From the NCBI GenBank assembly GCA_964019335.1, contig OZ025691.1:124001-188000 (forward strand): a DNA stretch of 64,000 nt, read 5' to 3'. Position 1 is the first letter of the stretch, and each line of letters begins with the position of its first letter. This document shows, piece after piece, positions 1 through 64,000 of the stretch. The notes under the pieces are model-generated. The model worked only from the letters and a program-made list of their open reading frames with translations, did not search any database and was not told where the DNA came from. The position numbers were made by a program, and so were the translations under genes. Origin of the DNA: Diplonema japonicum. Taxonomy: Eukaryota > Protista > Euglenozoa: Diplonemea.

Positions 1-23
1 TCACAGGGATATCCTGCGTACCC

Positions 24-1322
24 ATGACAGACCCTACCTACGGGAAGCTGTCGCCAAGGATTGAGCTGGGGCTACGACCGCTGACACCAAGAGAAAAAGC
101 ACATGAGAGGGCTCAGAGAAAGAGACAGTCTATCACACTGAAATCGCTAACTGGAGTGGAAGTTGATGAAGACGAGGAGGGGAGGGAGCTGGAGGCGAGG
201 CGGAAACTATCATCTCTAGCAACAAGCGACGTCAAGTCAACAGCGTCGATGCGGAGGCTGCTGAACAGCATGGGGACCCTGGCCATGACAGACGAGGACG
301 GTACACAACTGACGCCGCGACTAGCAGAAGGGAGAGAAACACCTAGGGGGATATGGGACGACTCTGTCAAGGAGAGAACAGGGAGAGGGGAGAGGGAGAA
401 ATCCGTGGAGAAGAAAAAGGAGATCGCAACGGAAGACGGGACTGTCTTCAACATCGAGGTCATCTCGTGCTCCACCAAGTCCGAAGCAGGAGAGGATGCA
501 GGCGACGCAGAAGAGGAACAGACAGTAGAACCGGAGATCAGCGCAGGAATGATCAGCACCCCTGTGGCGGTCGTGCTGAAAGTAGACGAGAAGCAAGACA
601 AGGACAACACCGAGAAAGATTCATCTTCTTCATCAACATCAGTCTCGTCTGTGCACTCCCTTAGCCCAGAGGCAATGGCGGTGCCTGTTGTCATTGTTGA
701 CAGGACCCTGGGCCTATCCCTCCCTGCCTTGGAAGAGCCCATTGAGTATCCCAACGACAGGCTCGAACCAAAGTCGAGCAATTTATCATCAAAGGTGAGC
801 TCACGTGCTTCCACACCGAAAATCCCACCATTAAACCTCGGAGGGCTGTCCCCTGTGTCGCCAATGCTTAAAATCCAACCGGGAAGCGACGACGTTCCTC
901 TGATAATAGAACCGGTTCCTGACCCGGAGGAGAAGGAGCGGAAGAAGAAAGCAAACAGTGACGCGGTTCGTAAAATGCTGGAAGGGGTTGGGACAATGCA
1001 GTCGATGGTGGAAAGCCCGAAGGAAAAAGAGAAGGAAAAGGAGAAGGAGAAGCATGATGAGGAAGCTCCTACAGACGAGGAAGGCCCGAGCCTAGACGAG
1101 ATAAAGCGTGTCATTCCACAGGAAGTCATCAACGTGCTGAATCTGAGCGGTGCCATGGGCACTACAAGGTGCTCCGTCCGAAAGATGTACACCCCGAAGG
1201 ACATCGCTGCCTCTTCACTGTGCATAAGGGGTTCGAACCCCTTTGGTTTGAAACCCGACGATATCAAGCCGGGCATTACAATGCGAGACGTTCTGGCAAC
1301 AGCTACTTCTATGAACAGTTAG
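24..1322 (+). CDS. Hypothetical low-complexity (E/K/S/P-rich) protein, probably the last exon of a gene starting upstream of the window
   Basis: 432-aa ORF with coding-like composition. It is preceded by a candidate acceptor (tcacag at 1-6) and followed by homopolymer spacer. No domain recognised. Confidence 0.7.
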   Translation: MTDPTYGKLSPRIELGLRPLTPREKAHERAQRKRQSITLKSLTGVEVDEDEEGRELEARRKLSSLATSDVKSTASMRRLLNSMGTLAMTDEDGTQLTPRLAEGRETPRGIWDDSVKERTGRGEREKSVEKKKEIATEDGTVFNIEVISCSTKSEAGEDAGDAEEEQTVEPEISAGMISTPVAVVLKVDEKQDKDNTEKDSSSSSTSVSSVHSLSPEAMAVPVVIVDRTLGLSLPALEEPIEYPNDRLEPKSSNLSSKVSSRASTPKIPPLNLGGLSPVSPMLKIQPGSDDVPLIIEPVPDPEEKERKKKANSDAVRKMLEGVGTMQSMVESPKEKEKEKEKEKHDEEAPTDEEGPSLDEIKRVIPQEVINVLNLSGAMGTTRCSVRKMYTPKDIAASSLCIRGSNPFGLKPDDIKPGITMRDVLATATSMNS

Positions 1323-2106
1323 ACCCTGGTTGGAGGGGGGTTTTTTTTTTCTTTTCTTTTCTTTTTTTTCTTTTTTTTTTCCACAGACACTAGTTCCCTT
1401 CGTTTGGGAAATGGGAGTTTTCTTTTTTTTTTTTTTTTTAGAAAGAAAAAAAAAAAAAAAAAAAAAAGTAACAGGTCAAAAGACTGCGGTGAACCGGCTC
1501 TCTTTCATCTGCTCCCATTTTCCCCTTTCCCCTTTCCCCTTCGCTTTCATCCTTCTCTTTCAGCTCTCTTCCCATACTTGGTTCCAGGGAGAAAAAAAAT
1601 GAAGGATATTTTCGTTCTAAGAATGGATGGAGTTTACGGAAGGACGAAAGGTTTTTTTTTTTTTTTTTTTTCCTTTGCTCTTCTTGTGTGAAGAATTTAA
1701 TATGAAACGCTTCCCTTTAACTCCCCCCCCCCCCCCTCCTTTATTTTGTATTCCTGTCTTTAGGAAAACCTACGGTTCTATTTTGTTTATTTTTTGTTTG
1801 TCTGCCCCCACCCCAAAAAAAAAGATTTTTTGAACTATTCTTTTTCACATTCCACATTTCTTATTCTTTCCCCCTTTTTTTTTTAAAGCAGTTTTTAAGC
1901 AAGTTTCTTCATCACCAAGAATTGGATTCCCCCCCCCCCCCCCCCCCTATTCTCCTTGCTTTTTTCTTCTTCTTTTTTTCTGCGGTAACTTTAACTTTTC
2001 TTTTATAAACAAAAAACACTATCCCCCCCCCCCCCCCCCTCCCCTTCATCCCATCTTACCATCACCACAAAATTTGTTCCAGGTAAAAAAAAAAAAAATA
2101 ACAAAA

Positions 2107-3099
2107 ATGTTGAAGATAGCCGCCATGATGCTCTTGGTGCCTTGCACCATGGGTATGGACGCCAGGGCTCAGTTCGAGCAGTTCAAGACCGACTTCAACA
2201 AGGTTTACAAGAGCAAAGCGGAGGAGCAGGTGAGGTTCTTGAACTTCAAGGAGTCGCTGAGGAGGGTGGAGGCATCGGGGAACAAGGCCCACGGCGTGAC
2301 GCAGTTCAGTGACATGACCACGATGGAGTTCTCGAAGCTGTACCTCGGTGCCAAGGGCGGTGCGGGAGCACCCAAAACCACGGCAACATGGGACGGGAAG
2401 TGCACCGCCTGCGACAGGTTCCCGGAGGCAAAGGCAAACGCCACCTCATGGGACTGGACAACTAAGGGTGCCGTGACCCACATCAAGAACCAAGGACAGT
2501 GCGGTTCATGCTGGTCGTTCGGCACCACAGGCGACATTGAGGGGACCTGGTTCCTCGCAGGCCACACCCTGACAGCTCTCTCCGAGCAGGAGCTTGTGTC
2601 GTGCGACAAGGTCACCGATGGCTGCGACGGTGGGTGGCCCAAGGACGCCATGAAGTTCGTTGTTCAGAAGGGCGGGCTTGTGACTGAGGGAACCTACCCG
2701 TACACCTCAGGCGACGGTGTTACCGGCAACTGCAAGGAGACCAAGACTACCCCTGTTGCCGCGTCCATCAAGAACTACTACCAGGTTTCGTCCTCCGCCG
2801 CTGGTGAGGCCAACATCCTCCAGCAGCTCCCCCAGGTGGGCCCCATCGCTATTGTCATCAACGCCACCCCCATGCAGGACTACAGGGGCGGGATCGACAA
2901 CCCCCGCAACTGCCCCGGCCAGATGAAGGACCTCGACCACGTTGTGCTCATCGTTGGTTTCGGCGAGGAGAACGGCACCAAGTACTGGAAGATCAAGAAC
3001 TCCTGGGGTGCCTCGTGGGGCGAGGAGGGCTTCTACCGCATTGTCCGTGGTGAGAACAAGTGCGGTCTGGCCATGGATGCCATCCACTCCACCCAGTAA
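2107..3099 (+). CDS. Papain-family (C1A) cathepsin L/F-like cysteine peptidase with signal peptide and I29 prodomain
   Basis: Signal peptide MLKIAAMMLLVP, prodomain ERFNIN-like segment and GVTQFSDMT, catalytic motifs QGQCGSCW, DHVVLIVGFG and YWKIKNSWG. High GC3. Confidence 0.96.
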   Translation: MLKIAAMMLLVPCTMGMDARAQFEQFKTDFNKVYKSKAEEQVRFLNFKESLRRVEASGNKAHGVTQFSDMTTMEFSKLYLGAKGGAGAPKTTATWDGKCTACDRFPEAKANATSWDWTTKGAVTHIKNQGQCGSCWSFGTTGDIEGTWFLAGHTLTALSEQELVSCDKVTDGCDGGWPKDAMKFVVQKGGLVTEGTYPYTSGDGVTGNCKETKTTPVAASIKNYYQVSSSAAGEANILQQLPQVGPIAIVINATPMQDYRGGIDNPRNCPGQMKDLDHVVLIVGFGEENGTKYWKIKNSWGASWGEEGFYRIVRGENKCGLAMDAIHSTQ

Positions 3100-3498
3100 A
3101 CACACGGAAGTCTGGGCTCTCTCCTTTTCTCAACCCCCCCCCCCCCCCCTTCCCCTCGTTTAAAGGCCCATGACAGGGGTCACAAGAGTGCATTGTCGTC
3201 CTTCCATTAATTTTTTTCTTCTTCCTTCTTCTTTTTTTTCCCTTTCTTTGTCTGTCTGTTTCCCTGTTAACCATGTTGGCGGGGAGGCAAGAAAAGAAAG
3301 AAAGAAAGAAAAAAACGAGGTCAGGAGGAAAGAGAATGGATCTTTTATTACGTTTCTTTTCTTTATCCCCCCTTTTTCCTTCTTCTTTTTTTTTTTTTTT
3401 TTTTTTCCTTCTTTGCGTGAAACCTTTTTTTATTATTCTCACCCTTACATGCCACACCGCAACAACAACAAAACAAAAAAAAAGGGGCGCAGAAAGAA

Positions 3499-4736
3499 AT
3501 GTCTTCCAAGGTGGCAACGGTGTTGTTGCTGCTGCTGTGGGGGTCAGGGTGTGAGGGGCACACGTTCAGCTTGAAGGTGTCGGGGGACAAGAGAAGGGTT
3601 ATGGACCTGGGGGTGTTCGGATTTGGGGGGAAAGGGGTGCTCCAACTGGAGGTGAAATCCCTCTCCTTGGACGATAAGGACGCGGAGAAAACAGAGAAAC
3701 AAATTGGCTTCACCCTAGACCGGGTAAACACGGCACTCCTGGCCAGACAAGAAAAAAACTACGGGAAAGGAGAGGGCGCCAAAAACGGCCGCTGCTTTGT
3801 AGATGACGAGCAAGTTGTTCCAAAAGACGCTATAGAGGGCTGGAGACACACATTCCCGGTTCAAGGAATGCTCCGTGTTGAAAGCCCTGTGAAAAGAGTG
3901 TTCCCCAAGAGAGAGATTGTCGTTCCTGGTTTGTACGCACTGTTCTTCTACAACTGCAAAAAGTTCAACAATGGGACAGCAGACGGGACGAGCATAACAC
4001 CGGTTCCCGTCAACTTTGAGGTGACAGTCACCGAGCTCAACATATTGCCCAGCGGGAAAAAATCTTACCTGTCTCATGGAAAACGATTTCTCCCTGAGAT
4101 GTACGGGTGCTTCACAATGACATTCATTGTTGTCCTTGGCCTTTGGGCCCGGGCGCTGGTCCACAACACTAGAAACGTGACTAAGATACATCACTTGATG
4201 ACAACATTGGTTGTGTTTAAAATTTTGTCCCTCTTCTGCGAGATGATGAAGGAGTACTGGAAGCGGCAGATAGGACACATCACAGCGTGGAACTATTTCT
4301 TTTACGTCTTCCTCACGCTGAAGGGGATCATGCTGTTCACGGTCATCCTCCTCCTCGGCACCGGGTGGTCCGTTTTGAAACCGTTCCTCTCTGAGAAGGA
4401 CAAGCGGATTATAGCCGCCATTCTTCCCCTTCAGATACTCATACACACTGCCATCGCAGTCATCGAGGAGAGCAGCGAGGGGGCTGCCTCTTACACCCAC
4501 TGGAGAGACATGCTGCTGATCAGCGATGTTGTTTGTTGTTGTGTGGTGCTTTTGCCGATAATTTGGAGTATTAAAAACGTATGGTTTTTTTTTTTTTTTT
4601 TTTTTTTTTTAGAAAAAAAAAAAAAAAAAAAGTAGATAAGCGAAACACGTGGCAAAGCCACCGATGGTAAGGAAGAAGCCACATTGAACCGCCTGCGACA
4701 GTTCAGGACGTTTTATGCAATTGTGGTATGGAGGGG

Positions 4737-4767
<31 letters not shown>

Positions 4768-5009
4768 TTGTTTTCATCTACTTTACGCGTATTGTGGTGC
4801 CCTTTATCGAGACTGCACTTCCCTTTAGAAAGACCTGGATGGCTCCTTTTCTGGCCGAATCCGCGTCTCTTGCGTTCTATTTCTTCGCTGGGTGGAAATT
4901 CGGTCCCCAATCGCCCGTCCCCAAATCTTCCGGAGATGAACGGGGAAGGGATATTGAAGAAGTCCCCTTGACACAAGCAGACCAGAGAAACCCAAGCTTG
5001 CAAGGATGA
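3499..5009 (+). CDS. GPR107: GPR107/GPR108 (lung seven-transmembrane, GOST family) protein; introns 4579-4635 and 4726-4766
   Basis: GLYALFFYNC, LLGTGWSVLKPFLSEKDK and, after splicing, ATDGK..L..FRTFY and YFTRIVV. Both GT-AG introns restore the frame. Confidence 0.9.
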
Positions 5010-5249
5010 ACAGGGAGGGGAGGGGGAGGGGGATGTATCCTTTTTTTTTTTTTTTTTTTAAAATAAGTAGAGTGTTGTTCTCTTTTTCTTATCTTTGCTC
5101 TTTACTATTTATTTATCCCCCCCCCCCCACCCCCCCCCCCGTTTTTTTTTCTTTTGTCCTCGCCTTTATAACACAGTATTGTTTTTCTTTTTTCTGTCTC
5201 TATTATTTGGGAGAAAAAAAAAAAGAAAAAAAAAAGAAGAAAAAAGAAG

Positions 5250-6290
5250 AATGACTTTGGTGGGTTTGCGGGTTTGGTCGGACCACTCTTTTCTCTGTGC
5301 AGTAAGTACTGCGCATTGTCTTTCAAGTATATCGCACGTTCTGCTGGATGCGAATTTCGGCCTTCCGGTGTACCCCTTCAATCGCTTGGGTGCACCTATC
5401 GATCGTAACACCACGGATTCTGTTATTTCCCTGGGCATGAATGGCTTTGGTGCGTGTGCCTCGGCTGTGTCCAGTTATGTTTGCCTAAAACGTGCACTCT
5501 ATCACTAGTTCTAGTCTAGTTACCGACCCCTGCTTGTTCCATTCTAACTTCGTAAGCCACTTGATTACTTCCGGCACAATCTGTGCTCCCATGAAGTTCA
5601 TCTTCAAGTGCTTACGCAGCACAGGGCGTTCCAGACATGTATCCTTTTCTCATTCTTTTCTGCTATCATCTTGGTTGCATCGCAAGAGTTACCATGTTGA
5701 CCAGCAGTTCTGCACAATTTCCGGCTGCGGTACCTTTCAGTCTTTCGGTATGATTCTATGAAGTCTTAGACATTGAGGCATATCTTCGGAAAATTAATTA
5801 CCGTGGTGTACATCGCTTCTTTTCGTACAGATTCATATTCCTGTAGATATGCTCCAGGTATGCTGTGTACCTGCCCGCATCCCCTGCACAGTACTCTTGG
5901 ATCTTCTACCTTGGGGTGGACCATCCCAAGAGCTCCAGTCAGCATTCTCCTAGCGTTGTTCTGTATTTGCCATTTCGTTCTTTGTTTCGCTGTGCACCTT
6001 TTTCAGCAGTTTTTTTATTCTTCTACATCTTCGTGGTGTACATCGCTGCCATCACTGGATCGTGTGTGCGACCTGGGAGCACTATGTCAGTAGGGCGGTG
6101 ATGAACGCATCCGTCTTGCTGCCTCTATCGCGTTCGAGACCCTTTTGTGGCCCGCTTGTCGTGCTCTTGTCATATAAATAGTAACTCCGCTTTCACTGCC
6201 TTCGTCGATGCATAAGTGACTCACCATCTTTCACTTTGGACACGTATCCTTCTTCGTCGAGAATGTTAACGTCTTTGGTTTGATTCAAAA
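5250..6290 (-). pseudogene. Degenerate coding relic, possibly the 3' part of a non-LTR retrotransposon ORF
   Basis: About 1 kb with balanced composition and no homopolymers. Minus-strand fragments RMLTGAL..LCRGCGQVH and VIKWLTKLEW..VTRLELVIE are broken by stops. The family assignment is a resemblance only. Confidence 0.35.
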
Positions 6291-6308
6291 AAAAAAGTTT
6301 TTTTTTAA

Positions 6309-7920
6309 CCCATAACACTCCGGGGCCTATCTACATAGGGGTCCCTTTTTTGCTCCTTTTCATAATCTGAGGGGAAAAATGGCAGCATTCAACCCCCGTT
6401 TGCAGGTAAAACGGGTTTTTTGGACCAGGAAAATTAAAAAAAAAGTTCAAAAATTAATAAAAATACAAAGGGGATGAAGAGTTGAATGGCCGTAGGGTGC
6501 TCAAAAACGACCATGTCAAAATGGGTTGTGCACGGGGAGGTGTAAATTGAGCATCCTGGGACAAAAAAGGCAGCATCAGGATCCCTCAGATGTCTCAGAC
6601 CGAGAGAAGTGCCTATTTGCGGGTGGAATATCGGCCTCGAAATCGTCAAGAGGCCTTTTTGGGGTGATGGAAGAGTGGTACGAAAAAAGCACTTATTTGG
6701 ACAGAGGTGTTGGTTTCAGGTGTAGCATTTGTAGATTGTGCGTTTTGTGTCATTCTTTCAACCTGCAGACCCTGGAGGTGCCCCCTTTGAGTGGCTAGCG
6801 GTCACGTTTGGTGTAATCTGGGGTATCGGGTGTGTGTGCACCACTAGTTGGGTGCCGGGAGTGGTGTTTTTGCAACGTTGGACCCATCAATTAGGCTCTC
6901 TCGAAAGCGCTCTTTAAAGCAGCCAGGGTTGTGTATCTCTTTGGCATCCCTGAACCATATTTTATTTGAAGTGCATGGCAGTTAACTATTGTCACTTCTA
7001 GGGCCCACCAGAAGAGTCTGCAACACCCAACGAAATGCAAGCCCCTCACAGCAGGGCTTCGGCCAGACCCACAGTCGAAAAGTAGCTATCGCAAACTACT
7101 GTGTTGTCATTTCCCCGCAAAGGCTCTGTTAACCCCAGCCCGCTTTTCCACAACACTGAAATCTTCAAGTGCGTGCCCCTCGATTTTGGTGGCGTGGATG
7201 TGAAACGCAAAAGATAACCCGTGCGCGCAGTTTAGGCAGTAGATTTTATCACCGTTTGACTCTTGTGTGTGAGTGAAGTGGAGGCTACTTTTGATTTCCC
7301 AGTAGCGTCTCCTGGGCATCGTGTTACTGAAAAGGGGGATTTTCATGGGTCCTGTGGACCAATACGACTGCTGATTCTGGGCACGCCGTAAACCCATCGC
7401 AATGCTCAATCCGAGTAAGCGGTGGAGTCTTGGGTCGAAATCTTATCAATCTCAGCGTCCTTTTGCCTGTTTGTCTCTTCTTGGATGACGTCTGTTAACT
7501 TGTTATAAAAAAACCGAAGGAATAACCATTTTGCGTCGTCAGGTTTCTGCGTACCACGGGACAGCTTTTTTTCTCCCCACTGGCCTATTTTATGGTCTCT
7601 ATGGGTACCAACTCCCTTACCCATGAAGGTTGGACCTCGTCCGTAGCTGTTTTGGCTTTACCTTTGCGTTTTTTGGGAACAATTTGGGCACAGTATGCAC
7701 ACCCGTTATTTTGCGTTTTTAGCCTATCTACTCGGATTTGGGACCCACTTGGTGGGTGGATAACAAGGTAAAGTGATGCAGCGCAGCATTAATTGCAGTT
7801 GAAAATAACTCCTCACAACAGTCGTTCTTGGAGATCCAGGGGTCGTGGGGACGAAAAAGTACTTAGAGAAAAAAACGATTTTTCAAAACGACAAATATTT
7901 GCGCCTTGGAGTGTTATGGG
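6309..7920 (-). mobile_element. Internally deleted piggyBac-family DNA transposon
   Basis: TIRs CCCATAACACTCC (6309) and GGAGTGTTATGGG (7920), flanked by TTAA and TTAT. Minus-strand transposase fragments in order: FLRFF..IQEETN, YWS..M.RRRY..IKSSLHF..DK, VVCDSYFST, RLFWWALEVTIVNCHAL, and the C-terminal Cys-rich TIYKCYT*NQHLCPNKCF. Confidence 0.9.
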
Positions 7921-7987
7921 TTATATAAAAAAAAAAAAAAAACGCAAGAAAAGGGAAAAAAAAAAAAAAGAAATGCTATAGTTCACT

Positions 7988-9937
7988 ATGATCCAACAAA
8001 CCGCCGCCGAAGTACTTTCCTTGATTAATCACAGGAAAGGCGTAGCGAGAGATGTGGCTGGGAGGCGGCCAAGGCCACCGACTGCCCCTCCCCGAACAAG
8101 AGATACGCCTTCCCCATGGAAGAAACCGCACCGTGGGGCGATGGTAAAGTCAGCAATGCATCGACCTGCAAGCCCTTATGACACAATGGCAAGCACCAGC
8201 ATGCTCCTGGAAGACGACATCCTCAAAGCCACTCTCGCAGCACGATCAGCTCAACGACGAGCCGCAGTGCAACTAGCCGTCAAGGCCTACCGCAAGCTCC
8301 TCACAATCTACTTCTTCAAGCTTGAGCTCTACTCAATCTCCGACAACGTTTCCCACACCCCGCCAAAGGAAGACGCCCTCCGCACCTTTGTCAAGTACTA
8401 CAACAACAAACAGGCAGGCCTCACCTTCATGTACCAAGTCGTGGCAGAGGCGCCCAACACTTCAATGCTCGACAGTCTTCGGAGATTACTTGAAATATGC
8501 CTTGGCATCAGAATGCCAAGCGAGACATGGAGTCAAGAGTGCGCTGACGTGGCCATCGACCTTGATGGGGACAAACAACCATCACCACCACCACCACCTC
8601 CTCCTCCGGAGACGAGGAGCGGTCGGTCACGCTCGCGGAAAAAAAAACTGCAAGGAAAAGGGAAGAAGAAGCAACGCCCCGAGTCGCCGTGGTGGGAGGA
8701 TGATAAAAAGCGGCGGGTGTGGTTGTACAGACTCATGAGGAAGTCTCGTCCACTGCAAGGGAAGCCGAAGAAGGTCCCCATGTCGAACCCGGCGATCCCA
8801 CCATCGGTACCAGTGCGCGGCTCAGCTCTCCCAGCATCGTTCGCACGCAATGACAGAAAAGCGTACGCAGACGCAGCGATTGCAAAGCGTCGGTTCAAAG
8901 AGTTCCCGTGGACTGAGGACAACGTTGAAGCCTTTTTCGAGAACATGCACCACTTCGTATGGGAACAACGTATCGAGAGGAACACCAACGACGCCACTGT
9001 CCTGGCAAGGCTGAAGTTTATCCGCAAGTTAGCCGACAGCCTAATTATGCGTGGCGTCTACACCCACTTGAAGGGCGTGGTCATGCCACGCGTTATCAAA
9101 CGACGCAAAATCATCACTGCGCTGAACGAGATGCAGCAACAAGCGGTGGCCAGACTTTTGGCAGATACTTGGTACAGCTTCTTCGGGTGGTGCAAGATAC
9201 GGCGCCAGATACAAAACTTGGACTTCGCTCTGTTAGTCAAATATTATCGGCTCTTATACAGGTACAGGTGTCGAAAGCAAGGCCTTGCAAACGTCAAGAA
9301 ACAGCTTGAGAAGTTGTGGCATATCGTGAAGTTCCCACTGTTGCTCTCGTCGTGGTGGGCGTGGCGGATTTGGGCGTTTGTTTCAATTGAGACTCTCAAC
9401 AGGCGGGCCTTGCAAAGAATGATGTGCGTCACAATAGGTGAATGTGCATCCAACGACTTTGTCACCACCCTCGCAGACAGGTACTACAAGGAGTCCGTGA
9501 ACATCGCAGCCGCTACGTATCTGTGGCAGATACGAGGGAGAAGCAACCTCGTCCATCTTGAGAAATACCTCACCAAGATGAAGCTCCACATGGACATAAA
9601 ACGGCAGGAAAAGGTAGCAATTACAAAGCGCAGGGAGGCGCGGAAGGAAGCTGCAAGGAACCCGAAGTCCTACATTGCAAAACGTCTGTCTCAGCTGCGT
9701 TGCACGGCAAATCGCCACTACAGGTGCTGTTTTTATAAGAGGCTCGCACTTTGGCACTGTTTGAATCAGGCTGCTAGACGCATCCAGGACTTCTGGCGGA
9801 ACCGAAACACATTGATAAGAGTGCAGTGGCGTGCCACGGCGGAAGCCATCCAAAAGGCTCGCCGAGACCACGAGCACTACTGCGTATGCCATGGGGCGCC
9901 GTATCTTGTTTGCCGCAACCTACCCGACGATGCGTAG
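7988..9937 (+). CDS. Hypothetical basic protein with a C-terminal IQ-like motif
   Basis: 649-aa ORF. AARRIQDFWRNR resembles an IQ calmodulin-binding motif. Confidence 0.75.
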   Translation: MIQQTAAEVLSLINHRKGVARDVAGRRPRPPTAPPRTRDTPSPWKKPHRGAMVKSAMHRPASPYDTMASTSMLLEDDILKATLAARSAQRRAAVQLAVKAYRKLLTIYFFKLELYSISDNVSHTPPKEDALRTFVKYYNNKQAGLTFMYQVVAEAPNTSMLDSLRRLLEICLGIRMPSETWSQECADVAIDLDGDKQPSPPPPPPPPETRSGRSRSRKKKLQGKGKKKQRPESPWWEDDKKRRVWLYRLMRKSRPLQGKPKKVPMSNPAIPPSVPVRGSALPASFARNDRKAYADAAIAKRRFKEFPWTEDNVEAFFENMHHFVWEQRIERNTNDATVLARLKFIRKLADSLIMRGVYTHLKGVVMPRVIKRRKIITALNEMQQQAVARLLADTWYSFFGWCKIRRQIQNLDFALLVKYYRLLYRYRCRKQGLANVKKQLEKLWHIVKFPLLLSSWWAWRIWAFVSIETLNRRALQRMMCVTIGECASNDFVTTLADRYYKESVNIAAATYLWQIRGRSNLVHLEKYLTKMKLHMDIKRQEKVAITKRREARKEAARNPKSYIAKRLSQLRCTANRHYRCCFYKRLALWHCLNQAARRIQDFWRNRNTLIRVQWRATAEAIQKARRDHEHYCVCHGAPYLVCRNLPDDA

Positions 9938-9981
9938 CGTACCTACTCGACGATGTACCTACCCGACGATGTGTAGCGTAC
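9918..9981 (+). repeat. Imperfect triplication of ACCTACCCGACGATG(YGTAGCGT) spanning the stop codon
   Basis: Three related units read directly from the sequence. Confidence 0.75.
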
Positions 9982-10054
9982 TGTTCTGAAGGAATCTTCT
10001 GTTACGGTTGTGTATTTTCAGTTAAAGTAAATCGTTTTTTCTTGCCCCCCCCCC

Positions 10055-10190
10055 GGCCATGTTGGCAAGGAAACGCGTTTCCAAGCTTATTTTTGAGGTC
10101 GTTTCCTTAAGAAGGGAACACGTTTCCCTCTAAGTTATCTGAGAAATAAGGAAACGGAAACGTTTCCTCCGTTTCTTGCCACACATAGCC
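10055..10190. mobile_element. MITE, GGCTATG...CATAGCC family (copy 1)
   Basis: Imperfect ~21-bp TIRs (ggccatgttggcaaggaaacg / cgtttcttgccacacatagcc). Internal GGAAACG/CGTTTCC repeats and gtttccttaagaagg are shared with 52816-52971. Confidence 0.75.
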
Positions 10191-10405
10191 ACCCCCCCCC
10201 TTTTTTTTCTGTATGGAGCAAAAGAAGAAAGAAGAAAATTCAGGGAATGGTTTACACCACTATCCCCCCCTCTCCCCCCTTTAACCGCCCCCCCCTACTG
10301 TGCAGCAAGACCTTGAGTTCTTCTCCATCAAATGTTGCAACTAAGATTTGTGTGCAATTTTTGGGACACCAGCTGAACTTTTAGGGGGTGGGGGGTGGGG
10401 GAGAA

Positions 10406-11404
10406 ATGAACAAGCTTAAGACAGACATGGAGGCTGTCTTTACAGGGTTTCAACACGAGCTTGAAAAATACGCAGACGAGAGGGAGAAGTGGAAGGCAGA
10501 GGCAGCCGCCGAAAAAGAGGCGTTCCAAAAAGAGCGGGAGCTGATGTTGGAAAAGGTTGCAGAGGAACGCGACACCACCCGCGCCGAAGAAGCAAGAGTG
10601 GCTCAAATGGCGGAGGACATGAAAGAGTACGAAGAAGAGCTCATGTGCAAAGCCGGGATTTTAAGGGACAAGGAAAAAGAGATCGAAGAGAGGGAAGCAA
10701 AGCTGCACAGTGAATGGGAGCAACACGGCGAGGCAGTCAAACGTTTCGTTGACGTGAGGAATGAAATCGAAGCGGAAAGAACAGCGCTGAGCGAAGACAG
10801 AGACAGGATGGTGATGGAAAGGAGGGAGTGGGAGACAGACATAGACGCTAGAGAGAAGCAAAACCAAATCAAAATCATGAAGCTCAAGGAGTTGAAGGAG
10901 TACATTGAAATAGCAGGGAAAGGCCCCGACAAGGGGGACGGTCAGGGAGTGGTAACCTTTGTAAACGCGAGAAAAAGAAAATCGAACGTGGATGAGCTCG
11001 AACTCGACTTCTTAACAACGATCAACAAAGCCGTCCATGTAGGCGAGATGGCCCAAAGGAGCACCGCGGACATGACACTAAAGCTCAAAGATGGCACCAC
11101 AATGCTACGGCTCAGGTACTACTCCGGCCCTACCCCTGCCGCTCGGGGCCGTAAAAACACGCTTATTCTCTATTCATGTAAAAACGCAGTAGCTCGGGTG
11201 TCGTTTCCTCCCGACGCTGACAGCACTTTCATCCTCACGTTGTGTGTGGACACCGCTTCGCGCACATTATCCTTGACACAGCAAGACCTTCTGGTCTCGC
11301 GTGACGGGATGTGGTCTGCCGAGTCCATCGGAGCACCGCTTAACCTCTACACGGCGAACATTTGTCTAACCGTTCCAGGAAGCTTTGTAGAAATCCTTAA
11401 TTAA
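10406..11404 (+). CDS. Hypothetical coiled-coil protein with globular C-terminal domain
   Basis: E/K/R-rich heptad region followed by a beta-rich C-terminus. First ATG at 10406. Confidence 0.8.
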   Translation: MNKLKTDMEAVFTGFQHELEKYADEREKWKAEAAAEKEAFQKERELMLEKVAEERDTTRAEEARVAQMAEDMKEYEEELMCKAGILRDKEKEIEEREAKLHSEWEQHGEAVKRFVDVRNEIEAERTALSEDRDRMVMERREWETDIDAREKQNQIKIMKLKELKEYIEIAGKGPDKGDGQGVVTFVNARKRKSNVDELELDFLTTINKAVHVGEMAQRSTADMTLKLKDGTTMLRLRYYSGPTPAARGRKNTLILYSCKNAVARVSFPPDADSTFILTLCVDTASRTLSLTQQDLLVSRDGMWSAESIGAPLNLYTANICLTVPGSFVEILN

Positions 11405-11471
11405 AACTTATTTATTTATTTATTTATTTTTTAGTTTTTTTAGTTAAAAAAAACCTTAAAGGAGTGATGTA

Positions 11472-12304
11472 ATGAGCGGGCCTGCAGGCGACCATGCCGG
11501 TGTACAAATAGCGGGAAGCGGGGACCCTGCTGCGCAGAACAAAACGTTCAGGCCTCAGAAGGACTTCCGGAAGGGGACGGCAAGGTACAACTTGCTGCAG
11601 TTCGCCAAGAGTCTGGTGAGGTCCGGCGATTTGATAAAAGCGGTGAAGCTCCCGGCCGATGTCGAACTGAACCACTGGCTGTCTGTTCACACAGTCGACT
11701 TGTACAACATAACAAACGTGCTCTACGGGTCCATAACTGAGGTTTGGTAAAATAAAAAAATAAAAAAATAAAAAAAAATAATAAAAAAATAGTTTTGTAC
11801 CGCCGACAAATGCCCGGTTATGTCTTCCGGCAAGCGGTACGAGTACCACTGGCGGGATGGCGACCAGTACACTAGAGCAACACGGGTCTCGGCGCCATTG
11901 TATGTGGAGCTTTTGATGGGGTGGATCGAGAAGCAGATTAACGACGAATCGACGTTTCCCACAGAGGAGACGAACCCGTATCCAAGGGACTTTCAAAAGA
12001 GAGTGTCAAACATCATGAAGAGGCTGTTCAGAGTTTACGCGCACATCTACTTCTCTCACTTCGCCCAGATCAAAAGACTTGGGGAAGAAGCCCACCTCAA
12101 TACAGCCTTCAAACACTTCTGTCTCTTCGCCATGGAGTTTCGAGTGGTTGACGCGACAGAGATGCTTCCTGTATGTTGGGAAAAAAAAAAAAAAAGAAAA
12201 AAAAAAAAATACCTAAGGTATACGATTTGATCATCAATCTTATGGGGGACAAGTATGCTTACTACTTTGAAGGGAAACGACCAGCTGGCAAAGCTGATGG
12301 GTGA
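11472..12304 (+). CDS. MOB1: MOB kinase activator MOB1; introns 11742-11792 and 12171-12217
   Basis: KTFRP, AVKLP..ELNHWL, ITE|FCT..CPVMS, KRLFRVYAHIY.SHF and HLNTAFKHF. Both introns restore the frame. Confidence 0.96.
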
Positions 12305-12701
12305 GAAAAGGAAAATGAATAGGGGGAAAAAAAAAAGAAAAGAAGAAGAAAAAAAAAGAAACAATTGGGGGGGGCAAAAAAAAGAATTTGTTCTTTTTCA
12401 TATTTGAGTTCCTAACCTGAGGGGGAAAAAAAAGAAAAAGAAAAAGCTGGGCCGTTTTTTGTTTTTTTTTTGTTTCATGAGGCTGCTATACTTATTCTCT
12501 TTTTTTTTTTTTTTTTTTTTCCGGTTACCCTTCCACCCCCCCTTTTTATTTTGCCCTCTTTTTTTGCCCCCTCAGTTCCTTCATTCTTTTCCCCCTCCCC
12601 CTTCATTTAAAAATCAAAATCACCTCACACAAAAAAGGGGGGGAAACTGGGAGAAAAAAATTTTTAAAAAAAAAATCCCCCCCCTTCCGTAATCTTGATG
12701 T

Positions 12702-15700
12702 ATGTCTCACCAACTTCTGCTCTCACTGCTGTGCTGTGAAGTGTTGGTTGGTGTGGGCGGTGCGACAGGGTATGGGTACGAAACGGAAAGCGTTCCTGTG
12801 AAAGGAGTCCCATTCACTCTAAAGATAGTAGGCGGGGCCGCGAACAGAGCTGCGATCATGAATGGAGACTGCTCGAGAATGACAGTAGTAGGGGAGTGGG
12901 GGATTGTTGACAACATGAAAAGCGTAGAATTCACCGTCCAGCAAGCAGGAAACTTAACTGTATGCGCTGAGATAAGCGCGGGCCAAGTTATCTCAGCAGG
13001 GGTCATATCAGTCGATGAGATTACGTTCACACCGCAGACGGTTTTGAAGCTAACGCAGACCGTAGTCACGTTCAGCAACGCTGCCTCGGACAGCTCCCGT
13101 GTGATGGTTTCTGCTGTGACTTCATGTGATGTAGAGTCAAAGCTCACTGAGCCAGTTCCCATGTTCAACAGAGCGGTCACGATCCTTGTCTCGTCGAGTG
13201 GTTACGTTTGTGTTGAATATGCAACAGGGATGTGGATCAACGCAGGCCGCATCACTGTGTCAGACCCCTTCACGTTTAAGCCCACCGCCGCGCTTCGCAA
13301 TGATGATGTCACCATGGAGCTCACCGGTAACGGGGTCAACCTACGTGTTGCCGTTTCCGAAACGGTTCTTTGCGACTCGTTCGTGCTGCCCCCCGTCGTT
13401 ATGGGTGGGCAGTGGGGTGTCACCGTCACCTTCACCGTTGCCATCCCACCAGGGACCTATTTCATCTGTGTCGAGGTCGTCCCTAGCTCCGACAGCTACA
13501 TCGCCGCAACGGGAGGCTTCATCGTCACTGCTTATACCTTCTCTCCCACTACCATTATCGCCACAGTCCCAGATGTCATCACGCTTGGCGGTGCTGTGAC
13601 CTCTCCCATCACCGGTGTTACCATCCACACCACGTCTTCTTGTGAAAACCCTACTTACGGACCTATCTCCACATCTCAGTTTCGAGCCACGCTCACTATC
13701 CCCAACGCTGGGGACTATTGGGTGTGTATTAAGAAGCCTGACACGCAGCAGTACATTTTGTCTGACAAGCTGACCGTCTCCACGCAGTTCGGGATCCTTG
13801 ATAGCGGCACTGCCGTGCGGGGCATTCCCAGCGAGATCGTCACGACAGGTGGCGCACCGCTTGATGCGGTCGTGAAGTTCACGCTGGATGTGGAGTGTGA
13901 GAAACAAGTCGCGGCGCCCGTGCAAGCTGACGAACGTGTTGTGATGTTCGAGCTTCTTGTCGACGAAGGCCAGTACAGGGTGTGCATCCAGACGACAGAT
14001 CAGAGCAGGTGGGTGCTGAGCGGCGTCGTGGAAGTACGGAACTACGTGGTAACTCCCGTTGGTGCCTTGATCCGCGGGCGGCAGTCGGTCATCGAGTACG
14101 ATGCCTCCACGCCTGGGGAGGGGCTCAATGTAACCTTCGCTCGACGGTTCCTGGCTTCCGACGCATGCGTGGGAAGTACGCAGACAGAAGTCCTCAACGT
14201 AATATCTTTCCCTCCCGTCGAGGAAACCACCATCAAATTCCCTCTTGCTGGCGCATGGGACCTGTGTACAGGCCCCCCACCATCCGTGCGTCTGGGATCG
14301 GTCACAGTCGGCACTGAATACACCTTCCTCCCTTACACGGGCATTGTCAACACACCCTTTGTTATCCAGTTCGGTCAAAGCGTTCCTGTGGGTTCTGCGG
14401 TTTTCTTGCAGAGCAAATTCGTAGCCAACGCTTCCTGTTCGGAGGCTACAACAAGTGAGCTACAAAGCCAGACAACCACCCGTGATGACAAAACGGCCTT
14501 TTTCTACTTCTCAAGCAGCGTCTATGCCGAGGGCACGTATCGTGTGTGTGTTGACAGCGGCATGCTAGACACAGGCGCCGAGTTCATTGAAGCGGAGGGA
14601 GAAGTCGCTCTGCACGGCATAACTGCTTTCAGGGACGAGATCGTTGCCAACACCTCAAAGGGCATCGTGCTGGAGGGCTGGCCCCTGAACTACGAGCTGC
14701 AGTACACGACGGAAAGCCCGCCTGTTCAAATAGTGCGCACACACCCTGTCAAAGTAACGCGCGGTAAGGATTGCATCACAGGGGAGATATTGCTGGAAAC
14801 AGCCACCAATTTGCAGCAGGGCGTGCAACTGGAGATCTCCGAGGCTAACATCGAGGTGGCTGTCTGCGTTGCTATACCTGTGTCACCGTACCTAACGACC
14901 GCGGAGAGGGACCAGTATGGTGTGGAGGGGATGAACTCACCGGTGGCATGGCTGCAGGCTGCCTTTATTGATGTGTCAGAGCCGATCATCATTGTGCCCC
15001 CGCCTACGCCAGTGCCCACGCCTCTACCGACGCCTGTGCCCACCCCTATACCAATAACTGCTGAGCCTGGGAGCTCGACCGAGTCACCGACGCAAACACC
15101 TAAAACAGAGGCACCCTTGACAGATGCACCGCACACTCCTTCACCCCCGCTTGGAGAAGACACTGTTATTAAGCACATTCCCTTTGACGTGAAACTTGGC
15201 GGGAGCGCGGTTGAGGGGATGATGGTGAAACTGGCGCTCGATTCGTCTTGTAACCACACATCGCCGGATGGTGTGGCGAGGCCCTTGAATGCTACGAACC
15301 ACGCGACCTTCACAATCCACAGTGAGGAGCTGGTCTATTTGTGCGCATTCGCAGCGACATCCCAATGGATCCTCCTCATCGAGTATACTGTAGTGTCCAT
15401 GGAGCTCCCTGTGACAGAGGTCTTCAAAGGGAACCCTGAGCCGCGTGACCTGTTCATTGAGAACGGTGTGTTCGCTGGCGTGACGAAAGTGGTGATTTTC
15501 GATGGTGATGAGTGTGCGGGACAGGCACAGTCGCAGCCGGTGGACTTTCAGCCCCAAGGGATGTTTGCAGCAAGTATCTTCAGCGCTGTGTCGAGTAAGG
15601 GTCTGGTATGCGGGTTCGTGCCGTCAGTGGGATACGTGAAAGTGGGGTATACCACGAACATCCCTCTTCCTGAAGTGGTGCTGACTGTCGCACCGTCGCG

Positions 15701-18700
15701 ATTGGTCCCATGGAACGTGAGCCTAACAGGGCTGGAAGATGCACAACAGATGGATGGCATCACAATCAGGCAGGATGGTTGTGAAGTAGGCGTGACAGTC
15801 AGCGGAGGTGGCAAACGTGACATCGGCCCAGGCCCTTCGACATTCACGATCAACATCCCTGCTGGCGAGCAGGTGCTTGTGTGCGCCTCGTACCGCAATG
15901 GCGAGGCGTACCTGCTGCCTGTCGGCCAGTTCCTCATGAAAGACTTCTTTGCTCCGTTGACCTTCCTGCGTGGGAATAACGACACCTTGCGTCTGGGGCC
16001 GCTAACAGCCGACACTTCCCTTATCATCGCGAACGACAGCCTTTGCACTACAGTGCTGTACGGTCCCGTTCCCGTGTCTGCTGGCATTGAAGAGTCGACT
16101 GCCTTCATCACCCCCCCTTCAGGGGGATATGTCTGCCTGCAGGAAGTGCAAACGCAATCTCGCCATGGCAGCGCCCTCGCAGACCAGTGGTACGAGGTGG
16201 GCATCATCACCGTCATCGACGCCTTCACAGTTGGCTCGCCCACCTTGGTGTCCCCAGGAGTCCCGTTTACTGTCGAGGTGCGCACTGATCCTAACAGAGG
16301 CAACCGGGTGATGATATCAGCCGACTCGTCCTGCAGCACTCCTGTCGACGGGGGTGCATGGAAGACATTGGATGGCAGCAACGTGCAGTTCAGTCTCACT
16401 ACAGCTGGGAACGTAGTCGTGTGCGTGTCGACTGCCGACGAGACTAACTGGATCCCCGCAAACTCCATCCTGCTGCTGTCGTACGATCTGCCCTTCTCAA
16501 GCATTTTGTGCTGTGTTGACGGGCAGACGAAATCCGACCTCCCTGTGAAGGAAGGTGTGATTTCCTTCTCCGCAACACCACAATGTACCCCGCCCCTTTT
16601 GTACGCGTCACCAATTGTAAACTTCACAGCCTCTCTCCTCATCCCCGTAGCAAACCCGGAGATATGGGGTTGTATTGATGGCTTGCCTGCAGGTTCGTTG
16701 TTAGTTGAGGAGATTCCCAATCTGCAACTAAGCTACCAACCGGTGTACGAATCAAATCCTGTGGAATTGACTCTACGACACGCTACCTTGTCAAACCTTA
16801 GCATGTACATTGGCCCCGGTGCTTCTTGTGATGCTGCAGATGATCGACGCCCTGCCACGACAGTGTTCGCCCCTCCTATACCTGGCGCATATGTTGTGTG
16901 TGCGATGCTGTCAAGCTTCACTGATTTCATTTTCGAGGTGGGTAGTATAGATGCACGTCCGTTCATCACCGACGTGCCAAGCATCATGGCCACGCGTCCC
17001 AGCACTCTACAGCTCCCGGTCATACCTAACATGTCTTGGAACGTGGCGTTGAGGAGCGTGTCGTGTGAGGGGTCTGTGCTGTTTGGGCCTGCTCTCGTAA
17101 GCTCGAGCTTTGACTTCGTGATCGGGAATAATAGTGTTGCCCCCAGCGTGGTGGCATGCCTTGTGAACACAAAGACAAACAACCTGTACGTGTCACCACA
17201 CATGACCATTGCGTACACGTGGGATATATCGGTAGCGTCGCTGAACCTCACAGCGAACTACATGATGCCTGTGGATATTGTCGGGGCGGTACAGGATGCA
17301 AAGGTCTTCATCCAACTTTTCAGAAGCGATGCTGTGTGCAATGTTAATAACAAGATAGACAACATCGGGAACTACACACATGAACAGGTGCAGGTCACAG
17401 TACCCGCCGGGGAATGGCAGGTGTGTGTCGAGGTAGTTGCCGACACTAATGTGTTCCACGCTGCGGGGCACCTCACTGCCCACGATGTCTCTATCACTGT
17501 GCCTGCAAACATCAGTGCGTGCGAGCCATTTGCCGTTCTCATCAATGGTGCAGGGACAAACATCACAAGCACGTCTCTTGACCTCCGCAATGGGCTGCCG
17601 TTCACAAATACGTGTTGCGGCGATGCCAACGCCGCATCCATACACCCAGGGAAGATGTCCCTGCCGATCGGAAAGGCACTGCAAGCGACGTTTCACATCT
17701 CGTCATCGATATCCCACGGGTTGCTTTTCTGCCTTGCTACAGATGATAATCTATGTCTTGAGCTTGGGTCACTCCCGCGGGGCATTCCTGACACTGCTTG
17801 CTACACACCTCAGCCCACTGTCGCGGTAACCGACAGGAGGATCGGCGGTGCTATAGACCCGACCTCCTCGGAAGACGTCTCGCAGACAGGTATAATTTTA
17901 ATCGTCCTCGCTGTCATTGTGGTGTTGCTGGTGTGTCTTGCATGCGGTTGGAAATTCTTTTGGCAGACCCCTAAAAAGAAGCCTGCTGCAAAGCCGATAA
18001 ATAATCAGCTGAACAGGTCTAACGACAGTGTGCTCTACAGCATCAACGCCTCGGCCCGCAGCATCAGCAAACCAACTACAGCCTTCAACCCGCAGACATA
18101 CCTCTCTACCAACAGCAGTCCCAATGCCGCTTCGACACCTTCCAAATTCATGAACTTCGGTGGCACAATCTCCACCCACAGAAGCACCTTCGACTCAGCG
18201 ACTCCAGGACGTCTGGAGGTGTCCCGTGTAGAGGTGAACGAGTCGCAGGAGGCGACCCTTGGGAACGTTACTCTCCAAGTGCCTCAGGTGTCCATCTACA
18301 GTTCTGCAGAGTACCCGAACACGTCTCTTGAGAGACTCACAAACGCCACACCGCCCTCGGGCCAGCCCTTCCTGCCGCACCCCAATGCTGCCGTTGCCGA
18401 CAATGGATCTATCTACAAGTCCAGCGTCTCCCCTTCTATTTACAACCCAGGCTCCCCGCGTGGCACTTCGTCCCTGGCATACATACCTGTCTCGTCCCCG
18501 TCGACACATGTTTACAGCCCTGTCCAAGCTGCAGGGCCAGCAACAAACCCCCTCTCGCTGTACGTGGTTCCGCCCCCACCACTGCATCCTGCGGCACCTC
18601 AACTCTCTACGACCACGCCCACATCCAGACCCCCCACCGCGCGTTCGTCTGACCGCGGAGGTGGCACACCGAGGGCGTTTCAAGCTGAATCAGATGCTAT

Positions 18701-20446
18701 GCATAGGAGATGGGCGTCGCTGCTTGCATCAGAGAGGATCGAACAGGAGGTGGCCGAAGACGTGCGGAGAAGTACTGTGATCAACGAAGAAGAGTCCGAG
18801 AGGGGTATCATCAACAATGAGGTCATGCATCAGCTGAATGTGGTAGAGGCGGTGCGACAGGAAACGATGAAGCGTGAGAGCAGGGCGAATAAGGAACACG
18901 AGCAGGCACTGCAGCAGGCCAGCAACTTGGCTGACCGACGGGAGGCCTTGGAGAAGGAGGCACGAGAGGAAGAGAAAAAGGTGTTACAGACACAAGAACA
19001 AGCACAGAAGGAGGCGCAAAGAACGGAAATGGAAAGAGAAGAGAAGGAAGCGGCTGAGAGAAAAGAGAGTCAGAAGAATAATGAACGGGAGACGGAGAAA
19101 GCTTCGCGACGAGAAACTGATGTTGCAAGACAGGAAAGGGCGGAGACAGCAAGGCAGCTGGACAGACATATGAAGGATACCAGCCTGGATCTGCATCGAC
19201 TGCTTGGGGGGGCACAACGCGAAGAGAAGGCGCTCCGAGAAGCAATCGTAGCTGACGAGGAGCAGACACGTGCGAACGCAGAAGAGTTGCGAAACAGCAA
19301 CTACGAAACGGTAACAGCCCTCCTCAAAAGGCTGCAGCACGAATGCACAGAACGGCAGAAGGCACAGCAGCAGCAAACAGCAAGCTTGACATCCTTCGAA
19401 GACGAGGTACGGGAGCAGGAGGCGTCCGTGGAGGCTGCCGAGCGTGAGAAAATAGTCAATACGGCCGCAGCCGATGTTCTGAAACGGAAACAGATCGACG
19501 ACCTGCTTGCCAGGCAGAAAACACTTGAAGACGACAGAAGAAAAGAGAGAGCAAAACAACAAAGGTGTGAAAAAGTGCACAACACGACATAACACAAACA
19601 CGACAGGGAGAGCGATGATGCAAAGCTGATCCTTGACGAGGACAAACGAAAACTGGACCTGCAGAGGCTGAAACTGGAGGAGCAAAAGCTGTTGCTGGTG
19701 GCTGCAAAACAGGCGCAAGAGGTAATGCCATAGCTAAAACACAACACCCTTCCCACATCACTTTTCATAGGAGGAGCTTGCTGCGAACCGAGCCGAGATG
19801 GCGAAGAAGACCGCAGAGCAAGAACAACGTGCCATCGAGGACAACTTGCTCTTATCGGAGCGGGCGGCACAGGTGCGGCTGGGCGAGGAACGCGCGCGGA
19901 AAGAAGTTGAAACAGAGCGAAAAAGACTCGAAGTGGACAGGATAGAACAGGAGCGGATGAAAAACGAGTATGTGGCCATCACTGTGCCTCCATCTTCCAT
20001 CATTCTACAGAGCTGAAGAAGAACGAAAACGACATGAAGCCGCCGCGAAGAAAGCAGAGACCAGGAAAAAAGAGCAGGAAGATGCATTGGCTGAAGAACG
20101 GGAGAAGGCACACCAAGACTGGTTGAAACAAGTCGAAAAGACGCAAGAAGAAGCTTCTCAGCGGCATGAGGTGGAACTATGTGCTTGGGGGGCATGGGAT
20201 AAGCTGTTGAAAGGCTTTCAGGAAGGAGCTGATAAAGTAGGCGAACCCGCAAAAGCTGGGAAAAAAGCACAAGAAAGGCAGGCTGCCGAGCGCGGCCAAG
20301 ACTTAGCTGCTATTGGTGGAACCTACTACCGTTCCAGAAGGGACAGGCTCAAAGACACTGCCAGTGAGCTTCTCGATACTCTTTCTTTGCTTACATCTCT
20401 TAACTTAGAAACCCACACCCCCCCACGGACCCGCCCCCCCATCTAA
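12702..20446 (+). CDS. Giant type-I membrane protein: signal peptide, many Cys-containing beta-sandwich-like repeats, Pro/Thr linker, TM helix and long cytoplasmic coiled coil; introns 19565-19606, 19722-19770 and 19968-20010
   Basis: The 2296-aa ORF continues through three frame-restoring GT-AG introns. Recurring C..(G.Y.VC) units of ~85-100 aa; TM helix GIILIVLAVIVVLLVCLACGW. Confidence 0.88.
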
Positions 20447-21134
20447 AATTAAACCTGTATTGTTGTTACGTTCCTCCCAAAAAAAAAAAAGTATTATTAA
20501 AAATCCCCCCCTCTCCCCTCTTTTGAATAAAAAGATCTGCATCTCTTGTTCCCTTTTTTTCAGATCCAGACCCCCCCCCCCCCAACCATTGTTTCAATTG
20601 TTTATGATTTGTTTTGTACTCTTTAAGAAAAAAAAAACGAAAAAGAGAGACAGAAAGGGGGGAGGGGAAGATCAGCGATCGAAAACGACAACAAAAAATG
20701 AACGCCACGGGGGGAGTGAGGGACGAGCGAAATACCTATCTTCACTGCACCTGAACACCGTGTGAATGTGGGTCGCTCTCTAATTTTCGTTGTCCCCCAC
20801 CCAAAAAAAAAAAACAACTTTTTTATCTGTTCCTTACTCCAGTTAAAACCATATAAGTTTTGAGAGGTATTTCGAAAAGAAAATGGAGCTACCCGAAGCA
20901 TTCATTCGTTGTTGCTGTTAAAGTCTCCTTTTCCTTCTCTCTTCTTTTTGTTTTCTTTGCTCATTCCCCCCCCCCCCCCCCCCCTCTTTCGTCAAGAAAA
21001 AACTCCCCCTCACCCCCATTCCCCTCTCTTCCTTTTTCCTCTCTTTCCTGTCACGACTAAAAACACTCACAGTTGGGGCCGGCGGGGGGCGATATATAAA
21101 AAAAAAAAAAAAAAGAAGAAGAAGAAGGAGGAAA

Positions 21135-21387
21135 ATGAATTTAGTTTTCGCTGACCAGGGGCTGGCTGAGATGGACCTATCTAAAATGGTAGGTAGTAAA
21201 GAAGTATGTTATTTTTGTTTCTTTCTTTTTTTTTTTTTTTCTCTTTTTTTTCCCCCCCCCTGTTTATTTTCAAATCACCCTCCTCTACAGGATTTCGCAG
21301 CCCTAGCCGTGGTGAAACTCTTGAATGTCAGCAACAATAGACTGACGAAGGTCGCAGGATTACAGCCGCTGAGGTATTAATGGGGAG

Positions 21388-21429
<42 letters not shown>

Positions 21430-22110
21430 ACAGTTCTGTCACGCACGTGAATATTTGCAGGAACAAGTTGGTTTCCCTCCGTGGTCTGCCCTTGTCCATT
21501 GTGCATTTGGACGTTAGCCACAACGAGCTTGCGTCAATAGAAGCCCTCTCTGTCCTCTCGTGTCTGCAAGTTCTCGACATCTCACACAACAAAATCTCAT
21601 CACTTGCCGGGTTGAACCGACAGGCCCCGCTCCGGTCGCTGAAGGCCTCCTACAACTTCATCACTTCTCTCCAACCCATGAAGTCCGTCAACCTGAACAC
21701 GTTGAGAACACTGTCCGTTGACAGCAACTACATAGCCGACCCCAAGGAGCTGCGCATGCTGCCGCTCTTCGGCGGGCTCACAAAGCTGAACCTCACTCTG
21801 AACCCTTTCGTGCAGAAGTATCCCAACTACCAGTCCAGCATCATCGCGTCACTTCCCTCGATGCAGGTTTGTGTTTTCGTTTTGTTTTTGTTCCAACTTG
21901 CAACAGGTCCTTGACGGTATCTCGATCCGCTCGGCCAACAGCAGTGTACTTGGCAAGCAGGTCCGCGTGGACCCTGTAGCAAACATCTCTGAAAGCCCCC
22001 TGCGGGGTGTTGCCGCTGCAGACCTATCTGTTACAACAACGACCGCGCAGTTGGGCAACAACAGTACATTCGCCACAGATAGGCCGTCGAGCATACGGGG
22101 GAACAACAGC

Positions 22111-22156
<46 letters not shown>

Positions 22157-23226
22157 CCAACAGCAGCATGCGGCGCACGCCGTCCCTTCCCATCCACAGT
22201 CAAATGGAGGACACCACGTTGGATGGGAAACGGAACGGTGCCGCTGCACCACCAGCCTTCCGGACACCTTTGGAAGAGTCCCGGTTGCGTGACTTACTGG
22301 AAGCGACCAAGAAGCTACCCCCACCGAGAATAGACGGCCCGCAGGTAGGGAGTCGCCGTGAAAAGACAAATCAAGCAAAGCAACGTGAGCACCCACGCGA
22401 GGCACGCGAGACACGGCACGTAGAATGCGCAGACGAAAGCGTCGATGAAGCATTGGACATCATGAAGGTCAACAAGGAGCGGAGGCTGCAGATACAAGTC
22501 GAGGAGCTGAAACGGCTGCTAGCAGAGTCGCAGACAAAGTCGGCGATGCTAGAGAGGGACTACTACAAAAAGGCGGAAGAGGTCTCAGGCGCGAACAAGA
22601 TAATCGCCGACCAGCGAAGGATGATGGCGGAGTGCAGGGACGAGAACAAGAAACTACGGGAGAAATACGGGAGCTTGAAGGAGAAGGCGGACAAAGTAAC
22701 AAGAGAGTTCAGATACTCTAGGCAAACAAACACGAATTTAAAACAGCAATTGGACGTTCTTAACACAGAGCTTCTGTTGTCCCCTAGGAGGGGTGAGGTC
22801 GAGAGGGCTGCTGCTATCTTATCTGTTCCGCCGCCTCCTTCAAGAAGAGGGAACACACCAAAGCGAGAAAAGGGTCAGGCAACGCCAGCTGGGAGACGAC
22901 GTGCTGCCACGCCGCCCTCCCGGCCTTTAGGCAAGGTTTCGGGTGCGGCAGGTGGCGGGGGCAATGTGAGCCATCCCAACTCCCTCCTTCACGCCACCCC
23001 GAAAATAGCCCCTACAAATTCCTCCCGACGGTCGCTCTCAAATACGTCGCATGAGATCACTCAAAGGCTGCTACACCTTTCTTTTTCTGATGAACCCCTT
23101 CAAGAGCCCCGCCGTCCAGCCACACCTACTAATTTTGGTTTCAGAGACAGAGCCTCTGAACCGTCGCAATCCAAGACGCTTTCTCATATTTCCCCTCCGA
23201 AACCTTCAAGAAGCCAGCATTATTGA
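21135..23226 (+). CDS. Leucine-rich-repeat (SDS22-like, with LRR cap) plus coiled-coil protein; introns 21189-21290, 21374-21433 and 21867-21906
   Basis: LxxLxLxxNxL repeats and cap NPF..YQ..II..LP.MQVLDG. The introns restore the frame. Confidence 0.88.
22102..22166 (+). repeat. (AAC)n microsatellite encoding poly-Asn
   Basis: Direct trinucleotide repeat within the LRR gene CDS. Confidence 0.9.
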
Positions 23227-23263
23227 AGTTGCTGACGGGAAAAAATATATTTGCAACGATAGA

Positions 23264-23294
<31 letters not shown>

Positions 23295-23451
23295 AAAGAA
23301 AAGTTGAAGCGAGAAAAAAAAAAAAAAAAAAAAAAAGAACGAACGCAAAAAAAAAAGAGGGTGAAGAAGAAAGAAAATAGTTAGAATTTCCTCTTTCTAT
23401 TAATTGTACAATGGGGTGTTGGGGGGGGAGGGAGGGGAGGGGGATTTTAAA

Positions 23452-23688
23452 CCATTAAAGGACGAAGCGCTAGATATTAGTACATCCGCCATGTTTCGCG
23501 GAATATCCTATTTACAGATAGATTTTTTTGCAATTAAAAAAAAAAATACACTTCAATCCCATAATCTATCGCGTGTCTTATTTATGTGGGGCCGTTTAGC
23601 TATGGTTGCATGCTCGAGGATGTTTTAAACCTTTAGTAAATATTTTTTTTTTTTTTAAAAAAAAGCTCCGTCCCCGGTCCTTTAATGG
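23452..23688. mobile_element. Non-autonomous piggyBac-like MITE
   Basis: TIR CCATTAAAGGAC / GTCCTTTAATGG. The right end is flanked by TTAA and the left by TTAAA. Confidence 0.65.
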
Positions 23689-23796
23689 TTAACAAAAAAA
23701 GTTTAGAATCCACATTTTTTTACCTTGTGAATGTTATTAGAACGAGTAGGGTGTTCCCCCCCCCTTTTTTTTCTTCTTTTTTTCAAGAAAAAAAGA

Positions 23797-23902
23797 CCTA
23801 GTTGTTTAGGCGGCGCAATGAGCAATCTTTTTTTTTTTTTTTTTTTTAAAGGGTGAAAAAGAAATAACGTTCGCGTGCAAACAAAATGGAACGCCAAACT
23901 AG
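23797..23902 (+). mobile_element. Mini Helitron-like repeat (diverged copy)
   Basis: Starts CTAGTTG..GGCGGCGCAAT and ends CGCCAAACTAG|T, similar to 40006-40084 and 48658-48722. Confidence 0.45.
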
Positions 23903-23957
23903 TTTTTTTTTTTTGTCCCCCCGCCCGCCCGATATTATAGAGTTTTAGATTTCATGC

Positions 23958-23993
<36 letters not shown>

Positions 23994-24125
23994 ACTTCTC
24001 CCCTGGTTTTTTTTTTTTTTCTCTTAACCGCCCCCTTCTTTCCCCTTTCGCGTCATTCTTTCATTTTTTTTTTTTTTTTCACAACATTTTCACAAAGTTC
24101 TCACAGGTATGGGGAGAGGGCTCAC

Positions 24126-24485
24126 ATGGAACAGAAGGATGCTCAAGCAGAAAAGCAAGTGTGGCAAGGGGGCTTGGTGCTGTGCCATGAGGACTGCGGC
24201 GGGTGCATCGTTGTAGCATGCTGCTACCCTGCAGCTGCCGCGCAGACAAAAACTGCATTCGACGGGACCTCATTTGCGCTGAACTGTTTGCTGTCGTGCT
24301 TCTGTCCCTGTTTCACGTCCACCCTCTTTCGCAACGAGATCCGAATAGGCTACGGCATACATGGGCATTGGTGGCAAGACTGTCTTGAAGGCCACTGTTG
24401 CTGCTGCTGCAGCACCTGCCAGCTATCAAGAGAAGTGGTTCACCGAGGCTCCGTTCACGTCGACCCCCTGGTGGCTTTGATGTAA
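24126..24485 (+). CDS. PLAC8-family Cys-rich protein
   Basis: WQGGL..C.ED...C..ACCYP, R..IR..YGI.G...DCL..CCCCCSTCQL.RE. Confidence 0.92.
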   Translation: MEQKDAQAEKQVWQGGLVLCHEDCGGCIVVACCYPAAAAQTKTAFDGTSFALNCLLSCFCPCFTSTLFRNEIRIGYGIHGHWWQDCLEGHCCCCCSTCQLSREVVHRGSVHVDPLVALM

Positions 24486-24636
24486 AAGAAAGAAAAAAAA
24501 AAAAGAAAAGAAAAGAAAAAAGGGCGGATTGTTTACACAATTCATTTTTTTTTTTTCTTTCTCTTTTCCACAGTGTGTGTATGATTTTTGAGTTTGGCTT
24601 GAATCCATCTCATCTATTCCAGGGTGCACCGGTTCC

Positions 24637-26376
24637 ATGCCTACGAAAGCTCTCATTTTCGATGTTGGCGGTGTGATAGTCGCGTCCCCTGTTGTCCGGT
24701 TGCGTGAGTACAGTGTGAAGCTTGGTCTTCGCCCTGAACAGGTAGGCGTTGCCATGGGGCAGACAGAGGCGTTTCATAAATTGGAAAAGGGTGAGATCGA
24801 CCCCGGGCAGTTCGCCGAGTTGGTTGTGTCGCAAATGGGAAACCTGCAAAACAAAGTTAACGGTGAAGAGCTCATGCGCTGCATGACAGGGGGCACAGTA
24901 CACATGGACTTGCTGACAGCCATCGCTCAGATCAAGAAGGAGAAGGGCGTCAAGACTGGTATTATTACAAACAACTTCCGTACAAAGGAAATGTTCCACC
25001 TTGTCGAGGTGCTGACCCCTTACTTCGACGACATCGTGGAGAGCTACGCTGTGGGCATGAGGAAGCCCGACCCGAAAATCTTCAAACTGTCAGCTGAACG
25101 ACTAGACGTTGCTCCTGAGGACTGCGTCTTCATCGACGACCTAGGACAAAACCTCAAAGCCGCCAAACAAACCGGAATGCACACCATTAAAGTCACCAAC
25201 AACGACACCATCTCGTTAATACAGGAGCTCGGTAGAATCCTCGACTGGGACCCTAAATCAGCAATGTACCCACCTGCTGTCAACGCAACAGGCGTTCCGG
25301 AACAACACAAACTGAACACCACCACACTCCTCGCGTATCTGCACCAGCAGCTTCCCCACATTGTTTCGAAGTCTGAATCTATCTCCCGGCTTGAATTTTT
25401 CGGCACAGGGAAGTCCAACCCCACATTTTACATCAGACTTGCGAACACTGGCCGTGAGCTTGTTTTGCGGAAGCAGCCGCCTGGTGAGCTCCTCAAGGGC
25501 GCACACTCCATGGAACGCGAGTACTTAACAATGAACAGGCTGAGCAAGCTCAGCGATGTCCCTGCTCCGACTACACATTTGCTCTGCACCGACAAGTCGA
25601 TCGTCGGGACGGACTTCTTCCTGATGGACTACATGCCAGGGAGGATGTGGACGAAGGGCGGCGCGGTTATCAAAACACTCCCGAAATGGCACTTCACCGA
25701 TGCATATGTCGATGCAGTTCGCACACTGGCTAAGCTGCACAAGCTGCCTTATGAAAGGATGGGATTCAAAGCGAAAACCGGAAGCGGGTGTTACTTCGCT
25801 AAAACAATAGACACATGGGAAAGACAGTACCAAGGGGGTGTGAAGCAAGGGGCGCCTCGCGTGGAACCGTTCGAAAAGCTCGCTGTGGAGCTGAAGAAAG
25901 CGTTGAAGGTAGTTGCTTTTGACAGAAACATGAAGACGCTGACACACGGAGACTACAAGCTGGACAACATGATCATGCACCCCATCGAGCCGAGGGTGGT
26001 GGCGTTGCTGGACTTTGAGCTTTCATCTGTTGGGCATCCGTTTAGCGATTTGGGGTACTTCATGATGTGGCACCGCCTGCCTACGATTATCAACGGGATG
26101 GGGTCTCCCGACAAGATCGTCAGCGAGCAGCAGATCACTCAACGTTATGCGGAGGTCACGGGCTTCCCTGCGCTGGCCCAGCGCGACCTTGAGTTCCTTG
26201 TCTCCTTCTCCATGTTCAAGCTTGCGGGCATCGCACACGGCGTGTGGTCTCGTGCCCTCCGCGGGACCGTCTCCAACGTCAGCAAGGGCGAGGAAACCGA
26301 CCGCATGGGGGCAGGGGTCACCACGCTTTCCTCCAACGGTCTTAAAAACCTGAAGAAATACGATGCAAAAATGTAA
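24637..26376 (+). CDS. HAD-like hydrolase + APH/ChoK-type phosphotransferase fusion (N-terminal half of ACAD10), C-terminal PTS1
   Basis: [30 protein letters not shown]; [17 protein letters not shown]...[27 protein letters not shown]; ends -AKM. Confidence 0.92.
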
Positions 26377-26741
26377 TTTTTTTTTTTTTTTCCCTTTCAC
26401 CCCCTTTCTCTTACTTCTCGCCCTCTGCAAAATTCAAAACCCAGAATACAGACAAAAAAAAAAGGAGAGAAAGGGATGGGGATGGGGGTTGGGGGGAGGT
26501 GGGAAGATACACGAGCTCTTTGGAAAAAAAAAAAAAAAAAAAAAAAAAATTCTGTCTCTACCCCTCTCCCCAAGTGTTGCCTGTTTTTCAAATGCAAAAT
26601 AAAAAAAAAAGAAAAGAAAAAGGATTTCGAGGAAGGCGGGGAAAAAAATTTTTTTTATTCCTCTCCCACATCCCCTTTCCCCCCTTTTTTTTTTCGAAAC
26701 AACAAAGATGAAACACCACCACAGACAGACGGGTAGGGGAA

Positions 26742-27585
26742 ATGAGTGGGACACCTCTGCCTATCAAGCAGTCACGCCTCTTTGACCTGGAGGATCAGTT
26801 CAAGGAGTCGCTCATCGTGTACTTGGATTCTCTGGACACAAGCGATGACGACGATGACGAATATGAGGAGCTAGCCGATCTTGCCTACGCACAGCTGTTA
26901 AGCAGTGCAAACAAGGAAACGTTTGAAACCGAAATCCGGGAGTACTTCCCCATCCACAGTGGAGACATCGCGAGGTTTGTATGGGAAGACCTGGTCAGGT
27001 TGGACGGGGGTACTGATGATGAAGAAAAGGAACAAAACACAGAAGAAGCCTCCGAGGAGCCCGAACCAAAACACGAAGAAGAACAGGAGGAGGAACATAT
27101 AAAGACCCCCGAAAAAGACGAGGAAAAAGAGGAACCGACAACAGAACAAAAACAAGAAGCCCCTGAGGAAACTCGCAAAGAGAGCCCGGTGAAAAAGGAA
27201 TTGAAACAAGAAGGGATAAGGACCCCACCGCCCCCTCCACCACCACCTCCAATTGAGACAAAGGAAACCCATCCCGTCAAAGGAAGTGGTTTCATAACAC
27301 CAGAGCTGGCCCAGCCTTGCAAGGCAAACGAGGCGCAGGTGATATTCACAAGAGAGATGTCCGAACGGACGGGATTTCACATTGTGGAAACGGACTGCGG
27401 GGTTGTTCTGCAGAAGGTGGACCCGGGTACTGCGGCCTGGAGGTGCAACATGCAACAGTTTACAGGGTGTCGTTTGCTGCGTGTGAACGACGCACCAGTG
27501 CAGTCTATTCAAGAATGCCTTGTCTTCTCCAGAACCCTCCGGCTCGTCTTTATCTTCGAGAGTTCTGCACCCTCAAGCAACGGGA
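26742..27585 (+). CDS. Hypothetical protein with PWI-like N-terminus and PDZ-like domain, truncated by the assembly gap
   Basis: Acidic helical N-terminus (FV..LW-like) and PDZ-like TGFHI..V..VDPGTAA..G..LLRVND.PV. The ORF runs into the N gap. Confidence 0.65.
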
Positions 27586-27785
27586 NNNNNNNNNNNNNNN
27601 NNNNNNNNNNNNNNNNNNNNNNNNNNNNNNNNNNNNNNNNNNNNNNNNNNNNNNNNNNNNNNNNNNNNNNNNNNNNNNNNNNNNNNNNNNNNNNNNNNNN
27701 NNNNNNNNNNNNNNNNNNNNNNNNNNNNNNNNNNNNNNNNNNNNNNNNNNNNNNNNNNNNNNNNNNNNNNNNNNNNNNNNNNNNN
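27586..27785. other. Assembly gap (200 N)
   Basis: Run of N. Confidence 1.
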
Positions 27786-28350
27786 AAAAAGAAAAAAGGA
27801 AAAAAAAAGCAAGAAAGAAGTGTTTCATTACTTTACGTTAATCAGTAAGAGAGGGAGATGGTTCTTTTTTTTTTTTTTTTTTTTTTGTTTAAAGGGGCGA
27901 GAACAAAAAAAAAGAAAAGAGAAGCGGGAAGAAAAAAAGAAAATTGCCCCCACTCCCAAAAAAAGAAATCTATGCAACTCAGCTACTCAAACAAAATAAA
28001 ATATAAATCTCATTTTCTCTTCTCTCTGCCTTTTTTTTTTTTTTTTTCTCCTCTCCCCCCCCCTTATCTTCTTCCATCCTCCCCCCCCCCCCCCCCCTCC
28101 CCCTTTATGGTTTCAAGTTTATTCAATGTTTGTTTTTTTTTTTTTCCTATTTATTTTCTTCTTTTTGATTTGTTTTATTTGCTATGAAATGAGGAAAAAA
28201 AAAGGGGGGGGTGGGAGATGACACCCCCCTTCTTAAAACATTTTTACGCTCTTGCTATCATTAGAAAGAAGAAGAAAAAGGAAGAGAAACGTTGCAATTT
28301 TGTTGAATTTTTCATCATCAGCAGCACAACGGGGAAAGCAAGGGGAAAAC

Positions 28351-28387
<37 letters not shown>

Positions 28388-28562
28388 CCAAAAAATGACG
28401 TGGACGGGGTACTAAAACTAGCGTAAAGCAGAGTACCGAACTCCACAGTTTTTAAACCCTTTCGTCTCATGGAATTTTCTTTTTGCCAGCAACTCGACGG
28501 TGGTGGGGAAACATAGTTCAGCTTTGTACCCCCCCTTTTTTTTTCTTCCCTTCTAAACGTTC

Positions 28563-28583
28563 TTGGATTGTTCACCCACTAAC

Positions 28584-28627
<44 letters not shown>

Positions 28628-28641
28628 TTACCCTACTGATG
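28563..28641 (+). rRNA. Isolated fragment of cytosolic LSU (28S) rRNA, peptidyl-transferase centre (H92 A-loop to H93/H73); not a complete rRNA gene
   Basis: TTGGATTGTTCACCCACTAACAGGGAACGTGAGCTGGGTTTAGACCGTCGTGAGACAGGTTGGTTTTACCCTACTGATG is the conserved eukaryotic LSU domain V sequence. The flanks are not continuous rRNA. Confidence 0.92.
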
Positions 28642-30204
28642 GAGAGAGAGCCTAGCAACATACGGCCTGTTTTTTCTTTTTTTTTTTTTTTTTTTTCTTC
28701 CCCCCCCTTTTTTTTCTTTGGTTTGGAGACAACATGAGGAAAGATTAGCTGTCTCAAGTCGTAACGACGTTTTTTTTTTTTTTTTTTTTCTTCTCCCCAC
28801 CCCTCCTTTCTTTCTCTCCTGTTCTTACGTACGGCCCGTCGTGTGCAAAACAGGTTGTTTCGATAATCGAGATTTTTTGTGTTCCAAGAGGCCTAGGGAA
28901 TGTTGTCCCTCTCAGGGGTTTTTACCACCCTGTCAGACAAAGCCCAGTATTTTTTTTTTTTTTTTCCTTCTTCTTTACCTAGTAGGGAACGTGGGGTTGC
29001 TGCATGCTCAGTTGTGATTTACCATAATTCTTCATCACTCCCCCCCCCCCCCTTTTTTTTCGCTAAACAGTCATTATCGATAGCCAACAAGGGTAGAGGT
29101 AGCATTGGGGGTACTTTTCTTTTACAGGAACCTACCCGGTTTGCAAGGAAAAAGAAAAAGAAAAACAGTGTGATCAACCTGGTTTCTTCTTCTTCTAATG
29201 TGTGCTGCCCAGCTCGGCTTGGAATGGACTTTTCAAACAAAAATATAAACGTTTCTCCCCTCCCTGCAGGGAAGGGGGAAACGATAGCAAGACAACACCG
29301 CAAAAAAACAGAGGGGAGATTTATATATAAAAAAAAAAAAAAAATAAGTAAAAAAAAAAGATGGCGCTTTGTTTGTGAAAAAAAAAGTTTTTTGTGTTTA
29401 CCGAATGGAGAAAAGAGTGAGAAAAATAAAATAAAAAGAGAAAGAAGAAAGAAAAAAAAAAAGAAAACAATTTGCACGAGAGGAACCAGCAGGCGAGCGT
29501 TTACGTTTTACGACAAAAAAGATCCAGTGAAAGAAGGAGAGAAGGGGGGGAAAAAATATTTTCCCTTCTCCTCTTTCGTTTTGATGCAAGTCAGCGCGCA
29601 ATCTGCTTCCCTTCCTTTCACTCGACTCGGCTGGTACAGAGTACGTATTTCATGAGTTCAGAGTTTTCGTCACAACTCACAAAGTCTTGGCTTACAAGCA
29701 CGTAGCTCGTTCGCGAAAAGAGAAAGAAAAAAAAAAAGAAAAAAAGTGGGAAGTGCAAGATCAGTTTCCGAACCCTGTAGACGATTTCATAACGGTACTG
29801 GCGGCAGGGGAAGAACAACAAAGGAAGAAAGGAGAGGGGGGGGGGGGGGGGGGGGGGGGGGTTTCCCCTCTTTCTTTTACTTCCTTTGTATTTTTTTTTT
29901 GTTTGTTTCTTTGTGTTTTGAATGACGCTGTGGGTTTGTTTACTCTACTCCCCTTTTCTTCGACAAATAGTACGAAATCGAATCGCTACCACCATTGCCG
30001 GGCCTCGGCTCAGAATGTCTGTTTGTACGTGCCGGGTAAAACCTGGAGAAGTTCTTGCAAAAAGAAAAGCAAGACGCAACTAAACCATCTCTCATTCCTT
30101 GTGGCATCCTTACACCGCTGAGGGTATACAATAAGAGCATATCTACCCCCTCCCTTCCCTTCCCTTCCCTTCCTACCTGCTTACACGTACGAGTAATTCG
30201 AGTA

Positions 30205-30242
<38 letters not shown>

Positions 30243-30430
30243 CTTCCCCCCCCCCCCCCCCCTTTGGACAATAAATCAAAAAAAAAATCTACACCATTGA
30301 CTTCGTCTGCCGCATGTTTCGCGTCGCGCCAAAGACCTTCGCAGTCTCGATCAGCTGGAACGGAACCGAACGATTTAAAAGAAAAAAAAAAATCTCTTTT
30401 TTTTTTTTCTTCTTCTTTCCTCTTCCGGAA

Positions 30431-32463
30431 ATGATGACCCATCCTGCACCACAGGAGCAAAGGAGCGAGGGGAGGGGTGCTTGCACAATGGCGGAAACCG
30501 TGACCAAAAAGTCCTCGAAGGACGATCTTTTCGAAGCTGTGAAGAAATGGCAGAAGCGGGCAACGGAGAGCGAGACAAAGCGGCGGAGCTTGCAAGACGC
30601 AGTCAATGAAATGGAAAGCAGGATCGACGGCTTGATGATGCAGGTCCAACTATACAAAGAGAAGGACAAGGAGTCCACAGAACGCCTCAAAACCGTGACG
30701 CGGCAAAACGAAGAGCAAGACCTGCTACAAGCAAGCCTGGACTCCCTGAACACGAAGTGCAAGGAGGACGCCGAGAAGATCACATCTCTCGAAGAGAGGA
30801 ACAAGGTCCTTGACAAGGAGAACGCCACGCTGAAGGCGGCGACGTCAGGCCTCACAGATGTGAAGATGGACCTGAACCTCGACACCTACAACACACCGCA
30901 GCTCCAGGAAGCCGTACGAGAAAGGGAGCAGCAACTGCGCGAGGCACAGGGCACCGTCGAGGAGTTCCAACTCCGCCTGCAGAACCTCACCAAGTCCCAC
31001 GAGGCCTTCATAGAACAAACCAGAACAGAAACAGAAGCTGAGGTAACACGCAGAGTTGAGAGCACCATTCAAGAGCTCAACAAACAGAAGTCCGAATGGG
31101 AGCAGGACAGGACAGCCATGGTCGAGACACACGTGCGGCAGCTCACAGAGCTTCAAACTATGTACAACGAGCTGAAGGAAGGCCTTGAAAAATCGCAAGC
31201 GTGGACCGCGAAGGACAAAGAGGTGCAGCGTCTGAAGGAAGAAATAGAGAAAATAACAAACGAGTACAACACGCAAGCCGACAGGCTCACCGAGTTCAAG
31301 AAGTACCAAACAGACTGCACGCTCAAGGACGAGCTTATCGCCAACCTCAGGGACCAGATACTAGAGGCCGAGGGTGACATGGCGGAGACACGCACGCTGT
31401 GCATGCAGGCTCTAAAGCAGGCTGGCAAGCCCGAGGGCAGGAACGCAGCTCCCTCTACAGATGGCTCTTCGTCTGCGTACTTGAAGGGCAGCGTGAGCAG
31501 TGCAGCGTCAAGCGCCTCGATGACGCCGCCCCCGTCACCGAAGGAAAAGTCTGATCTCTTTGACATCGCTCTCTCAGGGCGCGCGAAGTCACGGCGCGAA
31601 GTGGAGATCGAGAAGCAGCTCTCACGGTTCAAATCTAGAGTGCGTGCAGACGAGGCTGCCAGACAGCGCAACATGGACGAGGTCGAGTCCTACCGTGCGG
31701 ACTATGTCAACGCCCTCATCACAGAAGTCGAGACACTGCGCAAGACAGCGGCAGACAAGTCGGCAGCACCTTCGGGAGACGTTGTGCGCATGCGGGGCGA
31801 GTTCCAAAGAGAACGCGAGTCCTGGGAAATGGAGAAAATGGAGCTGGAGAAAAAGCTCCAGGAACAGCAGGTATATATAGTTTTAGCCCATCATCAACGA
31901 TGAAAACCTATCTACAGGTGCAGACAACGGACAGTTCGGTGTCTAGAGTGGAAGTGGCGGAGCTGCAGGAGCGCTGCTGCAAGCTGGTATGTGGGAGAAA
32001 CTATTTTATATCTGCACAGGAGGACGTCGAATTGGAGAAGGAATTGTTGGAGAGGGAAGTGGTAGAACTGAAGGAGGGGCACGAGGTGAAGGAAAGGGGA
32101 TTTTCTGGGAAGATCGAGGCGATGAGGCAGCAAGTCGAAGAGTCAGAAGATAAAGGGAAGAAGCTGCAAGAGAAGTTTGCGGACATGGAGGCGACGATGG
32201 GGGTGTCGTTGCAGGCGGCTCAGAAGCTGCGTGAGGCAGAGATCACCATCGCACGGTTGACAGCCGAGATGGAGACTTTGCGGGCAAGCCCAGACAATAC
32301 ATTGCCGAAGTTTCTGCGTGAAAGCAGGTCGCCTCCATTGAATCTATCTCCACCGCCTGAAGAGCTCATCTCTACGAAGGAGGCCCTCGCCGTCGAACGA
32401 AAGGCACGGCTCGAAGCCGTTCGCCAGCAACTCCGCTCCACCATGCGCCCCACCGCTACGTAG
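30431..32463 (+). CDS. Long coiled-coil protein; introns 31871-31917 and probably 31987-32019
   Basis: Heptad-rich ORFs joined by a frame-restoring GT-AG intron. The start is ATG 30431 or 30488. Confidence 0.8.
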
Positions 32464-32531
32464 TGTTGCACATGGTTCCCAGTGTTCAAAAAAAAAGGGG
32501 GTGGGGGAAGGGAACTGAAAATACACGCCAT

Positions 32532-32581
<50 letters not shown>

Positions 32582-32632
32582 GCTATCTTAATCGTCCCTT
32601 GTTTCCCTTTACTCCCTCCCAATAGGTTCCAC

Positions 32633-33076
32633 ATGGAAGATGGAACGACCACCCCGCACCCTGTCAGCATCCCTGAGGGGTACCGTGATGCGTTTGTCGC
32701 GTTGAAAGACATCAACGTGTACTTTTTCGAGCCGGTGGACAAGGTGCAAAAGAACAAAAAAGGCGTACAACGTAGGGTTGCTGTCGTTGTGAATGGAAAA
32801 GTCTTTATGGCACAGACTGACGGAGACATTTCCAGGGCTGTGGACTTTGAAACTATATCTGGGATGACTGTATGCGATTCGCAGCAGGAATTAACCTTAA
32901 CTATATCGGGGCAGTTTGATCTGTGTGTCCGGACTCCAGAATATGAGACACTTCGGCGCGTTCTGATCGCGTTCGGTGTCGGTGCACGTGAGGAAGCAGG
33001 GACACCGGGACAGGTGGTGACACACGAAGAGAAAGAAAAACCGAAGAAAAAAAAGAAGAATTGTGTGATTGCGTGA
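32633..33076 (+). CDS. Small PH/myosin-TH1-like domain protein, paralogous to the N-terminus of the next gene
   Basis: YFFEPVDKV..QRRVAVV..GDISRAVD..QFDLCVRTPEY aligns with FFFGVVDKY..EKRVVAV..GDISRCID..QYDLCIQTPEY. Confidence 0.7.
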   Translation: MEDGTTTPHPVSIPEGYRDAFVALKDINVYFFEPVDKVQKNKKGVQRRVAVVVNGKVFMAQTDGDISRAVDFETISGMTVCDSQQELTLTISGQFDLCVRTPEYETLRRVLIAFGVGAREEAGTPGQVVTHEEKEKPKKKKKNCVIA

Positions 33077-33245
33077 ACACAGTGACTTATTCTAACCATA
33101 GGCTTGATATTGAATTTCCTTCTCTTTCTTTTTTCACAGTGAGCACCCCCATGCACACTGAAATTTTATCGAGTTTTTTTTTTTTTTTTTATATTCTCAG
33201 AACAAGGAAAGGGGGAGGAGGGGGGGGAAGAAGAGTGAGAGATCA

Positions 33246-36200
33246 ATGTCGCACCTTCAGAGGGTTGGTGTCCCGAGGGAATTCTCCGACTCATTCTCCG
33301 CCTTGAAATCGGTTCCCTTGTTCTTCTTCGGGGTTGTGGACAAGTATAAAAAGAGTTGGAAGGTGGAGAAGCGTGTGGTGGCTGTCACAGACTACTACCT
33401 GTACACGGCCAGGACTGGCGGAGACATCAGCAGGTGCATCGATTTGAAGATGATTTCAGAAGTTTTTGTGAATGATTCGCAGCACCAGCTCGCGCTCAAG
33501 ATACCGCGGCAGTACGACCTGTGCATACAAACTCCGGAGTACAGGAAACTGGCTGACGTTCTTGAAGTTTTGATACAAGGAACGAAGAAAGATTTCGTGC
33601 TGACAGTTCTGCCGCCCAATGTAAGGGTGGGGAGTTCTCAGTACCCGGTACAGCTTCAAAGACCTTCCAATTATAAGTTAGAGATCAAGAACGAGGAAAC
33701 TGTGCTCGCAGATGACACAGTTACCCCACGTGAAGAAGAAAGGGTTGATGAGGGTGTTAGACAACCGACACCTTTGCCTGCATACAGGCCTAGCGTCACA
33801 CCTTCAGTTCCTTCAATAGTGGATGAGCTTGAGATGCATAGTCGCTACATGCCCGAGCCGGCTGAGAAGCAGCAGTCTTTCCCTCAACCTCCTCAGTCTA
33901 CACAAGAGGTAATGCAGCATCATCAGCAGTCGCATCCTCATTACCCTTCCAACCCAGCTACGCCTCATGCGGTTGCACCTCCAGCTCCTCTTCCTCCTGC
34001 GCAGGAGTTGTACACAGTCCAACCTACTTCATCCATTGTTACCGTAACTGCCCCTGTCATGTCCCATAACCCCGCATTGCCTCCCACAAAGCACGTCCAT
34101 TCCACCTTTGGTTCTCATCAACCTGAGCCCATCCTCAACGCCCAGGTTTCTCACTCCCCCAGAGATGTTGTGCAAAACATGAGCTCCCTCCTTCCCCCCT
34201 ACCATGGTGTCGAGGCAGACAGGAGCTCAACTATCACGGTCCATGTCCCCGTCTCGCAGGACACAAAGAGGGAAACCTTCACCCCGTACGCTTCAACGGA
34301 TTATCCCACTGGCTATATCCATGAGCACCCGTCTGTCCACACGCAAGAGCCCGCTCATCCTAGCTTAATAGAGAACATGGTGAATGCCATTGATGCTCCT
34401 GCCGGAATCGACCCTATAGGGCGATGGCCAGGAGTGACCACTCCCATGCTACAACCGGAAGCTAACCCTGACATGACGATGAGGACGTGTGATACTGTTC
34501 CCGAAGACGCACCGACTGTGGTGTCGTCAAGACAGCCGACACCGCAGCAGCACTCTGTAGATCCCGTTCAGCCTGTGCGCCGCACCCCTGTGGAACTGCC
34601 TCTCCAGCCTCAGGTTGAGAGCAGGCAGCAAACACCACTTATGCAACCAACACCACCAATGCAGCCAGCAATGCAGCAGACACCACCAGTACAGCCAACA
34701 CAACAACCTGTGCAAACAATGCACCCGGAATTCGAGCAGTCTCAACCCCCACTTACTCAACTGCTAAGGGAGGAAAGTAGCGCAACTGTTCACTCACAGT
34801 GGCACTTGGAGAACACCACGCCTCACTTGCCAAGTGCTTCGACACCCTTAGACGCTCACCAGGCAGCTGTTACTCCGGCGCAGCTCACTCCACTCCTTTC
34901 GGTTGCCGACATGACAGATGAGATCGCCCTACCGCAAGCTAACATTGATACCTCCCTAGATCTCCCTAGCAACTTGCCGGACACAAGTATTGACGACCAA
35001 GTGCACCCTCTAGAGGCGTTTAAGCCCTCTGCTGTCGAAACGACTTCTGCTTCTTTCTTGCCACAAGACGTGCCTAAACCTGTGACCGTGCCCATATCTG
35101 TCAACGTTGATGATGTGAACCGCATGGCGTCGCCACCCCCTGACTACGTGGAGCTGCCATGGGGAAAGCACAGCCCCGCAGGGAAGCTTGCTGCTCACGA
35201 ACACCAAAGGGCTCAAGAAGCCGAATTGCGTGCTGCCCGATTGCTGAGCGAAATTATGGAGGGTGGTGCCGCATCTGAACCTCCTGCTAGAGCAAGCCCC
35301 ATGTCGGTACCAGCATCGGGATACCAGCCAGTGAACAACGGCTTGACATCAGTGCGAGGCGTATCACCCCCACGGCCAGGGCGCAGTGAAACGCCTGTTG
35401 CAGCTTCGCCACGAACGGGGGTTAAGAACATGCTTAGTGATCTCCTTGCCGCCCCCGATACACCACCGAGGGAGTCCTCTACACGGCGCAACTCACTTGA
35501 ACTGGGGCTGCCTGTCGATGCGAGCTGGCCGAGTAGTTTGTCTCAAGACGTACGTGCGAAGCTAAACCAGGCTCTGAAGTGCGACACGGCGGCGGCCATT
35601 GGCATTGCTCCTCATCAAGTTGAAATAGACGCCTTTATGGACATGAACGGCACAGCAACGGTGTGCTTTGCGCTAAACAGGCCCGACGAGAGGGACGAGG
35701 ATATCCTCTCTGTAAGGTACCAGGAGATGAGCGTGCACAGTAGAATCCCCATTCCCGAAACCATGAGAATCATCAGGGACTTGGGAGGGCTGCATCCAAT
35801 CGACAGGTCACGCAGGGCGTCTGCCAGCCAGGCGTCTGCCACACCTCAAATGATGTCGCATTCCCAGCTCTTACAGAGCCGTTTTGAACTCCAGGAAAGC
35901 ACAGCTGCCAGCAGCTATGATGGGAGGTACTGCAGTCCAGAGTCTGTCGAGAATGCGTTGTGGAACCCAAGAGGTGACACACCATCAGATGCTGCAGAGC
36001 AGCAAGTCATGCAAGCTGAACAGCGTGCAGCGGACCTTCTGTCGGCACTGCAGCATGACACGCAGGCTCTGCAAGCGGACCTTCAGAACCAGCTGGGTGC
36101 GATCGAGGAAGAAAGACAGAAGAAAGACACCATCTCAAACGAAGTGAGCAAACTGAAACAAGAGCTGCGCGACATGACCAACAAGGACTTTGAAAGGGTA

Positions 36201-38057
36201 TGCCTCTGAAACACTTCATACTCGCTTTTAGAGCCGACGACACAGCAGCGCGAGGAGAGACATGGAGACCGAACTGTCAAACTTGAAAAGACAGATGGCG
36301 CATCAAAACAGCACTGTCTTTGTTGAGGAACGAAGGCGGCTGGAAGACCACGTGCTGAACCTAAAGGGAGGGATCAGGAACATCGAGTCCCAAGCTCTAG
36401 AAAAGGTAAATTTAAAAAGAAAAAAAAGAAAATGAAATAAAAAACCACTCAGGATATGAAAAGCGCAGAAGAGAAACGCAACCTGGAGCACAGTTTGGTG
36501 ATGCTGCGAGAGGAAATCATGAGAACAAGCACCGAGAAGGTATCGATCAAACCACTATCCTCACCCACATGCAGGACGTTCAAAGCGAAAGAGAAAAACG
36601 CAGACTTGAAGAGGAGCTGGAAACACTGCGTTCAAAAATAAAGCACCTAGATGAGATCCATGTGGAGAAGGTAAGGAAAAACATGAAACAACAACCGGAA
36701 TTTTTTCCCCAACAGGAGAACCGAAGCGAGGAAGAAGACAAGAAGTTGCTAACCGAAATCGAACGAGTGAAGCGGGAGATGGTGGAGATGAACGCTTCAC
36801 AACAAGAGAAGGAATTGGAGCTTAAAAGGACGATAAACGAGAGAGAAAAAGCATTAAACGAAGGAACGAGCCGAATAGAGAAAGAGCTGCAAGAAATGAA
36901 GAAAGAGATGGCCGAGCTGACCGGCGAGACAAGCAAGGTGTTAATGCAAAACAGCACAGCGCTCGAAACCGAGCTCACCGACATCAAGAATTCTGTAGGG
37001 GTGATGATGACGCAGCACGTGGAGAACCAAGACGACAAGTTTCGATACATGGAGGGCATGGTCCTTGCCAACCGAAACGAAGCCGCACTGGAAACCGAGA
37101 AGCGTCTTGAGGACCAAGCCATGCAAAAAGACGCTAGTTTTGAAGCCCTCCAGAAAACGTACACCGACATGATTGCATCCCTTGAAAGCCAAGTCGGCAG
37201 CCTTCATCAAGAGCTTCTGACAACAAAAGATGTATGCATTCATTCATAGTAGTTTGAAAACACTCAACAGAGAGAACGAACCGCTCAGATTCATATGGAA
37301 CAAGCACAACAGGAAGCAATACAGGTGTGTATCCTTTAAAAAAAAAAAGCACAACTAACTACAGAAAGAAATTGATGCCACCGCCAAGGCGGAAGCACTG
37401 AAGTACTTATCCCAAGGGTTGCCTCCCACAGCACCACGCCGGCAGTCGCAGCCACCGGCCCCGTTGGCTCAAACCCCGATGCACCGTAGCTTTAACGCGA
37501 GGCCAGTTGTGTCTGTAGAGATGCTGAGAACATGCCCTGAGTACACCAATGTAATGAAGATGCTGGCAGAGGTTCATGCAAAAGTAGTGAAGGAGGTGGG
37601 TGATAAAGAAGCAAGGTTGAAGTCCGTGCTGAGCTTGAGCGACAAGGTCACAGAAGGTGAGGAAGGAAACACCGAGGGGCTTGAAAAGAAACTGCGAGAA
37701 ACGGTACAAGAAACTGACATGTTGAGAGGAGAACTGGAGCTCACTGGGAGCCAGCTTATCGCTGCGAGAGAGAAACGGTTACAGTCTCTTCTTACCAAGC
37801 AAGGCACGCCCATGTCACTTCCAACATACCTTCCTCAAAGGGAATCGACCATGCCCCCTGCAACACCTGAGTCTATTAGGAACCCATTGCCCCAAGCACG
37901 CGGCCAGAAACCGAGCACCCAACGGCTTCATGAAAGCGAGAGGCGTCTCCGAGAACTCCAACAAGAGTTTGTCCAGCCAGATGCGACCCCGTCTGACGAA
38001 GATGATGTCATGGCACAAGTCCGTGCCTGTTTGAACCGCACCAATTTGATAGAATGA
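33246..38057 (+). CDS. Large protein with TH1/PH-like N-terminal domain, P/Q-rich linker and C-terminal coiled coil; about six short introns from 36198 onward
   Basis: The 987-aa ORF continues via GT-AG introns (36198-36231, and approximately 36406-36452, 36540-36574, 36671-36715, 37232-37270, 37326-37363) into ORFs ending at 38057. Confidence 0.8.
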
Positions 38058-38320
38058 TTTCTTTTTCTTTTCTTTTTTTTTTTTTTTTTTGTTTCTTAGA
38101 ATCCTAGTCCTTCTCCCCACCCCCCTTATTTATTTGTACTCCACGCCTTGTTGTTCTTTTACATTCTTTTTTGTTACGATGGCACTGTAGATTATTTTAT
38201 TTCTTTCATTTTCATTACAATTTTCCATGCTTAATTTTCCGTCCAAGAAAAAAAAAAAAAAACGGCTGTATATCAGCTCAATTCCAAGTAGATTGCTTTT
38301 TCAGTTTGGACAAATGTGTT

Positions 38321-38482
38321 TCTTGAACCCCCTCTTGGTGAAACTATCAGAGGTATGGGTGCCAAACCAACATGCTTCATCATCTTAGCAGATTTTAAAC
38401 TCAACTGAAGTTAAAAAACTCATCAAACTTTGAAGAATGTTTCAAAATTGTTGATTTGCTTGAAGGTGCAGGGGGCTCAAGA
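38321..38482. mobile_element. Possible MITE (13-bp imperfect inverted termini)
   Basis: tcttgaaccccct / agggggctcaaga. No clear TSD. Confidence 0.3.
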
Positions 38483-38843
38483 TCTTTGAGCCCTGCTCTT
38501 TGAGGAAAACACAAAACCCTTCTTTGTCAGGACGAGAACTGTCCTGGTGAAGTAAGTTAAATGTAATCTCTTGACAAGATTGACATGCCGATGTGACAGC
38601 CAAGCTTGCCCCATGCAAGTAAGGCAGTCAGATCTGTTATCAAACAAGCTCAGCAGACGACTTTTCACTACTTAAATATAAGAACTAGAAGAAACCTGGC
38701 ATGTGGTGCTATCACCCATTTTTTTTTGCATTTAAACCATTTGTGCCCACCTTATGATCCCCTCCTGGAATGGCCCCCAGAAGAAAAAACTCCCATGGGG
38801 CTTCTGGGAATTGTTTTCCGGAGACTTGAAATTAATATGATAT

Positions 38844-39402
38844 GAGAAAAACACCGTTTACGGTAAGCAAATAACTTTTTTCCACCAAGTACTGTAAGCA
38901 GAATTTTTACCTCTATTCACGGTAACTTGGAACTTTTTTTTCCACGAAGTACGGTAACCCATAACTTTTTTTTCCACTCTCCCATGAAACCTTCCTGTTG
39001 TTCTCCTTTTTAGTTTTTCGAAATTTTGGATTTTTTTTGTGTCCGCCCCTTCCTGTGAAAACGTGAAGGATGGCCTCGGACCACCAATCGTGACAAAGTC
39101 ACAAATAGGCAGGCTGGCGAAGAGGAAGCGGGGTGAGAGGGAGGGGAAGAACATGCGCAGCAACTGGAGAAAGGTTGGGCAAAATGCTGCAACCTGCATT
39201 TCTCAACTGGTTGGGTTCAGCCCAATCACTCCTCAAAGTTCTTTCCCAAACCCTAATCAGGCATAAAAATGATACAGGTTACTAGTTGCATAAGGGAAAA
39301 ACTTAGTGGTTACAGTAATGTTGGTGGCTTCACTGCTACTAGTAGTTACCGTACTTGGTGAAAAAAAGTTTTTTGCTTACCGTCGACGAACAGTGTTTTT
39401 CC
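38844..39402. mobile_element. Non-autonomous Mutator/MULE-like element with 10-bp TSD
   Basis: Imperfect TIRs of ~55 bp (GAGAAAAACACCGTTTACGGTAAGC.. / ..GCTTACCGTCGACGAACAGTGTTTTTCC), subterminal ACGGTAA repeats, and a perfect TSD AATATGATAT at 38834-38843 and 39403-39412. Confidence 0.85.
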
Positions 39403-39434
39403 AATATGATATTGAAAGCACCCCGTTTTGTTCC

Positions 39435-39483
39435 ATTACACATCTATGGAGATTTATCATTATCGTGCCTACGGAGATGCAGA
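39435..39483 (+). promoter_or_regulatory. Conserved upstream leader shared with both tRNA-iMet genes (promoter element or target-site duplication)
   Basis: 49 bp identical to the reverse complement of 39889-39937. A 36-bp copy with 2 substitutions lies at 39664-39699. Confidence 0.7.
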
Positions 39484-39662
39484 ACTGGGGTCAAGGTCCC
39501 CGTCCGAGTCACGTAGGTCTACGCGGCTTGGAATTAAAGTAATTCAGCCCTCTTCGGCTGTTCCAAACAGGTCGCACGGGTTGGCGGAGTCCACAGCTCT
39601 ATCTGATTGCAGAAGAACTGGTCTTCGCCCTATGGTGGCACCTATTGGTATTTTGAAAAAAA
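39484..39662 (+). ncRNA. Unidentified structured ~170-nt RNA or SINE-like insert
   Basis: Starts at the same offset after the leader as the tRNAs, forms several hairpins, and ends TATTTTG-A7. Confidence 0.5.
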
Positions 39663-39699
39663 CGGATATTTATCATTATCGTGCCTACGGATATGCAGA

Positions 39700-39772
39700 A
39701 GCAGAGTGGCGCAGTGGTCAGCGCGGTGGGCCCATAACCCACAGGTCGTAGGATCGAAACCTACCTCTGCTA
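39700..39772 (+). tRNA. Initiator tRNA-Met (CAT)
   Basis: A1:T72 pair, GGG/CCC anticodon stem, CAT anticodon, initiator T-loop GATCGAAA, followed by T5. Confidence 0.97.
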
Positions 39773-39815
39773 GTTTTTATCAACGCGTTATTTGTGGAGA
39801 TAATTGTAAAAAAAC

Positions 39816-39888
39816 TAGCAGAGGTAGGTTTCGATCCTACGACCTGTGGGTTATGGGCCCACCGCGCTGACCACTGCGCCACTCTGCT
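39816..39888 (-). tRNA. Initiator tRNA-Met (CAT), inverted identical copy
   Basis: Exact reverse complement of 39700-39772, followed by a T-run on the minus strand. Confidence 0.97.
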
Positions 39889-40005
39889 TCTGCATCTCCG
39901 TAGGCACGATAATGATAAATCTCCATAGATGTGTAATTACTCAAGGCTTTTGAAGGGAAATTGTTGGTGGTTAAGCCTAGACTCAGTAAAAAGTGGAAAC
40001 TAAAA

Positions 40006-40084
40006 TCTAGTTGATGGCAGTGTAATAAAGCTATTTTATCAGGTAAAATTCCGCGCACAAACAGTAGATAAAGCTTCAAGCTAG
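40006..40084 (+). mobile_element. Mini Helitron-like repeat
   Basis: A|TC start and CTAG|T end. The body TAGTTGATGGCAG.GTAATAA.GCTATTTTAT.AGGTAAAA is shared with 48658-48722(-). Confidence 0.55.
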
Positions 40085-40130
40085 TTTTATACTAACAAAC
40101 AGTAAAACACAAACAAAGAAAAGAAACAAA

Positions 40131-41468
40131 ATGGGTCGAGGACTTATCCGGTCGAGGAGCAAGAGTCGGATGACTGCTGTTGAGAAGAGGTCTGACAACA
40201 GAAAAAGGTCGCTTAGCAAGCTGAGACAAAAAATGGAAGCAGATGAGGGGAACTGGGAGGAGAGTGACGACGAGTACAGTGAGGAACCTTACGAAATAGA
40301 GGCTGAAAGTATCCAGGAAGAGTCCGTAGTGGACAGATACAAGATGGCGAGTAAATTTGTGAATAAGGCATTGGATGCGGTGATAGAAGGGTGTGTTGAA
40401 GGTGCGAGTGTATCTGAGTTGTGCTTGCTTGGCGACAAAATCATGGAAGAGGAATGTTCGAAGGTTTTTGTCAAGCCTAACGAGGACGGGGACAAGGTTT
40501 TCAAAGGAGTGGCGTTCCCGACATCGGTGTCGATGAATGACTTTGCAGCACACTACGCACCACATGCAAAGGAAGAATCCGGGAGAAAATTAAAGTCGGG
40601 TGACGTCACGAAAATCCACATGGGGTGCCACATCGATGGGTACATCTCGCAGGTCGTGCACACCATCGTTGTGGGCGACGTGGGTGACGCTCACGAGCAG
40701 GCCCAGGATGTTATTGAAGCAGCGTACAAAGCCGCTGAAATCGCATCCCGTGTCATGCGTCCTGACCTGAATAACAACAACGAGGCTGTGACAAACATGT
40801 TCCAGAGAGTTGCCTCCGACTATGGAGTGCAGACCTGCGAGGGCGTTCTGTCCCACAGGGTCCTTCGTTGGAACGCACTTGGGCCTGCCTGCATTGTTTC
40901 GGTTAGAATTTCGCACAGAGACGAACAGTTCCAGGAAGTCGAGCCGGTGACATTCGGGCCCAATGAAGTATGGACGTTAGACGTTGTGATGTCCACGGGG
41001 CACAAGCAGTTGCATTGCTCAGAAGAGCCGACCACGATCTGGAAGAGGAACGACATCATGCTGGCACCAAAGACGCGCTCTGCTCACTACGTTTTGAAGT
41101 CTGTCAGGGAGAAGCTGCTTAGCTTCCCGTTCAGCACTGCGCACTTCGAAAACCTCCCGATGGCTAAGATGGGTTTGAAGGACCTCCAGCACATGGACAT
41201 GGTCGACCCCATCCCAGTTATGAAGACGAAGAAGAGGGACGTTGTTGCAAGGTTCTCTTGGACTATGATGCTGACCCCTCAAGGCATCGTACGTCTAACA
41301 GGTCTTCCCCTCCCTGAAAACATCAACTCTGCGAAGAGCGTTAAAGATGCCGCGTGCATGTCTATCGCCAAAGCTTCCCTTCTTGCACCCTCCCACCCGA
41401 AGCGTGTCAAGCGAAACCGTACTGCCGCAAAGAAAAGAAAAACAGAGGATGCCATGGATGCCGACTAA
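40131..41468 (+). CDS. PA2G4/EBP1-like (M24 pita-bread fold, probably non-catalytic) ribosome-associated protein
   Basis: KYKMA-like, ELC.LGD, KGVAFPTSVSMN, LK.GD..KIHMGCHIDGY, EGVLSH, F..NEVW.LDV.MSTG. The MetAP metal ligands are not fully conserved. Confidence 0.88.
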   Translation: MGRGLIRSRSKSRMTAVEKRSDNRKRSLSKLRQKMEADEGNWEESDDEYSEEPYEIEAESIQEESVVDRYKMASKFVNKALDAVIEGCVEGASVSELCLLGDKIMEEECSKVFVKPNEDGDKVFKGVAFPTSVSMNDFAAHYAPHAKEESGRKLKSGDVTKIHMGCHIDGYISQVVHTIVVGDVGDAHEQAQDVIEAAYKAAEIASRVMRPDLNNNNEAVTNMFQRVASDYGVQTCEGVLSHRVLRWNALGPACIVSVRISHRDEQFQEVEPVTFGPNEVWTLDVVMSTGHKQLHCSEEPTTIWKRNDIMLAPKTRSAHYVLKSVREKLLSFPFSTAHFENLPMAKMGLKDLQHMDMVDPIPVMKTKKRDVVARFSWTMMLTPQGIVRLTGLPLPENINSAKSVKDAACMSIAKASLLAPSHPKRVKRNRTAAKKRKTEDAMDAD

Positions 41469-41827
41469 AAAAAAAAAGGAAAAAAAAAAAAAAAATACAC
41501 TCTCCTCCCTCCTTCTTCATCCCCCCCCCCCCCCCCCCTTCCAATTTTCCACACACAAAGATCAGATCATCATTTCCCCTCCTTCCGTTTTCCTTCCTCT
41601 TACCCCGACCCATCCCCCCCTTTTATTATATTATTTGCAAACCATCAAGCATTACCCCTCTTTTTATATGTTGTCGCTCCAACAGAGCGTTTTGTTCCCT
41701 ACTCTTTCGCCCCCCTCCCCATTTTTTCTTGTTTTCTCCCCCTTCTCTTTCTTCCTTCGTTCCCATTTTCCCAGTTTGAAAAGCAACTAGGCGGAAGAAA
41801 TAAAAAGGTACCCATTAGACACGCAAA

Positions 41828-44800
41828 ATGGACAATTTGTTGATTCAAAGCGCCCCGAAGAGCCCGAAACCACCAAAACCTTTAGACGAGCAGCCTGTAG
41901 TGACTAGAAGGCGCGTGACCCTGCCGTCGGCCTCGATCGAGCAAGTGAAGAAGCAGGAGGGGTCATTGCCGAGGATTTACAGACAAGGAAGGGCAATGCG
42001 CACATCTAAGGTGGAAATCACAAGGACGGTGGATACGGGAAACATCCGGCTTGCTTACCAGGAGGGAAGCAGGAAGACGCAGGAAGCGTTATCTAGTGCG
42101 AATGGCGCACTCTCTCGGATCCGAACCGCAACGAAGATAAACTGTGACCTGCCGTTAAAAACCCTCATCTCACAGATTGCCTCTAAAGAAGAAGCTATCC
42201 AAATTCTCGAAGAAAGAATTCAGGCCCTCTCCAATGACGTCTCCGAAAAGGAGCTTTCCTTCCAGAACCCAAACCTGTCGTCCCCGGTGTTGGAGACCAA
42301 CGATGTTTCAGAAGCCATTAGCAACATAAGAGTGTCTACCGAAGAATTCAAAGCAGAGTCACGCCGGTTCGAAGAAGAAACCCGCCAACTCCACCGATCC
42401 CTCCAAGCTGAGCTTTCGGAGAAAACTGCACAGCTTGACAGAAAACAAGAGCAGCGCGATTCATTAAAAGCGGAGCTGGAAACAAAGCTCGGGGGTGCAC
42501 GGCAAGGAGAAATGACCTGCAAAAAGATAAGCCACAGATACTTCGAAGAGAAAGACCTAGAGGAGGTTCGCGCCCTGCATACCAGGGTGAAAAGCTGCAA
42601 ATCAGACTTGAATATATGGAAGATCAAAGAGATCCTTGAACAGGCCAAAACAATACGCGGCTGTCTATGGACCAAGGAAGAAGTGGCTGCCGTCATGCAC
42701 GACACAAAGCTAGCAGCATTAAAACACGCACAGGGCTTACCGTGGGCAACGGTGGTCCCGTTCCATATCTTCACCACATCGTGGAACAAGCAGTCAGTGT
42801 GGCTCTCGAACGCATCTGACCCAAACTCATGGAGCCTCCTCAAGGATCCCTTGTACCCTATGCAAATGCGCGACCTTTTTCAAGAGCTGCCTATTGACGG
42901 TGCATGGAAAGGCCTAAAATGCTTCAAAGACGATGGTGTCAAACTCCTCTGTTACGAGCGAACACCTCACGACACCCTTCTTTCCGACTGTGTTCTTTGG
43001 ATCCCGTCTCCACGCATCGCCTTTCCTCAACAGGGCAAGCCCTGGGTCACTGAGCACCGACCCTCTCCAAGTGTTCTTGAGTACATCATGTCTCAGAAGT
43101 CTACTGAGATTCACTCAAACACGTCCACTGCCGAGCAGCAGTGGTCGGTAGAACCCTTCGTCGATCCCGAGATCGATGAGCTCGTAATGCGGTGCAAGTC
43201 CCTCCCCAATCAGCACGCTGTAGACCTCTCCGTCATCTCTAATCTTCGGGAGCTCCTTAGCGATAACGTGAACCGCCCCATTCAACTCCCCTCCGCTGTG
43301 AACTTTACTCTCATCAAGGGTACTTTTCTCGGTACTAGTAAAGACCCCATCACAGCACACATCACTACTTGTGGCTTTCGTTCATCAACGAAACCCAACC
43401 CGCACGCAGTGTCCCCTGATCCTATCTGGAATGAATCCTTCACCCTGCCAGTCCAGACCCTGCAGTCTGGGTCTACTTGCGGCTTGCGATGTGCCCCCCT
43501 ATTCTCCCTAGACGAAGCACCACCTTACTGTCTCGTGCTTGCCACATGTCCAACAGAGCAGTACCTCCAAGAACTTTCTGGGCGGCCAGCCACCGTTTGC
43601 TTCCATGGAATGGTCATCTCGGGCCAAACCTCACTCCTATCCATCACGGCGGCACAGGTGTGCACGGCTTCTGGTGTGTCGCCCGAAGAAGCCCTTGCGA
43701 CTTGTTTTAATGAATCAGGATTCATCCCTGGCGAGACGCCGCCTCCTGCGATTGTGTTGCTTTCCTGCAATGTTCCTGTGAAAGAAGCCTCGCGTGAAGT
43801 GGCGCTGTGCTTAGCGTCGATGCAGGTAGAGGTACCGTTTCAATGTTTTACGTGCAAATCGAGTGCGGGTGGAGAAAAGCTGTCAGGCGCTGTGGCGAGC
43901 ATTGTATGGGCACCAAACTCGGTGGAGGTGGGGACAGGGTTCATAGAGACATTGGAGGGATTCGACTTGCAGACATTGCTGAGTTCTAGTAGTCTTTGCG
44001 ACACTGTGTGCATTGGGGTATGCTACGAAAGCTCCTTTGGCAGTGTTGTTGAGGGGTGGAAAGAGATCCTGCCTAAGGACTGCGTTGTGTTTGGTGGCGA
44101 GTGCGAAGGTGTCACAGGGTGCACAGTCGCTGTCATTTGCTCTCCTTGCGAAACTGGCCCCACTGCGTGGCAGCCTATAAAGGTCGATATGTTATTCACA
44201 CAAAGTGATGTTAACATGGCACAGGCCACGGCAACGATACCCTTCTCGATGCTACGCAAGGCTGTTGTCTCCCCGCAGCAGTTCACGGTACCGATTGTCG
44301 TTAATAAAAAGCACGCGGAGATTGACCTATCAATATCCAGCGTTGAGCCCCCTCCAGGGGTGTCCCTTCCATGCATGCTACTGAAGGCGATGATCGAGAC
44401 AACGCATGGCTGCATCGAACATCTGTCACCGGGAGACATCACAGAGGCGTTGAGCTTCCAAGTCCTTCATTGGAACAAGAGAAAGACATACATCCTGTCG
44501 CTATCAGGGCACAACAAAGTGATAGCTGAGTACGTTTCCCACCCTGTGTCTACCCCAAACGGCGAGGAACTTACTTTTTCAAAGGAGCCCGCGAACGCTT
44601 CAGACCATTGCGAGTACTGCGGCGACGCCATCCGCCCGCAGTCGGGATTCTATTACTACTACCCATGCGCAGCTGCCATGAAGGTGTTGTGTAAGGTGTG
44701 CGGGTTCAAAGGCCACGTTGTGAAACTTGAAAGACACCGCAACCCTTGCGACGTGCAATACAATGAGCTCATTGCGCACACTGTTCAAAACAAAGACGTG

Positions 44801-46492
44801 TTGCCATACATAAAAGTGCTTCAGGGTGACGTGCATGGTGGGGAGTACGTGGCGAGGAATCCTAAGGAACGGGACCTCGCAAAACTCGTTTTCGAGTGCG
44901 GCCCTTCCCGAGTCGCAACGTGGTGCGCTGAGAAGCGCGAATTCAAGCTAAACACAGGCGACAAGGCAGGGCCTGTGGAGATAAACATGGCTTCGTGGAT
45001 GCTCCCGTTTGTAGACCCTTTCTGCAAATTGCTGTCCGAAGCAGTCGAGAACCTTCCACTAGTGAACGGAAGCAAGTCGTTCAGATGGTGTGAGGCCTGG
45101 GCAGCTCTATCGATTCCTGGGAAACTGCTGACTAACAGGGGAACACTCTCCACGGCAAGGTGGGGAATATACAATAAAGCCCATGCCAAGCCCGTCATGG
45201 TGCTGGGGAAAACAGGCGTCGATATTTCTAAATGGAGTAGGTACCAAAGAGAGGGTGAGGTGGTGTTCAAAGCGGGTTCGTTGTTTTGTTGTGAGATGAT
45301 GAACAAGGTACCCGTGCTGCACCAGATCGACGGGCGACAGGCCTCGCAGATGGCAGTAAGAAGGCTCATACATGAAGCAACAACAGAGCGGCAGGTGCGG
45401 GCGCTGATAAAAGCAAACAACGCGCTGAGCGAAGGTGGTGTGCTGTCCCTCGACATTGAAGAGAGCTCCACAGAGTACCGCTACGAGTACCGCACCAAAC
45501 CAACTTCCAACTTCCTCCCCCTACATGACGCCGCATTGGGCAAGCTCTTCGTCGACTCATGGCACAGCGACACATCAAGCGTGCACGACCCCAAGCTCAC
45601 AAACCATGTAGTGACACTACTCGGTCTCAAGCCCCGTCAGGTCATCAGATCCCTCTCTGCCAGCAGCGATGGGAGATGGTATGAGGCGACGTTCCCTGCA
45701 CCCTTCTTGCTAAAGGAAATACGCTTGATGAAAACATGGGGAGATGCCTGGAAGCTCGAGGTGCAGTTATTAGAGCAAGGCGCGTGGACGACGATCTTCT
45801 CGGATTTAGTAGACGTCATGAATGGGGAGACACATGTGCATCCGTTGATGCTCGTCTCGGCAGGCGTGAGGGTGAGCAATAAAAGAGGCATGCGCGTGCA
45901 GATCACGGCGGAGAACCCACTCGACATTCCAACGATGGTGGTCATGAGAGAAGCAACAGGCGTGCGCAGGAGGAGGGTTGTGTGTGACTGTCTTCGAGAT
46001 GGCCGTGCGTTGTGTAAATTTGAAGTACGCGAAGTAAGTGTGGGGGTGGATGAACTCTTGGACGAAGGTGCGGTGGCGATCGCAGGGGCATTGGACCTTG
46101 GTGTGAGCATCCGCGAGGTGAGCCTGCGGAACCATGGTATCACAGCATCGGGAGGCGTCGCCTTGCTGCAGTCTCTAAGAGTAAACACTAACGTCCAAGA
46201 GCTCTGTATTGACGACCCTGAGGTCACAGACGCTGAGACCCTTGACACCAAGCGGGCCATCAACCTTCGCCTTGCCTATAACAAGTTATCTACTGTTCCT
46301 TTCAATCTCCTCAGCAACCTGGGCAGTAACTGGCCCGCCGTCGCTGCGCTTGCCTTGCACGATGTCCCGTCTGTCTCGTTCGACTTGTCTTCATCCCGAC
46401 CGTCTAAGTCAGAGTTCGACACGCATTGGAAGGAGTTCTGCGAGTTGTTCGCGGCTTGGGGTGGCACGCCTCCCTCTTATCCGGACTTTTAG
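41828..46492 (+). CDS. Multidomain protein: coiled coil, C2-like region, R-S-E ADP-ribosyltransferase-like domain, C-terminal RI-like LRR
   Basis: 1554-aa ORF. PIWNESFTLP (C2); LSEAVENLP..SFRW..LST..GVDISKWSRYQREGEVVF..GS.F (ART); DEGAVAIA.AL..L.N.GIT..GG..LL..L..N (LRR). Confidence 0.8.
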   Translation: MDNLLIQSAPKSPKPPKPLDEQPVVTRRRVTLPSASIEQVKKQEGSLPRIYRQGRAMRTSKVEITRTVDTGNIRLAYQEGSRKTQEALSSANGALSRIRTATKINCDLPLKTLISQIASKEEAIQILEERIQALSNDVSEKELSFQNPNLSSPVLETNDVSEAISNIRVSTEEFKAESRRFEEETRQLHRSLQAELSEKTAQLDRKQEQRDSLKAELETKLGGARQGEMTCKKISHRYFEEKDLEEVRALHTRVKSCKSDLNIWKIKEILEQAKTIRGCLWTKEEVAAVMHDTKLAALKHAQGLPWATVVPFHIFTTSWNKQSVWLSNASDPNSWSLLKDPLYPMQMRDLFQELPIDGAWKGLKCFKDDGVKLLCYERTPHDTLLSDCVLWIPSPRIAFPQQGKPWVTEHRPSPSVLEYIMSQKSTEIHSNTSTAEQQWSVEPFVDPEIDELVMRCKSLPNQHAVDLSVISNLRELLSDNVNRPIQLPSAVNFTLIKGTFLGTSKDPITAHITTCGFRSSTKPNPHAVSPDPIWNESFTLPVQTLQSGSTCGLRCAPLFSLDEAPPYCLVLATCPTEQYLQELSGRPATVCFHGMVISGQTSLLSITAAQVCTASGVSPEEALATCFNESGFIPGETPPPAIVLLSCNVPVKEASREVALCLASMQVEVPFQCFTCKSSAGGEKLSGAVASIVWAPNSVEVGTGFIETLEGFDLQTLLSSSSLCDTVCIGVCYESSFGSVVEGWKEILPKDCVVFGGECEGVTGCTVAVICSPCETGPTAWQPIKVDMLFTQSDVNMAQATATIPFSMLRKAVVSPQQFTVPIVVNKKHAEIDLSISSVEPPPGVSLPCMLLKAMIETTHGCIEHLSPGDITEALSFQVLHWNKRKTYILSLSGHNKVIAEYVSHPVSTPNGEELTFSKEPANASDHCEYCGDAIRPQSGFYYYYPCAAAMKVLCKVCGFKGHVVKLERHRNPCDVQYNELIAHTVQNKDVLPYIKVLQGDVHGGEYVARNPKERDLAKLVFECGPSRVATWCAEKREFKLNTGDKAGPVEINMASWMLPFVDPFCKLLSEAVENLPLVNGSKSFRWCEAWAALSIPGKLLTNRGTLSTARWGIYNKAHAKPVMVLGKTGVDISKWSRYQREGEVVFKAGSLFCCEMMNKVPVLHQIDGRQASQMAVRRLIHEATTERQVRALIKANNALSEGGVLSLDIEESSTEYRYEYRTKPTSNFLPLHDAALGKLFVDSWHSDTSSVHDPKLTNHVVTLLGLKPRQVIRSLSASSDGRWYEATFPAPFLLKEIRLMKTWGDAWKLEVQLLEQGAWTTIFSDLVDVMNGETHVHPLMLVSAGVRVSNKRGMRVQITAENPLDIPTMVVMREATGVRRRRVVCDCLRDGRALCKFEVREVSVGVDELLDEGAVAIAGALDLGVSIREVSLRNHGITASGGVALLQSLRVNTNVQELCIDDPEVTDAETLDTKRAINLRLAYNKLSTVPFNLLSNLGSNWPAVAALALHDVPSVSFDLSSSRPSKSEFDTHWKEFCELFAAWGGTPPSYPDF

Positions 46493-46659
46493 AAAGGGGT
46501 TGGCTTTCCAGCCTCTCCAATATATCTTTTTTCAAAAAAAAAAAAAAAAAAAAATTGAGAAAGTTCTTCTTTTTTTTTCTTCTTCCAAAATGAGTGGGGG
46601 AGGGGGGACAAAAAAAGAAGAAGAAAAAAAGAAAGCCGTCACCCAGGTCTTCACACGCC

Positions 46660-48638
46660 ATGGCTGGCAAAGACCAGGCTATCGATATGAACAGGCCGCT
46701 GTTCATTCCCAAGGCAAATCCTAGGTATGGTTTCCCCCTTTTTTTTTCCTCGTGTTGTTATGAACACCAACAGGGACTACGCACAGTGGGCGACAGAGTA
46801 TGAAGAGATGGAAAATAAGCACATGAAGCCTCTCCATGGGAATGGGCTCAAAGTGCACAACTTACAAAGGTATACATACTTTCAAGAAAAAGAAAAAAAC
46901 CCCGCTCAGCTTACGGAATGGATTAAAGCACAGGATCATCCCACCCCAGCGAAGCTCCAAAAGGAGCCCACCGCGGCCGAAACCACCGATTTCAAGCGCT
47001 GTTCCTGATAAGCTTAGTCCAATGCAGGGGTTTGCGCACAAAAGACCGAACTCCGCTCATGTTATGAAAGTACGCACACCACCGCCCCGTCCAGCGTCAC
47101 CGTTGTCTCCCACAATACGAAGGATCAAGAAGATAGACAAGCAAGTGCTCAGCACGATTATGAATATTGTGAACAAGGAGGGTTTAGTTTCCCGTTTCAA
47201 CGTCGATGCGAGAGCCATGGACCTGAAGTGGCTGAAAAAACAGGACATTGTGGTCCCGCATCTCAACACTCTGAGCACGCTCAGTACGGAGCTTGTCCGG
47301 GAGGACGGCAGCCTCAACGAAGAGTACCCTTTAAACTCACCGCGTTCCATTTACGTACTTTTCAACAACGGGGTGGCGGTCGCCGATTTACAGAAAATAC
47401 CGCTCTCAGACTACACATGTGACAAGGCCCACGCGAAACGTATGAAGAAGCACCACGACGCGATGCGAGCCGAGCTGTTAAAAAGCCTCATTGTGCAATA
47501 CACCGATTTCTGTGCGGATGTTTCGCTTCAGGACATCACGTCTATCTTGAACACCCCTGGCGCCGAGGCAGCGACAAGCACCGCGAACGAGAAGCGAAAA
47601 CAACAGTCGCAACGTGCACTCGAAGCAACCCGGCTCAGACTTGAAAAGCAATGTCGCGATGTACAAGCGAAAAGCGAAATGGAAAACAACGCCGCTCAAG
47701 ACCGAGAACGACGGATGAAACAGTTGGAAGAAGACAAAAAACTAAAACAACAGGAATTGAACGAACGGATGAAGGAGTCAACCAGAAGACAGGCCGAGCG
47801 TGTAATGGAACTGCAAAGAAACCATGAAAAGGAACAGCAGGCTATATCCGAAAAGCTGACGGCGATGGAGATGCGAGACTGGACGAGAAAACAAAAGGAA
47901 GAGGAGCGGACCGCAGCCTTGAAACAGTCGAGGGAGGCGAAACGGAAGGTCAAGCAAGAGCACATTGCGAACAACATTCGCCGGAGCGAAGAGCACCTAG
48001 AGGAGACACGTGACGTTGTCATGAAAAGAATCACAGTGGCGGAGCAAAGGAAAATGGAAAGAGACGCGCAGGCTCATGCGGAAAGGCAGCGCAACAAGGA
48101 CCAAAACGTGGTAGTCACAAAACGCAGGCTTGAGAGACTCGACAGGGTAAAAGAGGAAGCGGCAGAACAGCAACAGAAAGGGCTTCAAAAACAAGCAGCT
48201 GCTGATGAGAATCAAAAGAAATTCCAGCTAATGAAGCAGCAAGAATGGGAACTCAAAAGCAAACGGGAAAAAACCCTTTCCGAGTCTCGCGCGGAAAAAA
48301 AAGCGTTTGCAGAACAACTCGCCGACGAGATGAAACAGCAGAGAATTCAAAAGCAGGAACAACGTGGGCGGGACTTCAAGGCGGCAAGGGACGAACAAGA
48401 GAGCAAAAGGGAGATTAAAAAAGATCAGCAGACAGCTGATATGAACGAGAAGAGGTTCAAGGTTCTGTGCCACTCTCGGCAGGAAGAGTTCCAAAAAGCG
48501 ATACTTCTTAAAAACATCGAAACCAAGGAACTGCGTGTTGAAACCTGCAACAATGCTAAAGCTGCGCTCTTACAACAGTGCTGGCAAGAGCGTCACCAGC
48601 TTAAGAAGAACAAAGAGAATATTATGCAAAGTTTCTGA
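46660..48638 (+). CDS. Coiled-coil protein; introns 46725-46773 and 46870-46909
   Basis: Two phase-2 GT-AG introns link the ATG at 46660 to the 600-aa E/K/Q/R-rich ORF. Confidence 0.8.
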
Positions 48639-48657
48639 AGAAGGACAGAAAAAAAAA

Positions 48658-48722
48658 CTAGTTTGGCGCTCCGAGCGGGGTTTTACCTAATAAAATAGCT
48701 TATTACGCTGCCATCAACTAGT
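48658..48722 (-). mobile_element. Mini Helitron-like repeat
   Basis: The minus strand ends with hairpin CGCTCGGAGCG followed by CCAAACTAG|T. The body matches 40006-40084. Confidence 0.55.
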
Positions 48723-49106
48723 TTTTGGTCTCGACAATAATATTGTTAAAATTTTTGTTTTCCTTTTTTTTTTTTTTTTTTTTCTTGCGAGGCTTCCCTT
48801 CACAGGGCCATTCCCCTCCCCTCCCCATGCTGCGTCCGTTTTACCTTGATGAAAGGAAAAGAATAGGGGGAAAAGAAAAAAGAAGGTTTTCCCCATGTTG
48901 TTTGTTAAAACTATGGAAAATTTAGCAAGGAAAGAGGGGAAAAAAGTTTCTTTTTTTTCTTTTTTTTTTCTTTTTTTTTTTGTGTTCTTCCACCGTCTTT
49001 CTTTTAGTTCTTTCTTCTTTTTTTCCTTCTTTTTGCACTTTTTCTTTTCTCTCCCCCCGTAGGTTTAATTTACTCAGGTGAAGAAAAAAAAAATAAAAAG
49101 GGAGAA

Positions 49107-49740
49107 ATGCTGCAACGGTGTTCAAGAAGATTTTGCAGTGAGGTGGTGATAAAGACGGTGCGGATAGGAAACGGGGAGCTGGTGTGGAAAGGACCGCAAG
49201 ATGCCTTTAGAAAGATGAGCGAGAAGGAATTTTACAAGGTTCTCTCTTTTTTTTTTTTCTTTTTTTTTTTCCCCCTTCTTCTTATCCCCCCCCCCCCCCC
49301 CCCCACTCCATCACAGAACGACGAGTTTCACCAATTTTTCGATGAGATCGGTCTGGAAGTGTTCCTGCCTGAAGGAGATTCTGAGGACAATGCTCCTCCT
49401 GAGGGGGATTCTACGGACGAGTCCCCTTCAACAACTTCTCCCTCTCCTTCGGTACAAACCCCGAAAACCGACACTTTGCCCGACGTGTACCCCGGGCTAG
49501 AAGAGCTAGAATTAGAAATAAACCCCCACGACTACGTGTGGAAGCTTAAGAAGATGATCCAGGTTTGTGACACACTCCCTCCAAAAAAAAAAAAAAAAAA
49601 AGGAAAAAAGCGGAGTCCCTGATTCCGAGTACGATTTGTATCTTGGGAAGGAAAAACTGTCGGAGCAAAAGGCGCTTTTCAGCTACATGACTTCCTTTAA
49701 CGAAATGCAACTCGAGCTGTCCATAAGAAAAACGAAATAA
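49107..49740 (+). CDS. Putative mitochondrial protein with C-terminal ubiquitin-like domain; introns 49239-49316 and 49563-49602
   Basis: MLQRCSRRFCS presequence-like start. Spliced LEINPHDYVWKLKKMIQEKSGVP..Y.LYLG.EKL is a Ubl pattern. Confidence 0.7.
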
Positions 49741-49859
49741 AGTTAATTTCTACCGCACCTTCGAGCCATCTCACCAATCAAAAAAAGAAAAAGAAAAAAA
49801 AAAAGAAGGGGGAAGCGGGGGGGAGAACCCACGTAAACAAAACAAAAAAAAAAACAAAG

Positions 49860-51551
49860 ATGTTTTTCAAAAGACTCAAAAGCACGTTAAGCTCAGACGG
49901 AGGAGTCTCGGTTTCAATGCGGATTTCCATTGAAAAGGTTAGAGTCCCGTGCAGGGCGAACGGGAGTAGGTTTGCTGTAAGGTGGACTAAGGGAAAGCAC
50001 AAAGGTGTAACCAGCATCGGTGTCCTGAACCATTCAGGAGTAGGGATTATCATGGAGGACTTAGAATTCAACACGACAATGATCGAGGGGAAGAAAAAAG
50101 TGCTGGGTTTCAGACTACTGGAAGCGATCAGACACACCTCCGCAAGCGGCAGCTCAGCAGATGAACGGTTGGTCCCGGTACTTGATCTCACTTTCGACTT
50201 GTCCGACTTTTACTTCAAGAATTTTTGCGACAAGGACGTCGGTTGTAAGGAGGTGACGCTCGGTTCGGATTTCTCCCTCACACTTTCTATCTCGTTGATC
50301 TCCGCTGCCTTCACCAAACCGAAACTATCCCCTGCGATCCGGTGTTCCCCAATGTCCGACGCCCAGCTCGATTTCTCCTCAAAAGGTCTTTTCCTCGATG
50401 TGGGATCGACCTTCAACAGCAACGCAATGTCATCCACATGGAAATCGTTAATCACAGGGCTCTACCGCAAGCATGGTGTTGGGTACGATTCCGAGGAGAT
50501 CGACGCTTTCTTAGAAAGCTACAAAGGAGCCGAAGGAGAACTGTACGAAAAGCTTCAAGTTAAATACGAACCCGGATCCCTCACAGATGACCAACGGCAG
50601 TTATACGCGAACCCCGTTGATGACATTCCCGCCCTGTCCCGACAGCTTTATACAAAGGAAAGTGTGATGTATGGGTCAAGCACCGACCCCATGTCCAGCG
50701 ATGGGGTTGCGCTGCGTGTTCGACGCATGGACACCGCGATTCGTCAGAGCTTCCCGGGGAGCAGTGAAAGCGAACCTCTCAGTCCTGAGTTTTCGTACAA
50801 GACAACACGCCCTAGAAAGCGTTCCATGAAGAACAGGTCAGTTTCTGCAGAAAGGAAGCTGGCACCGCCGCCGCCCCCGGCGTACCCACCACCTCCTGAT
50901 TCACCTGCAAGGATCGAAGCGAAATGGGGAGAAACATACCACCCTGCCGTTTTGTTAAAAACAACCGGAGAATGGGTGGATGTCATGTGGAAAAACGGAG
51001 AGGTGTCATGTGTCAAGGTGAGCGATACGCGAAGAGTGAAGGTACAAGAAGTGCAGGCTCCGCGTTCACCGAGGAACGACAAGGTGGCGATTGTGAGTGA
51101 GGTGGTGGCGCATGAGGAAGGTGTTGTGCTCTGTGGCAAGCCAAAACCACAGCCCATGACCCTAATGCATCACGAGGTGTCTGAAGCAGACGACGAGGAT
51201 GAGGAAGTAGAAGGCGGTCCCTTAGAAGGTATAGAAACAGCCAGTTCGGGGCACTGTGTGGTAAAAGCTGACTGCTTCACGCTGCCTAGTAGAAGCGTCA
51301 GTGGAAGTAGCAGCGGTGGCGCGTCCAAGTCCAGCGCCTCCTTTTCTACACTCACTGCCCCTCCCAATGTCACCTTCTCCGCCCGCACACGTTGGGGGGA
51401 TTTCAAGGCAGCGCAACTCGACCCCTCCCCCTCCCCATCCCCCATCCCTACCTTCTTTAACCGCCCTCACTGGAGCTCTCTCGATGCGCAACCTGAAAAC
51501 ACCGAACCTGTCACCCTTGGTGCTAGTAGGGAACAGTGGAGAAGAATGTAA
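49860..51551 (+). CDS. NT-C2 (EEIG1/EHBP1-type) domain protein
   Basis: N-terminal beta-rich domain with VRWTKG and DLSDF, followed by a low-complexity C-terminus. Confidence 0.7.
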   Translation: MFFKRLKSTLSSDGGVSVSMRISIEKVRVPCRANGSRFAVRWTKGKHKGVTSIGVLNHSGVGIIMEDLEFNTTMIEGKKKVLGFRLLEAIRHTSASGSSADERLVPVLDLTFDLSDFYFKNFCDKDVGCKEVTLGSDFSLTLSISLISAAFTKPKLSPAIRCSPMSDAQLDFSSKGLFLDVGSTFNSNAMSSTWKSLITGLYRKHGVGYDSEEIDAFLESYKGAEGELYEKLQVKYEPGSLTDDQRQLYANPVDDIPALSRQLYTKESVMYGSSTDPMSSDGVALRVRRMDTAIRQSFPGSSESEPLSPEFSYKTTRPRKRSMKNRSVSAERKLAPPPPPAYPPPPDSPARIEAKWGETYHPAVLLKTTGEWVDVMWKNGEVSCVKVSDTRRVKVQEVQAPRSPRNDKVAIVSEVVAHEEGVVLCGKPKPQPMTLMHHEVSEADDEDEEVEGGPLEGIETASSGHCVVKADCFTLPSRSVSGSSSGGASKSSASFSTLTAPPNVTFSARTRWGDFKAAQLDPSPSPSPIPTFFNRPHWSSLDAQPENTEPVTLGASREQWRRM

Positions 51552-52135
51552 AGGGTTGGGGTGAAAATCGCTTCTCCGTCCCTCGATAGATTTTTTGTCT
51601 TTTTTTGTTTCGGTACTAAGGAAAAAAAAAAAAAAAAAAGAAAAAAAAGATGAAAGAAAGAAAAACCGATTCGGCAGTTGGTGGTTGATTGTTACGTAGG
51701 TTAGAGACAGCAGGCTCCGTGTATGCTGGCCAATAGAATCCGCTAGTGCGCACAAGCAAACAAGCGTCCAGAATAGTTTTTTTTTTTTTTTTCACTTCTT
51801 CTTTTTCTTTCTTTTCCTCTGCGCTTCATGTCTACAAGAAACGCGAGGCGTTCCTCTTTTCCCTGTTTTGTTTTCTTCTTTTTTCCATTGTCAAAAAAAA
51901 AGTTTTTTTTTGTTCTAAAAAAAAAAAAAAAAAAAAAATTGCTACAAATTTGTATTTTTCCCTTCTCTTCTTTCCCTTTTTTTTGTCCCCCACTCCTTCT
52001 AAAAAAAAAGGAAAAGAACAATAAAAGAAAGAAAGGTCTCCTCCACTCCGTGTCAAAAATTACCCCCCCCCCCCTCTGCATCAAGCAACAAAAAAATAGC
52101 AAAAAAAGTGGGGGTGGGGGGGAACGAAATATAAT

Positions 52136-53098
52136 ATGACTACAGTAGTGTTGACTCCGTGGGATAACATGACTGAGGAATGCGGGGCGGATGAGGCATC
52201 CGGTGGGAGTGGGGAGGAAGACGCAGTGTCGACTCCGTTGGTGGCCATGGGAACGCTTCTGGTCATCGGAGCTTCTTTCATCAGTTGCTTCGGGGTAAAC
52301 TTACAAAAATTAGCCCACAACAAGAATGCGATGCTCCCCGTTGAGGAGAGGGTGGTCATGTACAAAATGTGGCAGTGGTGGCTGGGAATCTTCGCGATGG
52401 TGATGGGCTCCATCATGGACATGGCTGCCCTGCCCTTCGTACCACTTTCAAGAGTTGCCGCTTTAGGGGCTTCCACAATGGTAGCAAATATCGTGATCAC
52501 CCCTGTGTTCCTTAAGGAAACCCTGACTCGCCACGACCTTGCCGGGTGTGTCCTAGCTGTCTCCGGTACTGTAATCGCCTGTCTTTTCGGAGCAGGCTCT
52601 GAAAGCAAGGTCACCACCCCGTGCCTTCTGAAGTACTTCACCAACCCCCTCTTCATCATGTACTTCGCGTTCGTCACCATCTTCATCGTCACACTATACT
52701 ACTTCATAGTGGGGTTCAGACGAATGCAAGCCACTCTTGTGAGGATGGAGATTGTCGAGGACACCTTGGAATGTGTCTGGGTATGTGTTCCCCCCCCCCC
52801 CCCCCCCCCCCCCAGGGCTATGCATTTTTTGAAAAAAAAGGGAAACGGAAACGGATACGGAAACGTTTCCTTATGTTTCCTTAAGAAGGAAGCCGTTTCC
52901 ATAAGAATTTTGAAAAGTATGGAAACGGGAACGGAAACGGAAACGTTTCCACGTTTCCTGCCAGCATAGCCCCAGGGGAGGGGTACAAAAAAAAAAAACA
53001 GCTCCATGCCAATCTTGAAAAATTAGAGGGCGTACCACGCGACCCAAAGTTCACTTTCGTGACAAAGGTGTGTGTAGCGGGGGAAAAAAAAAAAAAAG

Positions 53099-53139
<41 letters not shown>

Positions 53140-53840
53140 AGTTCGGCCCTCAGTTCTACCCTTGTGTGCATGCGGTGTACGCGGGAACTATAGGGGCGCA
53201 GAGTGTTATGTTTGCAAAGGTAAGTCCATATTTGAAAAAAAAAAAAAAAAAAACCCTCCAGGCTGTGCTGAAGTTCTTAGGAAACGCGATCTACTCAAAC
53301 GAGGACTCCACCCTGACGAGCCTTGGGTACGTTTGTCTGTTTTTGGTGCCGACGGTCGTGTGCCTGTGGAACCAGATTACGTACTTAAACATCAGCCTGC
53401 AGATCTACAGAGATGCTTTGTTCGTGCTGCCCGTGTACCAAGCACTGTGGGTGTCGGCTGGGATTCTGTCGGGTCTGTTCTTTTACCAGGAATACCGGGA
53501 GATCAAGAATTTGAACGCGGCTCTGTTTGGATTGGGGTGCTTTGTCAGTATGGCTGGACTGGTGGTTCTTGCAAGGCGTGAGAGCCTTACGGAGATGCCG
53601 CAGTCACCCAGACCGAACGGTGCCTCTCCTGCCCTCCTCTCTGCTCGCTCTGCTGACAATGATAACGAGCTGGAACTATTCCACATCGACGATGATGACA
53701 ACATGAAGAACAAGACACGAAATTTCAGCACCTCTTACGTGAATCTTGGAGAAGATGGGACGTCTTCCTTCAACACAAACCACGGCCAACACACACCCCT
53801 TCCAAGAATGGTGTCAGATGATGTCACTACTTTGAACTAG
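52136..53840 (+). CDS. NIPA-type Mg2+ transporter (DMT superfamily), paralog 1; introns 52781-53001, 53068-53141 and 53220-53261
   Basis: G.NLQKLAH, WWLG..M..G, LGA...N, FL.E, LN.SL..Y.DAL.VLPVYQ..W, G..FYQEY. The introns restore the frame. Confidence 0.92.
52816..52971. mobile_element. MITE, GGCTATG...CATAGCC family (copy 2), inside intron 1 of NIPA paralog 1
   Basis: TIR GGCTATGC/GCATAGCC, flanked on both sides by CCAG (4-bp TSD); internal GGAAAC repeats. Confidence 0.8.
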
Positions 53841-54196
53841 GAAAAAAAATAATATGAGAAAAAAAAATTTTTTTTTATGTGTGAATAGTTTTTTTTTTCT
53901 TTTTTTTCACAACTTGTGCTGAGCAAAGAAAGAGAAAGAAGAAGAAAAAAAAAAGGGAAAGGGGGGGGGGGGGGAAATGTAGCTTTTTCCCCCCCTCTAT
54001 TTTTTGCTTGAGCAAGGGCGTCCTGCTACATACTGCAGGCACCCTTAAATAGTTTCTTTTTTTTTTTTTTTTTTTTTTTAATTCGTGTGAACAAATAAAA
54101 GACATAAGTCGTTAAGAAGTTCTTTTTTTTGGGGGGGGGGAGGAAACACATAAAAAAAATCCTTCTGGCTACCGTTTCCTCAAAAGTATTTTCAAG

Positions 54197-54227
<31 letters not shown>

Positions 54228-54409
54228 AAACAATGGGAAGTTGGATATGGGCGGGAGTGGGAGGAAAAGAAAGAGTTTCCTAGAGATAGAAATAACCTCA
54301 AAACACCAGAGAAATCCGTACATAATGTAGTCATCATGTAATCAAGAAAACAGGTGATTTCTTGTACAGGTGATAACTAGCTCTGGTCTTTTAAGGGGTA
54401 CTTTCAATG

Positions 54410-54443
<34 letters not shown>

Positions 54444-54573
54444 CGTAAATGGTGTACATTTCTGTATTGTTTCTGTTCAAAAAAAAAAAATCAGTTTCTC
54501 TTGTTCTTTTCTGATTCGTTCCACCCTTACCTTTATTATCTAAAACACATAAAGCTCCCACAGACCGGCACCC

Positions 54574-54604
<31 letters not shown>

Positions 54605-55339
54605 ACACACAAACCTGTGTTGGGCTGTAGAGTGTCCCCCCCCCCCTTTTTTAGGTGGTTGTGTTAGCTGACTTAGTGACATCCCCCCCCCTTTTTTTTC
54701 CCTTATCTCCAGTAGGTTTCAAGCCGAAAAGAAAAAAATTCTTTTTAAGAATCTTAAGAAAGAAAAAAAAAAAGAAAAAAAAAAAGAAGGGGGAAGGAAG
54801 AAGCAAAAGTTGGACTTTACGGTGATGACATTCGGGGGGCATCCCCCTTTCTTTTTTACACCCCTCACTCTTCCGTGAATTTCTTATTCAATGCGAAAAT
54901 GTAAGGAACGAAGAAAAAAGGAAAAAAAAAAAAAAAAAAAAAAAAAAAAGAAAAGGAAAAATAAGAATGAAAACCCCGAAATACTAGTTGTTGGGAAAAG
55001 AAACTTCTGCAAATTTATGTTTTTTTTTTTTTCTTTTTTTTTTTTTAAATTTTTTTTTTCTTATTATTCGCTTTTTTTCCTCCTTCTTTATGTGCCGATC
55101 ATCCCCCCTCCCTTTTTTTTTTTTTTTTCTGTTCTTCAATGCAGGTATTCACGCACTCTTTTTCGCTGTTTTTTTTTTCTTCTTCTTTTTTTCTTTTTTT
55201 TTTTTTTTTAAATTTTTAATCAGAAAAAAAAAAGGGAGGGGAAACAAAACAAAAAATCAAAATCTGCCAGTTTACACCTTTCACTTGTAAAATGGAAAAT
55301 AAAAGTCTTGTCAATCTCTAACCCAGTTCAGAAACACTT

Positions 55340-55376
<37 letters not shown>

Positions 55377-55514
55377 CTTTTTTTTTTTTTCTTTTTTTTT
55401 TTTTTTTTGACTTCTGCGGCCGGACATGTTTGCTGCGCGCGAGAGAAAAGGTGACTTGATGATGACCAGCACATTCCGAGTGCCCAACACCGCAGTTTGC
55501 TTTTCTCATTGTAT

Positions 55515-55572
<58 letters not shown>

Positions 55573-55641
55573 CTTTCTTTTTTTTTCTTCTTCTTTTTTT
55601 TTTACAAAAGAATTATCGTTCAAAAATTATTTTTATTACTC

Positions 55642-55966
55642 TGAGCTCGCCCGGAAAAAAATGTCAACAAATGACCCCTCCTAGCAAAAAACCCCGTTAA
55701 ATTTCTAAGTAGAAAAGTAGTCCGACACCCTTTGTGTGCAGAATTGCGGTCTAGGCTTGATCACTATATAGATCATAGAATGGTTTTTTGGAAATGAGAA
55801 ATAACCTAGACTCCATTTTTTTATTTTCGTTTTCCCGTGAAAAGCGACAGGAGGGATGGACGCAGAATGAAAATCTGTGAAACCCCTTGGGTCTGCTGCC
55901 CTTTTTTTTTTTGCTCAAAACAAACTGTTAAAAAAAAGTGTTGACATTTTAATCTAGACGAGCTCA
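55642..55966. mobile_element. MITE-like element with ~28-bp imperfect TIRs
   Basis: tgagctcgcccggaaaaaaatgtcaaca / tgttgacattttaatctagacgagctca. TSD not evident. Confidence 0.6.
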
Positions 55967-57316
55967 TATACTACTTGTGTTGAGCAAAAAAAAAAAAAAA
56001 GAAAACTTTTTCGCGGCTTTTAAAATCTGTTTGGTTGGTTTCTTCTTTTTTTTCTTTTTTGCTCATCGAACTACAACTACATATAGCCATAAAGAGTTAT
56101 TTTTGTTGAATTTATACAGCAAACGAAAACAAAAACAAGAGGGAAAAAAAAATATCCGCTAAGTGCACAAACGAAAACCCCCCCCCCTTTTTTTTGTTTT
56201 TATTTTATGTACCTTTTTTTGTTCTTCTCTTAACTTTCCAAATAAGAAAAAAGCCTCATTGACGTCAAATCTCAAACTCTAATTGTCTGAAGTAACTCGA
56301 CCACTGCAGGAAACACTGCAGAAAAAAGAAAAAAAAAAGAAAAAAAACTGGCCCTCCCCTTACGGCGATCCTTGCAATAGGACTTTTTCTTGGAAGATAT
56401 TTGTTTTTCTCTCAGCCGGCCATTCAAAATTCAAAACACTTTGGAATCCTTGAGGCAAACTCTTCCCCTTTTTTTTCTCCTCTTTGTTTGATATCAATGC
56501 GAGGGGTAATACCCTTCTCCTCCCCCCATTCTTCCAAGTTTCTTTGTTGTGCCCCCCCCCCCCTTTTTTTTGTTCTTTTTTTTCAATTCTGCAGTTGATT
56601 TCCCTCGAATCCCTCAAGGAACGTCTGAGAATCCAAACTATCGGGGTGGGAGGGCAAATTATTATTATTTTTTTTTCCCGCGATATTGAATGTGTATATT
56701 GGTTTGGGGATGTGTGGTGTGACTTCGGTGATCCAAATCTGGAGTTTGGGTGTCTGGGTCTTCAGACCCATTCAAAGGCTGTTGTTCTCCATCTTTCGGC
56801 AAACGACACAATTTGTTCCCCTTTTAAAAGCATACGAGTTTTTCGCAATATTTTCGCGTCACATAGCGCCTTCGGTAAAAAAAAAGCGGCTATTCTTTCC
56901 GTCAATTTTTGAATCAGCCCCTGAAAATGCGGGGGGGGGGGGGGGGGGGGGGGAGGGAATATGCGGAGGGGAAAATATTTCGTTTCGCAGGGGATCAAAC
57001 TGCAGAATAAAAAAACCACTATTCTGGCGGCCGCGCAGGGTTTTCACAGTTACCCCCCCTCGTCAGGATGTCGGATGCCTCGGAGGAATAAAGCGTGCCT
57101 CTCTGGAATAGTTAAACTCTCCACCACCTCCCCCCCAAAAAAATATTTCTCTTTTTCTTTTTTCTTCTTCCACATCCACTATTATTATTCTTCCACCTTT
57201 TTCACCCCCCCCATTACATCACAACGGGAGGGGAAAAAAAAAAGAAGGTTGACCGATTTAAAAAAAAAAAAAAGGAAGGGGAAAGTAGTGGTTTAACAAA
57301 CAATAATAATAATGTC

Positions 57317-59014
57317 ATGTCGAAAGTGAAGGCTTCTTGGATGCCTGACACAAGCACCACAGAGTGCCGAAGCGAGACGTGTTTAAGACAGTTTGGGCTG
57401 TTTGTGAGAAGGCACCATTGCAGAGCATGCGGGGGGATATTCTGCAGCAGCTGCACCGCGAAAAGAAGAATCATCGCGGGGGGAACCGAATTGGAGAGGG
57501 TGTGCGACACCTGCGCCGCGGACCTTGACGCCACCGCCGCTCAAAAACGCTACATTAAAAACGCCATTGTAATCTCGGCCTTGAACATCGTACTGGTAAG
57601 CGGTTCGCATTCAAGTCTCACGAAGAGTTCATCAAACCACCCTGCCGTCCCACCCTCTTTATGCAACATATGTTATGGAAGGTGTATTGACCATGATTGC
57701 CCGGTGTGTGGGACAAGACTGTGCACAGTGTGTTCGATCGACCACCCTCAAAGATGCACCAAAGGGGAAGGGTACAAAGTGACTGTTATGATACATGAGG
57801 TAAAATCCGCAGGTTCTCACGACTTAACAAAGCCTTCTCCGTGTGTTTTAATATCTTCCGAGTACGAGACGGTTCGGACCACCACCAAACCATCATCGTG
57901 TTCGCATTACTACGGGGAGGAGTTCAACCTCACCATAACCGACGCTACCTCATCGCTTCATTTTAAAGTTGTTGACGATCGGACGTTGCACTACACTGTG
58001 ATAGGGAGAGCGTGTGTACCATTGTCGACGGTTTCGAAAAAGGGTTTGAAAAATATTTGGTTGGAACTGCTCCCTGACGATCCCAAAGAACGGAAAGACG
58101 CTGCGGATAGTAAGTATCGATCCGCCACGCGGGCTTCGCCGATGAAGAAGCCTAAGCATCCTCTCGGGTGGCTTTGCGTTTCGATCGTCTCACATTTCGA
58201 TTTACTGTGTTACTTCAAACCCCCTGTCCCACCCCCGCGGGTTGAAGAGTTCACATCGACCGATTTCATGGTCAATATTTCCCGGCTTCAGGTGTTGTGG
58301 AACCAAAAAACGCCTACTCTGTTGGTCATGACGCAGGGTTTGCCGGATTTGATTAAGTTCGGTTTGGTGATTCCACTGTGGGGGTTTATCTGTTCCGGTT
58401 TGCAGGTGTGGTCTGTCCCGTTGTTGTGCTACGCGTTGATCGTTGTGAACGGGGTGTTGTCGTCAAAGGGAACTGCTTATCAAATTAAGTTCAGCGAGAC
58501 GGAAATTGCTGTATATGAGGACGATGTTCAGAACAAAGAAGGTGTGACGGCTAAACTGCGGTCGGCGTACAACGCAGCTCACGAGCTTCCTGTTGTTCTG
58601 AGAAGGATCCAAATGGGGCTGGGACAGGTCGCATCGTCGTTGGAACGATTTCACACTATGTTCTCTTTTCACGATTTGTCGGTCTCTGTTGCAGTCTGTC
58701 TCGCGCTTCTTCTCTTCTCCTGTCTTTTGAGCGTTGTTCTCTTCGTCTTCCCTGTTCGGTTCGTGTTCTTCCTGGTCGGGTTTAGGGTCATCATCATTGA
58801 CAACAAGCCCCCTAACCCAAACAACCCCTTCTCCGTGCTTATTGCCGCTTTTAAGTCGTATCTTAAGATATTTATTACCTTGTCGATGAACCTCTGGGGC
58901 CACCTGCCTGATGCGCTTGAGTTAGAACATCGTGCCATTGCAGCTTATCAAGTCCAGGACGGACCGCCGTCGGCTTATCACACAAAAAGGCAAGACTCTG
59001 TTAGATCTTTGTAA
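57317..59014 (+). CDS. FYVE zinc finger + C2 + C-terminal membrane (MCTP/PRT_C-like) protein
   Basis: WMPD, RRHHCRACGGIFC, RVCDTC; C2 domain (EEFNL..L.F.V.D..IGRA.VPL..W.EL); RRIQ.GLG.VAS.LERF...FSF.D followed by hydrophobic helices. Confidence 0.9.
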   Translation: MSKVKASWMPDTSTTECRSETCLRQFGLFVRRHHCRACGGIFCSSCTAKRRIIAGGTELERVCDTCAADLDATAAQKRYIKNAIVISALNIVLVSGSHSSLTKSSSNHPAVPPSLCNICYGRCIDHDCPVCGTRLCTVCSIDHPQRCTKGEGYKVTVMIHEVKSAGSHDLTKPSPCVLISSEYETVRTTTKPSSCSHYYGEEFNLTITDATSSLHFKVVDDRTLHYTVIGRACVPLSTVSKKGLKNIWLELLPDDPKERKDAADSKYRSATRASPMKKPKHPLGWLCVSIVSHFDLLCYFKPPVPPPRVEEFTSTDFMVNISRLQVLWNQKTPTLLVMTQGLPDLIKFGLVIPLWGFICSGLQVWSVPLLCYALIVVNGVLSSKGTAYQIKFSETEIAVYEDDVQNKEGVTAKLRSAYNAAHELPVVLRRIQMGLGQVASSLERFHTMFSFHDLSVSVAVCLALLLFSCLLSVVLFVFPVRFVFFLVGFRVIIIDNKPPNPNNPFSVLIAAFKSYLKIFITLSMNLWGHLPDALELEHRAIAAYQVQDGPPSAYHTKRQDSVRSL

Positions 59015-59601
59015 GGGGGGGAAAAGGGTTCTCTTTGTTTTCTACAATTTTGGTTTTTTTTTTTTTTTTTTTTTTTTTTTTCTTTTTTTTTTTTTTTTCC
59101 CCCGTGAGCCCGAGTGAAGAAAAAAAAAAGGGGAGGAGAGGATCAATAATTCTAACCTCTCCTTTCCTCTTCTTATTTTTTGTTTTTTTCCCTTCTCCCT
59201 TTGTTGAGATGTACGAGGAGGGAGAGAGTGTGTTCGCAAGGAATGGAAAGCGTTTTTTATTTTTATTTATTTTTTATTTTAAGCCCCTTTTCCAATAAAT
59301 TTCCGAGTCATCCCCTTCACTTCTTTCTTCTTCTTCTTTTTTTTTTTTTTTTTTTTTTTGGTGGGTTTTTTTCTTCTTTTTTTTTTCTTCGAGATTCTTC
59401 CCCCTGTCAGAAAAAAAAAAAAAAAAAAGGAGTTTTTTGACTAGCCAATCCAAAATCGGGGAGGGGAACGATTTGAGAATGCCATCCTGCCTTTTCTCTT
59501 TCATTTACCCCCACCCCACTGTTTCATTCACTCTGACACCAATATCCTGGCTCCTTCGATCCTTCTTTCCCTTTGCACGAGCAACCCATAATGAAAGCTG
59601 A

Positions 59602-59639
<38 letters not shown>

Positions 59640-59649
59640 TAAATAAACG

Positions 59650-59742
59650 CGGGAGAACAGAAAGAAGAATAAGAAAATGGTGTAGACATCCGCCCGCCCG
59701 CCTCGCCCTGAAATATCACACCGACCGTTGCTCTCTCTCTCT

Positions 59743-59773
<31 letters not shown>

Positions 59774-60610
59774 CTTTTTTTTTTATCTATCTTTCGCAGG
59801 TTTCTTTTTCGTTCTCTCTTCCCCCCCCCCCCCCCCCCCCCCCCTTCTTCCTTCTTCCTCCCTTCCACCATATTCACACATTATCACAGTGTACACATGT
59901 TTGGGTTTCAGCGGCCAGCGCCACGGTCAATCGCGGCACCAGTTCAGGTGACAATCGAAGAACTGTACAATGGGTGTGTGAAAGAACTGGACCTGGATGA
60001 TCTTGGTGATGAAAAAATGAAAGAAATGGGTTTCACAGGAAAGCTTGACTGCCATGTGACCAAGGGCATGCGCGAAGGAAGCCGGATTCCTTTCCCGGGG
60101 ATGGGGATACAGCTGCCAGGGACAGGTGCAAGAGGAGATTTCACTGCAGTGGTAGAAGTCCTACCTGATGAAAGGTACACCATCGTGGAGGAGAATCACG
60201 TGCAGATCTCTCATGAAATATCGCTTTGCGAGGCACTGACCGGGTTCAGCCATGAGCTCCGCCACATAGATGGCTCGCTTCTCATTATTACTTCTTCCGA
60301 AATAACCCCGCCAAAGTGCATTAAGAAGGTCCCCCAACGGGGGCTCCCCACTGGGAATGACACCAGCTCTCCTGGCGACCTGCTTGTCGCCTTCACAATT
60401 GTTTTCCCGAGGGTGCTTGACTCGGATCAAATCCAGGCACTCAAACCCCTTCTTCCTACAAGAGACATGGTGCCCCATTTTGAAGGCGACACTGCCGAAG
60501 GGGTGGAACTGAACGGTTGCAACGAAGACGACTGGGCTGCCAAGTTGCAACAGGAGGACGAATCCGATGAAGAAGAAGAAGAAGAGCAGCATTTCTTCTT
60601 TTTCCGATAG
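59650..60610 (+). CDS. DnaJ/Hsp40 class A/B C-terminal domain with eroded J-domain (possible pseudogene or misassembled 5' end)
   Basis: VTIEELYNG, V.KGM..G..I.F.G.G, GD...V, ISL.EAL.G...HIDG, GDL.V.F.IVFP. Upstream IRK..RLALKYHTDR is a J-domain remnant, interrupted by homopolymers. Confidence 0.75.
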
Positions 60611-60876
60611 AAAGATGAAGGGAGAAAAAAAAAAAAGTGTGTGTGTGTGTGTGTTTCTTTTTTTTTCTTTTTTTTTCTCGGTTTTCTGAACGTTACCTTA
60701 TCTGATCCCATAGTTGTTGTCATTTCCTCTTCCTTTTTTTTTTTTTTTTTTTTTTTTTCTTCTTTGCTTCTGCTGTTGTTGTTTTGTTTTTTTTTTTTCT
60801 TTTTTTTTTCTAAAATTGTCCCCCAATCCCACTAACAAAAAAGGGGGGGGGGGGGGTTGGGCACACAAGCCCTCCA

Positions 60877-62400
60877 ATGGAAGCGGCGCCAGTAGGCAAC
60901 ATGACCCCCAGTGAGAGTGGTCAGAGCTGCAACGCAGACGGGAGCGACGCCGCCGATAATGTGAAGGATTCCTTGATGCTGATGGGGACCATCATGGTGA
61001 TTGCGGCGAGCTTTGTGTCCTGCTTCGGCCTGAACCTGCAGAAGCTGTCTCACAATAGGAACGAAGAACAAGAAGAAGAAGACCGGCAACCCATGTGGCG
61101 GTCATGGATTTGGGTTTTGGGACTGATCTGCATGGTGATGGGCAGCATCCTGGATATGGTAGCACTCCCGTTCGTTCCCCTCTCCAGGGTGTCTGCTCTT
61201 GGTGCTTCTGGAATGCTTGCGAATATCCTTATCACACCAATCTTTCTAGGCGAGAAGCTCACAAAGCACGATATCGTCGGTGGAGTAATTACTGTCGCTG
61301 GCACCACGATGGCCTGCATCTTCGGTGCCTCAACAGAGCCCAAGCTAACGTCGTATTGCCTGCTGGAGAACTTCACAGAGAAGCTTTTTATTTTGTACGC
61401 GATAGTGCTGAGCGTCTTTCTGGCTGTGTTGTACTATCTGATTGTTGGTTTCCGGAAAAAGCAGGCGAAAATGGTCGAGGCCGGGCATGTTGCAGAGTTC
61501 ATGGAATGTGTGTGGCTGTGGGACAACTTGGAGTTGCTTGACACAGTGGGGAAAGATTCTCACAGTTTTGTGTTTATAACAAAGGTATGGGGGAAAAACA
61601 AAAAAAAAAAAAAAAAAATAATAATAATAATATCAAATAATAGTTCGGCCCTCAGTTCTACCCCGTTGTGCACGCTGTCTTTGCGGGCACTTTCGGGGCT
61701 CAGAGTGTTATGTTTGCGAAGGTTTGAAAAAAGAAGAAAAAAAAAAACCCCTCAGGCGGTTCTGATCTTCTTCCGGAACGCCGTCAGCAGTATCGAAGTC
61801 GAGAAGTCAATTTTCATGCTTTTCCTCTTTCTGATTCCCACGGTGTTCTGTCTGTGGTTCCAGATCGGGTACCTGAACCTTTCCCTTCAGATCTACAGGG
61901 ACGCACTCTTCGTCCTTCCCGTGTACCAGTCCATGTGGATCTCCATCGGGATTATAAGCGGCCTGATTTTCTACCAAGAGTACAGGGACATAGATGGGTA
62001 CAGCATTGCGTGGTTTGCTGCAGGAGTTTGTATTGTGTTGGTGGGTTTGGTGATTCTGACTAAACGGAGCAGTAAAACCCCTGAAATAGGTTCGCCCTGC
62101 AAGACCAGCAAGCAGGTCCAGTCTAACTTCGATGATCAGGACACGGCAACCCTCACAGGAAGGAGATCTACAGGTCTACCCTCCGACCTCAAGAATATCT
62201 CCTTCAACCAAGTTCTTGCTCCTGGAATGTTAGCTGAGTCCTTTAGTCTCTTGCAAGACTACAAGGCACAACATGCGGTTTCCCCTGAGAAGAATGGCAC
62301 GGTTTTGGAAGACGCACCTCTTCTTTCCAAGCAGAAGGGGCTGAAAAAGGTCTCGACCACTTCAGAGACGTGCAATGGGATTAACATCCAAGTGGAGTAG
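60877..62400 (+). CDS. NIPA-type Mg2+ transporter, paralog 2; introns 61585-61643 and 61722-61755
   Basis: Clearly homologous to 52136-53840, with two introns at identical positions (TK|FGPQFYP and FAK|AVL). Confidence 0.92.
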   Translation: MEAAPVGNMTPSESGQSCNADGSDAADNVKDSLMLMGTIMVIAASFVSCFGLNLQKLSHNRNEEQEEEDRQPMWRSWIWVLGLICMVMGSILDMVALPFVPLSRVSALGASGMLANILITPIFLGEKLTKHDIVGGVITVAGTTMACIFGASTEPKLTSYCLLENFTEKLFILYAIVLSVFLAVLYYLIVGFRKKQAKMVEAGHVAEFMECVWLWDNLELLDTVGKDSHSFVFITKVWGKNKKKKKKIIIIISNNSSALSSTPLCTLSLRALSGLRVLCLRRFEKRRKKKTPQAVLIFFRNAVSSIEVEKSIFMLFLFLIPTVFCLWFQIGYLNLSLQIYRDALFVLPVYQSMWISIGIISGLIFYQEYRDIDGYSIAWFAAGVCIVLVGLVILTKRSSKTPEIGSPCKTSKQVQSNFDDQDTATLTGRRSTGLPSDLKNISFNQVLAPGMLAESFSLLQDYKAQHAVSPEKNGTVLEDAPLLSKQKGLKKVSTTSETCNGINIQVE

Positions 62401-62954
62401 GGGGGGGGGGGGATTTTCTTATTAGATGAAGTGAAAAAGAAAAGGACGTGATTTCGTGGATTTTTTTTATCCTTTTTTTTTTTTTTTTTTTAAGGTATTG
62501 TTTCTTCTCTTCTCCGTTTCTTTCCCCTTTTTTTTTTATGGGGGGCAGCAAGACCTTTGGCCGGGTCTAGGTGTGTAACGACACCTCCCCTTAAGCGAGT
62601 CTGTGCCCAGGGCGATGCACAGGTGACACGAGTGAGGCAAACCTTGGTTACGAGCACTGTCACCTAGGCACAAACAGACCTTTCAAAAAACATAGGTAAC
62701 ATGGTCGCATTTGGCTTCGGGGCACTTAGAGCCGACTGTGGTGATCGTACTGAGAGCCGTATGGCTTGTGTCACCTTGACGTTGAGAGATTCAAAAAATG
62801 AAAAAGAAAAATAAAGGAAGTAGATGAGGGGGGGGTTTTTTTTTCTCTTTCTTTAGGCAACCACACGAAACTTTTTTTTTCTTTTTTTTTTTTCTTAGAA
62901 ATTTCTCCCACTTCCCTTATTTTCTTTAGCAACCCGGGTTTGATCTGAAGGGAG

Positions 62955-62985
<31 letters not shown>

Positions 62986-64000
62986 TACCTTTAGGTTACT
63001 CGAGCTTTTAGAGATATGGGTTTTTTTCTTTTTTTTTTGTCAATCTTATCCCCTTTCCCCTTTTTTTTATTACTCGCGTGATCAATTCCCTTCACTTCCA
63101 TTTTTTTTTTTTTTTTTAAAGGTTCCCCTCCCACTTTTTCTCTTTCCAGAAATGGGTGGAAATGGGTGATGTGGGGACTCTTATTCTCTCGGTGCACCCC
63201 CCTCCTCCCCCTCCAGGATAAAAAGGAAGATAAAAAGAACATCATTTGTTTTTCTTGCTGTATCTCGTCTTCCGAGACATATGCTGAGGCTGCTATCTAA
63301 CAAGAGCTTTTCTAAGTTGTAAATCCCACTTCGTACCACCAGGGCTGTTCGGCTTTTAAAACAATAGATCTCTTTTCTTTTCTTTTTTTTTTTCCTTCTG
63401 ATTTATACTCCCCCTTCCGAAAAAAAAAAAAAAAAAAAAAAAAAAACGAAAGCAAGCACCAAGACCAGTCCTTACCTTTCCTCAGACGCCCCCCTCCCCT
63501 CCCTCCCGTTTCATTTTTGTTTAACCTATCTTGAGCGGTGTGATGATTGTGGCATGTTTTTTTTTTTTTTTTTTTCTCGTTTTTTGATAAAAAAAAAACA
63601 CTTTTTTTTTCTTCTTTTGTTCCCTAGCGTGCAAGATGGAGCAACCCAGTTTCTTGTACACCTACAAAAAAAAATAAGAGGAGGGGAAATAACGCAATCG
63701 AGATTCCTCAGCATGAACTGCCTTCAGGGGGGACATGGGGGTGGTAAAGTGGGTTTTTTCAAATTCGGAAATGCAGAACATTGGAGCCGCTTAAACCATG
63801 TAAAACGCCCCTTTCTCGACCAAAAAATCGATTTCCGCCCGGTACTTTTTACTTTTGGGCACCTACAAATCATTATTTTGCATTTTTAAAACTGGTGACC
63901 ACGGTTTGGTACCTGGCCTGTTGTCTCCCCTGTAGTTTCTGAGTTTTCTGAAAATTTTAGAATTTGACCATGGTTTGTTCCACCCTTTGAACGCGGCTCT

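What the first reader, a model, noticed from the sequence alone, without database searches (positions are those of the whole stretch)
28390..30381. Gene-free structured island carrying an isolated peptidyl-transferase-centre module of LSU rRNA
Seen: a near-perfect 79-nt copy of the LSU A-loop/H93 core (28563-28641) sits in ~2 kb with no credible ORF. The island consists of hairpin-forming blocks separated by homopolymers (GTGGA/TCCAC with GGTACT/AGTACC; GAGACA/TGTCTC; CCTGTT/AACAGG; AGGGA/TCCCT; CAGGG/CCCTG). Weaker motifs follow in LSU 3' order: a sarcin-ricin-like ACGAGAGGAACC (29476-29487, AGUA motif broken), TGTAGACGA (29776), GTATTGTAA (30202) and CGATCAGCTG (30348). These short matches alone could be chance. 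Inference: neutral rDNA decay would not spare only the catalytic core. The options are a selected rRNA-derived ncRNA (decoy or mimic for PTC-binding or modifying factors, co-transcribed in the + polycistron), a recent capture of an rRNA fragment, or an artefact next to the gap.
Basis: partly seen in the sequence, partly recalled or inferred. Interest (0 to 1): 0.8.

Follow-up and report, generated by a model that had tools for sequence, protein, structure and literature searches.

The report
Stray 28S rRNA snippet between genes
A 90-base exact copy of part of the large ribosomal RNA sits alone in ordinary spacer DNA of what is likely a diplonemid protist, and is most likely a recently pasted-in, functionless scrap of the cell's own ribosomal DNA, a kind of debris already reported by the thousand in a diplonemid genome.

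Summary
The rRNA copy is real and longer than reported: 90 nt (28563-28652), identical to 4 of 120 public LSU loci, of the continuous-28S, diplonemid-like type. It runs 16 nt into a variable region, lacks the equally invariant H89 region and the partner strands of H90 and H73, and both ends stop sharply, so it is not a spared catalytic module. The 'structured island' is not special: homopolymer-separated blocks fill this window's non-coding DNA and the blocks fold no better than controls. Three of the four 'LSU-order' motifs are not LSU words (0, 1, 0 of 41 loci); only the sarcin-ricin 11-mer has weight. No snoRNA or Pfam signal. About 3600 dispersed 28S pieces are reported in Diplonema papillatum (PMC10161547), roughly 0.8 per 64 kb. 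Best reading: a recent capture of an rDNA fragment into a spacer or long 3' UTR (0.65). Junctions, expression and conservation are untested. A selected rRNA-mimic RNA is not excluded (about 0.05). Interest 0.15.

The parts
28563..28652 (+). 90-nt sense copy of eukaryotic LSU rRNA: H92 (A-loop), 3' strand of H90, H93, 3' strand of H73 and 16 nt reaching into the following variable region (helix names recalled; pairing read from the Rfam structure line)
   Evidence: Rfam RF02543, about model columns 2924-3002 plus tail; 90 of 90 identical to L052, L053, L054, L062 and 89 of 90 to five more of 120 loci
27586..27785 (.). 200-N assembly gap; the contig that holds the copy starts 777 nt upstream of it
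27786..28562 (.). 5' flank: homopolymer-rich non-coding DNA, no alignable rRNA; possibly 3' UTR of the gene cut by the gap (inferred)
   Evidence: long 3' UTRs in D. papillatum, PMC10161547 section 7
28400..28448 (+). hairpin with an internal loop; it also spans a 40-nt GT...AG stretch that resembles this genome's short introns; no family assigned
   Evidence: z -3.57 when trimmed; hairpins of like strength in control spacers; sequence
28653..30430 (.). 3' flank: homopolymer-rich non-coding DNA up to the next gene
29476..29486 (+). 11-nt exact match to the sarcin-ricin loop, without its helix; chance or an older scrap
   Evidence: 1 of 1000 shuffles if asked only for conserved words 3' of the core; 37 of 300 if asked for any conserved LSU 11-mer in the 1000 nt around the core; five one-mismatch versions elsewhere in the window, all inside long ORFs
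26742..27584 (+). upstream protein-coding gene, cut by the gap; no Pfam hit
30431..31903 (+). downstream protein-coding ORF (charged, coiled-coil-like by eye; start codon chosen by eye); no Pfam hit

Best explanation
A 90-base stretch identical to large-subunit rRNA lies alone in homopolymer-rich non-coding DNA, and it is most likely a recent, neutral insertion of a fragment of the organism's own rDNA, likely captured while a DNA break was being end-joined. Shown: the identity, the sharp ends against relatives, the lack of other rDNA parts, of a target-site duplication and of an A tail, and the ordinary make-up of the flanks. Inferred: the diplonemid host, the end-joining route, the young age (0 differences in 90 nt puts divergence under about 3% at 95%, if relatives stand in for the host's rDNA) and the lack of function. 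If it lies in a 3' UTR or in the + strand polycistron it would be transcribed in passing and decay with the spacer or mRNA. It overlaps the peptidyl-transferase region likely by ascertainment: invariant rRNA is the part that a reader without tools can recognise.
For: 90 of 90 identity to 4 of 120 LSU loci; L052 is a continuous full-length LSU, the diplonemid state according to PMC9082867. The copy reaches into variable sequence and omits invariant neighbours; anchored extension beyond either end scores no better than random spacer (219-600 of 600 upstream, 71-600 of 600 downstream, 7 loci). Flank-to-LSU local alignments are matched by 15-138 of 200 shuffles in all 10 tests. No second rRNA piece in the 64 kb by BLAST with 14 loci (best other E 0.19). 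No adjacent target-site duplication and no A tail. Flanks fold like controls; the copy alone folds at z 0.00 and its predicted fold lacks the A-loop hairpin. Base rate: about 3600 28S pieces in a ~280-Mb D. papillatum assembly (PMC10161547), i.e. about 0.8 per 64 kb (my arithmetic). Precedent for the route: in yeast, rDNA pieces are among the fragments captured at breaks, and 60-150 bp inserts most often (PMC10802722, preprint, passages). Leaving out study P1 as a possible source, 6 runs of 2 studies hold 0.64-0.70 of the words of 28390-31900, more than the 42% coding part can supply, so the flanks are real DNA of this organism.
Against: The host's own rDNA was not available, so 'sharp ends' and 'no differences' rest on relatives; by eye each end has a few bases that could be decayed rRNA, although this did not pass the test. 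Conserved LSU words are mildly in excess on the sense strand of the flanks (9-mers 5 against 2.04, 13 of 300 shuffles; 8-mers 14 against 9.41, 22 of 300), and the sarcin-ricin 11-mer is rare if tested alone (1 of 1000). Two weak echoes of the core lie within 350 nt downstream (5 of 500 shuffles reach their summed score, though 7 of 504 window tiles do too). No empty allele was seen. What part of 28S the D. papillatum pieces come from is in a supplement that could not be read. The taxon is inferred; a protein search gave no organism names.
Confidence: 0.65

Rival explanations
1. One copy of a 28S-derived dispersed repeat family (SINE- or TRIM-like) that spreads through an RNA intermediate with the help of the host's retrotransposons.
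For: PMC10161547 section 8 likens its ~3600 28S pieces to SINEs and TRIMs and reports many retrotransposon ORFs; SINE28 is a mammalian precedent (PMC10946416 passages).
Against: No target-site duplication next to the junctions, no A tail, the 3' end is not the end of the rRNA, and no second copy in 64 kb. Copy number in the genome could not be tested.
Confidence: 0.15
2. Assembly or polishing artefact near a contig end: abundant rDNA reads were merged into, or used to 'correct', a unique locus.
For: The copy lies 777 nt from a 200-N gap in homopolymer-rich DNA; perfect identity is what polishing with rDNA reads would leave (inference).
Against: Runs of two further studies hold much of the flanking sequence; unique sequence lies on both sides of a piece far shorter than a read. 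Junction words were not seen one by one.
Confidence: 0.1
3. A selected rRNA-derived RNA (stand-alone ncRNA or 3' UTR element) that presents the A-loop and H93 as a decoy or sensor for rRNA-binding or rRNA-modifying factors or snoRNPs.
For: Sense orientation in a + strand gene array; zero differences; mild excess of conserved LSU words and the sarcin-ricin 11-mer downstream; one strong hairpin 115 nt upstream.
Against: Partner strands of H90 and H73 are absent; no structure above background; the copy alone is not predicted to form the A-loop hairpin; ends do not follow conservation; three of four supporting motifs are not LSU words; no other Rfam family near its gathering score among 48 matches up to E 10.
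Confidence: 0.05
4. Remnant of an old, larger 3'-LSU insertion that decayed by homopolymer expansion, its core kept current by gene conversion from the rDNA array.
For: Sarcin-ricin word in the right order and strand, and mild word excess; the permissive Rfam run stretches a 38.5-bit alignment upstream to 28416.
Against: That alignment scores below the core-only hit (57.9 bits) and below the gathering score; shared words are not collinear; whole-rRNA word sharing equals controls (which filtered out low-complexity words, the sarcin-ricin word among them); the sarcin-ricin word lies 824 nt after the copy, against about 40 nt in L052.
Confidence: 0.05

Closest known systems
Dispersed 28S rRNA gene pieces of Diplonema papillatum (PMC10161547, section 8 read)
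   Same: Short piece of 28S (under 10% of the gene) outside the rDNA array, likely in the same protist group.
   Different: Likely another, unnamed diplonemid; which 28S segments the published pieces cover, and whether they form a family, is in Additional file 1, which was too large to read.
rDNA pseudogene fragments in the human genome (PMC5381670, passages)
   Same: rDNA-derived strings far from the arrays, read as junk; reverse transcription argued not to be the main source.
   Different: Those are graded, decayed remains of whole units; this is one short piece with no differences and no decayed neighbours detected.
Fragments captured at double-strand breaks in yeast, including rDNA and NUMTs (PMC10802722, preprint, passages)
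   Same: Size (60-150 bp favoured), rDNA as a donor, no retroposition marks.
   Different: Shown at an induced break in yeast; here the route is only inferred and no empty site is known.
SINE28 of mammals (named in PMC10946416, passages; original paper not read)
   Same: 28S-derived sequence outside rDNA.
   Different: No copy family, target-site duplication or A tail found here.
Fragmented LSU rRNA genes of kinetoplastids and euglenids (PMC9082867, abstract and Results)
   Same: LSU modules separated by low-complexity spacers.
   Different: There all modules lie in order within one operon; here only one piece is present, and diplonemid 28S is continuous.

Membership tests
Dispersed rDNA fragment (orphan piece) | High identity to rRNA of its own lineage | tested here: met
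   90 of 90 to 4 of 120 loci, including 16 variable nt; relatives stand in for the host's rDNA
Dispersed rDNA fragment (orphan piece) | Rest of the rDNA unit absent from the flanks | tested here: met
   the 200-N gap 777 nt upstream hides unknown sequence
Dispersed rDNA fragment (orphan piece) | Physically joined to both flanks in the genome | tested here: inconclusive
   word shares of 0.64-0.91 in 10 runs support the flanks, not the junctions; no reads were laid
Dispersed rDNA fragment (orphan piece) | Not conserved at the syntenic site (neutral) | not testable with these tools
   no own or related eukaryote genome held
Functional or fragmented LSU rRNA gene | Other LSU helices present in order nearby | tested here: not met
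Functional or fragmented LSU rRNA gene | Partner strands of H90 and H73 present | tested here: not met
   Rfam alignments show the 5' strands poorly matched or absent; anchored extension fails
28S-derived SINE or retrocopy | Target-site duplication | tested here: not met
   longest shared word between the 62-nt 5' and 68-nt 3' flank is 6 nt and lies about 50 nt from the 5' junction
28S-derived SINE or retrocopy | 3' A-rich tail | tested here: not met
   sequence after 28652
28S-derived SINE or retrocopy | Many copies with shared ends | not testable with these tools
   one copy in 64 kb; genome not held
Box C/D snoRNA cluster | C and D boxes with a guide of 10 nt or more antisense to rRNA (motifs recalled) | tested here: not met
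   no perfect guide of 9 nt or more at any of 14 CTGA boxes; with G-U pairs 6-11 nt, within the control range 5-12 over 51 boxes. One minus-strand block (29038-28979) has a C box, a D'-like box and a 10-nt guide but a non-canonical last box
Single-hairpin H/ACA-like (AGA box) RNA | Pocket 14-16 nt from an AGA or ACA box (recalled) | tested here: not met
   checked by eye for the 28400-28448 hairpin only: 3+4-nt loop, 9 nt from the stem's end; no Rfam snoRNA hit near gathering score
rRNA exon between group I introns | Group I core and further rRNA exons in the flanks | tested here: not met
   no group I family among Rfam matches; one 14-nt word shared with an inserted locus (L031, E 7.4)
rRNA-mimic regulatory RNA | Discrete expression, conservation with covariation, factor binding | not testable with these tools
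   no reads laid, no relatives' loci available

The most novel reading that the evidence does not exclude
The A-loop/H93 copy is kept by selection inside a long 3' UTR or ncRNA, with a sarcin-ricin word further on, and acts as a ribosome-mimic decoy or sensor for large-subunit assembly and modification factors; the thousands of 28S pieces reported in diplonemid genomes would then include a class of rRNA-mimic regulators.
Probability: 0.05. Interest if true: 0.75.

Novelty: new member of a known kind. Interest (0 to 1): 0.15.

Why it matters
On the best reading it matters little: one more stray rDNA piece, useful at most as a marker of break repair in diplonemids and as a caution that rRNA words in spacers and UTRs can mislead annotation and RNA-seq mapping. 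If it proved conserved and expressed as a discrete RNA, it would be a eukaryotic mimic of the peptidyl-transferase A-loop and would make the unexplained 28S pieces of diplonemids testable as regulators.

Tried and rejected
No whole genome is held for this window. No read-level data on the junctions or on expression were obtained. Pattern scans: core pattern in viral contigs 0 hits, 5' junction in genome contigs 0, 3' junction in viral contigs 0; these collections hold no diplonemid genomes, so the blanks mean little. Earlier-findings look-ups gave nothing. Considered and dropped: intron-split rDNA (prompted by inserted loci L028, L031, L035, L074, L077, L079, L095); snoRNA cluster on either strand (CTGA is skewed 2 on + to 12 on - in the island against 23 to 29 in controls, unexplained); spliced protein gene (Pfam blank; best-frame coding scores of 17 island blocks -0.10 to 0.06 against -0.004 to 0.155 for 9 presumed exons, so a short-exon gene is unlikely but not excluded); degenerate ends of the copy (not significant); tandem repeats (only homopolymers and purine runs); bacterial promoter and terminator scan at chance level. 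Protein search for taxon names: 4 hits, none naming an organism. The Atlas gave no answer for the upstream protein. Supplements: 7 files of PMC10161547 searched, 0 hits, Additional file 1 unreadable; 2 files of PMC9082867, 0 hits. Seven paper searches listed no report of an A-loop-mimic RNA in euglenozoans, judged from titles and abstract starts only.

Full report
Setting. The window is eukaryotic: the long ORFs with family matches all lie on the + strand, short GT-AG introns with A-rich tracts are visible by eye, and introns and spacers are full of homopolymers. One-strand gene arrays and long 3' UTRs are described for Diplonema papillatum (PMC10161547, passages and section 7), and short canonical introns, with A-rich 3' tracts in one species, for other diplonemids (PMC12621601, passages). 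I therefore treat the host as a diplonemid; this is inferred, as a protein search returned no organism names. No genome is held for the window.

The rRNA copy. Rfam finds one LSU match in the 64 kb, at 28539-28623, 57.9 bits. BLAST against them shows 90 of 90 identity over 28563-28652 to four loci and 89 of 90 to five. L052, one of the four, is a continuous full-length LSU (model 1-3401), the state reported for diplonemids (PMC9082867, abstract and Results). In the Rfam structure line the copy holds one small hairpin (H92, A-loop), a 3' helix strand whose partner is missing (H90), a second hairpin (H93) and another unpartnered 3' strand (H73) (helix names recalled). Among 77 distinct segments its last 16 nt are variable (0.53 and 0.28 mean conservation), while the absent 90 nt from -160 to -71 are 0.84-1.0 conserved. 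So its limits do not follow function. Folded alone it scores z 0.00 and the A-loop hairpin is not predicted.

Ends and flanks. Anchored extension from either end scores no better than random spacer in 7 loci. Local alignments of each flank to the matching LSU region are reached by 15-138 of 200 shuffles in 10 of 10 tests. No target-site duplication adjoins the junctions and no A tail follows. No second rRNA piece turned up in the window.

The 'structured island'. The gene-free stretch is 2645 nt (27786-30430); 53841-57316 is longer and richer in homopolymers. Eighteen island blocks fold no better than 60 control blocks, and strong 49-nt hairpins are about as frequent as in controls, 4 in 288 against 10 in 953 windows (the step of 4 missed the 28400 hairpin, which would make 5). 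Of the named stems only 28400-28448 is strong. No snoRNA box-and-guide pattern, no Pfam match in 25 frames, and coding scores mostly below those of presumed exons.

The short motifs. The 11-mer at 29476 is the sarcin-ricin loop (40 of 41). Tested alone it is rare (1 of 1000 shuffles); among all conserved 11-mers it is not (37 of 300). Conserved 8- to 10-mers are mildly in excess on the sense strand (22, 13 and 30 of 300 shuffles). One-mismatch versions of the 11-mer occur five more times in the window, inside long ORFs, against 1.15 matches expected in all, so shuffles understate its chance in this genome. Whole-rRNA word sharing equals controls (low-complexity words filtered). This is the main residue against the neutral reading, and it is weak.

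Reality of the locus. Ten runs of one organism label in three studies hold 0.64-0.91 of the 364 sampled words of 28390-31900. Leaving out study P1 as a possible source, six runs in two studies hold 0.64-0.70; the coding part is 42% of the stretch, so roughly 38-48% or more of the island's words are present if sampling is even (my arithmetic). This supports the flanks, not the junctions, which remain untested.

Mechanism and comparison. D. papillatum carries about 3600 dispersed 28S pieces and more than 1400 NUMTs, mostly intergenic (PMC10161547 section 8): about 0.8 28S pieces per 64 kb. In yeast, rDNA pieces are among the fragments joined into breaks, with 60-150 bp favoured (PMC10802722, passages). 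Dispersed rDNA debris is also described in human (PMC5381670, passages) and 28S-derived SINEs in mammals (PMC10946416, passages). A 90-nt piece without differences or retroposition marks fits capture at a break. It works like a NUMT-type insertion with rDNA as donor; it fails the tests for a SINE or retrocopy (duplication, tail), for an rRNA gene module and for snoRNAs. The supplement that maps the D. papillatum pieces could not be read and may bear on the SINE-like rival.

Verdict. Observation partly confirmed; a new member of a known kind; capture 0.65, SINE-like family 0.15, artefact 0.10, selected mimic 0.05, old decayed insertion 0.05; interest 0.15.

Noticed in passing
window 39435-39937: Two identical tRNA-Met(CAT) genes (39700-39772 +, 39816-39888 -) form a 115-nt inverted repeat. 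A third copy of their 37-50-nt upstream element (39435-39484) precedes not a tRNA but a ~170-nt structured stretch (39485-39655, z -3.46, 1 of 200 shuffles) that ends in a T run and has no Rfam match up to E 5: a candidate unannotated Pol III RNA.
   Followed up: partly
L028 (also L031, L035, L074, L077, L079, L095): Kinetoplastid-type LSU loci with an insertion just 5' of H93; about 620 nt in L028 with group I intron-like motifs by eye, longer in L035 and L074, where an apparent ORF lies on the opposite strand. PMC9082867 reports no group I introns in its euglenozoan set.
   Followed up: no
L070, 3' of the matched pattern: LSU sequence stops a few bases after the H73 strand and runs into apparent protein-coding DNA: another orphan piece or a chimeric contig; the only one of 120 loci with a long non-rDNA 3' flank (loci with short flanks could not be classed).
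   Followed up: no
window 29038-28979, minus strand: C box, a D'-like box and a 10-nt perfect antisense match to the LSU core, ending in a non-canonical box; snoRNA-like but against the direction of the gene array.
   Followed up: partly
window 29235-29283 and 10055-10191: Two very stable hairpins made of matching purine and pyrimidine runs (z -7.6 and -7.5); no family assigned.
   Followed up: no
window 52136-53840 and 60877-62400: Two NIPA-type magnesium-transporter genes about 7 kb apart, the first apparently split over two ORFs.
   Followed up: no
window 24637-26376: HAD hydrolase domain fused to an APH-like phosphotransferase domain in one 579-aa ORF.
   Followed up: no
window 5250-7900: About 2.6 kb of complex, homopolymer-poor DNA without an ORF of 150 aa, unlike the neighbouring spacers; possibly a decayed mobile element.
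   Followed up: no
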